This document shows, one piece after another, positions 1 through 64,000 of a DNA stretch of 64,000 nucleotides. The DNA is taken from positions 106,082 to 170,081 of the forward strand of contig CAWBAE010000003.1 of assembly GCA_963786745.1 (NCBI GenBank), written 5' to 3'. The notes under the pieces were generated by a model, which worked only from the letters and a program-made list of their open reading frames with translations, was not told the origin of the DNA and did no database searches. Made by a program: the position numbers and the translations under genes. This DNA is from Terriglobia bacterium. Its GTDB lineage: Bacteria > Acidobacteriota > Terriglobia > Bryobacterales > Bryobacteraceae. Within the stretch, counting starts at the first letter, position 1. Every line of letters begins with the position of its first letter.

Positions 1-634
1 CGAGCACGGCCTGGGTCTGGAGCAGTTGCTTGACGTGCGCCGGATCGTCGACGCCCGGGAGCTGAACCAGCAATTCTGCCTCGGCATCGCTCCGTCCGGT
101 GGGTTGCACGGACGACTCCGCTAAGCCCAGACCGTTGATCTTGCGCTCGATGGTGGCCATGGTCTGGGTCATGGTGTCCTGTCGCAGCTTCAAGGCTTCG
201 GTGGGCTTCATCGTAAGCCGGTAGTCGGTGGAGTTCAGCGGCGTGAGCACCCACTCGCTGAATTGATCGGCGATGGTGCTGCGGAATGCCGCGGTGTTCG
301 CCCCTGCGACGCCTTTAATATCGATTTCGATCTTGTCGGCGTCTTCCAACCGGCTGGGGTCGTTGCGGTCCATCGTGCCGACGCTGATGCTGTCCTTTTT
401 GAACTCTTCCCGCAGCCGGTCCATGGTGGTGTCGGCGTACGCCTTGAAGGCGTCCTGCAACTGAACCTGCATTACCAGCTGCGTGCCGCCGCTCAGATCG
501 AGACCGAGATGGATGTTCTTTTTCCAGTTGGCGATCAGCTCATCCTTCGATTTGGGGAGACCGATAATGCCGTAAATGCACACCAGGATAACCGCCACGA
601 TGACGGCGGCTTTGATTTTGATATTGCGATTCAT
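1..634 (-). CDS. secD: Protein translocase subunit SecD, N-terminal part (gene continues past the left edge)
   Basis: Manual reverse translation from ATG at 634-632 gives MNRNIKIKAAVIVAVILVCIYGIIGLPKSKDELIANWKKNIHLGLDLSGGTQLVMQV..., a TM anchor followed by the SecD LGLDLxGG motif. Conserved tgt-yajC-secD order. No stop before position 1. The + strand ORF 263..898 is its shadow. Confidence 0.75.
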   Translation of the reverse strand, partial: MNRNIKIKAAVIVAVILVCIYGIIGLPKSKDELIANWKKNIHLGLDLSGGTQLVMQVQLQDAFKAYADTTMDRLREEFKKDSISVGTMDRNDPSRLEDADKIEIDIKGVAGANTAAFRSTIADQFSEWVLTPLNSTDYRLTMKPTEALKLRQDTMTQTMATIERKINGLGLAESSVQPTGRSDAEAELLVQLPGVDDPAHVKQLLQTQAVL

Positions 635-669
635 CTTAAGCGTCTTTCGATTTTAGCTGCGGAACGCCT

Positions 670-984
670 TTATGCTTTCTTTTCTTCGGTCACCAGACTC
701 GAAACCGCGCTGCGCGCAACCTGCAGTTTCAAGTTGTCCGGCTTGACGCGTAGTATCAGGGTATCATCATTGTTGATCGTCACAATGGTCCCGACGATCC
801 CTCCCGTGGTCAGCACCACGCTGCCATTCTGGAGGTCCTTCAGCATCTGTTGCTGCTGCTTCTTCTGGCGCTGCATGGGCATGAAAACCAGCACATAAAA
901 GATGCCGACAATCACCAGGATCGGAAGGAATCCGATGATGGGGTTGGACGCTGTCTGCTGGAATAAAAAACTAAAGAAGGTCAT
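670..984 (-). CDS. yajC: Preprotein translocase subunit YajC
   Basis: 104 aa with one N-terminal TM, then MPMQRQKKQQQQMLKDLQNGSVVLTTGGIVGTIV, typical of YajC. Sits between tgt and secD. Confidence 0.9.
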   Translation of the reverse strand: MTFFSFLFQQTASNPIIGFLPILVIVGIFYVLVFMPMQRQKKQQQQMLKDLQNGSVVLTTGGIVGTIVTINNDDTLILRVKPDNLKLQVARSAVSSLVTEEKKA

Positions 985-1062
985 GCTCGCCGATTTCTAA
1001 CTTCGTATCGCCAGTTAACTTTTCAGAGGGATAACAAGTGCGACGGAGGACAAATCCTGGTC

Positions 1063-2665
<1,603 letters not shown>

Positions 2666-2683
2666 CTCGGTTCGATGATACCG

Positions 2684-3766
2684 CTACCGGATCACTTGAT
2701 GCCGCCTCAGGATTTCGAGTGTCTTGTCGATCGGGAGGGCATCCACGGTGTGGCCTTGCGACGTGGTTGTAGTCGCCTTGAACAAAGAATTGCAGACCGC
2801 CTCCTCGGTGGCTTCAATCGCGGCCAAAAACAGCGGAGACATGGCGTCGTTATCCAGCAGCTCGCGCGCGTGCGAGGTCGAGAACGCGATGGAATAATCC
2901 CCGCTGCCGTTGCTTCCCGCCGCGCCCGTCCGGCCCAGGCCGAGCATGGTTCGCGCGGCCAGGCGCTTCAGATTGCGCGCGTCCACCGGGGCATCCGTCG
3001 CCACCACGACGATCACCGATCCTTTGGCGGTGTCGAGTTCGTCGTGCAGATAATAACGGCCCAACTCCTGGCCCACGGGCGCGCCCGCAATACTCAGGAC
3101 GCCGCCAAAATTGGTCTGCACCAGCACGCCCACGGTATACCCGCCCAGTGCCGCGGGCAGCTTTCTGGACGAAGTTCCGATGCCGCCCTTGAATCCGAAC
3201 GCCACAGTGCCGGTCCCGGCGCCCACCGCGCCTTCCTCCACCGGTCCGGATTTAGCATCGTGAATCGCCGCGAAAACCTCCGCGCGGCCCACATGCCGTC
3301 CGCGAATATCGTTGAGGTATCCGTCGTTGGTCTCGCCGACCAGCGGATTGATCGACAGCACATTTTCGTTGCCGGGCAGAGCGAGCATATAATCCACCAG
3401 AGCGTCCGCGACGCGCCAGACATTGAGCGTGGAGGTTAGAAGAACGGGCGTTTCGATTTCGCCCAACTCTTCCACCTGCGTGGAGCCGGCCAGCTTGCCA
3501 AAGGCATTTCCGACAAAGACCGCGCCGGCCACTTTCTCGCGAAACAGATTGCGGGTGTGCGGCAGAACTGCCGTGACGCCGGTTCGGATATTCGCGCCCT
3601 CGATCAGCGTCCGGTGGCCCACCGCCACCCCGGCGACATCCGTGATGGCGTTCAGCGGTCCAGGTGGGAGCACGCCCGTCACGATTCCGAGATCCCGGGC
3701 GCGAGGCCGCGCGGTCTGCGCTGCTAACAATTCAGAGAGCAAGCAGACCGCCGCCAATAGTCGCAT
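2684..3766 (-). CDS. P1/S58 family peptidase (DmpA-like L-aminopeptidase/D-esterase), secreted
   Basis: 360 aa with a signal peptide. GVTAVLPH, GETNDG, GAGTGTV and KGGIGTSS motifs are typical of the DmpA/peptidase S58 family. Confidence 0.8.
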   Translation of the reverse strand: MRLLAAVCLLSELLAAQTARPRARDLGIVTGVLPPGPLNAITDVAGVAVGHRTLIEGANIRTGVTAVLPHTRNLFREKVAGAVFVGNAFGKLAGSTQVEELGEIETPVLLTSTLNVWRVADALVDYMLALPGNENVLSINPLVGETNDGYLNDIRGRHVGRAEVFAAIHDAKSGPVEEGAVGAGTGTVAFGFKGGIGTSSRKLPAALGGYTVGVLVQTNFGGVLSIAGAPVGQELGRYYLHDELDTAKGSVIVVVATDAPVDARNLKRLAARTMLGLGRTGAAGSNGSGDYSIAFSTSHARELLDNDAMSPLFLAAIEATEEAVCNSLFKATTTTSQGHTVDALPIDKTLEILRRHQVIR

Positions 3767-3791
3767 TCAAACTCGTCACGCGGCGCGCGAC

Positions 3792-5033
3792 TTACTCCAG
3801 CGCCAGGTAGGCTTCGCGCTTGAATTGATCGGCCGCCGGAATATTGGTGGGCGGCAAAACGTTGATCAGGAACACGCCGATCATGTGCTCCTTGGGATCG
3901 ATCCAGAAGCTGGTGCCGGCCGCGCCGCCCCAGTTGAACTCGCCCGCCGATCCCACCGCGCCGGTTTTTCCGACACCCAGGTTCACGGCGAAAGTAAGGC
4001 CGAAGCCGTAGCCATCCTGCAGGACGCCGGTTCTCGCGCGATCGCCCAGATGATCGGCGGACATCAGCTCAATGGTCTTGCGTGAGAGCAGCCGCACGCC
4101 GTACAGCTCGCCGCCGTTGACCAGCATCATGCAGAAGCGCGCGTAGTCATCCAGCGTGGAAGTCAATCCTGCGCCGCCGAGCAGCAGCGCTGGTTTCTTC
4201 TTGAAACTGTCTTGCGCCGGAGAGGTGGAAACCTCGATCCCGCTGGCGTCTTTCTTGGGAGTGTAGAGAGTGGCCAGGCGTTTCCATTTGTCTTCCGGAA
4301 CGAAGAACGCCGAGTCCTGCATGCCCAACGGGCGGAAAATTCGCTCTGCGAAAAACTGGTCGAGTGTCTTACCCGACAGCACTTCCACCAACCGGCCCAG
4401 CACGTCGATCGAGTAACCGTAGCGGAACGTCGTGCCCGGCTGATCGTTCAGCGGCGCGGTTGCCAATCGCTTCACTGCTTCCGCCAGGTCGAACGGAACC
4501 AAGGGAGCGCCGCCCATCATATCGAGCTTCTTGTAAGCGAACTCGCCGGCCGCATCCTTCGGCCCGGCGTAATCAAGGCCTGAGGTGTGACGGAACAAAT
4601 CCCGCACGGTGATCGGATGCGCGGCTGGCACAGTGTAGTAAGTCCGCCTTCCCAGCGCGTCGTAAGATTCCATCCCGACGCGCATGTTGGCGAACTCCGG
4701 CAGATATTTCGACAGCGGATCGTTAAGCGAAAATTTGCCCTCTTCGTACAGCATCATGGCCGCCACGCCGGTTATGGCCTTGGTCATGGAGTACATCCGG
4801 ACGATGGTGTCCGGTTTGTATTCGCCCCAGGTTCCGCGGAAAACCACCTTTCCGTTGCGGGCGATCAATCCGGATGCGCCGTTCAGATGGCCGGCCTGAA
4901 TATGCTCGCTCATGATGGTGTTGATTTGAGCGAGACGGGCGTTCGAGAGGCCGGCCTGCTCGGGAGCGCCAGTGGGCAGGGCCGCCGAGAACACCAAACT
5001 GACGCACAGGGTCGCGAGAAGTAGAATCCGCAT
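3792..5033 (-). CDS. Serine hydrolase, beta-lactamase/transpeptidase-like (class C-like), secreted
   Basis: 413 aa with a signal peptide. SxxK active-site motif (YSMTKAITG) and beta-lactamase-family length and architecture. Confidence 0.85.
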   Translation of the reverse strand: MRILLLATLCVSLVFSAALPTGAPEQAGLSNARLAQINTIMSEHIQAGHLNGASGLIARNGKVVFRGTWGEYKPDTIVRMYSMTKAITGVAAMMLYEEGKFSLNDPLSKYLPEFANMRVGMESYDALGRRTYYTVPAAHPITVRDLFRHTSGLDYAGPKDAAGEFAYKKLDMMGGAPLVPFDLAEAVKRLATAPLNDQPGTTFRYGYSIDVLGRLVEVLSGKTLDQFFAERIFRPLGMQDSAFFVPEDKWKRLATLYTPKKDASGIEVSTSPAQDSFKKKPALLLGGAGLTSTLDDYARFCMMLVNGGELYGVRLLSRKTIELMSADHLGDRARTGVLQDGYGFGLTFAVNLGVGKTGAVGSAGEFNWGGAAGTSFWIDPKEHMIGVFLINVLPPTNIPAADQFKREAYLALE

Positions 5034-5119
5034 GACCGCTATTTATATCACAACCGCTGCGTTCGGAAAATTTTCCACGACGGAATCACCGGCCTGGGTT
5101 AACATGAAAAGACATTCGG

Positions 5120-6520
5120 ATGTCTTTGCGTTTTTATAACACCCTGACCCAGCAAGTGGAGCCGTTTTCCGTTCTGCACGACAACGTGGTGCGCATGTAC
5201 ACGTGCGGGCCCACCGTATATAACTACGTGCATATCGGCAACCTGCGCACTTTCACCTTTCAGGACATTCTGCGGCGCTGGCTGCGGGCGCGCGGCTATC
5301 AGCTGGACCATGTCATGAACATCACCGACGTGGAGGATAAGATCATTCGCAACGCGTCGGCCGAGAACAAGAGCATCGTTGAGTACACCGAAAAATATAC
5401 CCAGGCCTTTCTGGAAGATACAGCCGCGCTGCGTCTGGAGCGGCCGGAGCGTCTGGTGAAGGCCACCGAACATATCCCCGAAATGGTGAGCGCGATCGAG
5501 AAGCTTTCCGAGCGCGGCTATACCTATCAAACCGACGGTTCGGTTTACTACCGGATTTCGAAATTCCCGGATTATGGAAAGCTCTCGCATAACGACTTCA
5601 GCGGGATCCGCGCCGGCGCCCGAGTGGATGTGGACGAATACGACAAAGCCAACGCGCGCGATTTCGTTTTATGGAAGGCGTCCAAGAACGGCGAGCCATT
5701 TTGGGATAGCGCCGTCGGGCCCGGGCGGCCGGGTTGGCATATCGAATGCTCAGTGATGGCGATGAAATACCTGGGAGAAACCCTGGATATCCACGCGGGC
5801 GGGGTAGATCTGATTTTTCCACATCACGAAAATGAAATCGCGCAGTCGGAAGCGATCACCTCCAAACCGTTCGCGCGCTTCTGGTTGCACTCTGAGTTCC
5901 TGAACGTGGAGTCGCAGAAGATGTCCAAGTCGGCGGGTAACTTCTACACGCTGCGGGATCTCGTGGCCATGGGCTACGCGCCCGAAGCGGTGCGGTACCT
6001 GCTGGCCTCGGTGCCGTATCGCAAAAAGCTGAATTTCACCTTCGACGGATTGAAGGCCGCAGCCACTACCATCGAGCGCCTGCGGAATTTCAAGCTTCGG
6101 CTCGACACCGAGAATTTCCCTGGCGGCGTCAATCAGGGCATTCTGGACCGAACCAACGCCGCGTCCGGGCGCTTCGACAAAAGCCTGGACGACGACCTGA
6201 ACACTGCGGAGGCCTTGGCGGCGCTGTTTGAATACGTCCGCGACACCAACACGGCCATGGACGCCGGCCAATTTCTCGCCGGGAATGTCCCGGCCGCGTC
6301 CGAGCTGCTGAATCGGTTGGACTCGATTTTCGACGTGCTGCGCCCATCCGCGAGCGTCGGCGGGATGAGTGACGCGGATGTGGAAGCTCTGATCGCCGAA
6401 CGCGCCGAAGCCAAGAAGAATCGCGAATTCCAGCGATCCGACGAAATTCGGAAACAATTATTGGACGCCGGCATCATCCTGGAGGACACCAAGGAAGGCG
6501 CGCGCTGGAAGAGGAAGTAG
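5120..6520 (+). CDS. cysS: Cysteine--tRNA ligase
   Basis: 466 aa. HIGN (HIGH-class) and KMSKS motifs, CGPTVY N-terminus, WHIECS zinc site. Confidence 0.95.
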   Translation: MSLRFYNTLTQQVEPFSVLHDNVVRMYTCGPTVYNYVHIGNLRTFTFQDILRRWLRARGYQLDHVMNITDVEDKIIRNASAENKSIVEYTEKYTQAFLEDTAALRLERPERLVKATEHIPEMVSAIEKLSERGYTYQTDGSVYYRISKFPDYGKLSHNDFSGIRAGARVDVDEYDKANARDFVLWKASKNGEPFWDSAVGPGRPGWHIECSVMAMKYLGETLDIHAGGVDLIFPHHENEIAQSEAITSKPFARFWLHSEFLNVESQKMSKSAGNFYTLRDLVAMGYAPEAVRYLLASVPYRKKLNFTFDGLKAAATTIERLRNFKLRLDTENFPGGVNQGILDRTNAASGRFDKSLDDDLNTAEALAALFEYVRDTNTAMDAGQFLAGNVPAASELLNRLDSIFDVLRPSASVGGMSDADVEALIAERAEAKKNREFQRSDEIRKQLLDAGIILEDTKEGARWKRK

Positions 6521-6527
6521 GCACCAT

Positions 6528-7719
6528 ATGAAAATTGACACCAAGGTAGTGCACGCCGGCGATCGAAAAGGCGATCCGAACTCGCCCGGCGCGTTCGTTC
6601 CAGTCACCGTGCCCATCTCCACCGCGGTCAGCTATTTGTACGAAAGCACCGCCAAGCTGGACCGCGTGCTGGGCCAGGAGGAAGAAGGCTTCTGCTACGC
6701 CCGTTACAGCAACCCCACCAACGCCGCGCTCGAGCAGGTATTGGCAACGCTCGAAAACGGCGCGGGAGCACTGGCCTGCGCCTCCGGAATGTCTGCCGTG
6801 CACATCGCCATACTCGCGGCTCTCACGGACCGCCGACGATCCATCGTCGCTGCCAGCGCGCTCTACGGCGCCAACACGACGCTGCTCTACAAAGTCCTCG
6901 AGCCGCTCGGCATAGAAATCCGTTCCGTGGATATTTGTGATCTCAATCAAGTCCGGCAAGCCATCGCCGAATCGAAGCCCGGTTGCGTGCTGATGGAAAC
7001 TATCTCGAATCCGCTGCTGCGCGTAGGCGCGCTGGACCAGATAGCCGAAGCTTCGCGGGCCGCCGGCGCGGCGCTGGTGGTGGACAATACCTTCGCGACA
7101 CCCATGCTGGTGCGGCCGACTCGAGCTCGGAGCGCACCTGGTGGTGCACAGCCTCACCAAGTTCCTGGCCGGGCATGGCGACGTCTTGGGCGGCGTAGTG
7201 ATCGCGGATGCGGAACACGAGCCCAGCGTCCGGTCACTCAGCCGCACGGTGGGGCCGCTGCTCGGCCCGTTTGAGAGCTACTTGACCATGCGCGGCATCA
7301 AGACCTTCGCTCTAAGAATGGAGCGCCAGTGCGCGAACGCCTGCCGTATCGCCGCCTGGCTCCGCTCGCATCCGGCCATCGCGCGGGTTCATTACCTGGC
7401 CGACCCGGCGCATCCGGACGCGGCGGTCATCCGGCGGCTGCTCCCGGAGGGCTTGCACGGGGCCATCGTCAGCTTCGAATTAAAGGACGCCGGCAAGGAA
7501 GATGTTTTCCGTTTCATGGACCGGCTGAAACTGGTGGTGCGCGGAACATCGCTCGGCGACGTCCACACGCTGATGTTGTACCCGCTCATCTCGTCGCATC
7601 GCGACCTCGCCCCGAAGCAACGTGAGCGCCTGGGCATCGGCGACGGTTTAGTGCGGTTGTGCGCGGGCATCGAGGCGGCCGAGGATATCATTGCCGATCT
7701 TGAACAGGCCTTGCAGTAA
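6528..7719 (+). pseudogene. Cys/Met-metabolism PLP-dependent enzyme (cystathionine gamma-synthase/gamma-lyase/methionine gamma-lyase family), interrupted by one +1 frameshift near 7119-7120
   Basis: ORF 6528..7274 carries ...YSNPTN...DNTFATPMLVRP. ORF 7141..7719 continues in the +1 frame with (LELGAH)LVVHSLTKFLAGHGD (PLP-lysine motif SxTK). Deleting one base in ccg-a-ctc restores RPLELGAHLVVHSLTK. Confidence 0.85.
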
Positions 7720-7740
7720 GCCAGGTTGGGAAGGATTGTT

Positions 7741-9210
7741 GTGACTCTGAAGTTCTCCGCCGTTGTTTTGATCGCGGCCTGCCATGTTGCCGCCGCGACC
7801 GTTTCGCTGGGCAGCGCCGCCGTCTCGGTATTCGGCGCGCGCGGCCCGGACACGGAGACGCCACCTGCCTATGTAACCAACCCCGGCGCATTCGGATTCT
7901 CGATCACCGACGGCTCGACCGTGCTGTCCGGCCAGGAGCGTCGCAATACGGATCCGGCCGGCGGGCCCAATCTGGCTCTCGAATCCATGGGTTCTTTCGA
8001 CGGCCGCGAGATAACGATTGCCGGAACCATCAACACGCTGATTGTGGCGGACGCGGAAGGCGACTCCGGCGGACACTCCCAGGCCTTCGGGATCGGACTC
8101 TGCACGGTCGGCTGGCGCAACCAGGCGGCCGCCACATACAATCTGAATCTGTTCGAGACGCAACCCCAGCCGTCGCCCGACGGTTTCGCCGGAATCGCGT
8201 TCGGATTTCGCAATGGATCGCTGTACATGGTGGCTTATGACTATGACAGCCAGCCCAACCAGATTTTCGTAAACCTCGGAAACGCCGGCCTGGCTTCCGG
8301 GCAGGCCTTGACCCAGCCGCTCAAGTTTACTCTGGCGTATGCGAACAACTCACTAGCAGTTACTCTGAACGGCGTTCCCTATGGGTCCGTGCCCACTTCC
8401 CACGACTTCTCGAACGCGCTGCTCGTCGCCATGGGAGCCAGCGTGGATGCCGCCAATGGGACCGGGGCGATGGCGTATATGGACCTGGCCGCCAAGCAAG
8501 GCCCGCCGGAAATCACCGGCGTGGTGAACGGAGCCAGCTTCCTTCCGGGAATCGCCGCGGGAAGCTGGGCCACGGTGCTCGGAACCAATCTGGCGTCCTC
8601 CGTGAAAGTTGCGGGCTCAGGCGATTTCAACGGCAATTTTCTCGGTACCGAGCTCAACCAGACCTCCGTCACAGTGGACGGCTTACCCGCTTTCGTCTAC
8701 TATGTCAGCGCGAACCAGATCAACATAATCGTCCCCGATGACCCCAACATCGGCACGGCAAACGTGCAGGTGACCACGTCCGTGGGCGCCAGCAACACCT
8801 ACCAAGCCGGCAAAATGAGCCTCGCGCCCGCGCTGTTTTTGTTCAGCGGCGTTTATCCCGCCGCGGTTCATTCGAACGGGACCTATCTCGGTCCGCCAAA
8901 CATCATTCCCAACGTGGTTACTCAGCCCGCCAAGCCGAACGAGACCATTCTGCTGTTCGGTACCGGCTTCGGCCCCACCACTCCAGTGGTTCCAGCCGGG
9001 TCTCTGGATCCCAATACCGCGCCCTTGCAGCTGGCCGTCACGGCCACCGTGGGTGGCCTGCCCGCAAAGGTGGAAGGCTGGATGACCGCCGTGGGGCTTT
9101 ATCAACTCAATCTGACCGTGCCTAACCTTCCGGACGGGGATGCCTCGCTGGTGATCGACGTGGGGGGCGCCTCGACGCAGCCTGGCCTGCTGCTTTCGAT
9201 CGCCCAGTGA
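7741..9210 (+). CDS. Secreted protein with Solibacter-type C-terminal IPT/TIG-like domain (TIGR03437-like)
   Basis: The ORF opens at 7726 (TTG). GTG at 7741 is preceded by GGAAGGA. Signal peptide present. C-terminal half: ITGVVNGASF...SANQINIIVPDD...GLYQLNLTVPNLPDGD, the pattern of the uncharacterised Solibacter C-terminal domain. Confidence 0.75.
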   Translation: MTLKFSAVVLIAACHVAAATVSLGSAAVSVFGARGPDTETPPAYVTNPGAFGFSITDGSTVLSGQERRNTDPAGGPNLALESMGSFDGREITIAGTINTLIVADAEGDSGGHSQAFGIGLCTVGWRNQAAATYNLNLFETQPQPSPDGFAGIAFGFRNGSLYMVAYDYDSQPNQIFVNLGNAGLASGQALTQPLKFTLAYANNSLAVTLNGVPYGSVPTSHDFSNALLVAMGASVDAANGTGAMAYMDLAAKQGPPEITGVVNGASFLPGIAAGSWATVLGTNLASSVKVAGSGDFNGNFLGTELNQTSVTVDGLPAFVYYVSANQINIIVPDDPNIGTANVQVTTSVGASNTYQAGKMSLAPALFLFSGVYPAAVHSNGTYLGPPNIIPNVVTQPAKPNETILLFGTGFGPTTPVVPAGSLDPNTAPLQLAVTATVGGLPAKVEGWMTAVGLYQLNLTVPNLPDGDASLVIDVGGASTQPGLLLSIAQ

Positions 9211-9231
9211 TTATCCGGCCAAGCTTGCCGA

Positions 9232-10290
9232 TTACTGCCCGCTCGACTGGATTTGCACCAAAGGCTCGGGACCTTCCGAGGGCACGGGGCTGACGATGGT
9301 CTGCGGATCGCGCCAGAAATCGACATACGAGATCTGGTGCACGCACGATACGGTGCAAAACGGAGCGCAGCCTTTCGCGGTCACATACTCGCGGCGAATA
9401 TCTTGGACGTTGTATTCGGCCAGCGCCTTGGCCGGATAGCCGCGCTGCTGCGAGCAGTAGTGAACCAGCCCGTCCTCGCACACATACAGATAGCGCGCGC
9501 CCGCGCGGCAGCGCCAGTCACTCGCGCGGCCGTAAGCGATATCGTCCTGAAAATAATTGATCTGCGAGAAATTCTTCTTCTCGAAATTCTTCATCGCCAG
9601 GAACACGTCCCGCTCCCGGTTGCCGATCGGTTTCAGTTGCCCGCCGCTGTCGTGAATGATTCCGACTGTCGAGGTGAACCCCAGCTCGATGGCCCGCTTG
9701 CCAACCACCAAAGCGTCCTCGGGATTATGAATTCCGCCGCCCAGCACCGAGTTGATATTGACGTGGAAGAGCGCGTGCTCCGACAGGATCTCGAGCTTCT
9801 TGTCGAGCACCTTGAGGCTTTTTTTCGACACCTCGTCCGGCATCACGTTGTCGATGCTGATCTGCATGTGATCCAGGCCCGCGTCGTTCAACTGGCGGAC
9901 GCGTTGCGCCGTGAGAAGATATCCGTTGGTGATCATCCCGGCCAGGATGCCCTTGCCGCGGACGTGCGTAATCAGCCGGTCGAGCTCCGGATGCAGCAGC
10001 GGCTCGCCGCCGCTGAAAGTCACGATGGTGGTGCCGAGCGCGGCCAATTGATCCAGCCGCTCCCTCATCACATCGGCCGGGACGGGTTTGGAGAAATCGT
10101 CGTATTCGTTGCAATAGGTGCACGACAGGTTGCAGCGCCGGATGGGAATGATGTGCGCCATCACCGGGTGATCCCTGGAAGCCAAACCTTTCAGGATCAT
10201 GCGCCACTCGCGCAGGCGGCGATTCAAAGCCCGGACGTCTCGTTGAAATTTGAATTGGAACGTCAGCATGCCCAGAGCAGTTATCTCCAT
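9232..10290 (-). CDS. Radical SAM protein with a Cys-rich SPASM/twitch-like C-terminal region
   Basis: 352 aa. CNLSCTYCNEY (CxxxCxxC) and a GGEPLL glycine motif. C-terminal cysteines: CRAGARYLYVCEDGLVHYC...CAPFCTVSC. Confidence 0.85.
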   Translation of the reverse strand: MEITALGMLTFQFKFQRDVRALNRRLREWRMILKGLASRDHPVMAHIIPIRRCNLSCTYCNEYDDFSKPVPADVMRERLDQLAALGTTIVTFSGGEPLLHPELDRLITHVRGKGILAGMITNGYLLTAQRVRQLNDAGLDHMQISIDNVMPDEVSKKSLKVLDKKLEILSEHALFHVNINSVLGGGIHNPEDALVVGKRAIELGFTSTVGIIHDSGGQLKPIGNRERDVFLAMKNFEKKNFSQINYFQDDIAYGRASDWRCRAGARYLYVCEDGLVHYCSQQRGYPAKALAEYNVQDIRREYVTAKGCAPFCTVSCVHQISYVDFWRDPQTIVSPVPSEGPEPLVQIQSSGQ

Positions 10291-10578
10291 TGAATCATAC
10301 TCTTCGACGGATGTGCACGCTTTTCAAAGGGAACGGTTGCCTGGGCCGTGTGAACTGCGCCGTAGAGGCCTTCAACCAACGCCGCCTGCGAGCAGTCATT
10401 TTCTTGTAACCGGAGCGTCCCGCCGCGACACCTAACAGTAGCGTGCTATTCTGAGTGCTGTCCGGAATCTTTTTTCCCATGCACAGGGCATTTGTGGTTA
10501 CCGCATTGTTAACCTCCTGGCCGGACCACCGGGTTCGCTCGTTCCAAGGATGGCCCCGGTGCCCGGTCCTTCACTCCG

Positions 10579-12840
10579 ATGTTTGAGTTTCTGTTTAAAT
10601 ACCCTCGCACCGTCTTCGCCAAAGGGACCTTTGTTTTGCTGGGCCAATGGCCGGTTTGGACCCTGATTTTATTGCTTCTGGCGGTTTTTGGCGGCTTAGG
10701 ATTTCTGATCTGGAGCCGGAGAAACGTCATCGCTCCTTCCATGCGAGGAATGCGAGCCGGCGTGGTCTGGCTGCTCGAATCCTCGCTGGTCTGCCTGTTG
10801 TTATTCCTGCTGTGGCAGCCGGCGCTCAGCATCGCGACTCTGCGGCCCCAGCAAAACATCGTCGCCGTGGTGATCGATGACAGCAAGAGCATGGCCGTTC
10901 AAGAGGACGGCGTGTCTCGAAAAGACCAGGTGGTCAAGGCGCTTAACGGCGGCCTAATCAAGAGTCTGCAGTCCAAATTTCAAGTTCGACTTTACCGCTT
11001 TGGCGACCATTTGCAGCGCCTGGAAAAATTGGAACAGCTTACCGCCAACGAACCCGCCACCAGAATCGGAGACAGCATCAAGGATGTTCTGGCGGACTCG
11101 GCCACGCTCCCAATTGGCGCGGTGGTCCTGCTGAGCGACGGCGCGGACAATTCCGGCGGCATCGATCTTGAAACCATCTCCGAGATCAAACGCCAGCGCA
11201 TTCCCATTCACACCATCGGTTTCGGCCGCGAGAAGATGGAGCACGACATCGAGCTGACGGACGTGCAATTGCCGGCGAAAACGCTCGCAAAATCGCGCCT
11301 GGAAGCGGAAGTGAGCTTTCGCCAATCCGGATTTCGAGGCGCCAAAGCCCGTCTGGTGGTGCGCGATTCCGGAAAGATTCTGGCCAGCCGCGACATTGTC
11401 CTAAAGGGAGACGGCACGTCGCAGACCGAACCCATGGTGTTCAACGCCGGAGACGCGGGAGTGAAGGACTTGGAATTCTCGGTGGATTCGCAGCCCGGCG
11501 AGGACAACAAAAACAACAATTCCGTGACGCGCGTTCTGAACGTGGACTCCGCCAAGCCGCGGATTCTCTATATGGAAGGAGAACCGCGCTGGGATTATAA
11601 GTTCCTGCGCCGCGCGGTGGAGGATGACAAGAATATCAATCTCTTCAGCATCGTCCGCACCACTCAAAACAAGATCTATACGCAGGCCGCCGATACCAGC
11701 GCCGAGTTTTTGAAGGCCGGTTTTCCCAACAAGGTGGACGATCTGTTCGGCTTTCAAGGCATCATTCTGGGCAGCGTGGAAGCCAACTATTTCACGCCCG
11801 CCCAGCAGGAATTGATCCAGCAGTTCGTGGATCGCCGGGGCGGGGGATTGCTGTTTCTGGGCGGCCGCAGCGCGCTGGCCGACGGCGGCTACGAAAAAGC
11901 GCCCTTCGACGATCTGCTGCCGGTTCGCCTGCCGAATCACAAAAACACGTTTCACCGCGATCCCGCCACGGCTGAGCTGACCTCCGCCGGCCGGGACAGC
12001 CTGATCACGCGCATTGAGGAAAATCCCGACGCGAACGTGGCGCGCTGGAAAAAGCTGCCTTACCTGATGAATTTTCAGGAAGCGGGCAATCCCAAGCCGG
12101 GCGCCACCGTCCTGGCGGAGATGAACGCCGCGGGCCACACTCTGCCGCTGCTGATCATCCAAAAATACGGACGCGGGCGCACGGCCGTGTTCGCCACCGG
12201 CGGGGACTGGCGCTGGCAAATGCTGCAGCCGGTGGAGGACATGAGTCACGAGATGTTCTGGCGGCAGATGCTCCGCTGGCTGGTGAGCGACACGCCGACG
12301 CGCGTGGTTGCATCCACGCCCCGGCCTGTGCTCGAAGACGACGGCCGGCTGCACCTGCGCGCCGAGGTTCGCGACACCACCTACCTGCCCACCAGCGACG
12401 CCACCGTGGAAGCTCGCGTAGTGGGACCGGGTGGCGCAACCGAGACCGTGGAACTGCATCCCGACCCGCTCAATCAGGGTGTTTATTCGGACGATTGGGA
12501 CGCTTCCAAGGCCGGCTCCTACGTGGCCGAAGTCACGGCCCGTCGCGGCCAGCAGGAACTCGGGCGCGACGTAGTCACCTTCCGCCGTGAGAACGGCATG
12601 GCCGAAAATTTTCACCTGGAGCAGAATCGCGAGCTGCTCGAAAAGCTTTCGTCCCAAACCGGCGGCCGCTACTATCGTCCCGATGAAGTGAGCCGCCTGG
12701 GCGAGGACATATCCTACTCGGATGCGGGAATCAGCGTGCGCGAGACCAGGGATCTTTGGGATATGCCCGCCGTCTTTTTCTTCGCCTTGCTGCTGTGCTG
12801 CGCCGAGTGGCTGCTGCGCCGCCGATGGGGTGTGGTGTGA
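10579..12840 (+). CDS. Membrane-anchored VWA-domain protein with GATase1-like (DUF1355-type) middle domain
   Basis: 753 aa. N-terminal TM helices, MIDAS-like DDSKSM, a later GIILGSVEANYF...GGGLLFLGG block, and a C-terminal TM. First gene of the Bat-like cluster. Confidence 0.8.
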   Translation: MFEFLFKYPRTVFAKGTFVLLGQWPVWTLILLLLAVFGGLGFLIWSRRNVIAPSMRGMRAGVVWLLESSLVCLLLFLLWQPALSIATLRPQQNIVAVVIDDSKSMAVQEDGVSRKDQVVKALNGGLIKSLQSKFQVRLYRFGDHLQRLEKLEQLTANEPATRIGDSIKDVLADSATLPIGAVVLLSDGADNSGGIDLETISEIKRQRIPIHTIGFGREKMEHDIELTDVQLPAKTLAKSRLEAEVSFRQSGFRGAKARLVVRDSGKILASRDIVLKGDGTSQTEPMVFNAGDAGVKDLEFSVDSQPGEDNKNNNSVTRVLNVDSAKPRILYMEGEPRWDYKFLRRAVEDDKNINLFSIVRTTQNKIYTQAADTSAEFLKAGFPNKVDDLFGFQGIILGSVEANYFTPAQQELIQQFVDRRGGGLLFLGGRSALADGGYEKAPFDDLLPVRLPNHKNTFHRDPATAELTSAGRDSLITRIEENPDANVARWKKLPYLMNFQEAGNPKPGATVLAEMNAAGHTLPLLIIQKYGRGRTAVFATGGDWRWQMLQPVEDMSHEMFWRQMLRWLVSDTPTRVVASTPRPVLEDDGRLHLRAEVRDTTYLPTSDATVEARVVGPGGATETVELHPDPLNQGVYSDDWDASKAGSYVAEVTARRGQQELGRDVVTFRRENGMAENFHLEQNRELLEKLSSQTGGRYYRPDEVSRLGEDISYSDAGISVRETRDLWDMPAVFFFALLLCCAEWLLRRRWGVV

Positions 12841-13772
12841 AGCGCATCGCGCCAATGGCATTATCCGCGCTGATCCTGGCGACCAACCTGGGCGCCGCCA
12901 CGTTCTACGTCACCGTGGCAGGCCTGGGCGGCGAGCCCGAGTACGAGCAACGATTTTCATCCCTGGCGCAGGAGATCGACAAGCTGGTGCGCGCCGGAGG
13001 CCCGGAAGCCAAGGTCACCACGCTCTATGGACCACAGGCCACCAAGGCGCAGGTGGCCGCCGCCATGGCTCAGATCGCCAAGGACGCCAAGCCGTCCGAC
13101 GCCGTCGCACTCATGCTGATCGGCCACGGCAGTTTCGACGGATTCGAATACAAAATCAACCTGCCGGGCCCGGATCTCTCGGGCGTCGAAATCGCTTCCA
13201 TGCTGGATCGCATTCCCGCCACGCGCCAGTTGGTGGTGAACATGACCAGCTCCAGCGGCGGCTCCCGCGCCGCGCTCGAAAAACCGGGACGCATCGTCAT
13301 CACCGCCACGAAAAGCGGGAACGAAAAGAACGCTACCGTTTTCGCGCGCTACTGGGTGGAAGCCCTGCGCGACGCCTCCGCCGACACAGACAAGAACGAA
13401 AGCGTTTCGGCGCTCGAAGCCTTCACCTACGCCGATCAAAAAACAACCCAGTTCTACGACACGCAGAAGCGCCTGGCCACCGAGCATCCGGTGCTTGAAG
13501 ACTCGGGGCAAGGCGATGGCGCGCGCAAGCCGTCCGCGGAAAATGGCGAGGGTCTGCTGGCCTCCCACTTCACCATATTGCGAATCGGCGCTACCCAGTT
13601 GGCCGCCGCGACTCCCGAAAAGAAAGCTCTCGTCGAGAAGCGCGAGCAACTGGAAGAACAGATCGACAAATTGAAGTACGAAAAGGCGGCCATGCCGTCT
13701 GATCAGTATAAGCAGCAGCTCCAGGCGTTGCTGCTAGACCTGGCTAAGACCCAGGCGGAGCTGGACAAGTGA
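12837..13772 (+). CDS. Secreted peptidase C13/caspase-fold-like protein with C-terminal coiled coil
   Basis: GTG at 12837 overlaps the upstream stop (GTGA). Signal peptide VKRIAPMALSALILATNLGA. LMLIGHGSFDG (His-Gly) and VVNMTSSSGGS, where legumain-type enzymes have ACESGS. Heptad-rich C-terminus. Confidence 0.55.
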   Translation: MKRIAPMALSALILATNLGAATFYVTVAGLGGEPEYEQRFSSLAQEIDKLVRAGGPEAKVTTLYGPQATKAQVAAAMAQIAKDAKPSDAVALMLIGHGSFDGFEYKINLPGPDLSGVEIASMLDRIPATRQLVVNMTSSSGGSRAALEKPGRIVITATKSGNEKNATVFARYWVEALRDASADTDKNESVSALEAFTYADQKTTQFYDTQKRLATEHPVLEDSGQGDGARKPSAENGEGLLASHFTILRIGATQLAAATPEKKALVEKREQLEEQIDKLKYEKAAMPSDQYKQQLQALLLDLAKTQAELDK

Positions 13773-15958
13773 AACTCTTCGCCGCGTGCGTAGCGCTCTC
13801 GATCGGTGCGTTCTTCGCGAACGCGCAGTCGAACCAGGCTCTGGACCAGTGTCAAACGCTGCGCCACCACGGCAAGTTGTCCGAAGCGCACGCTTGCTTT
13901 ACGAAGCTGGCCTCGGGCTCGGATCCCTATCTTCGCGCTGAAGGCTTGTGGGGTATCGAGCAATACAAAGAAGCCAACGATCAGTTCCGCGATGTGCTGA
14001 AGCAGCATCCCAAGAGCGTGGAATATCGCGTTCGCTGGGGCCGTTTGTTTCTGGAACGCTTCTCGTCCGACGAAGCGCGCGGCCTGTTCCAGGAAGCTCT
14101 CGAGATCGACAAAACAAACGCCGCCGCCTTTCTCGGCCTGGCCCTGGTAGCCGCCCAGGATTTCAGCCCGAAGGCTTCTGAGTTCGCCCAGAAAGCCGCG
14201 GAGCTCGATCCCAAGCTCGCCGAAGCACACGAAGAGCTGGCTTACCTCGCGCTCGAAGACAACGATGAGGATCGCGCCATCCAGGAAGCCGATAAAGCCG
14301 TCGCTATTTCAACGGAAGCGCTGGATGGCTTAGCTATTCGCGCGACCATCGATTGGCTGCACGACAAGACCCAATCCGAATGGATGGATCGCATCCTCAA
14401 GATCAATCCGGTTTACGGCGAGGCTTATTCCACCGGCGGCCACTTCTTCGTCATCAATCGCCGCTACACCGAGGGGATCAGTTCCTACCGCAAGGCGCTG
14501 GAGCTGAATCCCCGGCTATGGGAAGCGCGCGCGGAATTAGGCGTGAACCTGATGCGCCTGGGCAATGAGGACGAGGCCCGCGCGCAACTGGAGCAGTGCT
14601 ACAACGCCGACTACCGCAATGCCGAAACCGTCAATTCTCTGCGCTTGCTCGACAGCTACAAGAATTTCGTGACGTTCAAGAACGGCAACACCATCCTCCG
14701 GCTGCACCAAAAGGAAGCCGAGCTGTTGCGTCCCTACTTTGAATCCGAATTGAAGCGCGACATCGCGGCTTACGAGCAGAAGTATCAGATGAAACTCGAC
14801 GGCCCGGTTCAAGTGGAAGTCTATCCGGATCATGAGGACTTCGCGGTTCGCACCATGGGCATGCCTGGCCTGGGCGCTCTCGGCGTCACCTTCGGTTCGG
14901 TGGTTGCGATGGACAGCCCTTCCGGCCGCGAGCCTGGAAGCTTTCACTGGGCCAGCACCATGCGGCACGAATTGAGCCACGTTTTCGTTTTACAGGCCAC
15001 GCACAACCGCGTCCCGCGCTGGTTTACCGAAGGTCTGGCGGTGTACGAGGAAACCGCCGCGGCTCCCGATTGGGGCGACCGGCTGGATCCTGGAGCCATC
15101 CAGGCCATTCAGAACAAAAAATTGCTGCCGGTAGCCGAGCTTGACCGCGGTTTTATCCGGCCCAGCTACCCGTCGCAAGTGATCGTGTCGTATTTCCAGG
15201 CGGGCAAAATCTGCAGCTTCATCGCTGAGAAATGGGGCTATTCGAAACTGCTCGAAATGATCCATTCGTATGCCCAACTCGAATCCACGCCGGATGTCAT
15301 CCAGAAAGATCTGGGGCTTTCTCCCGAGGAGTTCGACAAGCAATTCATGGCCTGGCTCAACTCCGAGACCAAGAACACGGTGGAACACTTCACCGAATGG
15401 AAGGATAAGCTGAAGGGCATGGTGGCGGACGCGCGCGCGAAGAAATACGACGACGTGATCCGCGAAGGCTCGGCGATTGAGCCGTTTTATACCGATTACG
15501 TCGAGCCCGGCAGCGTCTACGAACTGATGTCCGACGCCTACCTGGCCAAGGGCGACAAGGCGGACGCGCGTGCGGAGCTCGAAAAATTCAATCGCGTGGG
15601 CGGGCGCAGTCCTCTGCTCATCGAACGCCTGGCCACGCTCGAGGAAGAAGCCGGAGAGCCCAAAGAAGCCGCTGCCGCCCTGAATCGTCTAAACTACATC
15701 TATCCGGAAGACCAGGATTTACATAAGCGGTTGGGCGACCTGTTGCTCGCCCAGAAAGATGTGCCCGGCGCGATTCGTGAATACCAGGCCGTGCTCGCGA
15801 TGAAGCCGCTCGATCAAGCCAGCGCCCATTACGAATTGGCGAACGCGTATCACTTGGCCAACCGGGCGAACGAAGCTCGCGACGAGGTGTTGCTGGCCCT
15901 GGAAGCCGCCCCCGGTTTTAAACCGGCGCAGAAATTATTGTTGGAAATCTCAAAATAA
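13769..15958 (+). CDS. TPR-repeat protein with central gluzincin (peptidase MA-like) domain
   Basis: 729 aa with a signal peptide and TPR-like repeats at both ends. HELSHVF...WFTEGLAVYEE resembles the M1-type HExxH...WxxEGxAxY signature. 4-nt overlap with the upstream gene. Confidence 0.75.
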   Translation: MKLFAACVALSIGAFFANAQSNQALDQCQTLRHHGKLSEAHACFTKLASGSDPYLRAEGLWGIEQYKEANDQFRDVLKQHPKSVEYRVRWGRLFLERFSSDEARGLFQEALEIDKTNAAAFLGLALVAAQDFSPKASEFAQKAAELDPKLAEAHEELAYLALEDNDEDRAIQEADKAVAISTEALDGLAIRATIDWLHDKTQSEWMDRILKINPVYGEAYSTGGHFFVINRRYTEGISSYRKALELNPRLWEARAELGVNLMRLGNEDEARAQLEQCYNADYRNAETVNSLRLLDSYKNFVTFKNGNTILRLHQKEAELLRPYFESELKRDIAAYEQKYQMKLDGPVQVEVYPDHEDFAVRTMGMPGLGALGVTFGSVVAMDSPSGREPGSFHWASTMRHELSHVFVLQATHNRVPRWFTEGLAVYEETAAAPDWGDRLDPGAIQAIQNKKLLPVAELDRGFIRPSYPSQVIVSYFQAGKICSFIAEKWGYSKLLEMIHSYAQLESTPDVIQKDLGLSPEEFDKQFMAWLNSETKNTVEHFTEWKDKLKGMVADARAKKYDDVIREGSAIEPFYTDYVEPGSVYELMSDAYLAKGDKADARAELEKFNRVGGRSPLLIERLATLEEEAGEPKEAAAALNRLNYIYPEDQDLHKRLGDLLLAQKDVPGAIREYQAVLAMKPLDQASAHYELANAYHLANRANEARDEVLLALEAAPGFKPAQKLLLEISK

Positions 15959-15959
15959 A

Positions 15960-16994
15960 ATGTCGACTCTAAGCACAGGTTTCAGCACAGCCATCGCCGA
16001 TTCGGCGGAATTGAAGGAGCGGATCGATCGCTTCCAGGAGGTTCATCGCTCCATTGTGCGCGAGGTTCGGAAAGTGATCGTCGGACAGGAGGAGGTGGTC
16101 GAGCAGGTCCTGATCTCTCTTTTTGTGGGCGGCCATTGCCTGATCACCGGATTGCCGGGCACCGCCAAGACGCTGCTGGTCCGCACGCTGGCGCAGACGC
16201 TAGGCCTGGTGTTCAAGCGCATCCAGTTCACTCCGGATCTCATGCCGTCCGATATCACCGGCACCGACATCATCGATGAGGACTCCACCACCGGCCGCCG
16301 AGCCTGGACTTTCGTGCCCGGCCCGATCTTCTCGAACGTGCTGCTGGCCGACGAAATCAACCGCACTCCTCCCAAGACCCAATCCGCGCTGCTCGAAGCC
16401 ATGCAGGAATTGTCCTGCACCGTGCGCGGCCATCAATATCAGATCCAGGCTCCGTTTTTTGTGCTGGCCACCCAGAACCCCATCGAACTCGAAGGCACTT
16501 ATCCGCTTCCCGAGGCCCAGCTCGACCGTTTCCTCTTCAATACCGTTCTCGACTATCTCTCCGCCGACGACGAAGTGAAAGTGGTGGATCTCACCACCAC
16601 TACCAAATCGGCCCAGGTGGATTCGGTAACCAACGCCGAGGAGATCCTGAATTTTCAGCAGCTGGTCCGCATGGTGCCGATCGCCGATACCGTGGCTCGC
16701 TATGCGGTGGAGCTGGTCCGCGCTACCAGACCTAACGACGCCACAGCTCCCGATTTCGTCAAGAACTACGTGAATTTCGGCGCCAGCGTTCGAGCCGCGC
16801 AATTTGTCGTGCTGGCTTCGAAGGCTCGCGCCCTGCTGCGCAACCGCTATCACGTCGCGTATGAGGACATCCGCGCCCTGGCCGCGCCCATCCTGCGCCA
16901 TCGCTTGCTGCTCAATTTCCATGCCGAATCCGAGCGCCTGGATTCCGACGGCATTTTGAAGCGGCTGCTCGAATGGAAGCCGGAGCCGAAATAG
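15960..16994 (+). CDS. MoxR-family AAA+ ATPase
   Basis: 344 aa. Walker A GLPGTAKT, Walker B LLADEINR, and the ATQNPIELEGTYPLPEAQLDRF block typical of MoxR. Confidence 0.92.
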   Translation: MSTLSTGFSTAIADSAELKERIDRFQEVHRSIVREVRKVIVGQEEVVEQVLISLFVGGHCLITGLPGTAKTLLVRTLAQTLGLVFKRIQFTPDLMPSDITGTDIIDEDSTTGRRAWTFVPGPIFSNVLLADEINRTPPKTQSALLEAMQELSCTVRGHQYQIQAPFFVLATQNPIELEGTYPLPEAQLDRFLFNTVLDYLSADDEVKVVDLTTTTKSAQVDSVTNAEEILNFQQLVRMVPIADTVARYAVELVRATRPNDATAPDFVKNYVNFGASVRAAQFVVLASKARALLRNRYHVAYEDIRALAAPILRHRLLLNFHAESERLDSDGILKRLLEWKPEPK

Positions 16995-17064
16995 GCCAGC
17001 GGCGACCAGCGGACTTCGGCTTGGCCGGCGTGACCGGCCGGAAACTGGAAACTAGAGACTGAAC

Positions 17065-17964
17065 GTGTTACCAAGCGCTCCAACCCGTTTCATCGATCCC
17101 GCGATGCTGGCCGGCATCTCGCATCTCGATCTGGTGGCCAAGACCGTCGTGGATGGATTCGTGGCGGGCCTGCACAAATCGCCCGATTTCGGCTTCAGCC
17201 AGGAGTTCGCCGAGTACCGCGCCTACTCCCCCGGTGACGACCTCCGGCACGTGGATTGGAACGTTTTCGCGCGCACCGAGCGCGCCTATCTCAAACGCTA
17301 TCGCGGCGAAACCAACAGCCAGCTGACGCTCATGCTGGATTCGAGCGCCTCTATGGGATATACCTCGCATCGGATCACCAAGCTGGACTACGCGCGCTTC
17401 GTCGCGGTCTCGCTGGCCTATCTCGCCAACCAGCAGCGCGACGCGGCCGGCGCGATTATTTTCGACGACGATGTCCGCAACTACGTGCGCCCGTCCACCC
17501 GGCAAGGCCAGTTCATGCGGGTAGCGCACGCCATCGAGAAAGCTCAGCTCGGCGTCCGCACCGATTTCGCGCGTCCGTTCGTACACTTTCAGGAATTCCT
17601 GCGGCGTCGCGGCATCGTGGTGGTGCTCTCGGACTTTTACGAGGACCCGGAAAAGGTGATCAACACCGTCGCGCCTTTGCGATTCCGCGGCAACGACCTG
17701 ATCCTGTTCCACGTCCTCGATCCCGAGGAGATCCGTCCCACCCTCAAAGAGCCGGTCTTATTGGTCGACATGGAAACGCAGGAAGCGCTGGATGTCTCGC
17801 CCGAATACGTGCGCGAGGAATATCGCCCGAAGATCGACGCTCACATCGACGCCCTTAAGAAAAAGGCGGCCGCCGCGAACATCGATTATTATCTGCTGCC
17901 CACGGACCGTCCCCTGGACGCCGCCATGCTCGAATATTTCCTGGTCCGCAAGGGGAGAATGTAA
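17065..17964 (+). CDS. DUF58 domain protein (VWA-like MoxR partner)
   Basis: 299 aa. FAEYRAYSPGDDLRHVDWNVFART and MLDSSASM are DUF58 hallmarks. Immediately follows moxR. Confidence 0.9.
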   Translation: MLPSAPTRFIDPAMLAGISHLDLVAKTVVDGFVAGLHKSPDFGFSQEFAEYRAYSPGDDLRHVDWNVFARTERAYLKRYRGETNSQLTLMLDSSASMGYTSHRITKLDYARFVAVSLAYLANQQRDAAGAIIFDDDVRNYVRPSTRQGQFMRVAHAIEKAQLGVRTDFARPFVHFQEFLRRRGIVVVLSDFYEDPEKVINTVAPLRFRGNDLILFHVLDPEEIRPTLKEPVLLVDMETQEALDVSPEYVREEYRPKIDAHIDALKKKAAAANIDYYLLPTDRPLDAAMLEYFLVRKGRM

Positions 17965-19977
17965 GTGGGTTTCCTGGCCCCATGGTTTCTAGCGGGCGCG
18001 GTGGCCGCCGGGCTTCCGTTCTGGATTCACCTGCTGCGCAAGTATCGCAGCACACCGCATCCCTTCAGCTCGCTGATGTTCTTCGAGCGGCGCACGCAAA
18101 GCTCTATCAAGCACCGGCGTCTCCGCTACTTGCTGCTGCTTTCGCTGCGCGTGGCACTGCTGCTGTTGCTGGCCCTGGCCTTCGCCAATCCGTTCATCAG
18201 CCGGTCCAGCGCCAGCAGCGGCAGCCGCAAAATGCTGGTCGTGGCGGTCGACAATTCTTTCAGCATGCGCTACGGGGATCATCTCGCGCGCGCCAAGCAG
18301 CTGGCGCTGAGTGCTCTGTCCAACTTGAATTCCGGCGAGCGCGGCCAGGTGCTGACCGTGGGCTCGCGCATTCATTTCATGACGCAGCCGGTGGAAGACC
18401 CCGATCAGCTCAAATCCGCCATTCAATCCATTCAGCCTTCGGACGAACGCAGCTCCTACGGCGAGTTCGCCCGCGCGCTCCGCACCATCGCACAGTCTTC
18501 CCGCACGCCTCTCGAAGTGCACTTCATCAGCGACCTGCAGAAATCCTCGCTCCCGCCCGCGTTCGCCGACCTGCGCCTGGGCCAGGATACGAATCTGATA
18601 TTTCAATCCGTGGCGGATTCGAAGGACCCCAACTGGATGGTGGAAAGCGTCACCGCGCCCGCCAAGATCTACGACCCGAAGAAAGTCCACGTCCAGGCGG
18701 TGATCGCCAATATCGGAGGGGATGTCGCGAAACGAACCGTCTCGCTGATGCTGGACGGCAAGGTGCTCGAAAGCAAATCGGTGGATGTCCCGGCCAACGG
18801 CCGCGTCGGCGCGGAATTCTTCTCGCTCGAATCGCCGCACGGTTTTCACAAAGGCGAGATCCGGATCGAGCCCGCGGACGCGTTGCGCGAAGACGATCGT
18901 TTCCCCTTCGCCATCGAGCGCTCCGATCCGCACCCGGTTCTGTTTCTGCATACCGCGGGCAGAAGAGCGCGACGAGCTGTACTATCGCGCCGCGCTCGAA
19001 TCGGTATCGGAAGCCGGCTTCGTCGCTGGAGCCGCTGGCGGTGGACCAGGCCGCCAACCAGGCGTTCTCGAAATACGCCTTCGTGGTGCTTTCTGACGTC
19101 GGCCCGCTGCCGCCGGGAATGGAAAACAGCTTGCGAAGCTATGTAGCGAGCGGCGGATCGCTGCTGGTGGTTTTGGGCGTTCATTCGGCCGCTCTTCCGA
19201 AGGTTCCGGTTTCGAACGAAGCCATACAAGGATCGAGCTACGCCTCCCGCGAAGGCGACCGTTTTCAGATTGTCGCCAGCGCCGACGCCGAGCATCCTTC
19301 CTTGCGCCGCGCCAACAAGCTGGATGGCGTGCAGTTCTATCAGGTGATTCGCGTGGACCCCGGCCAATCGCGCGTCATCGCGCGTCTGACCAATCAACTG
19401 CCGCTGCTGCTCGAAAAGCAGGTGGGCGAGGGCCGCGTTCTGATGTTTACGTCCACGTTCGACAAGATCTCGAACGATTTCCCGCTGCACACTTCGTTTG
19501 TCCCATTCGTCGAGGAAACCGCCAGATATCTTGGCGGCCAGCAAGACCAATCCACCAACGTCGCCGTCGATTCCTACATGGAGCTGCGTTCGGCCAAGGA
19601 CCAGGGTGCGTCGGTGGACATCGTGGACCCGGACGGAAAACACCCCCTTTCGCTCAAGGAAGCCACCTCCACGCAGTCCTTCCAGGTAAATCGCGAAGGT
19701 TTCTATGAGATTCGCCGCACCAACGGACGCGAGGAAATGGTGGCCGTGCACGCCGACCGCCGCGAGTCCGATCTCACTCCGGTGCCCAAGGAAACCCTGG
19801 AACTCTGGCGAAACACCGGGCGCGGCCCCGACGTCCCCTCTGCAGGCTCTGAATCGGCCAGCCCGGCGCGTCCCTCGAAGCCTGTGGCGCTACGCTTTGC
19901 TATTGGTTTTGATTGTCGCCATAATCGAATCAGTGATCGCCAGCCGATACTTATCGGTGGAGAAGGAGGCCGCGTAA
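17965..19977 (+). pseudogene. BatA-N-terminal/VWA-domain membrane protein, reading frame broken by three +1 shifts (near 18960, near 19020, near 19870-19880)
   Basis: MGFLAPWFLAGAVAAGLPFWIHLLRK is the aerotolerance BatA N-terminal motif. VAVDNSFSM is a MIDAS site. The sequence continues sensibly through the frames of ORFs 18785.., 17982.. and 19705.. (...LFLHTAG/EERDELYYRAALESVSEAG/SLEPLAVDQAANQAFSKYAFVVLSDVG.../SLWRYALLLVLIVAIIESV C-terminal TM). Stop at 19975-19977. Confidence 0.8.
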
Positions 19978-22900
19978 ATGAACGCCCTCGATCAACTCAA
20001 CACGTATCTCGGACGCCTGGAAAGCCGCCTGCGCTTCCTGGCCGTTTCGAAGGGCGCGTCCCTGGTCACCGTGTCGGCTCTGGTGGTGACCGTGTTCCTG
20101 GTCTGGATCATCAACCGCTACGCGTTTTCTTCAGCCAGCGTGCTGGCCGCCCGCATTCTTCTATTTATCTCCGTCGCCACCGCCATCGCCTTCGGCCTGG
20201 TCATCCCGCTGCTCGAATTTGAACCGCCGCAACACCGCCCGCCGCGCCGAACGCACATTCCCGGATTTCCAGGAGCGCCTGCTCACGCTGGCCGAAAAGT
20301 CCGGCGCTTCCGGTCCCTTCGCCGAGCTCCTGGCGAAGGATACGATGCGCGTGGCTCAAAATAGCCGGCCGGATCGCCTGGCTCCCACCGGGCCCATCCT
20401 CGGATTCGTGACCTCGGCCGGATTCGCCGTCGCCGTTTTGCTGTGGCTGATCCTGGCTGGACCGGGGTATCTCGGTTACGGGACTTCTTTGTTGTGGGCC
20501 GGCGCGCCGAAATCCGGCAAGAACGCTTTCTACGATATCTCCGTCACTCCCGGCGATCGAACCGTGCGCCGCAAATCGGATCAGGTAGTAACCGCTCTGT
20601 TGCAGGGCTTTGAAGCGCCCAAGGTTCGCCTGTTCGCTCAGTATCGACGGCACCTCCAAGTGGGAAGCCTTGGATATGCTGCCTTCTCCAGGTTCCAACA
20701 CCTACGAGTTTCTGTTCAGCGGATTGCCGAACGATGTCGAGTATTACGTGGAAGCGGGCGCGGTCAAATCCAAGCATTACACTCTGCGCGTGATCGATCT
20801 TCCGTCCGTCAAGAAGATTCGCGTGACTTATCACTATCCCAGCTGGACCGGAATGAAGGATGCGGTGGAAGACCCGGGCGGCGATCTGCGCGCGGTGGAA
20901 GGCACCGAAGCCGAAGTGGCGATCGAAACTGATCGCCCGCTGCCCAAAGGCGTTCTCACGCTCGGCGATGACCGGCAGATCGAATTAAAGACGGGAGAAG
21001 GGAATTGGCTCACCGCACGAGTGCCCATCGACAAAGACGGGATGTATCACGTGGCGGCCATCTCGCAGGGCGAGAACGTGCGCATGACCGAGGATTTCTT
21101 TATTGAGGCGCGCAAGTATTCAGCACCGACGGTCAGCATCTCGCGCCCCGGCCGCGACGCCAAGGTCAATCCCATTGAAGAGGTCAGCGTCGCAGTGCAA
21201 GGCGGCGACGAATTCGGCTTGGATGATTTGAGCCTGCACTATTCCGTCAACGGCGCACCGGAGAAAGTGGTCTCGCTGCTCGGCCAGAAAGGCGTCAAGA
21301 CGGCCGAAGGCAAGTATCTGATCGCGCTCGAAGACTACAAGCTGTCGCCGGGCGACCTGGTCACCATCTACGCCACCGCCAAGGACGCGCGGAATACCAG
21401 CAAGACCGACATGTATTTCATCCAGGCGGAGCCGTTCGAGCGCAATTACTCCCAGTCGCAAGAGGCGGGCGGAGGCGGCGGCATGCAGGGCGGTGACGAC
21501 CCCACCGGCCAGATATCGCAGCGCCAGAAGGACATCATCGCGGCCACCTGGAACGAGCTGAAGAATTCCGCCAAGAGCCCCACTGCGGCGGACGATGCCA
21601 AATTCCTGGCGGAACAGGAAGAAAAACTGGCGGGGCAAGCCAAATCGCTGGCCGAGCGCATGAAAGCGCGCGAGCTCGCCGACGCCAATTCTCAATTCAA
21701 GAGCTTCACCGCTGACATGGAAGAAGCCTCCAAGGCGATGCTCGAATCCGCGCAGAGGATTCGGACTCAGAAATGGAACGACTCGCTGGCTCCCGAGCAG
21801 CAGGCCCTGCAGCACGCCCTGCGCGCCGAAGCCACCTTCCGCGACATCCAGGTTGCATTCGGAAGCCGCGGCGGAGGCGCCGGAGGCGGCAGCATGGGTC
21901 GCGATCTCGAGAATCTCGCGGATCTCGAACTCGACCGCGAAAAGAATCAGTACGAAACCGGCCGCCAGTCGGCCTCCGATAGCCGCGCAAAGCAAATCGA
22001 CCAGGCGCTGCAGAAACTGCAGGAACTGGCCAGGCGGCAGCAGGAGTTAAGCCAGCAGAAGGATCAGCAGCAGGCCTTTCGGCAGCGTTGGGAGCAGGAA
22101 ATGCTGCGCCGCGAAGCCGAGGAGCTCAAGCGCCAGATGGAACAGCTCAACCGCGGCGATTCCTCGCCCCAGCAGGGTCAGTCTGAGCAGGCGCAGGGAC
22201 AGCAGGCCTCCGGCCAGGGCGGTCAATCCGGCAAGTCCGGGAGTTCGAGCCAAACCAGCCAATCCGGAAGTTCGAGCCAATCCGGTTCGGCGTCCAATCC
22301 GCAGCTGCAGCGCGCCATCGATCAGCTTTCCCGCGCCGCCGACGATATGCGCAACGCCGAAAATCCTCAGAACAGCGGCTCCGAACAAGCCAACGCCCAA
22401 CAGCGCATAGCCGCGCAGCGGCTCCAGGAAGCCCGCGACATCCTGAACGGCATGCAGCATCAGAACGCTTCCGAGCAGCTCGACGATCTCGCCCGCCAGG
22501 CCGCGCAATTGGCCCAGCAGGAAAGCGAAACGCAGAGCCAGCTTCGCCAGGCGCTTTCGGGCGGCCAACCCGGCCAGTCCCAGCAGCAGGTCAGCCGTCT
22601 GGCGGACCAGAAGGACAAGATGGCCGAGCAGCTTAAACAGGTGGAAAAGCAAATGTCCGACACCGCCCACAGCTTGGCGGGAGCGCAGAATCCCGTCGCC
22701 ACCAAGCTGCGCGAGGCCCTGTCCGACGCGCAGCAAAAAGAACTCGAAATGAGCATGCGCCGCAACGCGCAGTGGCTGCGCCAGGGTTATGGAATGCAGG
22801 TCTGGGTGCGCGAAAACAGCGTCGCGGCGGGCTTGAGCGAGCTGAAAGACAAACTGCAGGAAGCGCAAGCAATGATGGCGCAGGGCGGCCAGCAGGCTAA

Positions 22901-23642
22901 GGGGCAAGGTCCGGGTGACGACAAGGGCGAATATGCGAAAGCCCTGTCCCAGCTCGAAGCTATTCGTGACCGGATGCAGGCCATGGCCCAAGCTCGTGGA
23001 AACCAGGCTGGACAGCGTCCCGGCGATCGCCAGAACGGCCAGGGTCAGCCCGGCCGCAACGGTCAGCCAGGGCAGAACGGTCAACCCGGTCAAAACGGCC
23101 AGCCGAGTGGACAACCCGGCGGACAGCCCGGCCAATCGCAATCCGCTTCCTCGCAATCCGGGCAAAGCGGGCAAGGCCAGCCAGGCGGCGGTCAACAGGC
23201 CGGCGGACAACAAGGCGGCCAGGGCGGTAACTGGCAAGGCGGCACCGGATACGGTCCCCTCGGCGGCCCGGGCCCGGTGTATCCCAACGGCGGCCGGTTC
23301 GATGGCTTAGCGCCGATGCCGCCGCTCGAGCAAGGCTACCGCGAGTCCTTGCGCGACCTGAATCAGCTGCGGGACTTTGTCCGCTCTCACCCCGAGCTCG
23401 CCAACGACTATACGCAGCTCATGCATGCACTCAATCCGGTGGCTCAAAATGACGCCGAGCTTTCCGGACGTATCGGCCGGGAAGTTCTTCCGGAAATGGA
23501 GCGCCTGGAACTAGAGGTGCGCACCAAGTTGGACGAGCAGAACGCGGATCAAGTCCGCAGCGCCGGTTCCGAATCCATCCCGCAGGGCTATTCGGACGCG
23601 ATCGCGGATTATTTCCGCAAGCTCAGCAAGAGCAAACAGTAG
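19978..23642 (+). pseudogene. Large membrane-anchored Q/G/S-rich protein (DUF4175-like), broken by two +1 shifts (near 20218-20221, near 20640-20645)
   Basis: ORFs 19978.., 20219.. and 20610.. join into one protein of about 1220 aa (..VIPLLE/LNRRNTARRAERTFPDFQERLL.. and ..APKVRLFAQ/(Y)DGTSKWEALDMLP..). N-terminal TM pair, beta-rich middle, long coiled/low-complexity region, and C-terminal IPQGYSDAIADYFRKL. Terminal gene of the Bat-like cluster. Confidence 0.7.
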
Positions 23643-23667
23643 CGCGGGCGCCCGCGGCCGGCGCTTT

Positions 23668-23991
23668 TCATCTTTCTGAAGCGGCGGCATCCGCCCGTTC
23701 AGCGGACCAATGGAAGCACAGTCCATATCCGTCGGGATCGCGAAAGTGGTGCGCGGCGACGCGTGCGGGATCGGGCGGCACGGGACGGTCGTCATCGAAT
23801 TCGTAGATGTCATTCAGCATCACTTCGGAGCCGCATAGCCGGAGCAGGCACCAGTGGAATTTATCTTCGCCGCCGAGGTTGGGAGACGTGCTGACGAGTT
23901 CAAACCCGAGCGTGTCACGATAAAACCTCACCCGCGCCGGCATGTCGTAGACCTGTAGCAGCGGACATACGCCGCGCACCTCGAGCGCCAT
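23668..23991 (-). CDS. VOC (glyoxalase/bleomycin-resistance) family protein
   Basis: The ORF opens at 24036. Likely start is MALEVRGVCPLLQVYDMPARVRFYRDTLGFELV, typical of a VOC beta-alpha-beta module. C-terminal FRDPDGY motif. Confidence 0.7.
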   Translation of the reverse strand: MALEVRGVCPLLQVYDMPARVRFYRDTLGFELVSTSPNLGGEDKFHWCLLRLCGSEVMLNDIYEFDDDRPVPPDPARVAAHHFRDPDGYGLCFHWSAERADAAASER

Positions 23992-24072
23992 TTCCTGCCT
24001 CCTCGAATAGCCTAGCGCATTCTCCAATGTCGGCAAAACCGAAATGGAGTGAGATGCTAACCGAGGACTTAG

Positions 24073-26055
24073 CTAGTTTTGCAGAGGATCCGCCGCCACC
24101 ACCGGATTTCCCAGCGCTTGGGAAATCACGTTCAGGCCAGTGGTAACGGTCATGGCGCTCACCGAGGTCAGCGAGTTCGTCTCCGAAACCACCACGGTCA
24201 GCTGCGTAGGGCTCTGGACCGTAACCTGTTCCACCACGATATCGCTGGTGCCGAAACCGACCGTGGTCACTCCGTCGATGAAGTTCGTATTCGCGCCGTT
24301 CACCGTAAGCGTGGTTTGCCCGCCGGGATTCAGCAACGGCGGCGTGACCGCGAGCGACGGAGCGCCGGCCGGATCGTAGGTGAAGCGCTGCGGAGGTCCC
24401 AGGAACAGCGAGCTCTGGCCGTCAGAGTTCAACGCCACCACCATGGCCGTATACCCGCCAGGCGCTTGAGGAGGCGTTACCAGCAGGGAACCGTCAGCTT
24501 GCACGGCCTCGATCACACCCGGCAAGCCGTCGAAGAGAATGACGGTGTCCGCGAGGAATGTCGTCCCAGCCACCACCACCGCCCGCTTGCCGTTCGAATC
24601 GAAGGTCGGAGTTACGGACGTGATCGAGGGCGGCGTATGCACCACCAGCGTAAAGGCCGACGGCAGCACGTAGAGATCGCCGGGAGTCGAGAACAGCAAA
24701 TGCTTCGGACCCGGGCCGATGCCGAACGTGGTCTGCTGCACATACAAAGCAATGTAGGGCTGGGGCGGCGGATAAGCTTCCGGAGCGTACAGCGACACCG
24801 TGCTGCCGAGCGGCGCGATGCTCAAGCCTGGCGTAACAGTGTTGTCGGCCTCTAGCAACCCCGTGCCGGTTGCGGCCACCAGCTCCGGCGAAGCTGACCC
24901 CAGTGTTATCGGTGGGGGAATGACATAGATTCCCGCCTGCGTATACCCGTAGGTTCGCACCGAAGAAACCGCCGTGGCGGCTTCTCGAGTCACGGAAAAG
25001 TTAACCGCTCCAGTGACGTTTCCCGCCGATATCCCCAATAACTGCGCCTGTTGCCAGTTTTGCGTACCGCCGTTCCCACCGGTATAAAACTGGGTCACGA
25101 AGGCGTCGTAATTCGGTGGAATCGGATTCCCGCTGGCGTCCCGGGGATAAATCAGGTTGTCGTAAGCGCTCTCAAAAGCGAGCGGCGCGGGCAGCGGCTG
25201 AACATACACGAAGTAGGGCCCCGGAGGCACGCCGTTCATCTGATACGTTCCGTCCGGGTTGGTCAGCGCCGTAATGGCGGGATTGCTCGGGGAAATCGCG
25301 ACTACGGAAGCCAGGTTCACGCCGGTAGATCCCATGGTCACGCGCCCGCTGATGCTGCCTACGGTCGCAAGATAAGTTGAGGCCGGATAGAGCAGGGAAA
25401 TGCCGGCGATATCATCCGGCGCGAGCGGCGTGGCTTTGCTGGACGTGCTGGTGGTAAGCGTCGACATCACGCTCGAAGCCAGCGAATGCTGCAACCCCAA
25501 CGTGTGCCCGAATTCATGCACCAGCGTGACAAAGAAGTTCTCGCTGTAGCTGGGAATTGCGCCGTAATAAGGAAGCTGAGTCATGTCGCTCGGCAGGAGC
25601 AACTGCGAGCGAGTGATGGGATAAAACGGCAATCCGGCTGCATCCGTGCTGGCGACTCCCAGGCTTTCCGGGCCCCCGATGGCCAGCAGGCCGGGCGGAA
25701 CGTCGTCCGAGAAATGCACATCCACGCTCGGCGCCGAATCAACTCTGCCTTCGGTAAACAGACCGCCGTACACCAGCTTGATATTGGAGCTGCTCACGCC
25801 GCTCCAGACTGCGGCCGCGGCCCGCACCTCGCTGATCACGGCCTGGAAGGAATCGCCCGGCACCAGCACCGACGGCCCTGCATTCGCGATGTAAAACGGA
25901 ACGCTGTCATTCACCAGCGTGGTCAAGTCGAATTTCACCACCGTGGGCGATCCATTGACCACGTAATAGTAGTAGTAATAAGCCGACCCCGTGCCGGTCA
26001 ACGTGAAAAAGCCCAGCGCCAGGGCTGCCAGCCTCGCCAGCGCCTTGCGCCTCAC
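24073..26055 (-). CDS. Matrixin (M10) family zinc metalloprotease with carboxypeptidase-regulatory-like and IPT-like C-terminal domains
   Basis: 660 aa with a signal peptide. HEFGHTLGLQH is the metzincin HExxHxxGxxH motif. GRVTM...GTYQMNGVPPGPYFVY is a CarboxypepD_reg-like segment. C-terminal IPT-like repeats. Confidence 0.85.
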   Translation of the reverse strand: MRRKALARLAALALGFFTLTGTGSAYYYYYYVVNGSPTVVKFDLTTLVNDSVPFYIANAGPSVLVPGDSFQAVISEVRAAAAVWSGVSSSNIKLVYGGLFTEGRVDSAPSVDVHFSDDVPPGLLAIGGPESLGVASTDAAGLPFYPITRSQLLLPSDMTQLPYYGAIPSYSENFFVTLVHEFGHTLGLQHSLASSVMSTLTTSTSSKATPLAPDDIAGISLLYPASTYLATVGSISGRVTMGSTGVNLASVVAISPSNPAITALTNPDGTYQMNGVPPGPYFVYVQPLPAPLAFESAYDNLIYPRDASGNPIPPNYDAFVTQFYTGGNGGTQNWQQAQLLGISAGNVTGAVNFSVTREAATAVSSVRTYGYTQAGIYVIPPPITLGSASPELVAATGTGLLEADNTVTPGLSIAPLGSTVSLYAPEAYPPPQPYIALYVQQTTFGIGPGPKHLLFSTPGDLYVLPSAFTLVVHTPPSITSVTPTFDSNGKRAVVVAGTTFLADTVILFDGLPGVIEAVQADGSLLVTPPQAPGGYTAMVVALNSDGQSSLFLGPPQRFTYDPAGAPSLAVTPPLLNPGGQTTLTVNGANTNFIDGVTTVGFGTSDIVVEQVTVQSPTQLTVVVSETNSLTSVSAMTVTTGLNVISQALGNPVVAADPLQN

Positions 26056-26594
26056 TTCGCGCCTCCCTTGAGCACGGTCCGGATGTGCTTCCGAAGATCG
26101 TTCAACGACATCCGAATATTGGAATCGCTCACCGGCTGTCCGGTCGAGTTCAGCATCCGCTGCGCCGATGCCGTTCGAACCACCATCGCCTGGCCGTCTG
26201 AATCGGGCATCACCGAAAAGAGCCCTTGCGAAAGCCCGATCACCTGCGTCAGCCCGCTCTTACTGGTCCACAGAAACAGCACGTAATCCTGACCGCTCGT
26301 GAGCGCCGGCGCGCCTGCGAACTCTTGCCGCAGGCCGTTCGCCGTGCCGCCCAAAACCGCCACGTCCACGGGACCCGTGACAGGGCTGCCCTTCAGGACT
26401 TCTGAAACCTGAATCTGATAGTGCGTATAGATGATGGATCCGCGAAAGGCGCTGCCCGTAGGCGTGGCCTGGCCCTGAACGATGCTGGTAGAGAGCTGGA
26501 TCATATCGTTCAGGCTGAGCTGCTGCAAAGTGGTTGCGCGCACCCCGGCCAGGGATGTAGCCAGGATTCCGCATAGCAGCAGCTTTCGAATCAT
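26052..26594 (-). CDS. Secreted hypothetical protein, co-transcribed with the matrixin gene
   Basis: The ORF opens at 26645. Likely start is MIRKLLLCGILATSLAGVRA (signal peptide) at 26594. The stop overlaps the matrixin start by 4 nt. Confidence 0.55.
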   Translation of the reverse strand: MIRKLLLCGILATSLAGVRATTLQQLSLNDMIQLSTSIVQGQATPTGSAFRGSIIYTHYQIQVSEVLKGSPVTGPVDVAVLGGTANGLRQEFAGAPALTSGQDYVLFLWTSKSGLTQVIGLSQGLFSVMPDSDGQAMVVRTASAQRMLNSTGQPVSDSNIRMSLNDLRKHIRTVLKGGAK

Positions 26595-26727
26595 TCCGAT
26601 TGCCTCACACTGCAAATGGCTCGCCAACCCATATCGTTGAAACAACTAGCCCTTTTAGAGCTTGCGCTAACTTCTCTGTATCGCTTCGACACAACCTCTG
26701 GCGAAGATTAGGGCACCCCCGCCATCC

Positions 26728-26752
26728 ATTATTAATGTTCAGAATTAATTCT
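26728..26752. promoter_or_regulatory. AT-rich inverted repeat (candidate operator/promoter element) upstream of the 26594..24073 operon
   Basis: attATTAATgttcagaATTAATtct: TTAAT/ATTAA arms in a 25-nt stretch with very low GC, inside a high-GC intergenic region. Confidence 0.3.
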
Positions 26753-26784
26753 AGTCCGAAAAGTGTTGCGAAACAAGCAGTTGT

Positions 26785-28684
26785 CTACCCTTGACCCCTC
26801 ACCACCAGAAGCGGAACCTTCAGTTTGTGACGGACCGCGTTGATCGTGGTCCCGAAGATCAGGTCCTTCAATCCCTTATGGCCGTGGGCGCCCATCACCA
26901 CCAGATCGGGCTTCAACTCCTCGGCATACCGGACAATTTCCCGCTTGGGGCTGCGGGAGTGCCGCACCACCATCTCGACCTCAACACGCTGCTCGTCCAG
27001 TTGCGCGGCGATGCCCCGCAGATATTTGGCGCCGGCTTCGACTTCGGCGGTGGAAGCCAACGAGCCGTAAACCTGGCTAGTTACGTCTTCCTCTACATGC
27101 AGCAGGTACAACTTGGCGTGATGCTGCTTGGCCATGGCCGCGGCGTGCGCGATGGCTTCCCGGTCGCGATCTGAATGGTCGAGCGGAACCAGGATCTTCT
27201 GGTAGGTGGGGCTGGGAAGATTCGTTGCTACCGCGGCGGGCAGCTCGATAGGCGCGCGCCCGAAGCGATGCAGCCAGCCCGGCAGCACCGGCTGGAATAT
27301 GATCCACGCGAGCAGCGCCGCGAGCGCCGTTAACAAGGGAACCAGCCCAACCTCCAGCCAAATACGCCAGGCGCCCGAGCCTGAGAGCCAGTCCTTCAGG
27401 CTGAGCGCCACCAGCCACAGATCCAATGTCAGGATCAGCGCGGCCGCGCTCCACGCCAGCACCTGCACCCAGACGCGATTGGCGAATGCGCCCATCCGCT
27501 CGCGGTTGTTGGTGAAATGGATCAGCGGAATCACTGCGAACGGCAGCTGCATGTTGAGGATCACCTGGCTCAGAATCAAGAGCTTGTAGGTTCCTTGTTC
27601 ACCCGCCAGATAAACCGTGAACGCGGCTGGAATGATGGCCAGCACGCGCGTGATCAGCCGCCGCAGCCAGGGCCGCAGCCGGAGCTTGAGGAACCCTTCC
27701 ATCACGATCTGTCCGGCCATGGTGCCGGTGAGCGTGGAGGATTGTCCGGAGCACAGCAGCGCCACCGCGAACAGCACGCTCGCGAACGTGGTTCCAAGCA
27801 GCGGTGAAAGCAACTGGTTAGCCTGCTGGATCTCGGTGACAACGATGCCGCGCTTGAAGAACACCATGACCGCCAGCACCAGGATCCCGGTATTCACCAG
27901 CAGCGCGCCGTTCAGCGCCACCGTGGAGTCAATCAGATTGAAGCGGCAGGCGGTGTGCTTTTCGGCATCGCTGGTTCCAATGCGCCGGGTCTGCACCAGC
28001 GCGGAATGCAGATAGAGATTGTGCGGCATCACGGTGGCGCCCAGAATGCCGATGGCGACATACAAAGTCCGGGCATTGATATGCGGCACGAGGCCGCGCA
28101 CCAGATCCGGGAGCACCGGCCAGCCCGCCCAGCAAATCTCGATGAAGAAGCACCCGGCGATCACCGCGATCAGCGCCAGCACGAAGCTCTCGATCACCCG
28201 TATTCCCAGCCGCGTGAACCATAGGATCAGCAGCGTATCCGCGGCCGTCAGCAATACTCCGGTGAGCAGCGGGATGTGAAACAGCAGGTTCAGCGCAATG
28301 GCTGCGCCCAATACTTCCGCCAGATCGCAGGCCGCAATCGCGATCTCGCACAGGAACCAGAGCGGATAGCAAACCGGCGCGCGGATAAGTCTCCCGGCAG
28401 GCTTGCGCGAGGTCGCGCTGGGTGACGATGCCAAGCCGCGCGCTCAAGGTCTGAAGCAGGATGGCCATCAGATTCGATAGCACCAGCACCCAAACCAGCT
28501 GGTATCCGAAGCGCGCGCCGCCTTCGAGATCGGTGGCCCAATTGCCCGGATCCATGTAGCCGACACTCACTAGATAAGCCGGTCCGGCGAACGCCAGCAT
28601 GCGCCGCCAGAACGACAGTTGCGACGTATCTACGGACGAATGCACCTCCGGAAGCGACGTGTTGACTGTGGTTGAGGCGGACAA
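26785..28684 (-). pseudogene. mntH: Nramp-family divalent metal (Mn/Fe) transporter fused to a C-terminal universal stress protein domain, with one frameshift near 28378-28382
   Basis: ORF 27929..28684 gives [18 protein letters not shown] (Nramp DPGN motif)...[15 protein letters not shown] 26785..28434 continues [33 protein letters not shown]... The C-terminal 150 aa (ILVPLDHSDRD...LVVMGAHGH...VPLLVV) is a Usp domain. Confidence 0.85.
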
Positions 28685-28872
28685 CTTAACTGTAGTTTAT
28701 CCGCATTTCCGGCCAGAAACAAGAATGGATACAAGCTCGGCTGATTCCAATCACTTGTGGTGGTTTTCGGCCAGCGCCCCGGGCGGGGGCGGATTTGCTA
28801 AGCAGCTGAATAAACAATGCCTTAGTAGTTGGCCAGGAGATTGCGTTTACCCGCCCCGGAAGTGACCAGCGT

Positions 28873-30774
28873 ATGAAACGCACTCTGTTGTCCCTGTTGA
28901 TAGTAACTGCCACCGCCGCGGGAATGTTGCTGGCCCAGGATCAGGATCAAGATCTAGGCGGGCAGCCGCCTCCGCCTCCCGCCGGTCAGCAGCCCGGACC
29001 CGACGGACAACCAGGACAACCAGGTCCAGGGGCAGGGCAATACGAACCGGGCAGGGCAGTGGCGCGCATCAGCATTCTGAACGGCGACGTCTCGGTGCGG
29101 CGCGGCGACTCAGGCGACGTAGTGGCGGCCGTCATCAATAACCCGATCATGGCGGACGACCGGGTGCTCACCGGCGCCAACGCCCGCGCGGAAGTACAGC
29201 TGGACTTCGGCAATGTGGTTCGCATCGCGCCGAATTCCGAAGTTCGATTCGTTGGAATGGACGTGAAAGGCTTTCAGCTTCAGGTGGCCGCCGGCAGCGT
29301 GACGTTCCGCGTTCTGCGCCCCAGCCAGGCCCAGGCCGAAGTGGACACTCCCAGCGTCGCCATGCATCCCCTGCGGCAGGGCGCTTATCGCGTGACGGTG
29401 AATGAAGACGGCACTTCGCAGATCACGGTCCGCTCCGGTGAAGCGGAAATATACAGCCAGAACGGCAGCGAGCAATTGCAGCAGGGCCAGACCATGAACG
29501 CGCGCGGCCCGGCCAACGATCCCGAATTTCAAGTAGTGCAAGCCATCGCGCCGGATGCCTGGGACCGCTGGAATGACGACCGCGATCGGCTGCTGCTCAG
29601 GTCGCAAAGCTATCGCTATGTCAGCCCGCAAATGTCGGGCGCCGAAGATTTGGATCAATACGGCCAGTGGGGCAACGATCCGACTTATGGCAATGTGTGG
29701 ACACCCAGCAATGTGCCGCCCGGATGGTCGCCTTATAGCAACGGCCGCTGGGTTTGGGAAGACTGGTATGGATGGACCTGGGTGAGCTACGATCCTTGGG
29801 GCTGGGCTCCGTATCACTACGGGCGCTGGTTCATGGGCCCGGTGGGCTGGTCCTGGTATCCGGGACCGATCTATGGCAACTACTTGTGGTCTCCGGCTCT
29901 GGTCGGTTTCTTTGGATTCGGCGGCGGATTCGGCGTAGGCTTCGGATTCGGCGGCATCGGATGGGTTCCGCTGGCGCCGTTCGAAGTGCTGCATCCCTGG
30001 TGGGGCCGTGGATTCTACGGCGGATTCCGGACCGGCGCGTTCGGCACCAGCATCGTGAACAATACGAACATCGCCAACACCTATCGCAACGCGCGAGTGG
30101 CGGGCGGAGCGATCGGCGTCAACACGGCGGACTTCGGACGCCGCGGCGGTTACTCGGCGCTCAACTCCAGCCAGCTCCGATCAGCTGGCCTGGTGCATGG
30201 CGCGTTGCCGGTATCGCCGGACCGCTCGAGCTTGCGGGCAACGGATCGCGCGGCGGGCGCGAGTGCCGCGCAGAGCCGCAACCAGAGTTTCGCCAGCCAT
30301 GCACAAGCGGCGCGGGTGGACCGTGTTTCATTCGATCAACAGCAGCGCGGCATTCAGCAGATGTCTCGTTCCAACTTGACCAGCAGCAGCGCCGGACGCA
30401 CCGGAGCAGGGAACGCGGGCGCATCGAGCGCGGCCAGCCACGGATGGAGCCGCTTCGGCGAGCCGATTCATGGATCCAGCGGCAGTGCAGCTGGCGGCCA
30501 ATCCGGATCCGCGGCGCGGGGCTCTTACGGCGGATATAACGGTTCCGCGTATGCGCGGCCGGGCGGCTCGGCTTACGCTTCGGGTCCCCGCGGAGCCTAC
30601 GGCGGAAGCGGCCAGGCGGTGCGAATCAGCCCGTCCATCGTACAGCAGCGCTCGTCCGGAGGTTCGTCCGCGCAGCGCGGCGCTCCGTCGCGGAGCGCAC
30701 CGAGCTACGGCGGCCGGTCGAGCGGCGGCGGACATGCCTCTAGCGGCGGTCACGGCGGCGGCGGACACCGCTAA
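28873..30774 (+). CDS. Secreted FecR-like/DUF6600-like protein with Pro/Gly/Gln-rich N-terminus and Gly/Ser-rich tail
   Basis: 633 aa with a signal peptide. RISILNGDVSVRRGDSGD...ANARAEVQLDFGNVVRIAPNSEVRF is a FecR-like beta domain. Trp-rich WGWAPYHYGRWF...GWSWYPG block. Low-complexity C-terminus. Confidence 0.65.
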   Translation: MKRTLLSLLIVTATAAGMLLAQDQDQDLGGQPPPPPAGQQPGPDGQPGQPGPGAGQYEPGRAVARISILNGDVSVRRGDSGDVVAAVINNPIMADDRVLTGANARAEVQLDFGNVVRIAPNSEVRFVGMDVKGFQLQVAAGSVTFRVLRPSQAQAEVDTPSVAMHPLRQGAYRVTVNEDGTSQITVRSGEAEIYSQNGSEQLQQGQTMNARGPANDPEFQVVQAIAPDAWDRWNDDRDRLLLRSQSYRYVSPQMSGAEDLDQYGQWGNDPTYGNVWTPSNVPPGWSPYSNGRWVWEDWYGWTWVSYDPWGWAPYHYGRWFMGPVGWSWYPGPIYGNYLWSPALVGFFGFGGGFGVGFGFGGIGWVPLAPFEVLHPWWGRGFYGGFRTGAFGTSIVNNTNIANTYRNARVAGGAIGVNTADFGRRGGYSALNSSQLRSAGLVHGALPVSPDRSSLRATDRAAGASAAQSRNQSFASHAQAARVDRVSFDQQQRGIQQMSRSNLTSSSAGRTGAGNAGASSAASHGWSRFGEPIHGSSGSAAGGQSGSAARGSYGGYNGSAYARPGGSAYASGPRGAYGGSGQAVRISPSIVQQRSSGGSSAQRGAPSRSAPSYGGRSSGGGHASSGGHGGGGHR

Positions 30775-30805
30775 GCGAAATCAGAAATTACACTTTCTTC
30801 CCTCA

Positions 30806-30847
30806 GGCCCGAAGACGCACCTCCCAGCGAATTCGGGCCCTTTTTTT
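30806..30847 (+). terminator. Rho-independent terminator candidate
   Basis: ggcccgaa (30806-13) pairs with ttcgggcc (30832-39), followed by c + ttttttt. Lies 32 nt after the stop at 30774. Confidence 0.6.
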
Positions 30848-30931
30848 AACAATTTATCTGAGGTGAAGTGAATAACGTCCGGATGCATCAGGCGGCGCCC
30901 TCACGAAAGCAGGGAGCCGCTATCACACGCG

Positions 30932-31909
30932 TTACCCCCTAAGGTTTCCGGCGCTGGAAGCTCCAGGCAGGAGCAAGAGCTTGCCATGAGCCTTCTTGCT
31001 CATGCTTAGCTCCGCCGCCTCACGCCAATCTTCCAAGGCGAACGTTCGGGCAATCGGAATCGAAAAGCGCCCTTCCGCGGCAAGCTGTGCGTAGTGACTG
31101 AGCACGTCATAGCGAAGGGTAGCGCCCTTCTGCTGCCAGGCGGTGCGAACTCCGATACCTTCTTCGTCCCGATCCGCAAAACTGAAGACACGTTTGGGAT
31201 CGCCGTCCACGATCTTGACCAGATCGGGCAGAGTGCCCTTGACCTGAGCGGTATGTAGCGCAAAGTCCGGCGCTCCGCCTGCGAGTTCGCGAACGCGCTC
31301 GACCATTCCGTCGCCGTAGGGCGTCACCTTCGCTCCGATTTCACGCAGGCGCTCGGCGAACGTCTCGCCTGCGGATGCGATGACATGTGCGCCGCGAAGC
31401 AGTGCGATTTGAACGGCGGCGAATCCCGTCATGGTTCCACCACCGTTGACCATAAGGGTCTGGCCGGCGGTCAGGGGGAGGAGATCGATGCTTCGAGCCG
31501 CTGTCTCGACTGCCATGGGAAGCGCGGCAGCCTCAGCGATATCTAGTCCCTCTGGAATGGGCAAGAAGACTTTGAGGATGGAATACTCGGCGGCCCCGCC
31601 AGTCGGGTAGCCGATGTAATCGGGAACACCGAAGACAAGATCGCCGAGGTTGACGTTCGTAGCTCCTTCGCCGAGTGCGTCCACGGTTCCGGAGACATCA
31701 AACCCGATTCCTATTGGAGGAGGAACGGGCAAGAAGCCTTCGCACACGGCCCAATCCGCGGGGTTGAGTGCGCAGGCATGGACACGCACACGCACTTGCC
31801 CGGCGCCCGGGCTGGGAATAGCAACATCCTCCAGGCGTAGTACGTCGAAGGGCTTGCCGTAGGTTTGGAGACGAAGTGCTTTCATCGTGATCGGCTTTTG
31901 ATTGGTCAT
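30932..31909 (-). CDS. NADP-dependent quinone oxidoreductase / zinc-type alcohol dehydrogenase-like (MDR) protein
   Basis: 325 aa. MKALRL..YGKP..L...PSPGAGQVRVRVHACALNPADW and a GGGTMTGFAAVQIA Rossmann segment. Confidence 0.85.
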   Translation of the reverse strand: MTNQKPITMKALRLQTYGKPFDVLRLEDVAIPSPGAGQVRVRVHACALNPADWAVCEGFLPVPPPIGIGFDVSGTVDALGEGATNVNLGDLVFGVPDYIGYPTGGAAEYSILKVFLPIPEGLDIAEAAALPMAVETAARSIDLLPLTAGQTLMVNGGGTMTGFAAVQIALLRGAHVIASAGETFAERLREIGAKVTPYGDGMVERVRELAGGAPDFALHTAQVKGTLPDLVKIVDGDPKRVFSFADRDEEGIGVRTAWQQKGATLRYDVLSHYAQLAAEGRFSIPIARTFALEDWREAAELSMSKKAHGKLLLLPGASSAGNLRG

Positions 31910-31975
31910 AGAGTTCTCAACGAGGATGACAGTCGTACAATCCCGGCCCGTGAGCTAGAATTGTCGGTGAGGAAC

Positions 31976-32027
31976 ATATATCGTCAGTCACTGACAAACA
32001 TTAACACATATCGTCAGTGGCTGACAA
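31976..32027. promoter_or_regulatory. Two tandem palindromic operator candidates in the divergent tetR / oxidoreductase intergenic region
   Basis: atatcGTCAGTcACTGACaa (core 31983-31995) and atatcGTCAGtggCTGACaa (core 32013-32025). About 20/22 identical units with a 30-bp period. The second ends 16 nt before the TetR start codon. Confidence 0.5.
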
Positions 32028-32042
32028 TACGACAGGGGATCG

Positions 32043-32657
32043 ATGCCAAGAAACGGGCAGGCAGTACGGAAGCGTCTTCAGTGGGCGGCACTGGAGCTGT
32101 ACCGCGAGCGCGGGTATGAGGAGACCACAGCGGCTGAGATTGCCGCCAAGGCGGGCGTGACAGAGCGGACGTTCTTTCGTCACTTTCCAGACAAGCGAGA
32201 GGTGCTATTCGACGGCGACGCCGTGTTCCGTGAAGCGCTGACGATGGCGGTACGTAACGCTCCTGAAGCGCTGGGCCCCTGGGATACTCTGTTTTTCGCT
32301 TTCAACTCCGTGAAGCAGATGTTTGTTGAGAACCGTCCGTTCACTGAACCTCGTCACAGTGTGATTGCCAGTAGCCCCGCACTGCAGGAACGCGCGATGG
32401 CTAAAACCAGATCGTTGATCGCCGCGGTGGCATCGGCGCTGTCGAAGCGCGGCCTGACAGTTCCACAGGCGAATCTGGCGGCACAGATGGGCATGGCTAC
32501 ACTCAGCCATGGCGTGTCGGCATGGTTCAAGGACTCTTCGATTGATTTGGGTAAGCATCTCGTCAGAGCCTTTGAGGAGGCGCGCGATCTCTCTTCGTCG
32601 AACATAGCGATCGCGAGGGGGAAACGGAGAGCTCGACGCCTCCAGGAAAAGGCATGA
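32043..32657 (+). CDS. TetR/AcrR family transcriptional regulator
   Basis: 204 aa. N-terminal HTH AALELYRERGYEETTAAEIAAKAGVTERTFFRHF is the canonical TetR_N. Confidence 0.9.
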   Translation: MPRNGQAVRKRLQWAALELYRERGYEETTAAEIAAKAGVTERTFFRHFPDKREVLFDGDAVFREALTMAVRNAPEALGPWDTLFFAFNSVKQMFVENRPFTEPRHSVIASSPALQERAMAKTRSLIAAVASALSKRGLTVPQANLAAQMGMATLSHGVSAWFKDSSIDLGKHLVRAFEEARDLSSSNIAIARGKRRARRLQEKA

Positions 32658-32713
32658 CTGCCTTGACAGCGTGGAATGCGTTGCCGCGATACCTTGGTGT
32701 TTGAGGTGTACCC

Positions 32714-33616
32714 ATGAAAATTGTAGTTACGGGTTCGTTAGGACACATCAGCAAACCACTCACACAGGAGGTAGCGCAAAAGCATTCAGTTTCGGTTATC
32801 AGCAGCCAGCCAGGCAGGCAAAAAGACATTGAAGCGCTGGGAGCCGCGGCTGCCATCGGTTCGATAGAAGACGTTCAATTTCTTACGGCAACCTTTAAGG
32901 GCGCGGATGCGGTGTACGCGATGCTGCCCCCGCTAAACTTTTCCGATCCCAACCTGGACCTGATGGCGCAGTACCGCAAGCTTGCCAATAACTATGCGCA
33001 GGCCATCCAACAGTCGGGCGTAAAGCGTGTGGTTCACCTGAGCAGCGTTGGCGCCCATCTGAATAAGGGTACGGGTCTCATTCTTCTGCATCATCAAGCC
33101 GAAGAAATCATGGGCAAGCTGTCAGGCGTCAACATCACCATCATGCGCCCGGTGGGGTTCTACTACAACTTATACGGCTTTTTGCCGGGCATCAAAGCAA
33201 CTGGAGCCATTGCATCCAACTACGGCGCGGACGATAGGATGCCGTGGGTGTCGCCACTCGACATTGCCTCGGCCATCGCTGAAGAACTTGCGGCGCCATC
33301 GGGCGCAAAGCTGGTTGGCAAAAAGGTGCGTTACGTGGCAAGCGATGAGCTGACCTGTAACGAGGTAGCCGGCATTTTGGGCGCTGCTATCGGTAAGCCG
33401 GATTTGAAATGGTCGCTCATTCCGGATGAACAAGTGCAAAGCGGTTTTGAAAAAATGGGGATGAGCAAAGCGCTGGCGGCTGGGTTTGCCGAGATGCAGG
33501 CATGCATGCACAAGGGTCCGTTTTACGAGGACTACTATCTGCACATGCCGGCCCTGGGCAAAGTCAAGATGAAGGATTTCGCCAAGGAATTCGCCGCTGC
33601 TTATAAGCAGGGCTGA
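32714..33616 (+). CDS. NmrA-like / NAD(P)H-binding atypical SDR
   Basis: 300 aa. MKIVVTGSLGHISKPL Rossmann start and NmrA-like length. Noticeably lower GC than the window average. Confidence 0.8.
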   Translation: MKIVVTGSLGHISKPLTQEVAQKHSVSVISSQPGRQKDIEALGAAAAIGSIEDVQFLTATFKGADAVYAMLPPLNFSDPNLDLMAQYRKLANNYAQAIQQSGVKRVVHLSSVGAHLNKGTGLILLHHQAEEIMGKLSGVNITIMRPVGFYYNLYGFLPGIKATGAIASNYGADDRMPWVSPLDIASAIAEELAAPSGAKLVGKKVRYVASDELTCNEVAGILGAAIGKPDLKWSLIPDEQVQSGFEKMGMSKALAAGFAEMQACMHKGPFYEDYYLHMPALGKVKMKDFAKEFAAAYKQG

Positions 33617-33669
33617 CCTCAAACATCTAAGAGACGGGCAGGGCGTTGGGATAAGATGGCGAAGTAGCG

Positions 33670-34488
33670 ATGCCAAACTACGAAGCCGCGCTATCTGACT
33701 ACGTCAAGTTCGACTTTACCGGCGGTGCGCCTGGCCACGACAAGCCTGGCCAGCAATGGACGCGCCCGGTGTACCGGCGCGGCTCCGGGCCCGCGGTGAT
33801 CGTGATCCACGAGATTCCCGGACTCCATCCGCTGGTGGTACGCTTCGCCGATCGGGTGATGCGGGCGGGCATGACCGTCTTTCTGCCCAGCCTGTTTGGC
33901 GAGGACGGCCGCCCGGCGAGTATCCCTTATGCGATCGGCTCCATGATCAAAACGATTTGCATCCGGCGTGAATTTTCGTTGTGGTCGGCAGGGAAGTCGA
34001 GCCCGATCGTCGAGTGGCTGCGCGCGCTGGCCCGCAAAGCGCATGCCGAGTGCGGCGGCAAGGGCGTGGGAGCGGTGGGCATGTGCTTCACCGGCGGCTA
34101 CGCGCTGGCGATGATGACGGAGCCGGCCGTGGTTGCGCCGGTGCTGTCGCAACCCTCCATGCCGATGCAGCCGGGCGCGGCGGGCGCGGCCGGAATCGAC
34201 GCATCACCCGAGGAAGTCGCCTGCGCGAAGCGGCGATTCAACGATGAGGGGCTCTCCATGATCGGCCTGCGCTTCAAGAGCGACCGGTTCGTTCCCGACG
34301 CGCGCTTTGCGACCTACCGCCGCGAGTTCGGCGACAAGTTCGAAGCGATCGAACTGGAGGACCAGGATGCGCAGCCGGCGCCGACCAGCCCGCATTCGGT
34401 GCTCACGATCCATTTGAAGGAGACCGGACCCACCAAAGCGGCCGAGCAACGCGTGATCGCGTTTTTCAAGGAACGGACGGGTGCGTAA
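33670..34488 (+). CDS. Dienelactone hydrolase family protein
   Basis: 272 aa. GPAVIVIHEIPGL and a nucleophile elbow GMCFTGG, typical of DLH-family alpha/beta hydrolases. Confidence 0.8.
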   Translation: MPNYEAALSDYVKFDFTGGAPGHDKPGQQWTRPVYRRGSGPAVIVIHEIPGLHPLVVRFADRVMRAGMTVFLPSLFGEDGRPASIPYAIGSMIKTICIRREFSLWSAGKSSPIVEWLRALARKAHAECGGKGVGAVGMCFTGGYALAMMTEPAVVAPVLSQPSMPMQPGAAGAAGIDASPEEVACAKRRFNDEGLSMIGLRFKSDRFVPDARFATYRREFGDKFEAIELEDQDAQPAPTSPHSVLTIHLKETGPTKAAEQRVIAFFKERTGA

Positions 34489-34528
34489 GGTTTTGCGTGT
34501 AGCTACAAAGTAACTACAATAGATTAAG

Positions 34529-34806
34529 GTGTCATTCGAGTGGGATGACCGCAAAGCCGAGTTGAATGTCGCGACCCACGGCGTACCGTTCGAATTCGCG
34601 GCACGGGTCTTTCTGGACCCCCACCGGCTGGACGGCCAGGATGCCCGCCGCGATTATAGCGAACCGAGGCGGATCACCCTGGGCGAGATCGAAGGGCGGC
34701 TTTTCGTGGTCGCTTATACGATGCGAGGCCAATTGATCCGCTTGATTCGGCTCGAAAGGCGAACCGTCGTGAAAAGAGGAAGTATGAAGAGACGCTACAA
34801 GCTTGA
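34529..34806 (+). pseudogene. brnT: BrnT-family (DUF497) toxin, with a -1 frameshift near 34745-34747 that fuses it in frame to brnA
   Basis: MSFEWDDRKAELNVATHGVPFEFAARVFLDP...GRLFVVAYTMRGQLIRLI is BrnT-like. The canonical C-terminus SARKANRREKRKYEETLQA* is present only in the -1 frame (34747..34806). Confidence 0.75.
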
Positions 34807-35068
34807 TCCGAAGAAGCCGAGGAAACTGACGCCCGCGTCGGCGCGGCGTTTGGATAAAACGGCGATCGACTATTCCGACATCCCGCCGCTCGGGGACGAG
34901 TTCTTTGCGAAGGCAGCCGCGGATCGCGTTGCGGTCAAGCACCAGTTGACCATCCGCCTGGACGCGGACGTGCTGAACTGGCTGAAGTCGAATGGCAGGG
35001 GCTATCAAACGCGCATCAATCGGATACTGAGGGCGGCCATGACTTACAGCAAAGTTGACATAATATAA
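34784..35068 (+). CDS. brnA: BrnA-family antitoxin
   Basis: MKRRYKLDPKKPRKLTPASARRLDKTAIDYSDIPPLGDEFF...QLTIRLDADVLNWLKSNGRGYQTRINRILRAAM is the BrnA pattern, including the RHH-like end. Its start overlaps the restored brnT 3' end by 23 nt. Confidence 0.8.
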   Translation: MKRRYKLDPKKPRKLTPASARRLDKTAIDYSDIPPLGDEFFAKAAADRVAVKHQLTIRLDADVLNWLKSNGRGYQTRINRILRAAMTYSKVDII

Positions 35069-35107
35069 GTTATCGGAAGTTTGGAACACCCCAGACCTGA
35101 AGGCGAT

Positions 35108-36142
35108 TCAGGCCTTCAACAGTCCTAACCGCACCAGGCTCTCGGCCGTCGCCACAATCGAATCCTCCCTCGATCGCGGCGTCCAGCCCAGCAGACGCCG
35201 GGCCTTCTGGTTGCTCGCGTTCTTCAGCTTGCCGAGCTCGGGCAGTATCTGCTTCACCGCCGGATCCCGCATCGCCGCCAGGCGCACCAGAAAGTCCGGC
35301 AGTTGCCGCGTCGGAACTTTTTTGGCCGCGTCGCCCATCCGACTTTTCAGAACTTTCGCGATCTCCACCAGCGGCATGAAATCCCCGGACACCGCCAGAA
35401 AGCGCTCGCCCTTCGCAGCCGGATTCGTCATCGCGCGGATGTGCAGGTCAGCCACGTCGCGCACGTCCACGGCGCCGAAATACATCCGCGGACAGCCCGG
35501 CATGGCGCCCGTCATCAGCCGCTGGACTAACAATATCGACGTCGCATAATCGGGCCCCAGCACCGGACCGAACACGCCCACCGGATTGATTACCGCGAGC
35601 TCCAGTTCCCCGCCTTCCTTGGCGATAAAATCCCAGGCCGCCCGCTCCGCCAGGGTTTTCGATTTCACGTACGGCAGCACGTCTTCGCCGGCGGGATCCG
35701 TCCAGTTGGTCTCGTCGAACGGCTTGTCCTGCAGCTTCTGCCCATAGCCGATGGCCGCGAACGACGATGTCAGCACCACCCGCTTGACGCCTGCGTCCCG
35801 CGCGGCCCTTAGCACCCGTAGAGCGCCTTCGCGCGCAGGCACGATCAGCTCGTCCTCGTGCTTGGGGATGCTGGACGGAAACGGCGACGCCACGTGTAGC
35901 ACGTATTCGCAGCCGGCCACGGCTTCCTTCCAGCCTGCGTCGTTTTCAAGATCGGCGGCAATGAAACTCAACCGATCGCCCGGCTCCGCGCCGCCTTGCT
36001 TTAACATTGCCCGCACGTCGCCCTCGCGCTTCAGGGACCGAACCGTGGTCCGCACCCGATAGCCCTTTTCCAGAAGCTGCAGGATGCAGTGCGAGCCCAC
36101 GAATCCCGACCCGCCCGTAACCAGCACCAATTCGCCGCTCAT
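35108..36142 (-). CDS. NAD-dependent epimerase/dehydratase family SDR (aldehyde/dihydroflavonol-reductase-like)
   Basis: 344 aa. VLVTGGSGFVGSHCILQLLEKGYRVRTTVR and the YVKSK (YxxxK) catalytic motif. Confidence 0.88.
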   Translation of the reverse strand: MSGELVLVTGGSGFVGSHCILQLLEKGYRVRTTVRSLKREGDVRAMLKQGGAEPGDRLSFIAADLENDAGWKEAVAGCEYVLHVASPFPSSIPKHEDELIVPAREGALRVLRAARDAGVKRVVLTSSFAAIGYGQKLQDKPFDETNWTDPAGEDVLPYVKSKTLAERAAWDFIAKEGGELELAVINPVGVFGPVLGPDYATSILLVQRLMTGAMPGCPRMYFGAVDVRDVADLHIRAMTNPAAKGERFLAVSGDFMPLVEIAKVLKSRMGDAAKKVPTRQLPDFLVRLAAMRDPAVKQILPELGKLKNASNQKARRLLGWTPRSREDSIVATAESLVRLGLLKA

Positions 36143-36197
36143 GTCCAGCCTCCCAGTCTGTTCAAGGTATCACAAATGCGATGTCTTCCCTGCCCTC

Positions 36198-36226
36198 TTG
36201 CCAACATCCTATACGAGTAGTATACT
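36198..36226 (+). promoter_or_regulatory. Sigma70-type promoter candidate for clpB
   Basis: TTGCCA (36198-203), 17 nt spacer, TATACT (36221-226). Lies 64 nt upstream of the clpB ATG. Confidence 0.45.
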
Positions 36227-36289
36227 GATATTAGTTGATAGTAACGCACTAAGGTTTAGCGCCGTCTTATCAACAGGAATCGAGCCCCA

Positions 36290-38935
36290 ATGGACTTCAA
36301 CCGATTCACCGAAAAAATGCAGGAGGCCGTCCGAGCCGCCCAATCCATCGCCGTCCAGCATGGAAACCAGCAGCTCGACGTCGAGCACCTGCTGCTGGCC
36401 CTGCTTGAACAAGAAGGTGGACTTGCACCCTCTATCCTCAACAAAGCAGACGTTCGAACCGATGCGCTCCGCAGCCGGATTCAGCAGGAAATCGACCGTC
36501 TTCCCAAGGTCTCAGGTCCGGCCGCCAACCCCGACCAGGTCTACGTCACCCCCCGGATCACCAAGCTGGTAACGAACGCGGAAAACGAAGCCAAGCGGCT
36601 TAAGGACGATTACACCTCGGTAGAGCACGTCCTGCTGGCCGCCACTGAGGATGCCGGTCCAACCGGCAAGCTGTTCCGGGAATTCGGCATCTCGCGCGAG
36701 CGCCTGATGCGCGCTTTGCAGGAGGTCCGGGGCAGCCAGCGAGTGACCACTCAGAACCCGGAAGCCACCTACGAAGCCCTCGAAAAATACGGTCGGGACC
36801 TCACCCAGATGGCTTCCCAAAACAAGCTCGATCCGGTGATCGGGCGCGATGACGAGATCCGGAGGGTGATCCAGGTCCTTTCGCGGCGCACCAAGAACAA
36901 TCCGGTGCTCATCGGCGAGCCTGGCGTCGGCAAAACCGCCATCGTGGAAGGTCTCGCCGGCCGAATCATACGCGGCGACGTACCTGAAGGCTTGAAGGAC
37001 AAGCGGGTGGTGGCGCTGGATATGGGAGCTCTGATCGCCGGCGCGAAGTTCCGCGGCGAATTTGAGGAACGCCTAAAGGCTGTTCTGAAGGAAGTCCAAA
37101 GCTCCGAAGGGCAGGTAATCCTCTTCATCGACGAGCTGCACACCGTTGTCGGCGCAGGTAAGGCCGAAGGCGCCATGGATGCGGGCAATTTGCTCAAGCC
37201 CATGCTGGCGCGCGGCGAACTGCATTGCATCGGCGCGACAACGCTGGACGAATACCGCAAGTACATCGAGAAAGACGCCGCGCTTGAACGCCGCTTCCAG
37301 ACCGTGTATGTGGATCAGCCCAGCGTCGAAGACACCATTTCCATCCTACGCGGCCTGCGCGAGCGCTACGAAATCCACCATGGCGTGAGGATCAAGGATT
37401 CCGCGCTGGTGGCGGCGGCGGTGCTCTCGAATCGCTATATCAGCGATCGCTTCCTGCCGGATAAAGCCATCGACCTGGTGGACGAAGCCGCGGCCAAGCT
37501 GAGAACCGAGATCGATTCCATGCCCGCAGACCTCGACGAGATCCTGCGCCGCATCATGCAGCTCGAAATCGAGCGCGAGGCTCTGAAGAAGGAATCCGAC
37601 GCCGCGTCCAAGGACCGGCTGAAGAAGCTGGAAAAGGAAGTGGCCGACTTGAAGTCGGAATCCACTGCCCTGCAAGCCCAGTGGCAGGCCGAGAAGCAAG
37701 CCGTGCAGCGGCTGCGTGGCCTGCGCGAGCAGATCGATCAGACGCGCACGGAGATCGAGAAAGCCGAACGGCAGTACGATCTAAACCGCGCCGCCGAACT
37801 TAAATACGGGAAGCTCACCGACCTCGAACGCCAGCTCAAGGAGCAGGAAACCCGCCTGGCCGAAAAGCAGACCGGCAAGCGGCTGCTCAAGGAAGAAGTG
37901 GACGAGGAAGACATCGCGGCGGTGGTCAGCCGCTGGACCGGGGTTCCGGTTTCAAAGCTCCTTGAAGGCGAAATGCAGAAGCTTTTGCATCTCGAAGATG
38001 AGCTGCACCAGCGCGTCATCGGCCAGGATGAAGCCGTCCGGGCGGTGGCGGAGGCCGTAATGCGGGCCCGTTCGGGGCTGAAAGATCCCAACCGGCCCAT
38101 CGGAAGCTTCATTTTTCTCGGGCCCACGGGCGTCGGAAAGACTGAACTGGCCCGGGCGCTGGCCGAATTCCTGTTCGACGACGAGCGGGCCATGATCCGC
38201 ATCGACATGTCCGAATACCAGGAAAAGCATGCAGTGGCAAGGCTTATCGGCGCGCCGCCCGGATATGTGGGCTACGAAGAAGGCGGGCAACTAACGGAGT
38301 CCGTCCGACGTCGTCCATACTGTGTGGTCCTTTTCGACGAAATTGAGAAGGCCCATGCCGACGTATTCAATGTCTTGCTGCAAATCCTGGACGACGGGCG
38401 TCTAACAGATGGACAGGGCCGCACCGTGGACTTCAAGAACACCATCGTGATCATGACCTCCAATATCGGGAGCCACCGGATACTCGAGTTTCGGGGCGAC
38501 TTTGAGTCCGAGTCCTACGAGCGGATGAAGGACGCGGTGCTCGAAGAGCTGCGGCACCATTTCCGGCCTGAGTTTCTGAACCGGGTGGACGAGACCATCG
38601 TGTTCCATTCGCTCTCGGAGCAGCACCTGAAGGAGATCGTCGAGATCCAGCTGAACGGCCTGAGGAAGCGGCTGGCCGAGCGGCACATCGAACTGGAACT
38701 GACGGATCGGGCTCGCGGACATCTGGTCCGCTCGGGCTACGATCCAAACTACGGCGCCCGTCCGTTGAAGCGGGCTATCCAGCGCGAAATTGAAACGCCA
38801 ATGGCGCGCAAGATCCTTGGAGGCGAGGTTCGCGACGGTCAGCGGGTCGTTGTCGATCTCGACAAATCGGAGAAACTTGTTTTTGAAACCAAAATCGCCA
38901 GCCGCGAGCGTGAAGCGGCTCTAAAGGAAGCTTGA
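36290..38935 (+). CDS. clpB: ATP-dependent chaperone ClpB
   Basis: 881 aa. Clp_N, two AAA+ modules ([16 protein letters not shown]) and a long middle coiled coil. Full length and uninterrupted. Confidence 0.97.
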
Positions 38936-38941
38936 AAAACT

Positions 38942-40426
38942 ATGAAAGGTCCTATCCGTAAATCCACGGTAGTTCTAGTGGCAGTGATTGCCATGCTGGC
39001 CGGTGCGTTGATCGCGACCATGTCAGTGACGCACACGGTTCCGATGTTTATCTCCACCGCGCAGGCCGCAGTCACCGAGCAGGGGCCGCTGGTCACCTTC
39101 GCCCCGGTGGTGAAGCGCGCCATGCCCGCGGTGGTGAATATTTCGTCCTCGAAAGTGGTTAAAGAACAGGCGCAGGGCGGCAGCATGTTCGACGATCCGT
39201 TCTTCCGCCAGTTCTTCGGCGGACGGATGCCGCAGCAGCAACAGCCCCGCTCGCAGCGCGAGACCAGCCTCGGCTCAGGCGTGGTGGTGAGCCCGGACGG
39301 CTACATCATCACCAATAACCATGTCGTGGACGGCGCCAGCGACGTGAAAGTACAGTTCAGCGACCGGTCGGAATTTCCGGCCAAGATCGTCGGCACCGAT
39401 AAATACGCGGACATCGCGGTCCTGAAGGTCAACCGGACCGGCCTGACTTCCCTGCCGTTCGCGGATTCCTCCAAGGCGCAGGTGGGCGACGTCGTTCTGG
39501 CCATGGGCGAGCCTTTCGGTCTGCGGGGCACGGTGACCATGGGCATCATCAGCGCCATGGGGCGCGGGGGCTTAGGCATCGAACGGTTTGAGGATTTCAT
39601 CCAGACCGACGCTTCCATCAACCGCGGCAACTCCGGCGGAGCGCTGATCGATACGCGCGGCGACCTGGTGGGCATCAACACCGCCATCCTGTCGGGTGAA
39701 ACCGGCGGGAACCAGGGCATCGGCTTCGCGATCCCGGCCAATCTGGCCCGCAACGAAATGGACCAGATCATGAAGCATGGCAAAGTGACCCGCGGCTATA
39801 TGGGCATTCTTCCGCAAGAGCTGACGCCCGAGCTGGCGAAGCAGTTCGGCGTCCCGAATGACCATGGCGTGGCGGTGGCGCAGGTGGAACCGAATAGCCC
39901 CGCCGAAAAAGCCGGACTCAAGGTGGGCGATGTAATCACCGGCGTCAACGGGAACCCGATCGAAGACGTCAACGAGTTTCGTCTCGAGGTAGCGGGCTTC
40001 GCTCCAGCCACCACCATCCATTTGAAAGTGGTGCGCGGCAGCCAGACCCTGGACCTGCCGGTTACGCTCTCCGAGTACAACCTGGAGCGGGCCGACAGCG
40101 ATAACGGCCAGGGCAATGTTCCCGAAGGCGGCGAGAAGGGCGCGCTCCAGGGCGTAACCGTCCAGACGCTGACTCCCGATCTGCGGCGTGAAATGCAGCT
40201 GCCGGAAGGTACCGCCGGGGTGGTGATCACCAATGTGGATGCGGATTCGCCGGCGGCCCAAGCCGGGCTCTCTGAGGGCGATATGATCCTGCAGGTGAAC
40301 CGCCGGCCGGTCACTTCAGTGCAGGAGTTCAACCGGGCCGTTCGTGAGGGCGCCTCCCGGGAATCAACCTTGCTATTGGTAAAGCATGGAGCAGGAACGC
40401 TGTTTGTAGTGGTTCCTAACAAGTAA
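38942..40426 (+). CDS. htrA: Do/DegP/HtrA family periplasmic serine endoprotease with two PDZ domains
   Basis: 494 aa. TNNHVV (His), DIAVLKV (Asp), GNSGGAL (Ser) catalytic triad motifs and two PDZ segments. Confidence 0.93.
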   Translation: MKGPIRKSTVVLVAVIAMLAGALIATMSVTHTVPMFISTAQAAVTEQGPLVTFAPVVKRAMPAVVNISSSKVVKEQAQGGSMFDDPFFRQFFGGRMPQQQQPRSQRETSLGSGVVVSPDGYIITNNHVVDGASDVKVQFSDRSEFPAKIVGTDKYADIAVLKVNRTGLTSLPFADSSKAQVGDVVLAMGEPFGLRGTVTMGIISAMGRGGLGIERFEDFIQTDASINRGNSGGALIDTRGDLVGINTAILSGETGGNQGIGFAIPANLARNEMDQIMKHGKVTRGYMGILPQELTPELAKQFGVPNDHGVAVAQVEPNSPAEKAGLKVGDVITGVNGNPIEDVNEFRLEVAGFAPATTIHLKVVRGSQTLDLPVTLSEYNLERADSDNGQGNVPEGGEKGALQGVTVQTLTPDLRREMQLPEGTAGVVITNVDADSPAAQAGLSEGDMILQVNRRPVTSVQEFNRAVREGASRESTLLLVKHGAGTLFVVVPNK

Positions 40427-40445
40427 CAAAAGGTTGAGTCTTAGG

Positions 40446-40492
40446 GAAGCAGGCCCGTTGACAATAGTGCGCGCGGGCCTGCTTCTTTTTGT
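40446..40492 (+). terminator. Rho-independent terminator after htrA
   Basis: Perfect 12-bp stem gaagcaggcccg (40446-57) / cgggcctgcttc (40474-85), 16-nt loop, followed by tttttgt. Confidence 0.75.
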
Positions 40493-40572
40493 CTGTATGC
40501 GCATCTACTACTTAGGGTTGAATGATTGCAAAGAGCTAGAAACGTGCGGTTGAAGTTGGAAGGAGAAGACTA

Positions 40573-42948
40573 ATGCCCGACAAACCCGTTGTATACACGC
40601 TGCCATTGCTGCCTCTGAAGAATGCGGTGCTGTTTCCGTATCTGATGATGCCGCTTTCGGCCGGGCGGGCGGCCTCGATGGCCGCGGTGGAGGCTGCGCT
40701 GGCCTCTGAATCCAAGGAAATCGTAGTGTTTGCACAGCGCGACGCGAACGTCGAAAATCCCACCCAGGACGATCTTTATCCGATCGGCACCAAGGCGGTG
40801 ATCCGCAAGACCAACCGCGCGGCCGAGGGCCACATTGAAATGCTGGTGCTGGGAATGGAGCGGGTGACGCTGCTCAAGACAGACGGGTCCGAGCCGTTCC
40901 TGAAGGCCCGAGTCACTCCCCTGCCCCTGCCCGAAGACAAGAGCGCGGAGATCGAGGCGCTGCAAGGCGCGCTGATCGAATTGGCCGGCGAAGCCCTGAC
41001 ATTGGCCCAACCCAACTCCGGGCAAGAATTGCGGGGACTGCTTTCGGCCAACGAAGATCCGGTGCGGCTGACGTTTGTGCTTTCGTCCATGTTCAGCTTG
41101 GATGCCGAAAAAGCGCAGTCACTGCTCGAGGCGCCCACGCGTCTGGAAGCTCTGCGGATCATGCATCGATATCTGTCGCATGAGGTCCAGGTGCTGGAAC
41201 TGCGCAACAAGATCAACACCGAAGCGCGCAGCGAAATGACCAAGGAGCAGCACGACTATCTGCTGCGCCAGCAAATGCGAGCCATTCAACAAGAGCTGGG
41301 CGAGAAGGGGGCTGAGGGCGCGGAAGCCGATCAGCTGCGCGAACGGCTGCAGAAGGCGGACCTTCCCGAGGAAGTTTTGAAGGAAGCCACGCGCGAATTG
41401 GACCGGATGGCCAAGATGCCTCCCGGAGCGCCGGACTACAACGTCATCCGGACCTATCTCGACTACGTGCTGGAGTTGCCGTGGCGCAAGAGCACCGAGG
41501 GTTCGCTCGACATCGCTTACGCCCGGCAGGTGCTGGATGAAGACCATTTCGGGCTGAAGGACGTGAAGGGCCGGATCCTGGAGCAACTGGGCGTTCTGAA
41601 ATTGAACCCCAATGCGAAGGCGCCCATCCTTTGCTTCGTCGGACCTCCCGGCGTGGGCAAGACTTCGCTGGGCCAGTCCATTGCGCGGGCGCTGAACCGC
41701 AAGTTCGAGCGTTTGAGCCTGGGCGGGTTACATGACGAAGCCGAATTGCGCGGGCATCGCCGGACTTATATCGGGGCGCTGCCGGGCCGGGTGCTGCAGG
41801 CTATGCGGCGCGCCGGCACCAACAATCCAGTGCTGATGCTGGACGAAGTGGACAAACTCGGCCACGATTTCCGGGGCGACCCGGCGCACGCTTTGCTCGA
41901 GATCCTGGATCCGGAGCAGAACAAAACGTTCCGCGACAATTATCTCGACTTGCCGTTCGATCTGTCGAAGGTGCTATTCATCACGACCGCGAACGCGCTG
42001 GATACTATTCCGAGGCCGCTGCTGGATCGCATGGAGGTTCTGCGGCTGGCGGGCTATAGCGAAGAAGAAAAACTCGCGATCGCGAAACGCTATCTCATTC
42101 CGAAACAGCTCAAGGAAACCGGGGTTAGCGAGGCGCAGTGCACGCTCCCGGACGCGACGGTGAAGAAAATCATATCCGGGTATACGCGTGAAGCCGGCTT
42201 GAGGGGCCTCGATCGGGCCATTGGCCGCGTGGCGCGAAAAGTTGCGCTGCGCGTGGCGGAGGGTAACGAGGGCGCTTGCACCGTTGCGCCCGACGATCTG
42301 GCCGACATGCTGGGGCCGGAAATCTTCAATCAAGAAGAAGCCCGGCGCGAGTTGCCTCCGGGCGTCGCCACGGGATTGGCTTGGACCGAAACCGGCGGAG
42401 ACGTGCTCTATATCGAGGCGACGCTGCTGCCGGACGGCAAGGGTTTGACGCTGACCGGCCAGCTCGGCGAGGTGATGCAGGAGTCCGCGAAGGCGGCACA
42501 GAGCTACATCTGGTCCCACGCTGGGAGCTTCGACATCGACCCGAAGCTGTTCAAGAGCGCCGGCGTGCACGTGCACGTTCCTGCGGGCGCGATCCCGAAG
42601 GACGGACCTTCGGCCGGAGTGACCATGGCGACGGCTTTAACGTCGCTCTATACCAAGCTTCCGGCGCGCAGCGACGTCGCGATGACGGGCGAAGTGACGC
42701 TCACCGGCCTGGTGCTGCCCATCGGCGGCATCAAGGAGAAAGTTCTGGCGGCGCGGCGCGCCGGAATCCGGACCATCATCATGCCGAAGCACAACCAAAA
42801 AGACCTGCGTGAGTTGCCCGACGACGTCCGCAAGGAGATGGAATTCATCTTCGCCGAGCGCGTCGAAGAGGTGCTGCGCACGGCGATTCCGGGATTGGGC
42901 GAGCGCATGAACTCGGCCAAGACGCAGTCGATTGATCACGCGGCTTAA
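40573..42948 (+). CDS. lon: ATP-dependent endopeptidase Lon
   Basis: 791 aa. LON N-domain, GPPGVGKTS Walker A, and the protease site [11 protein letters not shown]. Confidence 0.97.
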
Positions 42949-43340
42949 AGCCGTATATAAGTTACGAGGGCCGCGGCCGCGAGCCGGCGTTCGGAATCGC
43001 GGATCTCGACGCGGCCCACGCACAGATGTTCTCCCACTCGCAGGATGTGGGATCGCGCGGTTGCGATGCCATCCGTAATCGGGCGCAGGTAATTGATCTT
43101 GAGGTCGGTGGTGGTCACGGGACGCCGGCCTCCGAAATGGCTGGCCAGGCCGATGCCCATGGCGGCGTCGGCCATGGTCGCGAGCACTCCTCCGTGTATC
43201 CCTCCCGAGCCGTTCTTCGTTTTTTCATCCACAGCGCAGCGAATGGTGACGCCGTCTTTGTGTACGCGCATAATCCGGATGCCGAGGTACTTATTGAAGG
43301 GCAGGTTGCCGGAAAGCCGGCGCAGTTCGCGAAGGGTCAA
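42945..43340 (-). CDS. PaaI-family hotdog-fold thioesterase
   Basis: 131 aa. NGSGGIHGGVLATMADAAMG motif of the PaaI/YdiI family. Confidence 0.85.
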   Translation of the reverse strand: MTLRELRRLSGNLPFNKYLGIRIMRVHKDGVTIRCAVDEKTKNGSGGIHGGVLATMADAAMGIGLASHFGGRRPVTTTDLKINYLRPITDGIATARSHILRVGEHLCVGRVEIRDSERRLAAAALVTYIRL

Positions 43341-43365
43341 GGAACGATAATTGTATCATCGAGGG

Positions 43366-44100
43366 GTGAAGCGATTAAGTTTCTTCGCTGTGCTCGCGCT
43401 TGGACTCAATGGACAAGACCAAAGCTCGCCGGAGAACTTCGTCCGAATGCATCAGGCGTGGGGCTCCAAAGCAAGTACGCCAAACACTTCGTTGGTTATC
43501 AAGGAATCCGAACGATCGGGCCAGGCGATCAAATTCAGGTTGATTGCCAGCGGCGTGCCCAAGGACAGCGCGTACACGATTCTGGCGTGGCCGGTTACGC
43601 AGAAGGGACCGAGCGAGGTTTTGAAGGGCGTGACCTTGGACGCCTCCGGCCTGGCAATATGCGCCGGCGTGCCGGGAACCTGCGGTTCAGCGGACAAGCC
43701 CAACGATCCGATCGACCTAGTCTTGGCACCTATCCCGGGTGAGCCTGTCCGGATCGCCCTTATTTCGGCGGATGGAGCAACAAAGGTCTTCTCTAAATTG
43801 GTCCCTATTCCTTTGAGCGGTGATGACCGAGGCTGCCGGATTGAAGCGACCCTGTTGACCCCCGGCGCTGAGCTGGTCCTGATCGAAGGCTCGGGTTTCC
43901 CACCCAATAGCGATGTGTCGATGGAATCCGAGTCGGAAGGCGAGCATCACAGTGGAAAGGCCAAGACCGATGTAGACGGCCGATACGCAAGCGCTATTCT
44001 CCCGTATCGACAAGGCGTTGCGCACGGCAGTGCAAAGGTCAATCTGAAGGCAGCCAAATGTGCGCCATCGCTGACCTTCGCGTGGGGCCGGCGCAACTAG
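43366..44100 (+). CDS. Secreted hypothetical protein
   Basis: The ORF opens at 43351 (TTG). GTG at 43366 gives VKRLSFFAVLALGLNG, a signal peptide. No recognisable domain. Confidence 0.55.
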   Translation: MKRLSFFAVLALGLNGQDQSSPENFVRMHQAWGSKASTPNTSLVIKESERSGQAIKFRLIASGVPKDSAYTILAWPVTQKGPSEVLKGVTLDASGLAICAGVPGTCGSADKPNDPIDLVLAPIPGEPVRIALISADGATKVFSKLVPIPLSGDDRGCRIEATLLTPGAELVLIEGSGFPPNSDVSMESESEGEHHSGKAKTDVDGRYASAILPYRQGVAHGSAKVNLKAAKCAPSLTFAWGRRN

Positions 44101-44112
44101 ACGCGCGTGGTA

Positions 44113-45711
44113 TTATTTCACGGCGATTAACGCTCCGGGGGGCGTACTCGAGCCCGCGTAGGTGCAGGTCACCAGGTTGTCGCCGCTGGGCGCCGCTGTC
44201 GGGACGACCACGTTCAGCTGATAGAGCCCCGGCGATATCAAATTCGCGCTGGATACCGTCGCCGCCAACGTTCCGATGGTACACACCGGAGTCGGCACAA
44301 TGGCGCCTGTTTGCGTGACAGATCCATTCACCAGCGCGTTCGAGGGCAGCCCGAAGCCGATCGCGTAAAGCAAAATCGTCTCGCCGGCTTGAGCGGGCGC
44401 TGAGCTTCCTGGAAAAAGAGTGGCGGGGGCCAGCAGACTGTAATCGGCGTGCTCCGCTGCCACGTGCCCGGGCCCATCAAATAATAGGAACGACGGCGAC
44501 ACGGCCTGCATGTTCACGGTGAGAGGCGCGCTCGAAACCGAGCCGTTCGTGACCACGACTTCGACCAGGCCGACCGTGCTGTCAAGGGGAGTGAGCAAAT
44601 TGATCTGATCGCTGGCGCAAGACGTACTAGTGACGGCGCTGCAAAAAAACCAGATGAAGGCCGGCTTGCCGTTGACAGTGACGCTGACGTTGTTCAGCGA
44701 GGTGGGTAAATGGCCCTGCGCCAACGCGGGAGAGCTGCTCCAGAAAGCGCCGCCCGCGGGAGTGTTGGCGGGCACAAGGTTAGCGCCAAAGATTTCGAGC
44801 CACGTGTTCTGCGCGATGGAAGATGGGCCGTAAGCGGTGGTGACCGCGGTGATTAACGGAGACCCGGCTGCCGGCTGGGTAATAGTGCCTGTGCCGGTGA
44901 GCGTGAACGTGCTGGCACCGGGGCTGACCGCCAGGGTGATGGCCAGTGAACCGCCGGCTCCGGTGAACATCCCCGTGCCCCCAGTAATCGTGCAAGGAAA
45001 ATTGACCGGCGGGTTGTTGATGTCCACCACGGAGAAAAAGGAAGCCACGAAGCTATCGTTGGCGTTGAAGGAGAACGTCACTTCACCTTGCACCATGCCG
45101 GGCGCGCCGTTAACGCCCTTTTGCCCGATACCGCTGAAATTTATCGCTACGTTTCCAAACGGAGCCACGGTACCGGTGGAGCTGGCTTGCAATGTGCCGC
45201 TCCCGGCGCTGGCTACGGACGCCGTGCCTCGAAAGCCGGTCAGGGTGATGGCCGTGCTGGTTTGGCCCACCGTGATGTTTCCCGAACCGCTCAACGTGAA
45301 AGTCCCGACACTGGAGGCGCTGGCCGCAAACTGGAACTTATAAGTGATCGATCCGGTGGCTCCGCTGTATGCTCCCGTGCCTCCAGCGATCGGCCCGGAC
45401 GAATTGAGCGTGGTCATTTTGCCGATTGCTTGAGGCGTTACGGTAACGTTGAAGCTATCTTGCCGGTTGAGGAAGAACGTCAAAACGCCCTGCGTCACGC
45501 CGGTCTGCTGGCTCTGTGAACCGCTGAAGCTAACGGCCGCGGTTCCGATTGGGTTTACGGTTCCGGTTCCGTTGAGCGTGACCGGTCTAACGACCGTCTG
45601 TGTCGCAACCATACCGGTAACGTTGGCAACGGTGATGGGCGTCGTGGTCTGCGCGAAAGCAGCCGATATTGCGAATAGCGCGGCGGCAAACCGGACGGCG
45701 AAGGGGTTCAT
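44113..45711 (-). CDS. Secreted repeat protein with Solibacter-type C-terminal domain (TIGR03437-like)
   Basis: Likely start MNPFAVRFAAALFAISAAFA at 45711; the ORF extension to 45807 is probably spurious. The C-terminus SDQINLLTPLD...GLYQLNVVVPTAAPSGDN matches the pattern seen in the 7741..9210 product. Confidence 0.8.
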   Translation of the reverse strand: MNPFAVRFAAALFAISAAFAQTTTPITVANVTGMVATQTVVRPVTLNGTGTVNPIGTAAVSFSGSQSQQTGVTQGVLTFFLNRQDSFNVTVTPQAIGKMTTLNSSGPIAGGTGAYSGATGSITYKFQFAASASSVGTFTLSGSGNITVGQTSTAITLTGFRGTASVASAGSGTLQASSTGTVAPFGNVAINFSGIGQKGVNGAPGMVQGEVTFSFNANDSFVASFFSVVDINNPPVNFPCTITGGTGMFTGAGGSLAITLAVSPGASTFTLTGTGTITQPAAGSPLITAVTTAYGPSSIAQNTWLEIFGANLVPANTPAGGAFWSSSPALAQGHLPTSLNNVSVTVNGKPAFIWFFCSAVTSTSCASDQINLLTPLDSTVGLVEVVVTNGSVSSAPLTVNMQAVSPSFLLFDGPGHVAAEHADYSLLAPATLFPGSSAPAQAGETILLYAIGFGLPSNALVNGSVTQTGAIVPTPVCTIGTLAATVSSANLISPGLYQLNVVVPTAAPSGDNLVTCTYAGSSTPPGALIAVK

Positions 45712-45722
45712 ATGTCTAGCAG

Positions 45723-45779
45723 GGATTGTATCATCGAGGAATGCATCTACAGGACAAGGTGGTAGTGGTGACCGGGGGC
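45723..45779 (+). repeat. Left copy of a perfect 57-bp direct repeat (duplicated SDR 5' end)
   Basis: ggattgtatcatcgaggaatgcatctacaggacaaggtggtagtggtgaccgggggc is identical to 47484..47540. Confidence 0.95.
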
Positions 45780-45806
45780 TGACGCTGGCGAGGGGACAAA
45801 GGGCCA

Positions 45807-46214
45807 ATGGCTTCTGACAAATATGATCCTGACCAATGGGCTTTCATGAATCTACCTGCGACGCAGGAGAAGATTCGCCGCGACTTGCGTAGTGCCGTTG
45901 AACGTTTCCTTGATACGGCACCCGCGGGATCCGTCCTCTTCCGTACGTCGATAATCCTCGGAATCCTGCGGGACTATTTCCGGCGTCGGCTTGCACGTAA
46001 GGATTCTGATGCTTACGACAAGGCCACGGCCGAAGAGGTACTCGCCGGATTGAGCTTCGCCGGTACGCGGATAAGAGCGGACGAAGATGTTGAAAAGTGG
46101 CTCGCGGAAATAATGGCGGCTCCTCCCATAACGGATGAGGAGTTCGAAACACGGTTGAAGGAGTGGGAGGCATTAGACGCGCGGCTGAAGACGGAGGGCA
46201 AAAAGGCCACGTAA
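45807..46214 (+). CDS. Hypothetical 135-aa acidic/helical protein, first gene of the cassette
   Basis: Only long ORF in this interval. No recognisable motif. Begins 25 nt after the left repeat. Confidence 0.5.
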   Translation: MASDKYDPDQWAFMNLPATQEKIRRDLRSAVERFLDTAPAGSVLFRTSIILGILRDYFRRRLARKDSDAYDKATAEEVLAGLSFAGTRIRADEDVEKWLAEIMAAPPITDEEFETRLKEWEALDARLKTEGKKAT

Positions 46215-46314
46215 GAGAAGCCTTGTCTGGCAGGAGGATTTGCGAACGAGGTTATCGAGACGCCGCAACCGGTGCCACTCAGCGTGGTGGTTAGGGCGAT
46301 GTCAGTCTTAAGTC

Positions 46315-47388
46315 ATGGACATGAGAACCGTATACGTCCTCGGAGCGGGCGCCTCTCATGGCGAGTCTTTAGTTGGGCAGTACCCGGATGCACGACCACA
46401 CAGTCCGCCTTTAACCACCGGATTCTTCGACGGTGCGCTGCTGAGTACGCTCGGATACACGCGAGCGCAGGACGATCTCAAAGATCTCATTTCTCATATC
46501 AAGAGCACCAAGCTTTGGGGGGATGCTTTCGGCGAAGACCGGTGGAAGTCCCTCGATCTTGAAGAAGTGTTCACTTCCCTCGAGGTGGAGCGAGAGTTTC
46601 AGAACCCGGAGAGCGATGATGGAGCCCGCCTCTTGCTACTGCGGAATTCGCTGGTTCGCCACATCCGTCGCGTTCTCGGGCTCTGCACGTTGGGAGCCCT
46701 CGGCGAGTATTTCCATTTGCTCGCCGATCGGCTTACGCCTGACGATTCCGTTGTGACCTTCAATTGGGACCTCCTGATGGACCAAGAGTTCATTCACCAG
46801 GGAAGGGCCTTCCGCCAATACAACAACTTCCTGCACCGGGTTCCCTTGCCGCCCTCCGAGAACTGCTTGTCCCTGGTCATCCAGGGTGAGGGGCTATTCC
46901 TGAAGCTTCACGGCTCCCTGAATTGGTTTCGCTGTGGCAACCACAGCTGCCAGGCCAGCGAAACGATCACCTTCTTCTCCAACCCTCGGCATTGCCTCGA
47001 ATGGAACGCGGGCACCGAAAACGCGACGTGTTGGCAGTGCGGAAGCGTGCTGAACCAAGTAATAATTCCACCGCTTCTTCGCAAGCCGATAACGGAGGAT
47101 CCAATTATCCGCTCCGTTTGGGGCCTAGCCAAGGAGAGGCTGATGGACGCGTCGAGGGTAATCGTGGTGGGTTTCTCGGCTGCGCCGACAGACTTCTATA
47201 CAACCTGGCTTTTAAGATCTACAGTCGGAACGCGAGACAACGTTGCGGTTGAAATAATCAACCCGTGTAATGAAGAGGGCCATTCGGGCCACGCCGAGTT
47301 CAAGAGACGCATGGATTCAATTTTCCCGCGGGGATACGGCTCTCGGCTCCTGCAGTTCTCGCAAATCACCGACGCCCTCGGCAGCTAA
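46315..47388 (+). CDS. SIR2/sirtuin-like (DHS-like NAD-binding fold) protein
   Basis: 357 aa. VYVLGAGASHGES (NAD-binding GAGxS), VVTFNWDLLMDQ (the TxNxD position of sirtuins/SIR2_2), FLKLHGSLNWFRCGNHSC...CWQCG (catalytic-His motif followed by a CxxxxC...CxxC Zn-ribbon-like pair), VIVVGFSAAPTD (the GxS strand). Confidence 0.7.
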   Translation: MDMRTVYVLGAGASHGESLVGQYPDARPHSPPLTTGFFDGALLSTLGYTRAQDDLKDLISHIKSTKLWGDAFGEDRWKSLDLEEVFTSLEVEREFQNPESDDGARLLLLRNSLVRHIRRVLGLCTLGALGEYFHLLADRLTPDDSVVTFNWDLLMDQEFIHQGRAFRQYNNFLHRVPLPPSENCLSLVIQGEGLFLKLHGSLNWFRCGNHSCQASETITFFSNPRHCLEWNAGTENATCWQCGSVLNQVIIPPLLRKPITEDPIIRSVWGLAKERLMDASRVIVVGFSAAPTDFYTTWLLRSTVGTRDNVAVEIINPCNEEGHSGHAEFKRRMDSIFPRGYGSRLLQFSQITDALGS

Positions 47389-47483
47389 ATAGTGGGTTCT
47401 AACGGTTAGGCTCAGGAAACATCATCACCCTTACGTCGCGGATAGTCCGTGCCTTCAAAGCGACAACCGGGCGTGACTGATAA

Positions 47484-47540
47484 GGATTGTATCATCGAGG
47501 AATGCATCTACAGGACAAGGTGGTAGTGGTGACCGGGGGC
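47484..47540 (+). repeat. Right copy of the perfect 57-bp direct repeat (native SDR promoter-proximal region and first 13 codons)
   Basis: Identical to 45723..45779. Contains the SDR ATG (47502). Confidence 0.95.
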
Positions 47541-48275
47541 GCGAACGGAATTGGCCGGGCGCTGTGCCGGCGATTCGCGTCAGAGGGCGCGAAAGCGGTG
47601 ATCGTGGCCGATCTCGCAGGCGACGCGGCGCGCAAGGTGGCGGCGGAGATCGAGGGACACGACGTAATGTGCGACGTATCCAGCGAATCGGATGTGCAGG
47701 CGCTGGTGGATTTCGTCTTGAAAAAGTACGGGCACATCGACCTGTTCTGTTCGAATGCCGGCATCGCGATCCATGGCGATCAGTGCGTCGAGAATCGGGA
47801 CTGGCAGCGTATCTGGGAGATCAACGTGATGGCCCATATTTACGCCGCTCGCGCCGTTCTGCCATCCATGCTGGCGCGCGGCCATGGTTATCTGTTGCAG
47901 ACCGTCTCGGCGGCTGGGCTCCTGACTTCCATCGGAGGCGCACCCTACGCCGTCACGAAACACGCGGCGCTCGGATTCGCCGAATGGCTTTCGGTCACCT
48001 ACGGCGACCGAGGCATCAAGGTGTCGGTGCTTTGTCCGCAAGGCGTCAAGACCAGCATGCTGGAGAGAGCCGACGCGGATGGCTTAGGCTTTTTGACCGA
48101 AGGCGCGCTGGAGCCCGGACAAGTGGCCGAGACCGTGGTACGAGGCCTGGAACATGAGCACTTCCTGATTCTTCCGCACCCCGAAGTGCTCGATTACCTG
48201 CGGCGCAAGACCGCCGACTATGACCGCTGGTTGCGAGGCATGCGTCGTTTGCAAGCCAGCATGCAGAACTCGTAA
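47502..48275 (+). CDS. Short-chain dehydrogenase/reductase (classical SDR)
   Basis: [20 protein letters not shown] (TGxxxGxG), NAG, YAVTKHA (YxxxK). The ORF track opens it at TTG 47487, but ATG 47502 is more plausible. Confidence 0.9.
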
Positions 48276-48295
48276 AGCGAAGTGGTCCGCGCGGC

Positions 48296-49858
48296 TTAGC
48301 CCGCGGCCCCCTGCACGCCGAACTTTTCCCGCAGAATATTTTTCTGAATTTTCCCGCTTCCGCCTTTGGGCAGCGCATCGGTGAAGACCGCCGAGGTGGG
48401 GCACTTGAAATGCGTGAGCCGGTCGCGGCACCAGGCGATCAATTCGGATTCGGCCACGGCCGATCCGTCGCGCAGCACCACTACCGCGCGGATGGCTTCA
48501 CCCCAGGTTGGATCCGGAATTCCGATCACGGCGGCTTCGAGCACCGCGGGATGGGAACACAGCATGGATTCCACTTCCGGTGAATACACGTTCTCGCTTC
48601 CGGTCTTGATCATGTCCTTCTTTCGATCCAGGATATAGAGGAAACCCTCTTCGTCGAAAGCGCCGTAGTCGCCGGTGTGCATCCAGCCGCCGCGCAAAAC
48701 TTCGGCGTTGATCTCCGGCCGTTTCCAATAGCCCTTCATGACATTGGGGCCGCGCGCGATCACCTCGCCGGCTTGGCCGACGGGAACATCCCGGTCGTAG
48801 TTGTCCACCACGCGCACCTCGACGCCCATGACCGGCTTGCCGGCGGATTTGACGGGCGCGAAATCCCGGTCGCTGTTGTCGAAGCGATGGTCTTCATGCT
48901 GCAGCCGGGTGAGAAGCGGGCTCACTTCGGTCATTCCATAGCCTTGTACAAACTCGCAGTCGAGCGTCTGCATGGCCTGTTTAAGTAGCGGCAGGGGCAT
49001 CGGCGATGCGCCGTAGATCAAACGCGTGACGCTGGAAAGATCGTAGTTGGAGAATTCGGGATGGTTCAACACCATGTTGATCATGGTGGGGACCAGGATC
49101 AGCTCGGTGACTCGATAGCGTTCGATGGCGCGCATGACGCCTACCGGATCGAAGCTCGCGAGGAAGCAATGCGTAGCGCCGCACATGGTGGATGCGTAGA
49201 TGGCGCCCGCATCGGCCAAATGAAACATGGGCGCGGCGTGCAGCCATTTTCCGTCCCGGAACAGCCCGCCCGGAGGGAGCAGCGAGTGAACCGCGTTGGA
49301 GTACAAATTTCGATGCGTGAGCATGGCGCCCTTCGGCCCGCCGGTGGTGCCGCTGGTGTAGAACAAGCCCGCGATGTCGTTCTCGTGAGGTTCGGGAAAT
49401 TGGGTCGTACGGTGGCTGTCGTCCGGCTCCAGATGGTTCCAATCCACCAGGCCCTCGGGACAGGCGCTCGCTCCCACGTAAATGAAGCGCTTCAAGCCGG
49501 GCACGGCCTTGCGGATCTCGGGAACCAGCGGCGCGAATCTATCGTCCACGAAAAGCGTCTCGCTTTCCGAATCCGATAGCGTGAAGTTGATCTCGTTAAT
49601 ATGCCAGCGCGTGTTGAGCGGGACTACCATCACGTTTGCCATGGCGGTGGAGTAATACAGCTCCAGGTATTCAGGGCAATTCAGCATGAGCACAGCGACA
49701 CGCTCCCCCGGAACCACGCCCAGCGTCGCAAGCTTACGGGCGGAGTTTTCGACCAGCTGATAAAACTCACGGTAATTGAGCTGGCGGCCCTCGTAGTCGA
49801 TCGCGAGCTTGAGCCCATAGCCATCCCGGGCTCGCCGAAGACAATAGTTAACGGTCAT
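48296..49858 (-). CDS. Long-chain fatty-acid--CoA ligase (AMP-binding family)
   Basis: 520 aa. YTSGTTGGPKG AMP-binding motif, TGD, and C-terminal GKIQK. Confidence 0.92.
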   Translation of the reverse strand: MTVNYCLRRARDGYGLKLAIDYEGRQLNYREFYQLVENSARKLATLGVVPGERVAVLMLNCPEYLELYYSTAMANVMVVPLNTRWHINEINFTLSDSESETLFVDDRFAPLVPEIRKAVPGLKRFIYVGASACPEGLVDWNHLEPDDSHRTTQFPEPHENDIAGLFYTSGTTGGPKGAMLTHRNLYSNAVHSLLPPGGLFRDGKWLHAAPMFHLADAGAIYASTMCGATHCFLASFDPVGVMRAIERYRVTELILVPTMINMVLNHPEFSNYDLSSVTRLIYGASPMPLPLLKQAMQTLDCEFVQGYGMTEVSPLLTRLQHEDHRFDNSDRDFAPVKSAGKPVMGVEVRVVDNYDRDVPVGQAGEVIARGPNVMKGYWKRPEINAEVLRGGWMHTGDYGAFDEEGFLYILDRKKDMIKTGSENVYSPEVESMLCSHPAVLEAAVIGIPDPTWGEAIRAVVVLRDGSAVAESELIAWCRDRLTHFKCPTSAVFTDALPKGGSGKIQKNILREKFGVQGAAG

Positions 49859-50897
49859 GCAATCACTTCCTCATTTATTAATGCCTGGATTTCGTCGGCG
49901 CCCAAGCCGCAGCCGCTCAGGATCTCGCGCGTATGGTCGCCTAAGCCAGGCGGCGGAGCGTCCTGGCCATTCGGCAATCCGGCGGCCACTTCGGAGACGG
50001 TGAGCACCGGGGTGACGCAGCAATCCCCTGCCCGCAGTTCCTCGAACCATTGGCTCGCGGTCTTGGTTCGAAAGATCGCGGCGATCGTGGCTTTCAAATT
50101 ATCCTGGGGCTCTTCGTACTGGCGCGCGATCAGCTCTTCGCGGCCCAGCCTGCGGCACAGCTCAGCCCAGAATTTCGGCTCCAACGCGCCCACCGCGAGC
50201 CAGCGTCCATCGGCCGCCTGATAGATGTTGTAACACGCGTACCGGCCATCCAGCCTGCCCTCGCCCGCCAGCGGCTCTTCGCCAGTGTCATACCAGGCCG
50301 CAAGCGGAACGGTGAGCAGCGATGTGACGCCGGCTTGCATGGAAACATCCACGTGACGGCCCTCGCCGGTATTGTTGCGATCGACCAGCGCCAGCAGAAT
50401 TCCGGTGACCGCCTGCATGGAACCGCCCACCAGGTCGGCAATCTGGACGCCTGGAATCACCGGCAAGTTCAGCGACAGCGCGCCGCCCAGGGCCATATAG
50501 TTGAGGTCGTGCCCGGCCAACTGCGCGTACGGTCCGGTTTGCCCGTAGCCCGTCAGGCTGACGTAGATCAGACGCGGGTTGACGGCGTGCAGGTCTTCAA
50601 AGCCCAGCCCCAGCCGTGCCATCACGCCCGGACGATTTCCTTCGATGAATACGTCTGCGCGGCGCGCCAACCCGAGCAGGATTTCGCGCCCGCGCGGCTT
50701 CTTCAGGTCCAGGCAGACGCTTTTCTTACCGCTGTTGATTCGGGAAAATACGGCCGGGCTCATCTGGCGGCCGTAGTCGCCTTGTCCGGGCTGTTCGATC
50801 TTGATGACTTCGGCGCCCCAATCGGCCAGCTGCTTGGTTGCCACCCCGCCTGGAAGCAGCCGCGTTAGATCCAGCACCAGCATTCCGGAAAGCGGTT

Positions 50898-50901
<4 letters not shown>
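49855..50901 (-). CDS. CaiB/BaiF family III CoA-transferase
   Basis: 348 aa. GMLVLDLTRLLPGG...GAEVIKIE N-terminus, typical of family III CoA transferases. 4-nt overlaps with both neighbours. Confidence 0.9.
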
Positions 50902-52349
<1,448 letters not shown>

Positions 52350-52361
52350 AGCGCCGGGCCG

Positions 52362-55300
52362 CTAAAAGATAATCTTCGCGACCAGCTGCATGTTGAACGC
52401 CTCGCCGGGCCCGATTCCCGGCGCGCCGTTGAAGTCGCCGATGGTGTCGCCGACCACGCCATTGGGCCCAACCGAGAACGCGCCGGACGCCAGATTGATC
52501 CGATTGAAGACGTTAAACATCTCGGCGCGAAGCTGCAGTCTCAGCCGTTCCTTGATCTGGAACGTCTTGAAGACGGACAGGTCGACATCGGCGAACCCGG
52601 GACCGTACAAAACATTGCGTCCAACATCTCCGTTCGGATCGGTGGTTCCCGGGCACCCCGCTGAACCTGGAATACAGAACGCATTCGGATTGATCCACTG
52701 TTCGCCTCCAATGGCGAGGTTGAACGTGTGGCTCACGCCCGCGTAGGGATTGCTGATGATGTTCAACCCGGGGCGCTGAGTTCCGGAAGGATCGGTTCCC
52801 GTTTGCGGATTGAAAGGCTGACCGGTGCTGATGGAGATCAGCGTACTCAGCTCCCAGCCATGCGTTAGCCACTGGGGTCCGTGCGACGAACCCGGGATAC
52901 GGTAGCTGAAGAAGGCCGTGAATCTCTGGCGGCTGTCGAAGTCGCTGCTGGCGTAGTCAGCCGCCAGATCAAAACTGTCATGCGGGATGGACCCGCGATA
53001 CTCGGTCAGTTCGTCCAAAGCGTGCGACCAGGTGTAAGCAACCTGGCCGGTCAATCCATGCCACTCTCTGATCTTCAAGGTGGCCTGCAGCGAGTTGTAA
53101 TTGGACGTACCCTGGCTATTGAGTTGAAGGATGGAGCCGAAGTTAGGATACATAGCGTTGAATGCGCCATTCTGATTGATGTTGTCCATCACGGACAACT
53201 TATGCGCATCGCTGCCGACGTAGCCCAACTGCGCCACCACCGAGCTTCCAAACGATTTTTCGACGTTCAGGTTGAAATTGTAGATGTAGGGCGCACGCAG
53301 GTTCGGATTGATTCCGAACACGTTGAACGTTTCGCCGTTGCAGTTCGGGTCAGTAGCGGCATTTCCCAGGCATGTCGTTACGCCCGGAAATACGGATGCT
53401 CCGCCGGCCTGAACGGCCTGCCAGTTGTAGGCGTTCCGGGTGTAGGCATCCACCGGATGTGGACCGATGGGGTTGTCTTCCAAACCGTCGGCCGCGCCGA
53501 TGGGCGGGCGGAAATCGAGGAACGGGTTGATGTTGATCTGATCGAAGAACACGCCGAAACCGCCGCGAATCACGACGTCCTTCATGGGGTTGTAGGCGAA
53601 GCCGGCGCGCGGGCCGAAGTTGTTACGATCCGGTTTGAAGACGTTGCTCGGAATGACCAGCCCTTGTCCGGGAATGAATTCGCCGATATCGTCAGCTCCG
53701 CCGTTGTTATTCGTCAACGGGCCAAAATACTCGTACCGGATTCCATAGTTGATGTTCAGTTTGGAGGTCACCTGCCAGTCATCCTGGCCGAAGAAATCAA
53801 AACCGTTTACCAGCACGAAGCGCTCGGCGTCACCGACCGCGATGGAGGAGGTGCTGACGTCGCCGGCCAAAAAGTCGGCCAGCGCGGTGGTATAGGAATC
53901 GCAACCTGCGACGTTCGGGTTGGTGCCGCAATAGGACGCCCACGGGCCTTGAGTGCCGTCAAACTGGAACTTGCCGGTGCCTGAGCGGAAATAAAACTCG
54001 TTGATCCGTCCCTGGCGGAACTCGCCGCCAAACCGAAACTGATGGCCGCCGGTAACATAAGACGCGATGTCTGTCAGATGGCCGGTAATGTCGCTCCGGC
54101 CCTCGGGCGGAGTGACGCCGACCCGATCAAAGGGGCCGATGACAATCTGGGAAGCGCCCATGATCGGATTTCCGTTGATGGTTGCGTCGGGGCTTAAATA
54201 CAGGCCCAGAGCCTTCATGTCGAAGCTGCTGTTGGCGTCGTGAAATATCTGGTTGAAATAGCTGACACCAGCTAGTATTTGGTTCGTGAACTTGGGCGTG
54301 AACAGCGAGTTCAACACCAGGGAGTAGTTCTGGACATGCAACGGAGCGACTTCAAAGTATTCGCCCAGATTGGAGCTGGCGGTGGCGAGCGCGAGGCTGG
54401 CGCCGGGCGGCGCGGTCTGGCTGCCCTGGCCGACGAAGTAGTGGAAGGAGAGGCGCTCCTTATCGGAGAAATTGTGATCGACTTTGGCGACGCCGTTATG
54501 GCTGAATCCGGTGGACGGAATGTTCGCAAAATAATTGTTGGTTGTTGCGGGTAGACCTGCAATATAGCTTGGATAAAGCGTGTTATAAAGATTCTGCGAC
54601 AGCGAACTGACCGGGACGGGCGCGTAGTTTCCATATTTTCCGCCCGGGTTCGACAGAAGCTGCTGGGCCTGGTTGATCCACGCCAGGGACGGTTCCGTGG
54701 CCAGACCGCTTAGCCCGATGATGTACTGCTGCTGCTCGAAGGCCATGAAGAAGAAGGTTTTGTCCTTGATGATCGGGCCGCCGACTGTGACCCCGGCGTT
54801 AAAGTTGCGCAGGCGCGGAGCTTTGGTGTCCGCAGGCGTGAAAGGCGACTCCGCGGACCAGAATTCATTGCGGTCGTAGTAGTACCCGCTGCCGTGCAGC
54901 TGATTGGTCCCGCTCTTGAGGGTCAGGTTGATGGTGCCGCCGGCGCTACGGCCGGTTTCGGCGTTGGACTGGGTCTGAGCCGAGAATTCGTCCACGGCAT
55001 CGATGGGCATCACGGTGCCGGCGATTCCGGAAACACCGCCCTGATTCACGGCGGGAATGTTGTGCCAGAAATCATTGTTGTCGGTTCCGTCGATCTGCCA
55101 GTTCATCTGGTTGGCGCGAGTTCCGTTGAGCGACCCAAAACCGCCCACCGAATAGCCGGCGTAGCCCGGCGACGCTGCAATCAACTGCGTGAAATCACGG
55201 CCGTTCAAAGGTAAATCCTGAACCGAGGTGGTGGGGATGGTGTCGCTTTGCGTGGAAGTGGTGGTATCCAGCGTGACCGCGGCGGCCGAAACCTCAATCG

Positions 55301-55679
55301 CGGTCGAAGTTTGTCCTACGGTTAATTTAACCGGCACAGTGTAAACGGTGCCCGCGGTAACGGAGACATTCGAAACCGTAACCGGCTGGAAGCCCGAAGC
55401 GGTAACCGAGACCGTGTATGGACCGGGCGGGAGATCCTGAAACGAAAACTCGCCGCTGCCGGTGGTCACCATGCTCTGCGCGATGCTGGTGCCGGTATTG
55501 GTGGCCGTGACATTGGCTTTAGGCACCACGGCGCCGGTGGCGTCCGTGACTGTTCCGTTGATGGCTCCCCGGAAGGTCTGGCCGGGTGCGCCTGCGATGA
55601 AAACCAGCAGACACATAACGCCCAAAAATAACGACTTCTTAAATGTAAATTGCATAATTCCCCGATCCTGTAGACGCAA
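52362..55679 (-). CDS. TonB-dependent-receptor-like outer-membrane protein with N-terminal carboxypeptidase regulatory-like domain
   Basis: 1105 aa with a signal peptide. GAINGTVTDATGAVVPKANVTATN...PGPYTVSVTASGF (CarboxypepD_reg), long beta-barrel-like body, and a C-terminal aromatic residue (..VAKIIF). Confidence 0.85.
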   Translation of the reverse strand: MRLQDRGIMQFTFKKSLFLGVMCLLVFIAGAPGQTFRGAINGTVTDATGAVVPKANVTATNTGTSIAQSMVTTGSGEFSFQDLPPGPYTVSVTASGFQPVTVSNVSVTAGTVYTVPVKLTVGQTSTAIEVSAAAVTLDTTTSTQSDTIPTTSVQDLPLNGRDFTQLIAASPGYAGYSVGGFGSLNGTRANQMNWQIDGTDNNDFWHNIPAVNQGGVSGIAGTVMPIDAVDEFSAQTQSNAETGRSAGGTINLTLKSGTNQLHGSGYYYDRNEFWSAESPFTPADTKAPRLRNFNAGVTVGGPIIKDKTFFFMAFEQQQYIIGLSGLATEPSLAWINQAQQLLSNPGGKYGNYAPVPVSSLSQNLYNTLYPSYIAGLPATTNNYFANIPSTGFSHNGVAKVDHNFSDKERLSFHYFVGQGSQTAPPGASLALATASSNLGEYFEVAPLHVQNYSLVLNSLFTPKFTNQILAGVSYFNQIFHDANSSFDMKALGLYLSPDATINGNPIMGASQIVIGPFDRVGVTPPEGRSDITGHLTDIASYVTGGHQFRFGGEFRQGRINEFYFRSGTGKFQFDGTQGPWASYCGTNPNVAGCDSYTTALADFLAGDVSTSSIAVGDAERFVLVNGFDFFGQDDWQVTSKLNINYGIRYEYFGPLTNNNGGADDIGEFIPGQGLVIPSNVFKPDRNNFGPRAGFAYNPMKDVVIRGGFGVFFDQININPFLDFRPPIGAADGLEDNPIGPHPVDAYTRNAYNWQAVQAGGASVFPGVTTCLGNAATDPNCNGETFNVFGINPNLRAPYIYNFNLNVEKSFGSSVVAQLGYVGSDAHKLSVMDNINQNGAFNAMYPNFGSILQLNSQGTSNYNSLQATLKIREWHGLTGQVAYTWSHALDELTEYRGSIPHDSFDLAADYASSDFDSRQRFTAFFSYRIPGSSHGPQWLTHGWELSTLISISTGQPFNPQTGTDPSGTQRPGLNIISNPYAGVSHTFNLAIGGEQWINPNAFCIPGSAGCPGTTDPNGDVGRNVLYGPGFADVDLSVFKTFQIKERLRLQLRAEMFNVFNRINLASGAFSVGPNGVVGDTIGDFNGAPGIGPGEAFNMQLVAKIIF

Positions 55680-55856
55680 CCTCTAAATTACCCGGACGGC
55701 GCTATCGCGCAACGAGGCGTTAAGGTCGTCAATTTTCAGCGGCGCGAAACTCTTCACACCGCCGCCTGAGACTGAATGGGGCTATTATGCCTTGGTTACA
55801 GATTCGTGTCAAGCTCGTTTAGCAACAACGGGAAGGCGGGTTCCGCGTCGAAAGCT

Positions 55857-56327
55857 TTAGGTCGCCCGTTTCGCCGCAAGCCGTTGGCGTAATGCCGATG
55901 TTTCGCGGCGATGGCAGACCAGGCACAGGGTGCGCAGGTTGTGGACATCACATTCTCCTCCACCTTCCGCAACGGAAACAATGTGATCGGCATCCCAGAG
56001 GCTCTTGCGATTGATTTTCTTCAAGCCCCAGCGGGCGAGCAGGCGTTCCCGATGCGTTCCGCGGGCGCGTTTTAGTTCAACATACGCTGCGCGGGTGTCG
56101 ATCCGGCAAATCGCGCAGATGCCTTGGTCGCGCTCGAAAACCTGATCGCGGAGATATCCGGGGTCGCTGCGGATTTTCCATTCATGCACGCACCAATCCG
56201 AGCAAAACGTCGACCGGCGCGGAGGAACTTCCAGATTGCACCAGCGGCAGAGAGGCCGGCCGTGGTCACCTTTGGGCAGGAGCTCGCGGTCCGCCCAGCC
56301 GCCCGGCATGCGACGCGTGGTGCTCAA
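55857..56327 (-). CDS. HNH endonuclease family protein
   Basis: 156 aa. CxxC pairs (CRWC, CAIC, CLVCH) and DADHIVSVAEGGGECDVHNLRTLCLVCHRRET, an HNH core. The start is 1 nt after the stop of the upstream acyl-CoA dehydrogenase. Confidence 0.8.
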   Translation of the reverse strand: MSTTRRMPGGWADRELLPKGDHGRPLCRWCNLEVPPRRSTFCSDWCVHEWKIRSDPGYLRDQVFERDQGICAICRIDTRAAYVELKRARGTHRERLLARWGLKKINRKSLWDADHIVSVAEGGGECDVHNLRTLCLVCHRRETSALRQRLAAKRAT

Positions 56328-56328
56328 A

Positions 56329-57495
56329 TTACAGCGATCTGGCGATCAATTCCTTCATGATTTCGTTGGTGCCCGCGTAGATTCTTTGGACCCGGCTGTC
56401 GGTCCACATGCGGGCGATCGGATATTCCATCATGTACCCATAACCGCCGTGCAATTGGACGCATTCATCGATGATGGCGCACTCGCGTTCCGTGAGCCAA
56501 TACTTGGCCATAGCAGCAGTCGCGGTATCCAGCTTGCCGGTAACCAGCCGTTCGAGACAGCTATCCAGAAACACGCGCATAATGTGCGCCTGCGATTTAC
56601 ATTCGGCCAGCTTAAACCTTGTATTTTGGAATTCGAGCAAAGTCTTGCCGAACGCGGTGCGCTCCTTGCAATGCTTGGTGGTGATGGCCACGGCCTGCTC
56701 CGTGGTGGCGGTCGCGCCGACCGAGACGCCCATTCGCTCGTACGGCAACTGCTCCATCATTTGATAGAAGCCGCGACCTTCCTCGCTACCCAGAAGGTTC
56801 TTGGCCGGAACCCGGACGTCGTCGAAGAACAGCTCGCAGGTATCCTGTCCGTGCATGCCGACCTTTTCGAGCGTGCGGCCGACGCGATAGCCCTGTAGAT
56901 CCCGGGTGTCGACGACCACCAGGGAAATTCCTTTGGCGCCCGCGCCGGACTCACCGGTCTTAACGGCCAGCACGATCAAATTGGTATGCCAGCCGTTGGT
57001 GATGAAGGTTTTCGATCCGTTGATAACCAGGCACTCGCCCTGGCGCTTGGCCATAGTCTTGATGTTCTGCAGGTCGGATCCGGCGATCGGCTCCGTCATG
57101 GCGATGGAACCGATCAGCTCGCCTTTCGCCATCAGCGGCAGCCAGTATTTCTTTTGCTCTTCGTTGCCGTAGTCCAGAATGTAGTGCGCCGCGATGCTGT
57201 GGACGCCGTGCCCGAAATGCGTGCCCGCGTAGCACAGCTCTTCGGTGACCACCGCCTCATAGTAGTAATCGCCGCCGCCACCGCCGTAGGCTTCCGGGAC
57301 ATCGGTCAGCAGCAGGCCGACTTCGCCGGCCTTGGTCCAGGCTTCGGGATCGACACGATGCTGCTCGCGCCAGCGGGCTTCGTGCGGAACGAATTCCTCC
57401 TGGATGAACCGCTTCGCGGTCTTGCGAAAGAGCTGAATGTCCTCGGTGATCCACGGAGAGACGTAAGGGTGGGTGGTCTGCTGCGGTCTGGCCAT
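56329..57495 (-). CDS. Acyl-CoA dehydrogenase
   Basis: 388 aa. ACAD N, middle and C domains. GSIAMTEPIAGSD, and C-terminal YAGTNEIMKELIARSL. Confidence 0.93.
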   Translation of the reverse strand: MARPQQTTHPYVSPWITEDIQLFRKTAKRFIQEEFVPHEARWREQHRVDPEAWTKAGEVGLLLTDVPEAYGGGGGDYYYEAVVTEELCYAGTHFGHGVHSIAAHYILDYGNEEQKKYWLPLMAKGELIGSIAMTEPIAGSDLQNIKTMAKRQGECLVINGSKTFITNGWHTNLIVLAVKTGESGAGAKGISLVVVDTRDLQGYRVGRTLEKVGMHGQDTCELFFDDVRVPAKNLLGSEEGRGFYQMMEQLPYERMGVSVGATATTEQAVAITTKHCKERTAFGKTLLEFQNTRFKLAECKSQAHIMRVFLDSCLERLVTGKLDTATAAMAKYWLTERECAIIDECVQLHGGYGYMMEYPIARMWTDSRVQRIYAGTNEIMKELIARSL

Positions 57496-57578
57496 GTGTT
57501 TTATTGTACTTATGTTCTAGAGCCGCGTATATCGGCGCTTCCGCCGCCGGCATCCTGTAGAATGGTTACATCACGCGA

Positions 57579-58610
57579 ATGGTTCGTACTGCCCCCCTGG
57601 CGCTGCTTCTAACGCTCCCCCTGCTGCTGTCACTCACAGCCTGCAAGCGCGCCATATCGGACAACGTAGCCGCCACTGTGAATGAGCGCACAATTACCTA
57701 TGGAGACCTGGACAAGCAATTCCAGGCCCAGTTCACTGCCTCGGCGGAGCGCCCCAGCGACGATCAGATGGTGATCCAAAAGCTGGAGGTGCTCAGAACG
57801 CTGATCGACAACGAGATCATGCTGCAGCGTGCCGAAAAGCTGGGTTTGATGGCTACTGACGCGGATGTCGAGTCCAGGTTCGCGGAGCTCAAAGCGCCTT
57901 ATACCCAGGAAGAATTCCAGAGACAGCTGGCCGCCCGAAAGATGTCGGCGGACGACATGAAGGCGCAGATCAAGCGGGACTTGAGCGTGACCAAGCTGAT
58001 CAACAAAGAGATCACCTCGCACATTTCGATCTCCGACAAAGACGTGACCGATTTCTATAACGCCAACAAGAGCAGCTTCAATTTCCCGGAGCCGCAAGTA
58101 CATCTGGCGCAGATCCTGGTGACGCCCACGCCCGATCCGAACGTCCACAATATCAAGAACGACAAGGCCCAGAACGACGATCAGGCCCGCAAGAAAATCG
58201 ACATGCTGCTGGCGCGCATGCATCAAGGCGAGGACTTCGGAATGCTGGCGCAGAATTTCTCCGAAGATCCGACTTCGGCGCCGAATGGAGGGGATTTGGG
58301 CTTTGTTCCCGATTCGGCGCTCGAAAAGGCTAATCCCGACATCCGCAAAGCCATTCAGGCCGCGTCTCCCGGGCAGATTACGGGAGTGGTGAAGACTCCG
58401 GAAGGCTACCGGGTATTTAAGGTTTATTCCAAGGAACCGGCCGGCCAGCGGGAATTGACCGATCCCCGCGTGCAGCAGAACATTCGAGAAACCTTGTTGA
58501 ATCGCAAGGATCAGCTTTTGCGCGCTGCGTATTACGAGGTGGCACGCGATGAAGCGAAGGTAGCCAACTACCTGGCGATGTCCATCTCGGAAAACAAGAG
58601 CAAGAAGTAG
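57579..58610 (+). CDS. SurA-like peptidyl-prolyl cis-trans isomerase (PpiC/parvulin type) lipoprotein
   Basis: 343 aa. Lipobox LSLTAC, SurA_N-like region, and parvulin segment FSEDPTSAPNGGDLGFV. Confidence 0.85.
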   Translation: MVRTAPLALLLTLPLLLSLTACKRAISDNVAATVNERTITYGDLDKQFQAQFTASAERPSDDQMVIQKLEVLRTLIDNEIMLQRAEKLGLMATDADVESRFAELKAPYTQEEFQRQLAARKMSADDMKAQIKRDLSVTKLINKEITSHISISDKDVTDFYNANKSSFNFPEPQVHLAQILVTPTPDPNVHNIKNDKAQNDDQARKKIDMLLARMHQGEDFGMLAQNFSEDPTSAPNGGDLGFVPDSALEKANPDIRKAIQAASPGQITGVVKTPEGYRVFKVYSKEPAGQRELTDPRVQQNIRETLLNRKDQLLRAAYYEVARDEAKVANYLAMSISENKSKK

Positions 58611-58624
58611 CGGGAACCTGGCGG

Positions 58625-60181
58625 CTAATTGCCGGCGCTCTTGGCTTTCCCATCCGTTTTCGAAGCCGCGGGCGCTTTGCGGACTGCCTCGAAGTAGTGC
58701 TGCACGTATTGCTGATAAGCCAGCGGAACCTCGTCCCGGTTGATCTCGCCGCCAGCCTCAACGTGGGAGGCGTTGCGTTCCGAATACTGGGTTTTTAGCT
58801 GCTGCTTGCCGGACGCCACTTCCACCATCACCTCTCCGGTAACGTGCTCGGCGCGCTTGCCGATGATCTCGCTGATCTTGCCCATGGCGGCCAGCTGAGC
58901 CGCTTCCCGGGCGCTCTTATCGCCATCCTGCTTGCCGATTCCGCTCTTGCCATTTTCGGTGGACCGGTCCGAATTTCGGGCTTCGCTCTTGCCGTCGGCG
59001 GCCTGCTGCGAACCGTTCTGCGACTGCTGCTCGCTTTGCGATTGCGAATCGGCGTTCTGTTGGGACTGCTGATCGCCCTGGTTGCCCTTCGAATTGGAAT
59101 CCTTGTTCTGGCTCTTCTGCTGGGACTGAGAGTTGTTTTGCGCCGAGGAACCACCCTGTTTGCCGTCGCTCTTAGGCTGCACTTTGAGCTTGGCCAGCAG
59201 ATTGGCCAAAGCGTCTTTCATTTTGTCGGTCAGGCTGGGATTCTCGCCAGAATTCCCCTGAGGATTCGAATTCTTCGCGCTGTCGCTTTGATTTCCGGAT
59301 TCGGGGTTATTCTCCGGAGACGCCTTTCCGCCGTCCGCGCTCTGTTTATCGGATTGCGAAGGTTGTCCCTTCTCAGACTGATCCATTTGATCCTTGCCCT
59401 GGGGCGCGTCGTCTTTTCCGGCGGCTTTGCTCTTGTTCCCCGCCGGATCGGTGCCAGGCTCCGGATTATTCGCGTCGGACTGCTCCGGTGTATCGGTGGC
59501 GGAATCGGGCGCCTGCTGATCGAGGTCCGCCGGCTTGGTTTCGCCAGGATCGGGTGCGGCTGCGTTGTCGCGGCGGTCTTCTTCCTCGGTGGGACGCTCG
59601 GCGCGGATTCTCTTGGCGGCGGCGATATCGCGCCCTGATCCCAGGAATCCGTCGAAACTTACGTGCACCAGCGAAGATCGCAATTCGAGGCTGTGGTTGA
59701 TTCCGTATCGCAGGCCGAACATCCCCAGCACCGCGACCGCCAAGGCCGCGTTGATGTAAAACGTGCGCGGAGCGATAAACGGCAGGCCGCGCCGGACGTC
59801 GGCCGTGCGGGCCAACTCCTCGGCGATCCGGCTTTGATACTCCACCACTTCGGGAGTTGCGCCGGAGCCGTGAGAATGCTGCTGGAAGAAATACGCGGTG
59901 GATAGAGCGTCGCTGAAGTTCAGCCGCGCGTCGAGCGACTGAGCCACTCGATAGCTGGAAAGAAACTTATTGCGGGCGCGATACGCGCCGACGCCCAGGC
60001 TGCCTGCAAAGAGAATAACCGGCCAATACCAATTGAGAACCTGGGTTCCCAGCAGGAGCAGCAGAAGGAATCCGCCCAGAGCGAGAGCGGCCGCGAAGGA
60101 CGCTTCATGGATCAGCAGATTGCGCACTTGCCGACGCCGGCCATGCCGGATCAGGCTCGCAACTCGACCACCGTCGTCCAT
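58625..60181 (-). CDS. Membrane-anchored low-complexity (Q/S/N/D/G-rich) protein, related in architecture to the 19978..23642 product
   Basis: 518 aa. Two to three N-terminal TM helices, a long polar low-complexity region, and C-terminal VPLAYQQYVQHYFEAV, resembling IPQGYSDAIADYFRKL at the end of the Bat-cluster protein. Confidence 0.6.
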   Translation of the reverse strand: MDDGGRVASLIRHGRRRQVRNLLIHEASFAAALALGGFLLLLLLGTQVLNWYWPVILFAGSLGVGAYRARNKFLSSYRVAQSLDARLNFSDALSTAYFFQQHSHGSGATPEVVEYQSRIAEELARTADVRRGLPFIAPRTFYINAALAVAVLGMFGLRYGINHSLELRSSLVHVSFDGFLGSGRDIAAAKRIRAERPTEEEDRRDNAAAPDPGETKPADLDQQAPDSATDTPEQSDANNPEPGTDPAGNKSKAAGKDDAPQGKDQMDQSEKGQPSQSDKQSADGGKASPENNPESGNQSDSAKNSNPQGNSGENPSLTDKMKDALANLLAKLKVQPKSDGKQGGSSAQNNSQSQQKSQNKDSNSKGNQGDQQSQQNADSQSQSEQQSQNGSQQAADGKSEARNSDRSTENGKSGIGKQDGDKSAREAAQLAAMGKISEIIGKRAEHVTGEVMVEVASGKQQLKTQYSERNASHVEAGGEINRDEVPLAYQQYVQHYFEAVRKAPAASKTDGKAKSAGN

Positions 60182-60202
60182 CTACCAATTATGACACGAG
60201 GG

Positions 60203-60703
60203 TTACGGTTCGGAGCGGACCACGTCCGCGGCGACCTCGGCTTCACACCGGGCTTCGATCCTGACGGGGAAGTTCACCGAGTTCGCGATGAAGCACATCT
60301 GGTGGGCCCGATGGTGCAGCGCCTGGGCGTCCTGGATGCGGCTGGAATCTGTGATTTTAAGACGGGGGCTTAGGATTACTTCGCGGAAGTGGCCGGACCC
60401 GTCCGGATCGAGGGCCATGGTTCCGGAAGCTTCGTCCGCATAGGAAGTGACCGTAATACCGGCGTCCGCGCACAGGTGCAGCATCCAAAGCATGTGGCAG
60501 GCGGATACGGAAGCCACCAGCAATTCTTCCGGGTTATAGCGCGAACGGTCGCCACGGAACGCGGGATCCGACGATCCCAGGATCACCGGCTTCGCGGGAC
60601 CGGCGATCTCGTGATCTCTTTCGTAGGCGCGATAATCGGACGTGCCTGAGCCGGTGTTTCCGGTCCAGGTGGTTCGAACATTAAAATTGTGTTCGTTGGT
60701 CAC
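60203..60703 (-). CDS. OsmC/Ohr family peroxiredoxin-like protein
   Basis: 166 aa. NPEELLVASVSACHMLWMLHLC and HQMCFIANS contain the two conserved Cys contexts of OsmC. Confidence 0.85.
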   Translation of the reverse strand: MTNEHNFNVRTTWTGNTGSGTSDYRAYERDHEIAGPAKPVILGSSDPAFRGDRSRYNPEELLVASVSACHMLWMLHLCADAGITVTSYADEASGTMALDPDGSGHFREVILSPRLKITDSSRIQDAQALHHRAHQMCFIANSVNFPVRIEARCEAEVAADVVRSEP

Positions 60704-60705
60704 TG

Positions 60706-61266
60706 CTAACGGCTGGCGGGCGGAATGATGCTGTTCATACGGGCGTATTCGACGCTCTGGCCGTAGTGATCGAAGGTATGCCAGGCGATTTCCGAAAGCA
60801 GCTCGGCTCGCGAAACCTTCTCCTTGCCGAAGGGGGATTGCATGGGTTCCATTAAGTTGGAGTCGGTAAGAGCCCCGACGGCCTTGTGCGCATAGGCCAA
60901 AGAATCCTTCAGATACTTCACTACTGCGTCCTTGCCGTGAATGGACGGCGCGCCGTTCTCAGCCTTTCCGGCCACGACGGGGGATTTTTCGCCCAGCGAC
61001 GCCGCGGAGACTTCGTAAATCACGGTGGCGATGTGGGTCATCTGCTGGGAGAACGTGCGCACGCCTTTGAATTCGCCGCTGGTCGGCGCGAAGTCGTACT
61101 TGTCAGCGGGCATCGCTTCGGCGAGCGGTACCACCTCGGCTTCGATCATGCGAAGTTGTCCATCGAATATCTTGGCCATGCCCGGCGAGGACGAACCGGC
61201 GGCGAAGAGCGAGACGGAAGCCGCCAAACCGGCTACGACTGTGAGAACTTTTATCATGAAGTTCAT
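60706..61266 (-). CDS. DinB-family (DinB_2) protein, secreted
   Basis: 186 aa with a signal peptide. Conserved His positions (MTHIATV, AWHTFDHYGQ) typical of the DinB four-helix bundle. Confidence 0.75.
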   Translation of the reverse strand: MNFMIKVLTVVAGLAASVSLFAAGSSSPGMAKIFDGQLRMIEAEVVPLAEAMPADKYDFAPTSGEFKGVRTFSQQMTHIATVIYEVSAASLGEKSPVVAGKAENGAPSIHGKDAVVKYLKDSLAYAHKAVGALTDSNLMEPMQSPFGKEKVSRAELLSEIAWHTFDHYGQSVEYARMNSIIPPASR

Positions 61267-61401
61267 TATACGAGGATGGGGGAACTCGCTACCATGTCCC
61301 TTTAGTACTTTTTGACGCCGGCTGGGCGTAACTCTCCGTAACAGGAGCGCGAAAATCGCCGTCTCATTCTTGCAACTGCGGCACCGGCAGGATTTTCATT
61401 T

Positions 61402-61731
61402 ATGGAGGCAAGCGGCATGCTTATAAACGATTCGAAGGCATCCAGCAGCGGGCATCAGACGCGCTCGCGCGACGGCGTGCTATGGCTGCTGCTTCTGGGG
61501 TTGCTTCTGGCTCTGGCTGGCGACGCCCACCAGTTCTTAAAGACCCAGCGCATGGCGCACGATATGGCGCAGATGCAGCAAACCATGCAGAGTCAGTTCG
61601 CCGAGCTCCGGGAACTCCAATCCGGCGCGCTGGAGCAGAATGTGCGGCGTTTCGACGAATTGAATAAGCGCTTCGACGGCCTGACGGCTACCACCCGAGC
61701 CGAGGTTAGAAGATTGCTAGGCGATGAGTGA
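61402..61731 (+). CDS. Small membrane-anchored coiled-coil hypothetical protein
   Basis: 109 aa. One TM (VLWLLLLGLLLALAG) and a helical Q/M-rich tail. No homology recognised and the start is uncertain. Confidence 0.4.
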   Translation: MEASGMLINDSKASSSGHQTRSRDGVLWLLLLGLLLALAGDAHQFLKTQRMAHDMAQMQQTMQSQFAELRELQSGALEQNVRRFDELNKRFDGLTATTRAEVRRLLGDE

Positions 61732-61748
61732 CCGTCGGGCGGCCGGGA

Positions 61749-63134
61749 TCACCACAGGCTTTTCTGCAAGGCCGAGAACTCGCGGATGATTTCCCGGGCG
61801 AGGGGATGCTGTCCGTCGCGCAGCACAAAGTTGCCATCCACGGCGACGTCGCGGATGGCGGTACGTTCCAGCGAAAAGATGATGTGATTCAGAAGCGATG
61901 CTTCGCCTGCGCCTGCCAGGGACGCGTCATTGAGATCCACTGTGAAAAAATCGGCTGGGCGTCCGGCTTCGAGCGCGCCGCCGGGCGTGCCGAGACTAGC
62001 CGCTCCGGTTTCGGTGGCGCATCGGAACAGGCGCTTGGCCAACGCGTCGGGCTCGGGTCCCGGGGCGAGCACCACGCGTTCCAGGCGGGCCATTCGCAAG
62101 TCATATTCCAGTGATCGGGCGTCCTCCAGCGGATTAATTTGAACATTGCTGTCGGAGCCGAAACAGATGCGGACGCCTACACTGAGCAGCCGATCTGCCG
62201 GTGACACGCCGTCGCCCAGATTGCGCTCGGTGGTGGGGCAGGCGCACACCAGGCTTTGAGCGCCGGCCAGTGAGGCGACCTCCGAATCGTCAATGTGGAT
62301 GGCGTGGACGGCGGTGAATCGGGAATCGAGCAGGCCGTGCTCGCGGAGAAGCGCCACCGGACGCAGGCCGTATTCGGCGAGGCAGGCTTCCACCTCCGCG
62401 GGCTGCTCGGCCACATGCATATGCACCGGCAGATTGCGGCCGCGAGCGTAGCGGACGATTTCGAGGAGATAATCCAGCGGGACCGCTCGAATGCTATGCG
62501 GGGCAACTCCGACGCTGGCGCGCTCCGAAGGGCACAGGCGCGGGAGTTCAGCGAGCAGCGCCTCCGTATCGGCGATGAAGTCCTGGGCGTGCGGGGTTAG
62601 GAAGCGGGCTTGTCCGGGATCCGGCGGACGGCCGAAGCCCGCCCGAACGTAAGCGCATCTGAGCAGCGCGATTCGGAGGCCGGTATCTGAGGCGGCGCGG
62701 ATCACTTGACCCGCCATGGCGTTTCGATCCGCGTAGGGGGCGCCGTCCGGAGCGTGATGGACGTAGTGAAATTCTCCGACGGTGGTGATGCCGCTCAACA
62801 GCATTTCGAGAAAGGCCATGCGCGCAGCGTGATACATGTCTTCCGGCGACAGCCGGTTGGCCGCGCGATACATGGCTTCGCGCCAGGTCCAGAAGGTGTC
62901 GCGTGAAGCCTCGGTGCGATGCTCGGTCCGGCCGCGAATGACGCGCTGGAAAGCATGCGAGTGAACGTTGACCAGGCCGGGAAGCATGGCGCGGGAGGGG
63001 AGACGTTCGGCCTTCGCCAGATCCTCCGGGGCGCTTGAAAATCGCTGGATGCGGCCGCCGGCATCGGCGAACATCGCGACGCCCGAGCGGAATTCGCCAT
63101 CGACGTAGATAAGATCGGGTAGCCAGCCCTTCAT
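61749..63134 (-). CDS. Amidohydrolase-superfamily deiminase, formimidoylglutamate deiminase (HutF)-like
   Basis: 461 aa. LPGLVNVHSHAFQR metal-binding motif, HVAEQ, and length and pattern like HutF or 8-oxoguanine-deaminase-type enzymes. Confidence 0.7.
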   Translation of the reverse strand: MKGWLPDLIYVDGEFRSGVAMFADAGGRIQRFSSAPEDLAKAERLPSRAMLPGLVNVHSHAFQRVIRGRTEHRTEASRDTFWTWREAMYRAANRLSPEDMYHAARMAFLEMLLSGITTVGEFHYVHHAPDGAPYADRNAMAGQVIRAASDTGLRIALLRCAYVRAGFGRPPDPGQARFLTPHAQDFIADTEALLAELPRLCPSERASVGVAPHSIRAVPLDYLLEIVRYARGRNLPVHMHVAEQPAEVEACLAEYGLRPVALLREHGLLDSRFTAVHAIHIDDSEVASLAGAQSLVCACPTTERNLGDGVSPADRLLSVGVRICFGSDSNVQINPLEDARSLEYDLRMARLERVVLAPGPEPDALAKRLFRCATETGAASLGTPGGALEAGRPADFFTVDLNDASLAGAGEASLLNHIIFSLERTAIRDVAVDGNFVLRDGQHPLAREIIREFSALQKSLW

Positions 63135-64000
63135 GACTTCTCCGGCGGAAGATTCGATAACGCGCAGTGGATTCCAGCGGCGCGATAAGCTTCGAGCAGC
63201 GCGCCCGCGGCCGGGCCATAGACGGGAGCCGCGACCTGGTTCGGCGCAGCACCTTCGACGAGTTCCCGGAAGCTATCGAGGAAAAGCCTGCTTTTGAATA
63301 CGCCGCCCTGATACGCGATACGGACCTGATCCTCCGCCTGGAACAATTGGGAGCGCACCGCACCCGCGAGAATCTCCAATTCTTCCGCGGCGTCCCGGAG
63401 GATCTCGGCCGCTACCGGGTCTCCGGCGATAGCGGCTCGGTCCACTAGCTTTGCGAATTCGGCGATGCGAGGCCGGGAAAACTCGGGCGTGTAAAAGCGA
63501 TGCATCAGCTCATTGGCACTCGCCGCGCCAGTGGCGTCGAGGAACGCGGATCGCAAGGCCGAGGAGCCCCCGAAACCCCAGCCTTCTTCAAATCGGAGCG
63601 CAGCCCGCAGCGCTTGCCTAACGATGTGGAACGCGCCGCCTTCGTCTCCGAAGAGATAGCCCCATCCGCCCGCGCGCGCGGTTTGGCCTAGAGCATTGCG
63701 CCCGAACGCGATGGATCCGGTCCCGGCAATCACGATGATTCCGGGTTCGCCGGCCAGCGCGCCAGAGAGAGCGATAAGCGCGTCATCGGTAACCACGGTG
63801 CGGTCGCTCCGAAGAAGTGATACGAGCGCTTCCTTGTCCCCGGGCCCGCCGCTGAATCCCAAGCAGGCGGACGCGAAGCGAACGGCAGCGCAGTCGAGCC
63901 CGGCGTGCGCGCAGGCGGATTCCAAGCACTCGCGCATGGCCCGAACAAATTTCACGCGGCCCTCACTCGCCTGGACATGATTGGACGGCCCAGCGCGGCC
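63131..64000 (-). CDS. BadF/BadG/BcrA/BcrD-type ATPase (N-acetylglucosamine-kinase-like), N-terminus beyond the right edge
   Basis: The frame stays open to position 64000 (..GRAGPSNHVQASEGRVKFVRAM..). GFSGGPGD, IIVIAGTGSIAFG and GGWGYLFGDEGGAFHI are family motifs. 4-nt overlap with the downstream deiminase gene. Confidence 0.8.
   Translation of the reverse strand, partial: GRAGPSNHVQASEGRVKFVRAMRECLESACAHAGLDCAAVRFASACLGFSGGPGDKEALVSLLRSDRTVVTDDALIALSGALAGEPGIIVIAGTGSIAFGRNALGQTARAGGWGYLFGDEGGAFHIVRQALRAALRFEEGWGFGGSSALRSAFLDATGAASANELMHRFYTPEFSRPRIAEFAKLVDRAAIAGDPVAAEILRDAAEELEILAGAVRSQLFQAEDQVRIAYQGGVFKSRLFLDSFRELVEGAAPNQVAAPVYGPAAGALLEAYRAAGIHCALSNLPPEKS

Follow-up and report, generated by a model that had tools for sequence, protein, structure and literature searches.

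Serial insertion at a putative bidirectional promoter: a recently acquired two-gene islet between perfect 57-bp repeats in an uncultured acidobacterium

How does a small piece of DNA come to lie between two perfect copies of the start of its neighbouring gene while that gene stays intact? The question is raised by a locus of a Terriglobia bacterium (Bryobacteraceae) that was analyzed within a contig stretch of 64,000 nucleotides, referred to as the window. The 57-mers at 45723–45779 and 47484–47540 were described in the initial annotation as identical and 1761 bp apart, and direct sequence comparison confirmed 100% identity over 57 nt at this spacing. A direct-repeat scan (at least 24 nt, 14-nt seed, same geometry) found the pair to be unique in the 64-kb window and revealed no further repeat families there. 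The right 57-mer (copy C, 47484–47540, plus strand) comprises the putative promoter of a short-chain dehydrogenase (SDR) gene and its start region, with ATG 47502 and codons 1–13 as had been proposed. The SDR gene itself (47502–48275, plus strand; Pfam adh_short, E=5e-44) is the intact target. The left 57-mer (copy B, 45723–45779, plus strand) contains the same motif, the SDR start codon at 45741 and codons 1–13. Read from the sequence, the 13 duplicated codons followed by TGA form a stub ORF (45741–45782, plus strand). The in-frame TGA at 45780–45782 directly follows copy B, so that the inserted DNA opens with a stop codon; the chance of a stop at this position is about 3/64.

The DNA between the 57-mers (45780–47483, 1,704 bp, plus strand) carries two ORFs on the same strand, at 45807–46214 (135 aa) and 46315–47388 (357 aa), matching the earlier count. 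With 56.2% GC compared to 60.5% for the window it falls into the lowest 0.6% of equal-size sliding windows, and GC3 values of 0.60 and 0.68 compare to 0.73–0.78 in the flanking genes; the lower GC of the inserted DNA had been noticed before. Since the 57-mers are 100% identical and both GC and GC3 are low, the cassette is foreign and its arrival recent. The 1,704 bp between the repeats are thus a recently acquired accessory islet.

A third exact copy of the left part of the 57-mer, 15 nt in length, was overlooked in the first reading. This copy A (43350–43364, plus strand) consists of the exact promoter motif ATTGTATCATCGAGG and adjoins the start of a hotdog-fold thioesterase gene (42945–43340, minus strand; Pfam 4HBT, E=5e-18). 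The array therefore reads thioesterase, copy A (15 nt), an older inserted block, copy B (57 nt), cassette, copy C (57 nt) and SDR. The older block (43365–45722) holds the gene of a signal-peptide protein with GTG start (43366–44100, plus strand) and a gene of a TIGR03437-domain protein (44113–45711, minus strand), for which the domain assignment was verified with E=1.6e-38. Both genes are convergent, and each start adjoins one copy of the motif. All three copies are in direct orientation with left boundaries agreeing within 2 nt, and the newest of them, represented by the perfect 57-mers, adjoins the target gene. The repeat belonging to the older block is only 15 nt long and has sharp edges; a longer duplication shared by copies A and B was rejected, as the flanks beyond the 15-mer lack significant similarity.

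Six related loci from Bryobacteraceae or Bryobacterales were compared (L005, L009, L033, L006, L016 and L004). They share the gene order Lon – thioesterase (minus) – SDR (plus) – AMP-ligase – CoA-transferase – MaoC, within which the SDR orthologs show 74–78% identity. The cassette is absent from all six, and it was not found at the thioesterase/SDR site in any other species. In L005, L009 and L033 the start codons of thioesterase and SDR are separated by only 23–36 bp with a single motif copy between them, CATTGTATCATCGA[G/A]GAATG. The older block does not occur between thioesterase and SDR in the relatives. Because three of these keep the compact site, the whole of 43365–47483 has to be regarded as inserted. 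Two serial insertions thus built a tandem array at an insertion hotspot, and the cassette is the second of them. Other inserts occupy the same site in L004 (about 1.1 kb), L016 (about 0.55 kb) and L006 (about 0.2 kb); a duplication of the motif around the L004 insert was rejected as not significant (p = 0.15).

The comparison also settles several points of the initial annotation. It had interpreted the DNA between the repeats as an insertion whose repeat copies the target 5′ end and leaves the SDR gene intact, and both statements hold. Its suggested check in related genomes returned no cassette in any of the six and a single motif copy in three, but with SDR adjoining the thioesterase and not the TIGR03437 gene. 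Accordingly, the left copy is indeed a duplicate next to 44113–45711, but the divergent intergenic region was not ancestrally shared with that gene; the ancestral divergent neighbour of SDR is the thioesterase gene. The possibility that all relatives carry the same duplicated arrangement is contradicted by the six loci without cassette. An old and fixed local duplication without any insertion would agree with the identical layout in a near-identical strain (contigs L001 and L174). However, the comparative data contradict such a native arrangement: six of six relatives lack the cassette and three have the compact single-copy site, the 57-mers have not diverged, and the cassette differs in composition from the rest of the window. 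We consider it extremely improbable.

Nearly the same holds for an assembly artefact, by which a misjoin or a loop traversal at the shared 57-mer of the metagenome graph would have produced the repeat. Assemblers commonly use a k-mer size of 55, which is near the repeat length, and both ends of the Logan k=31 unitig L002 lie exactly 30 nt inside the repeat, so that the graph branches there. Against this, separate contigs of another assembly read through the whole 57-mer. Contig L174 (GCA_052915905.1) is 100% identical to window positions 38184–46042 (7.9 kb) and spans the left junction, and contig L001 spans the right one. In five sequencing runs, Logan k=31 unitigs join the cassette to 30 nt of the repeat at one or both ends; these unitigs fit an integrated copy and a circle plus an empty site equally well. 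Even a graph loop would still require real molecules that link both cassette ends to the 57-mer. The artefact that had been named as a caveat is therefore contradicted, and we rate it as very improbable. Look-ups with the exact SDR and TIGR03437 proteins gave cassette-bearing contigs only.

Closer inspection of the motif gives an indication of what was copied. Two −10 boxes lie back to back in the motif ATTGTATCAT, one on the minus strand (TACAAT) and one on the plus strand (TATCAT); both are present in copy A. The pattern TAT[C/G]AT–6 nt–ATG is kept in all six related loci, and GTG 43366 of the older block follows TATCAT at a distance of 6 nt, just like the ATG of SDR. A consensus scan additionally revealed a promoter-like site, TTCATA-16-TATCAT, at 45707–45734 over copy B. 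On the basis of these sequence features, each copy of the motif looks like a bidirectional promoter, and the plus-strand start codon only 6 nt past the box suggests a leaderless mRNA. The target, which had been taken for a protein-coding 5′ end, is more aptly called a compact bidirectional promoter together with the gene start: the latter is duplicated as stated, but the coding end alone does not describe it. Copy A is predicted to drive both the thioesterase and the secreted-protein gene, copy B the TIGR03437 gene and, in the opposite direction, the two cassette genes. Transcription of the cassette from copy B would pass the 13-codon stub, which is closed by the immediate TGA, and copy C would preserve promoter and start of a fully intact SDR gene.

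The larger of the two cassette genes (46315–47388, plus strand) encodes a stand-alone SIR2-family protein of 357 aa, an assignment based on the AlphaFold model, the family profile and invariant residues. Sequence support is weak, with Pfam SIR2_2 at E=0.07, which is below threshold, and PADLOC Aga_SIR2 at E=7e-4. The model has a pLDDT of 89.6, and its best Foldseek match is the SIR2 protein of SIR2/HerA (8wld, E=6e-10), with sirtuins also among the matches; the family profile matches a PDB entry named ‘SIR2 family protein’. The label ‘SIR2-like’ given initially is thus well supported by structure and weakly by sequence. Invariant in the family are G10, A11, G12, S14, N150, H199 (in K-L-H-G-S), C207, C212, C239 and C242, and D152 is nearly invariant. 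The NAD-site signature is intact and a four-cysteine zinc ribbon is present. The protein thereby combines the characteristics of the SIR2 superfamily, namely Rossmann fold, GAGxS NAD loop, Asn/Asp, catalytic His and zinc-ribbon insert.

The second gene, orf135 (45807–46214, plus strand), is predicted to encode a small all-helical protein of an orphan family, with a low-confidence model (pLDDT 60) and no match in Pfam, NCBIfam, PHROG or PADLOC. Only seven homologs were found, none of which adjoins a SIR2-like gene. A conserved pair of orf135 and SIR2 was consequently rejected. Over the 87 nt of 46002–46088 the L001 allele has 24 differences; orf135 is an allelic mosaic in the population. The cargo probably encodes a defence- or toxin-type SIR2 enzyme that consumes NAD, and orf135 is its likely partner. 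Similar to the SIR2 anti-phage effectors (SIR2-HerA, ThsA, DSR and SIR2-pAgo), GAGxS, Asn/Asp and catalytic His are intact, the closest structural match is the SIR2 of SIR2/HerA, and the gene resides in a variable, horizontally acquired islet. In contrast to those systems, HerA, ThsB/TIR, pAgo and a large DSR-type extension are missing, the PADLOC matches are weak and the partner is an orphan 135-aa helical protein. A known SIR2 defence system (SIR2-HerA, Thoeris, DSR or SIR2-pAgo) was rejected for this lack of HerA, ThsB, pAgo and DSR extension. A phage or plasmid origin of the gene was rejected as well: no phage match was obtained, relatives in viral contigs share only 23–28% identity, and matches on three plasmids reach 26–27%.

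Machinery that could have moved the islet was searched for in the window. In agreement with the initial annotation of the inserted DNA, 40 ORFs of the window include no integrase, transposase or recombinase, and terminal inverted repeats of the cassette are missing, the best terminal inverted alignment being no better than those of shuffled sequences. No attC-like hairpin was found: on neither strand did the 3′ UTR of the cassette (47386–47485) or the 57-mer give a more stable fold than shuffled sequences (z = +0.4 to +2.0). The 64-kb window contains no tRNA or tmRNA gene, and 42500–48500 gave no Rfam match. A tRNA- or tmRNA-targeting island is thus rejected, as neither such a gene nor an integrase is present in the window, and so is a known RNA element. 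An integron cassette, which likewise is a small promoterless unit of one or two genes that depends on an outside upstream promoter and is often of defence or toxin type, was rejected because attC-like structure or palindrome, GTTRRRY core at the boundaries, intI/attI and an attC array are all missing; moreover, integron insertion does not duplicate the target, whereas the cassette is flanked by a target duplication. Transposons, IS elements and MITEs also insert between direct target duplications. To our knowledge, however, those of prokaryotic transposons measure 2–15 bp, and with 57 bp, no terminal inverted repeats, no transposase and no ends conserved in relatives this class was rejected. 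The SXT/R391 ICEs, elements of about 100 kb with their own tyrosine integrase, insert into the 5′ end of prfC on about 17 bp of identity and restore the gene. Here, too, the 5′ end of a protein gene is targeted and a functional start and promoter are kept, but there is no integration gene, and host sequence is repeated perfectly over 57 bp.

The islet shares most with the cis-mobilisable elements (CIMEs) of the ICESt1/ICESt3 family from Streptococcus thermophilus, which are islands that keep their att repeats and have lost the integrase (PMC5704250). Integrated elements that accrete in tandem do so at the att site with the gene end, where the newest of them comes to lie (PMC5704250). Similarly, perfect 57-nt repeats with the SDR promoter and codons 1–13 flank the islet, genes for integration or transfer are missing besides orf135 and the SIR2-like gene, and several tandem repeat copies exist with the newest unit beside an intact target. 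CIMEs are, however, recognized as decayed ICEs or IMEs, with a known cognate element that bears an integrase and shares their att site (PMC5704250). No such element was found here, the unit measures 1.7 kb without remnants of mobile-element genes, the target is a promoter plus 5′ end instead of a 3′ end or a tRNA gene, and the host is an uncultured acidobacterium. Our preferred, though tentative, explanation, to which we give somewhat less than an even chance, is therefore an integrase-less islet resembling a CIME that was added in tandem at an insertion hotspot by recombination. A circular islet with one copy of the 57-mer would recombine conservatively with the chromosomal site, in an att- or Campbell-type manner. 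Either a recombinase encoded by some other element would act in trans, or the RecA of the host would use the 57 bp of perfect identity. Recombination between the established repeats could excise the islet again, and the same 57 bp could allow re-integration into empty-site relatives. The mode of origin is the least certain part of our explanation.

Repeats of related geometry were searched for at other loci. The closest SIR2 gene relative on a long contig (L084, 75% identity) is bracketed by a 48-nt repeat with 90% identity that duplicates the 3′ end of a peptidase gene and extends to 57 nt when counted to the stop codon. The two copies show nine differences, five of them of synonymous type including TAA to TAG, a pattern that fits the derivation of one copy from the gene of another lineage rather than neutral decay; among 110 peptidase homologs the C-terminal tails vary too much to point to a source. 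In L123 a repeat of 55–58 nt with 98–100% identity duplicates the 3′ end of an SDR-family gene and encloses 1.08 kb of TIR-domain pseudogenes. Together with the window, these are the three non-hairpin direct-repeat pairs duplicating a gene end in 1.72 Mb of fetched loci. In each of them one repeat edge lies at the outer gene boundary and no recombinase is nearby. An integrase with matching attP was found neither in the 64-kb window nor within 10 kb in L084 nor in 12.6 kb of L123, and Phage_integrase is not among the 25 families with the most matches in the 121 scanned neighbours of SIR2-like homologs. Among 68 SIR2-like loci with flanks, a repeat occurs only in L084 and in the syntenic pair L110/L111, where it is a hairpin-bearing element of about 100 nt. 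At the threshold of the scan, where repeat pairs have a background rate of about 7 per Mb, 2 bracketed SIR2-like loci were seen and about 1 was expected, which is no significant enrichment. That the SIR2-like family is flanked by repeats in general was therefore rejected. The flank scan also showed a 160-nt repeat in L139. The repeat-flanked SIR2 and TIR islets of the soil loci L084 and L123 are a lead towards a recurring mechanism, not a proof.

Several observations bear on the choice between explanations. Tandem accretion at one site is supported by the shared left boundaries and by the newest copy lying beside the target gene. The TGA directly after the stub suggests an adapted junction, and the repeat pattern of L084 indicates that a gene-end copy can travel with an islet. 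The CIME-like reading is favoured by an islet that encodes no mobility function and weakened by the absence of an integrase with matching attP from the searched DNA of all three loci. If a site-specific integrase targeted the motif, integrase-bearing occupants would be expected at the hotspot, but the inserts in L004, L016 and L006 are too small for an integrase plus cargo. RecA-dependent recombination on 57 bp is inefficient, and RecA cannot explain the first duplication. Further, the three independent gene-end repeats of about 48–58 nt would have to be a coincidence, and the short, sharp-edged repeat of the older block is not what this reading would lead one to expect. The two cassette genes were found elsewhere separately and without common flanking DNA. 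Since the cassette was also found at this site in no other species, there is no sign of a site-adapted element family, and the cassette, which the initial annotation treated as an element, is at most a candidate mobile element. The same observations fit a one-off accident of duplication and insertion, in which the divergent promoter broke and foreign DNA was taken up at the break. Either a staggered double-strand break would have been filled in and end-joined, or a stalled fork would have switched its template to foreign DNA and returned 57 bp behind. The long target duplication would arise in one step, and selection would keep those events that leave each flanking gene a promoter. Such an accident needs no recombinase, conserved element ends, terminal inverted repeats or hairpins; it would make the repeat a purely local target sequence, as observed, and it would leave the cargo genes elsewhere with no flanks in common. 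Unrelated inserts in other lineages would reflect a fragile, heavily transcribed site and the selective filter, which would also account for both duplications beginning just left of ATTGTA, and a different repeat length in the older event is expected of non-templated accidents. However, we know of no documented case in which long staggered breaks or template switching to foreign DNA brought genes into a bacterium, and a literature search returned nothing relevant on these routes. Nor did the literature on long target duplications, homology-facilitated illegitimate recombination with duplication and 55–58-bp repeats offer a direct parallel. The immediate in-frame TGA and the exact spacing at GTG 43366 look more ordered than random capture, and the codon-respecting differences in L084 suggest an imported gene-end copy. 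We regard the accident as rather unlikely, yet as deserving serious attention.

The similar repeat lengths in the three loci could alternatively point towards an undescribed trans-acting machinery that places small promoterless cassettes, often with NAD-degrading defence-type genes, at gene ends, each time with a duplication of about 57 bp of the target. A molecular ruler would fix the positions of the two cuts, in the way Cas1-Cas2 duplicates the CRISPR repeat. The repeats measure 57 nt at the SDR 5′ end in the window, 55–58 nt in L123 and 48–57 nt in L084, the cargo is SIR2, TIR and SIR2, respectively, and all three cases share the gene-boundary edge and the missing recombinase. Yet only three cases exist and they were found post hoc, the length in L084 is ambiguous, the older block of the window has 15 nt, most of the 68 SIR2-like loci are repeat-free without enrichment of bracketing, and about 55 bp is also ordinary for att sites of integrative elements (e.g. 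SGI3). A ruler is in our judgement improbable. The wider claim of a class of recombinase-free SIR2/TIR cassettes of 1–2 kb in soil Acidobacteria, and possibly other soil bacteria, that are set at the ends of housekeeping genes by ruler integration in trans (about 57 bp) is likewise doubtful, if marginally less so. We retain the CIME-like addition in tandem as the working explanation.

Irrespective of the mechanism, the locus is a clean and datable example of how a compact promoter can be copied and new genes switched on while the neighbours are unharmed. Six transcription units now seem to depend on a single 15-nt core, and the hotspot gains genes without visible mobile-element machinery. Most bacterial accessory and defence genes sit in such ‘machinery-free’ hotspots. 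Should cassettes of this kind form a class, the spare copy of the duplicated promoter would express the cassette, and ruler integration would be of a type not described for bacterial mobile DNA. If a single mechanism had produced repeats of about 57 bp at all three of these unrelated gene ends, the locus would offer an entry to a new form of mobility for small defence genes.

The two copies of the repeat, 45723-45779 and 47484-47540, are identical at 57 of 57 nt with a spacing of 1761 bp. A repeat scan (seed 14 nt, minimum 24 nt) found this pair as the only one of its kind in the 64-kb window. The right copy contains the start of an SDR gene (ATG 47502, plus strand; Pfam adh_short, E=5e-44), and the left copy carries the same ATG at 45741 (plus strand) with 13 codons. 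This stub is stopped at once by a TGA that forms the first triplet of the cassette, the inserted 1,704 bp at 45780-47483. Two ORFs lie in the cassette on the same strand, one of 135 aa (orf135, 45807..46214) and one of 357 aa (46315..47388). With 56.2% compared to 60.5% for the window, its GC content is within the lowest 0.6% of equal-sized sliding windows, and GC3 values of 0.60 and 0.68 for its ORFs compare with 0.73-0.78 in the neighbours. Sequence comparison confirmed the repeat, its spacing, the lower GC and the presence of only two ORFs as described in the initial annotation; the observation is real and statistically outstanding.

A misjoined contig at the 57-mer had been considered as a possible artefact. 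An exact-protein look-up led to two contigs from another assembly (GCA_052915905.1) of a near-identical strain. Contig L174 shows 100% identity to window positions 38184-46042 and continues through the left 57-mer into the cassette, and L001 runs from the cassette across the right 57-mer into the SDR gene and for 6 kb further. With both junctions crossed, an assembly artefact is effectively excluded. The cassette is also present in Logan k=31 unitigs of five runs. One of them (L002, 1,764 bp) corresponds exactly to the cassette with 30 nt of repeat at either side, the expected outcome of graph branching where a repeat exceeds k; these unitigs fit an integrated copy and a circle plus empty site alike.

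Species-representative genomes were scanned with the SDR protein, giving matches at 74-78% identity in Bryobacteraceae and Bryobacterales MAGs. Six relatives share the order Lon - thioesterase(-) - SDR(+) - AMP-ligase - CoA-transferase - MaoC, and the cassette is absent from all six. In L005, L009 and L033 the start codons of thioesterase and SDR are 24, 23 and 36 bp apart, and the gap is a single motif, CATTGTATCATCGA[G/A]GAATG. In the window, 4,161 bp separate these starts, and a third exact copy of the 15-nt motif, ATTGTATCATCGAGG, at 43350-43364 (copy A) still adjoins the thioesterase start. The compact site in the relatives together with copy A gives the array thioesterase, copy A, block 1, copy B (left 57-mer), cassette, copy C (right 57-mer), SDR. 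Block 1 (43365-45722) comprises the gene of a signal-peptide protein from GTG 43366 and a TIGR03437-domain gene (44113..45711; E=1.6e-38), and the similarity of copies A and B stops sharply at the edge of the 15-mer. The TIGR03437 gene, formerly regarded as the native neighbour, belongs to this older insertion. The comparison demonstrates insertion in two steps. The original core interpretation, an insertion which duplicates the 5' end of the target and leaves the gene intact, is upheld with a corrected neighbour and an additional step; an ancient native duplication is effectively excluded.

The thioesterase-SDR site itself is a hotspot, with unrelated inserts of ~1.1 kb in L004 and ~0.55 kb in L016 as well as a ~0.2-kb insert with a large palindrome in L006. 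The long inverted repeat of the latter spacer (L006:9800-9975, GCGCACGCACACTTGCGTGCCG ... CGGCACGCAAGTGTGCGTGCGC) could be a MITE-like or hairpin insert at the same hotspot. On its other side, the thioesterase gene converges with lon, and the stop-codon ends of the two genes share 4 nt (42945-42948). Relatives exhibit 0.3-2.5 kb of variable DNA at this junction, flanked in L009 by REP-like palindromic repeats (8161-8233 and 9507-9574).

Read on the minus strand, the motif ATTGTATCAT includes TACAAT, and on the plus strand TATCAT. On the SDR side, TAT[C/G]AT - 6 nt - ATG is retained in 6/6 related loci, a spacing that would fit the geometry of leaderless transcripts. A consensus scan flagged TTCATA-16-TATCAT over copy B. 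The GTG of the first gene in block 1 likewise lies 6 nt from the box of copy A, and for the TIGR03437 gene the distance between its ATG and the minus-strand box of copy B is 13 nt. Since boxes occur on both strands at these start spacings, each copy could serve genes on either side and is probably a promoter for both. Duplication of the motif would allow a control region of 24 bp to accommodate two inserts. Transcription from the left 57-mer would cover the 13-codon stub followed by orf135 and the SIR2 gene, and the right 57-mer would leave the SDR gene untouched.

For the 357-aa protein nothing above threshold was found in Pfam or NCBIfam, and PADLOC matches were weak only. Its 274 homologs originate mainly from soil metagenomes. 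In an alignment of 32 sequences GAGxS, N150, H199 (in K-L-H-G-S) and four cysteines are invariant and D152 is nearly so. For the AlphaFold model (pLDDT 89.6), SIR2 from the SIR2/HerA anti-phage complex is the best match and sirtuins come next, and the family profile also matches PDB SIR2 proteins, in agreement with the earlier SIR2-like assignment. The protein is predicted to be a stand-alone SIR2-family enzyme; in contrast to SIR2-based defence systems, none of their known partners accompanies the gene. The closest relatives (72-75% identity) have only the coding sequence in common with the window. Looking for the cassette elsewhere, as initially suggested, yielded SIR2 relatives, with neither shared flanks nor an orf135 homolog adjoining a SIR2-like gene in any collected locus.

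A census of 121 neighbours of SIR2-like homologs revealed guaA, PIN and NurA genes and a few transposases; the 25 families with the largest numbers of matching neighbours included no integrase. PIN was matched by 6 neighbours and GMP-synthase domains by 6-8. One clade (L149, L090, L091, L133, L126) is located directly after a PIN-domain (VapC-like) gene and adjacent to guaA, and NurA-domain genes adjoin three other homologs. Phage and plasmid collections contained distant relatives only. A distant homolog (29%) also occurs on a 5.4-kb metagenome contig (L160:1-5442), whose identical 116-nt ends indicate that it is probably a small circular element.

The orphan orf135 is predicted to be all-helical. 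It has seven homologs, which occur in different surroundings; one of these follows a DUF6036 gene in an operon next to a PIN module. In the population it is allelically mosaic (45940-46088). Over 46002-46088, L001 and the window disagree at 24 of 87 nt, with identity thereafter, and the L001 allele looks more similar to the rest of the family than that of the window. The second assembly breaks within this patch, and the start of Logan unitig L003 at 45940 indicates another graph branch. A ~1-kb patch over a lactate/malate dehydrogenase gene (51256-52300), ~9% diverged from the otherwise near-identical L001, resembles a tract acquired from another strain by recombination.

Neither integrase nor transposase was found among 40 ORFs across the window, nor terminal inverted repeats at the cassette; the initial annotation had stated these absences for the cassette. 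A scan of the window gave no tRNA gene, and 42500-48500 had no Rfam match. The 57-mer and the cassette 3' UTR are devoid of secondary structure, which rules out attC-like and REP-like ends. Otherwise the window resembles core chromosome (tgt, cysS, clpB, htrA, lon and others). A Cys/Met-metabolism PLP enzyme at 6528-7719 is split into two overlapping ORFs (6528..7274, profile positions 1-184; 7141..7719, 193-381), which reflects a frameshifted pseudogene or else an error in sequencing.

To compare other loci, 1 kb upstream and 1 kb downstream of the gene were aligned for 68 SIR2-like loci. Clear bracketing direct repeats occurred only in L084 and the syntenic pair L110/L111, and no inverted control scored as high. 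In L084 (9892-11312), which carries the closest long-contig relative of the SIR2-like gene (75% identity), the repeat is 48 nt long with 90% identity and reaches 57 nt if counted as far as the stop codon. It is a duplicate of the 3' end of a peptidase M28 gene, and its second copy terminates a 72-aa ORF. Of the nine differences, five are synonymous-type, including TAA -> TAG, which hints at an origin of one copy in the gene of another lineage; at the repeat tail, peptidase homologs are too variable to confirm this origin. In L110 (5833-7247) and L111 (330-1758) a SIR2-like homolog of ~41% identity lies between the copies of a ~100-nt repeat, which contains a hairpin (CGCAGAGC...GCTCTGCG) and begins where the upstream gene ends, at its stop codon. 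The homology of both loci (92%) stops exactly at the right repeat and resumes after a ~1.6-kb non-homologous slot. L104 (404-430) has a partial copy of this hairpin upstream of its SIR2-like homolog.

A blind scan of all 1.72 Mb of collected loci gave 12 repeat pairs, most of them hairpin, REP or terminator elements; at its threshold, bracketing repeats are not significantly enriched in the SIR2 family. In L123 (10622-11814), an SDR-family gene (9895..10677) has its final 17 codons and stop codon duplicated in a direct repeat of 55-58 nt, whose copies are 98-100% identical and separated by 1135 bp. The repeat encloses 1.08 kb of TIR-domain pseudogenes (frameshifted TIR_2-domain gene fragments), and no recombinase occurs in the 12.6 kb examined. 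The architecture matches that of the window; site and cargo are unrelated. Window, L084 and L123 combine to three unrelated gene ends with ~48-58-nt repeats around small SIR2/TIR cargo, a pattern that is suggestive, the three cases having been found after the fact.

The data establish the insertion, the order of events and the likely regulatory consequence. As the putative joining route we rank first a conservative recombination of the chromosomal site with a circular form bearing one 57-mer, which would be mediated either by a recombinase acting in trans or by RecA using the perfect 57 bp. This ranking rests on the L084 pattern and on a tandem array in which the units share a core, the newest unit adjoins the gene, the gene end is restored and the junction is orderly, a stop codon following at once. 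As a set, these features correspond to descriptions of integrase-less CIMEs (cis-mobilisable elements) and tandem accretion (PMC5704250). Against conservative recombination, there is no integrase near any of these loci, the other hotspot inserts are too small for a full-length integrase gene plus cargo, and no element family adapted to the thioesterase-SDR site can be seen. The chief alternative is an accident that would have duplicated target and inserted DNA in a single step, at a fragile site with heavy transcription, with selection retaining the outcomes that kept promoters intact. A dedicated ruler-type mechanism that would always duplicate ~57 bp is a minority reading.

The structure is best read as an integrase-less, repeat-flanked islet in tandem accretion. 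Compared to known islets of this type it is unusual in its tiny size, its target, a duplicated putative promoter, its host and its complete lack of mobile-element remnants.

Follow-up and report, generated by a model that had tools for sequence, protein, structure and literature searches.

The locus analysed here lies within a 64-kb stretch of DNA (the window) and raises the question of whether a gene for a sirtuin-like protein of 357 amino acids (p357) and the small gene upstream of it, encoding 135 amino acids (p135), form a functional unit. The original prediction, made from the sequence alone, proposed that they might constitute a mobile defence or toxin-antitoxin-like pair, with p135 as the partner of an NAD-targeting SIR2 effector. 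Both ORFs are real, and both have homologues; they are listed with the other features of the locus in Table 1.

Table 1. Features of the p135/p357 locus. Positions are those of the window; evidence is as used for each assignment.
Feature	Position	Strand	Evidence or remarks
Third, older partial copy of the SDR 5' motif	43350..43372	.	23 nt; 2 mismatches in the 19-nt core
Older insertion at the same site	43373..45722	.	Also missing from L092
57-bp direct repeat, left copy	45723..45779	.	Repeat finding and sequence reading
Inserted segment with p135 and p357, 1,704 bp	45780..47483	+	Low GC; missing at orthologous loci
p135, 135-aa helical protein (predicted)	45807..46214	+	ORF and homologue clusters
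p357, stand-alone SIR2-superfamily protein, predicted NAD+ user with Cys4 zinc ribbon	46315..47388	+	Model, Foldseek, profiles
GAGAS, phosphate-binding loop of the NAD pocket, residues 10-14	46342..46356	+	Alignment
TFNWDLLMD, N-D motif of SIR2 enzymes, residues 148-156	46756..46782	+	Alignment
KLHGS, residues 197-201, with catalytic-position His199	46903..46917	+	Alignment
Cys4 zinc-ribbon module, C207-x4-C212 ... C239-x2-C242	46933..47040	+	Alignment; putative Zn ligands
57-bp direct repeat, right copy; functional SDR 5' end	47484..47540	.	Repeat finding
Short-chain dehydrogenase (SDR), insertion host gene	47502..48275	+	Pfam adh_short

The AF2 model of p357 is very confident (pLDDT 95, pTM 0.93). 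Foldseek matched it to 101 PDB entries at E≤1e-3, and the matches listed are SIR2 or sirtuin proteins throughout: the best is 8wld, the SIR2 protein of a SIR2-HerA system (E=1.5e-8), followed by about 100 canonical sirtuins. Sequence-profile searches likewise found 8w9l (3.6e-8) and 8j4u (2e-3). All of the motifs on which the sirtuin-like assignment had been based are in place, namely GAGAS at residue 10, TFNWD at 148, KLHGS at 197, CGNHSC at 207, CWQCG at 239 and VVGFS at 284. In an alignment of 101 family sequences, G10 and G12 of the phosphate-binding loop are invariant, and its other residues (A11, A13 and S14) reach at least 90% conservation; the N-D motif shows no variation at N150 and D156 and a single exception at D152 (100 of the 101); K197, H199, G200 and S201 do not vary. 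TFNWDLL aligns with TTNYDLL of solved antiphage SIR2 proteins, and KLHGS aligns with KLHGS(I/L)NW of 8w9l and 8j4u as well as with LHGS of Sir2-Af1. p357 is thus a SIR2-superfamily protein with intact NAD-site landmarks. DSSP assigns six clear Rossmann-type strands to the model (residues 5-9, 145-148, 195-197, 245-250, 281-285 and 311-315) together with short extra strands; by the criterion of Bonhomme et al., the central sheet has seven or more strands in sirims and exactly six in sirtuins. Members of the family share a large helical insertion at about residues 15 to 145. The SIR2 domain accounts for all 357 residues, and no fused sensor domain was found in p357, as had been predicted.

Four cysteines that would form a zinc ribbon lie in p357 after the HG strand and before the Rossmann strand that follows it, the first at position His+8. 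They are conserved in at least 99% of the 101 sequences and in 107 of 110 distant representatives. In the full-profile alignment to Sir2-Af1, which is marginal (E=0.035), all four columns coincide with the Zn ligands, and the helix and G(T/Y)S strand that follow are collinear in the two proteins. A weak match of p357 to the Pfam Zn_Ribbon_TF model was also seen. When the zinc segment was searched separately as a sub-profile against the PDB, it retrieved no sirtuins and only marginal topoisomerase I zinc-ribbon matches, so that its equivalence to the module of canonical sirtuins is based on its position and on the marginal alignment of the full profile. The FGE motif of canonical sirtuins is missing, the family consensus at that place being (L/V)I(I/V)PPLLRKP. 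By three published accounts, SIR2_2 proteins have no such ribbon. The Cys4/Zn2+ tetrad is described as "systematically absent from sirims" (bioRxiv 10.1101/2024.09.18.613514), solved proteins of the SIR2_2 class are reported without a zinc module (PMC12700824), and the tetrad has been linked to acyl-lysine substrate binding (bioRxiv 10.1101/2024.09.18.613514; PMC12700824).

The family to which p357 belongs is large. A word-indexed search returned 274 homologues, with E-values down to 1e-185, and an exhaustive search found 9,641 cluster representatives at E≤1e-3, distributed patchily over many phyla and archaea; GTDB representative genomes contain more than 411 homologues. The best 150 of these 9,641 relatives are single-domain proteins of about 320-400 amino acids. 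Single-sequence HMM scans of p357 and p135 against Pfam, NCBIfam, PADLOC and PHROGs gave only sub-threshold SIR2 matches for p357: SIR2_2 (PF13289) scored 13.7 bits (E=0.07), below its gathering threshold of 24.5 bits, NCBIfam CobB models scored 12-14 bits against cut-offs of 243-320, and canonical Pfam SIR2 (PF02146) did not match p357 itself. p357 itself stays under the cut-off of every curated SIR2 model. At E≤0.01, SIR2_2 was matched by 16 of the 101 and 33 of the 110 family members (best about 2e-5), and PF02146 by 1 of 101 and 7 of 110 (best 3.6e-6). The curated PADLOC models for pAgo-associated SIR2 matched 75 of 101 members (best 1e-10), p357 itself reaching only E=7e-4 against Aga_SIR2. 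NCBIfam CobB/deacylase models show weak, collinear matches to residues 194-290, and the N-terminal two-thirds of the family goes unrecognised by canonical sirtuin models. Three members carry the JGI label 'NAD-dependent SIR2 family protein deacetylase'. The p357 family is a large, uncharacterised group of stand-alone SIR2 proteins missed by Pfam and NCBIfam thresholds. Judged by sequence, it is nearer to the antiphage SIR2_2 or 'sirim' proteins, and it has sirim-like catalytic motifs together with a Cys4 ribbon at the sirtuin position.

What such a protein does may be proposed from these features. p357 is most likely a self-contained NAD+-consuming accessory enzyme, which, with its pocket intact (the GAGAS loop, N150/D152/D156 and H199), would bind NAD+ and cut the nicotinamide-ribose bond. 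The helical small domain and the Cys4 ribbon are probably a built-in substrate or trigger site. Oligomerisation may control the enzyme, as it does other compact SIR2_2 proteins: stand-alone members such as FAM118B work through multimerisation (PMC12700824), and the SIR2 proteins of SIR2-HerA form auto-inhibited dodecamers (PMC11472057). A different activity would follow if p357 acted on proteins as a sirtuin, by deacylation or ADP-ribosylation of a specific host or invader protein, and did not deplete NAD+ in bulk. The zinc module and the cleft beside it would then bind a peptide substrate in the manner of canonical sirtuins. The tie of the tetrad to protein-substrate binding in deacylating sirtuins favours this activity over that of a plain NADase, and the Cys4 lies at the canonical position, aligned with the Sir2-Af1 ligands, in at least 97% of the family; however, the FGE substrate-staple motif that follows the module in sirtuins is replaced by PPLLRKP. 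Weak deacylase-model matches, the few distant members that match Pfam SIR2, the JGI names and the fit of about 100 canonical sirtuin structures to the fold also speak for a sirtuin, yet SIR2_2 proteins are a much better fit for the small domain and for the N-D and HG motifs. SirTM enzymes have a macrodomain or GcvH-L gene beside them, whereas the p357 family has no conserved neighbouring substrate gene, and a sporadic, mobile gene does not resemble a conserved regulator. We regard a protein-directed activity as somewhat unlikely.

How the gene came to its present place can be read from the flanking DNA. The cassette-like insertion suspected earlier is borne out: p135 and p357 lie exactly between two identical copies of a 57-bp sequence, a perfect direct repeat, and L092 preserves the orthologous empty site, with the gene-less arrangement extending across L092-L096. 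The left copy repeats the start of the SDR gene, comprising its first 13 codons and the 19 nt before them, and runs into TGA, leaving a 13-codon stub. The right copy includes a -10-like TATCAT that ends 7 nt 5' of the SDR ATG. The lower GC content also holds, at 56.2% against a window mean of 60.5% (SD 1.9), a value as low being reached by 0.6% of equal-sized windows; GC3 of the two genes is 0.60 and 0.68, compared with 0.75-0.78 in flanking genes. Both junctions occur in independent read sets, a Logan unitig (L089) covering 30+1704+30 nt with 0 mismatches, and a second strain (L088, 98.7% identity) has the same arrangement including both junctions, which together rule out an assembly artefact as the source of the repeat. 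The SDR orthologues of L092-L096 are 83-69% identical and are followed by the same downstream genes, and synteny of the SDR gene with acyl-CoA synthetase and CoA-transferase genes is kept in relatives. The 1,704-bp segment is thus recently inserted foreign DNA. The alternative that p357 is a housekeeping-type deacylase of a conserved metabolic operon is refuted, since the gene is missing at the orthologous loci.

Foreign DNA of 1.7 kb entered the SDR gene, which is a housekeeping gene, at its 5' end, and the insertion doubled 57 bp of the target. With the target duplicated, the SDR gene remained intact, and the left copy probably became the promoter for the incoming p135 and p357. The same site had been used before. 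The window contains 3 copies of the core motif of the SDR 5' end where chance alone predicts 0, and the third copy preserves the ancestral thioesterase-SDR junction, where blastn breakpoints against L092 overlap by 23 nt. The older insertion has a GC content of 0.601, near the host value, and carries a gene for 249 amino acids on the plus strand and one for a 532-aa signal-peptide protein on the minus strand.

Similar arrangements occur elsewhere in the family. Long repeats were found around p357 homologues at 5 of 62 loci, compared with 2 of 243 controls (Fisher p=0.0045). In GC content every one of these repeat-bounded inserts lies 4-6 points under its own locus. The closest SIR2 homologue (L002, 75% identity) has a bracketing repeat of its own. 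Conserved transposon-like termini were considered and rejected, as alignment of the window insert with that of L002 fails at the non-coding ends. No recombinase is encoded within the 1,704-bp insert, and no terminator-like site was found within it, the p135-p357 spacer included; predicted RNA folding of this spacer and of the region 3' of p357 was not unusual (z = -0.8 and +2.0). These repeat-bounded, recombinase-less insertions pose a separate small puzzle of how single accessory genes travel.

p135 is a small protein of a tiny family, comprising 17 clusters at 60-70% identity, from metagenomes of Acidobacteriota type. It had been described as acidic and all-helical. The first holds mildly (pI 5.17; D+E 26, K+R 23), and the second agrees with a model of six helices, albeit one of low confidence (pLDDT 60). 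Nothing significant was found for p135 in Pfam, NCBIfam, PADLOC, PHROGs, PDB sequences or Foldseek; the structural search proposed for both proteins thus succeeded for p357 only, and the poor model combined with the lack of significant structure or profile matches gives p135 no fold assignment. The protein has zero His and zero Cys, and it lacks the C-terminal HWWD motif of most of its relatives. In three lineages a p135 homologue lies directly downstream of a gene for a DUF6036-type nucleotidyltransferase (NTase), with a 4-bp overlap in two of them. No such NTase is encoded in the window or at other p135 loci, and a general rule that p135 follows an NTase gene was rejected on the unrelated upstream genes in L173/L174 and L175. 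The 27 bp that separate the p135 ATG from the left repeat were compared with the 3' end of the NTase gene, of which they might be a remnant; homology begins only at the RBS and start codon. A literature search on 'PDC-S21' and DUF6036 partner proteins found nothing. Other genes that adjoin p135 relatives are varied and toxin-antitoxin-like, encoding PIN, HExxH, Uma2 and DUF433 proteins in addition to the NTase, and the family has no conserved neighbour.

The proposal that p135 is the partner or sensor of p357 was examined by searching for each at the loci of the other. A p135 profile run against six-frame translations of 80 SIR2-family loci, together with tblastn, found no relative, and p357 found no SIR2 protein at nine loci encoding p135 homologues; the two occur together in a single lineage, that of the window and the near-identical contigs L088-L090. 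A dedicated two-gene module, be it a sensor-effector defence pair or a toxic NADase kept in check by p135 as its antitoxin, might be read from the joint acquisition of the genes on one repeat-bounded insert and from the presence of the same pair in the second strain and several read sets. The genes also share an orientation, and the 100 bp that separate them contain no terminator-like site, so that functional coupling confined to this lineage is possible, and the toxin-antitoxin-like neighbours of p135 relatives recall promiscuous antitoxins. Nevertheless, the co-occurrence goes no further than this lineage, L002 sits within its own repeat without p135, and p135 matches no known antitoxin or sensor family. 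Thousands of family members without a conserved neighbour argue that the enzyme needs no antitoxin. We consider such a module improbable. p135 is a passenger peculiar to this lineage, SIR2 proteins do not have it as a conserved partner, and the pair does not amount to a new defence system of two genes. The p357 family, in which the stand-alone gene is the norm, also breaks the supposed rule that every SIR2 effector comes with a sensor.

Homologues of p357 have no conserved neighbour either. No neighbour recurs in more than 5 of the 80 SIR2-family loci; the 150 immediate neighbours represent 153 Pfam families, none occurring more than 5 times, and the recurring neighbour families from PADLOC or Pfam do not include HerA. 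Some homologues adjoin GmrSD, PLD-helicase, REase, PIN or TIR-like genes. Defence-like domains among the 150 neighbours were GmrSD_N (3), PLDc_2 (3), ResIII (4), REase (2) and PIN (2); as a raw, uncontrolled value, only about 6-7% of immediate neighbours look defence-related. None of 50,697 phage records contains a member of the family, which produced only 4 distant matches on plasmids and 1 distant match in the 2.9 million viral contigs of IMG/VR. The p357 gene is a sporadic, horizontally moving accessory gene. Its neighbours in the window are the secreted 532-aa protein and the SDR, and the window is housekeeping; the PADLOC check recommended at the outset revealed no bona fide defence system in the 64 kb. 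PADLOC matches to BrxL, TRIP13, pVip and an RT-protease were judged, from the Pfam content of the same gene set, to be generic cross-matches to housekeeping proteins of the Lon, AAA, radical-SAM and trypsin-like kinds.

A housekeeping region with no associated system, and a p135 that lacks both the HWWD C-terminus and the NTase neighbour of three other lineages, would fit an insert of inert cargo, its two genes decaying remnants fixed by drift. We find this very improbable: both ORFs are full length and free of frameshifts and stops, p357 keeps every invariant residue of its family in a confidently modelled fold, and the arrangement is maintained in a strain diverged by 1.3%. The account that we favour, with moderate confidence, is that the insert is foreign and brought in two unrelated accessory genes, p357 being a self-contained NAD+-consuming effector and p135 a passenger. 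The biological role of p357 most likely lies in genetic conflict, as defence or abortive infection. The sirims of bacteria act as NADases, and defence systems show a 12-fold enrichment in their neighbourhoods (bioRxiv 10.1101/2024.09.18.613514). A defence role of p357 is plausible; of the evidence bearing on it, the sequence affinity to antiphage SIR2_2 proteins and the mobility of an accessory gene agree with the original prediction, whereas the housekeeping window, the minority of defence-like neighbours and the near-absence from phages and plasmids do not. A bolder version, that the family is a large, overlooked third SIR2 lineage of single-gene NAD+-depleting immune effectors, spreading as a minimal cassette by an undescribed type of insertion that duplicates about 35-85 bp of target and restores the host gene, seems to us unlikely. 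Under that version the family, in which sirim-type catalytic motifs and small domain meet a sirtuin-type Cys4 zinc module, could stand midway in evolution between antiphage NADases and protein-deacylating sirtuins.

Two recent studies distinguish zinc-bearing, protein-deacylating sirtuins from zinc-less immune 'sirims' or SIR2_2 NADases, and put forward the idea that the zinc module came in when the activity turned to deacylation. A stand-alone family with thousands of members, in which sirim-like motifs are joined to a conserved Cys4, offers a natural test of this dichotomy. Whether its activity is that of an NADase, a deacylase or an ADP-ribosyltransferase, and what its zinc module does, would tell if this module goes together with protein substrates or has an earlier origin than supposed. 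The family falls below Pfam, NCBIfam and PADLOC thresholds and is therefore missed by current annotation and defence-finder pipelines. The supposed p135-SIR2 'system', for its part, should not be carried forward as a two-gene defence candidate.

Comparison with described systems places p357 among, but apart from, several of them. The HEPN-MNT modules concern only p135, whose homologue in three lineages occupies the position of HEPN downstream of an NTase. p135 itself gives no HEPN match and, being free of histidine, cannot have the Rx4-6H motif, and its window has no NTase. ThsA of Thoeris, DSR1/DSR2 and Avs5 share with p357 the SIR2_2-type N and H catalytic residues, which they use for NAD+ depletion, but they possess SLOG or Macro domains, a large C-terminal sensor (about 1,000 aa) or STAND domains, or depend on ThsB; p357 has none of these, and no TIR partner was found in the window. 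In size (about 350 aa) and in consisting essentially of a SIR2-like domain with no fused sensor, p357 resembles the single-gene abortive infection protein AbiH and vertebrate FAM118B/SIRanc. The AbiH model (PF14253) matched neither p357 (E≤1) nor any of 211 family members (E≤0.01). Filament formation controls FAM118B, which is a weak NADase (PMC12700824; bioRxiv 10.1101/2024.09.18.613514), and FAM118 and other sirims, unlike the p357 family, lack the zinc tetrad. Canonical sirtuins (Sir2-Af1/Af2, Sir2Tm/CobB, Hst2, SIRT2/3/5) have the fold and the Cys4 directly after the catalytic His in common with p357, and differ in a first knuckle of C-x2-C in place of C-x4-C; the p357 family also departs from them in its lack of FGE, its larger helical insertion and its sporadic, mobile loci. 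The pAgo-associated SIR2 proteins (short pAgo, SPARSA) provide the curated defence model matched most often, Aga_SIR2, although p357 has neither an APAZ fusion nor a pAgo neighbour. The SIR2 proteins of SIR2-HerA (8W9L/8WLD from Paenibacillus, 8J4U/8SU9 from E. coli) differ from p357 in that no HerA gene adjoins it, that identity is only about 15% and that the p357 family has a conserved Cys4 ribbon, whereas solved proteins of the SIR2_2 class reportedly have no zinc module. They are nonetheless its best structural match, with a TM score of about 0.53, and its best profile match, sharing the helical small domain, the TxN(Y/W)DLL and KLHGS(I/L)NW motifs and a size of about 350-415 aa.

Both genes of the original prediction, which encode a 135-aa protein (p135) and a 357-aa protein (p357), are real and lie in the same orientation at the coordinates claimed (see table). 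The sirtuin landmarks of p357 were all found at the expected residues: GAGAS at 10, TFNWD at 148, KLHGS at 197, CGNHSC at 207, CWQCG at 239 and VVGFS at 284. HMM scans with p357 as a single sequence gave SIR2 matches that were all below threshold, namely to Pfam SIR2_2 (PF13289; E=0.07), PADLOC Aga_SIR2 (E=7e-4) and NCBIfam CobB-type models (E=0.02-0.08). In an alignment of 101 sequences, residues G10, G12, N150, D156, K197, H199, G200, S201, W204, C212 and C239 are invariant, and an AlphaFold2 model built on this alignment is very confident (pLDDT 95.1, pTM 0.93). Foldseek identified 101 PDB matches to the model at E<=1e-3, the best being the SIR2 subunit of the Paenibacillus SIR2-HerA complex (8wld, E=1.5e-8, TM ~0.53), followed by the canonical sirtuins Hst2, Sir2-Af, SIRT2/3/5 and Sir2Tm (E 1e-6 to 1e-5). 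Family profiles also matched the SIR2 of SIR2-HerA among PDB sequences (8w9l, 3.6e-8; 8j4u, 2e-3), aligning TFNWDLL of p357 to TTNYDLL and KLHGSLNW to KLHGSINW. The invariant motifs, the confident model, and the structural and profile matches on the N-D and His motifs thus make membership of the SIR2 superfamily, with an intact NAD+ site, well supported, and the SIR2-like identity first proposed is upheld; from it we infer catalysis.

The two genes are bracketed exactly by a perfect 57-bp direct repeat, which is the 5' end (19 nt upstream plus 13 codons) of the downstream short-chain dehydrogenase (SDR) gene. The 1,704-bp insert has a GC content of 56.2%, against 60.5 +/- 1.9% for the window (lowest 0.6% of windows), and its two genes have GC3 values of 0.60 and 0.68, lower than those of their flanking genes (0.75-0.78). 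An assembly artefact as the source of this structure was ruled out by a 1,764-nt Logan unitig, which maps to 45750-47513 with 0 mismatches and ends 30 nt inside each repeat copy, as expected of a k=31 graph, and by an NCBI contig of a 98.7%-identical strain that shows the same order p135-p357-repeat-SDR. Five of 80 metagenomic SDR-orthologue loci (L092-L096) have the SDR, acyl-CoA synthetase and CoA-transferase synteny in common with the window; p135 and p357 were found in none of the five. The lower GC and cassette-like insertion originally described are therefore borne out by composition, repeat and orthologous loci alike.

In L092 the SDR gene abuts a divergent PaaI-type thioesterase gene and a Lon protease gene, both with counterparts in the window. 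By blastn, L092 is contiguous where the window carries 4,114 extra bases, with a 23-nt L092 junction at both edges. Given this uninterrupted thioesterase-SDR junction and one further copy of the SDR 5' motif in the window, which is partial and older than the other two, the region 43350-47540 records two insertions at the SDR 5' end, an older one and the recent one carrying p135 and p357. Neither protein of the older insertion matched Pfam. On the + strand the sole promoter-like site has its TATCAT within the repeat, 7 nt ahead of the ATG. The insert contains no terminator-like site, so each repeat copy may drive the genes 3' of it. At the SDR gene this -10-like TATCAT stands without Shine-Dalgarno spacing, a sequence feature that suggests a leaderless mRNA; the surrounding ATTGTATCATCGAGGAATG motif is kept in L092, and its core, GTAT(C/G)ATCGA(G/A)GAATG, also in L094 and L095.

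The other 49 plausible genes of the window are housekeeping genes (TGT, CysRS, Lon, ClpB-like, MoxR/DUF58, Nramp, malate dehydrogenase and acyl-CoA metabolism), and the window is not a defence island. PADLOC matches in it were judged to be generic cross-matches.

Features in the window and in homologous loci (L-numbers)
Feature	Location	Coordinates	Strand	Remarks
p135 ORF	window	45807-46214	+	ORF call; co-oriented with p357
p357 ORF	window	46315-47388	+	ORF call
p357 zinc ribbon	window	46933-47040		residues 207-242
57-bp repeat, left	window	45723-45779		ends in TGA stub
57-bp repeat, right	window	47484-47540
-10-like TATCAT	window	45729-45743; 47490-47504	+
SDR	window	47502-48275	+
Thioesterase	window	42945-43340
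Lon	window	40573-42948
Older SDR 5' motif copy	window	43350		23 nt
Older insertion	window	43373-45722		2.35 kb; 249-aa protein, 532-aa signal-peptide protein
NTase + p135 homologue	L082	3147-4111		4-bp overlap
NTase + p135 homologue	L086	2-831		4-bp overlap
NTase + p135 homologue	L087	170-1074		84-bp gap
p135-family locus	L173	3429-5665		small TA-like genes
p135-family locus	L175	1696-3372		small TA-like genes
Repeat-bracketed SIR2	L071	5514-7240		83 nt
Repeat-bracketed SIR2	L014	4606-8190		60 nt
Repeat-bracketed SIR2	L062	5192-7601		45 nt
Repeat-bracketed SIR2	L002	5898-7309		48 nt
Repeat-bracketed SIR2	L057	5542-7598		34 nt
72-aa ORF	L002	7100-7318		just 3' of SIR2
beta-lactamase-family gene	L002	8198-9439
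SIR2 homologue with TIR-like fragment, AAA-ATPase gene and 222-aa gene	L062	5712-9461
PIN/VapC-like gene	L004	5584-5979		131 aa
PIN/VapC-like gene	L011	5604-5999		131 aa

The SIR2 identity of p357 is ordinary, and its proposed pairing with p135 does not hold. No p135 relative was found in 80-81 SIR2-family loci by tblastn and six-frame profile search, and no SIR2 gene in nine p135-homologue loci; among SIR2 homologues on long contigs, the closest (L001/L002, 75% identity) likewise has no p135. Since the genes are not found together in either direction, their pairing is a juxtaposition in one lineage, and the two-gene module of the original prediction is improbable; p135 would instead be an unrelated small passenger gene travelling with p357. 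Its homologous clusters number 7 in a single-sequence search and 17 in a profile search, all at 60-70% identity. It has a pI of 5.17 and no His, hence no HEPN motif; its structure model is weak (pLDDT 60), and it had no match in Pfam, NCBIfam, PADLOC, PHROGs, PDB sequences or Foldseek. The JGI label "DnaJ-domain-containing protein 1" on two family members was without support in this analysis.

Directly upstream of p135 homologues in three lineages (L082/L083, L086 and L087) lies a DUF6036-type nucleotidyltransferase (NTase; 150-183 aa, GGWAVRFHGY...DLDL), a gene absent from the window. NTase and p135 homologue may form an undescribed NTase-based toxin-antitoxin-like pair in Acidobacteriota, with PIN genes close by. 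Elsewhere the upstream gene differs: in L175 it encodes an unrelated HExxH protein, and in L173/L174 a helical protein of 232 aa. PIN, Uma2, DUF433, MNT and SLFN_AlbA_2 genes occur near p135 homologues; in L173 and L175 the small TA-like genes include MNT (NTP_transf_2), Uma2, SLFN_AlbA_2, DUF433 and the HExxH protein.

A word-indexed search identified 274 p357 homologues (best non-self E=7e-185). An exhaustive profile search yielded 9,641 cluster representatives at E<=1e-3, of which 4,816 remain at a cut-off of 1e-10 and 318 at one of 1e-30. The best 150 of the 9,641 are all single-domain proteins of ~320-400 aa. From GTDB representative genomes, with >411 confirmed matches, we took 80 loci, distributed among Acidobacteriota, Bacteroidota, Bacillota, Actinomycetota, Omnitrophota, CPR bacteria, Nitrososphaerales, Bathyarchaeota and others. 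When all ORFs within +/-3.5 kb were clustered, no neighbour was common to more than 5 of the 80. That set of five comes from Bacillota MAGs that are close relatives of one another, and the genes they share, for an AsnRS-type tRNA synthetase and a bifunctional nuclease, reflect ordinary synteny. The 150 immediate neighbours, many of them housekeeping genes, match 153 Pfam families. Stand-alone genes are thus the family norm. A defence-like minority (GmrSD_N x3, PLDc_2 x3, ResIII x4, type II REase x2, PIN x2), given here as raw counts, points to a putative and weak defence association. The family is essentially absent from phages (0 of 50,697 records), plasmids (4 distant matches) and IMG/VR (1 distant match).

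Some upstream genes look like small clade-specific companions: PIN/VapC-like genes, 73% identical, end 2-22 bp before the SIR2 homologue in two Acidobacteriota MAGs (L004, L011), and in L073 and L077 an HTH-like protein of 110-119 aa (49% identity) takes that place. In L062 a 96-aa TIR-like fragment (FEYDVFLSHSAKDK...) overlaps and precedes the SIR2 homologue, with genes for an AAA-ATPase (392 aa) and a 222-aa protein 3' of it on the other strand, a defence-island-like setting. One MAG (candidate division LCP-89, Meg19_1012_Bin_459) carries two paralogous members on separate contigs (L056, L061).

It is of some interest that the family recurs in repeat-bounded, low-GC mini-insertions. Among 62 loci with complete flanks, 5 have the SIR2 gene between repeats of at least 30 nt, versus 2 of 243 positions in shifted controls (Fisher p=0.0045); for repeats of at least 40 nt the counts are 3 of 62 and 0 of 243 (p=0.008). 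The five loci belong to unrelated taxa, and every insert is 4-6 GC points below its own locus. In L002 the SIR2 gene lies alone between repeats of 90% identity, and the repeat gives an interrupted ORF back its 3' tail. No recombinase was found inside these inserts, nor conserved non-coding ends between window and L002. The repeat in L071, which includes a hairpin of 9 bp, could be REP-like instead of a target duplication. The 72-aa ORF of L002 has a DG(S/T)TI(T/S)P(D/E)xIDKTVSRL segment that also occurs at the N-terminus encoded by the beta-lactamase-family gene next to it, which hints at a fragment of a pseudogenised paralogue at the edge of the insertion. That the insert in the window is inert cargo is very improbable.

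Scanned member by member, 16 of 101 close and 33 of 110 distant family members matched SIR2_2, versus 1 of 101 and 7 of 110 for canonical SIR2; 75 of the 101 matched PADLOC pAgo-associated SIR2 models (best 1e-10). These sequence matches place the family nearer the SIR2_2 side, that of the immune "sirims", than the canonical sirtuins. It nevertheless carries a Cys4 cluster, C-x4-C-x(22-35)-C-x2-C, starting at His+8 in at least 99% of the 101-sequence alignment and in 107 of 110 distant full-length representatives. In a marginal profile alignment to Sir2-Af1 (E ~0.035) the four Cys columns all coincide with Zn ligands of the crystal structure, and collinearity extends to the helix and the G(T/Y)S strand that come next. 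As sole query, the Zn segment matched generic zinc ribbons only. For the family's ribbon a match was obtained in the DNA polymerase alpha catalytic subunit, at its C-terminal zinc finger (1n5g, E=0.0067), with zinc ribbons of topoisomerase I as marginal further matches; both kinds of module bind nucleic acids or proteins. The tetrad favours the main alternative, that p357 is a protein-directed deacylase or ADP-ribosyltransferase, which we consider rather unlikely. We lean instead towards the view that p357, from a large family that is uncharacterised, arrived recently on a foreign insert and is a self-contained SIR2 enzyme, predicted to consume NAD+ and probably acting as an effector in conflict or defence. 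Its helical small domain and zinc ribbon would form a built-in recognition site, and control might be by oligomerisation, by analogy with FAM118B (PMC12700824) or the SIR2 dodecamer (PMC11472057).

The family is of interest as large, stand-alone and not captured at threshold by any curated model. The Zn module is described as "systematically absent from sirims" (Bonhomme et al., bioRxiv 10.1101/2024.09.18.613514), solved SIR2_2-class proteins are reported without it (PMC12700824), and its absence from SIR2_2/sirim proteins is likewise reported elsewhere (PMC11820453), a generalisation that the p357 family contradicts. Canonical sirtuins, in turn, have an FGE motif after the Zn module, where the p357 family has PPLLRKP. 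With sirim-like matches plus Cys4, and Cys4 without FGE, the family fits the superfamily yet departs from one defining feature of each named subfamily.
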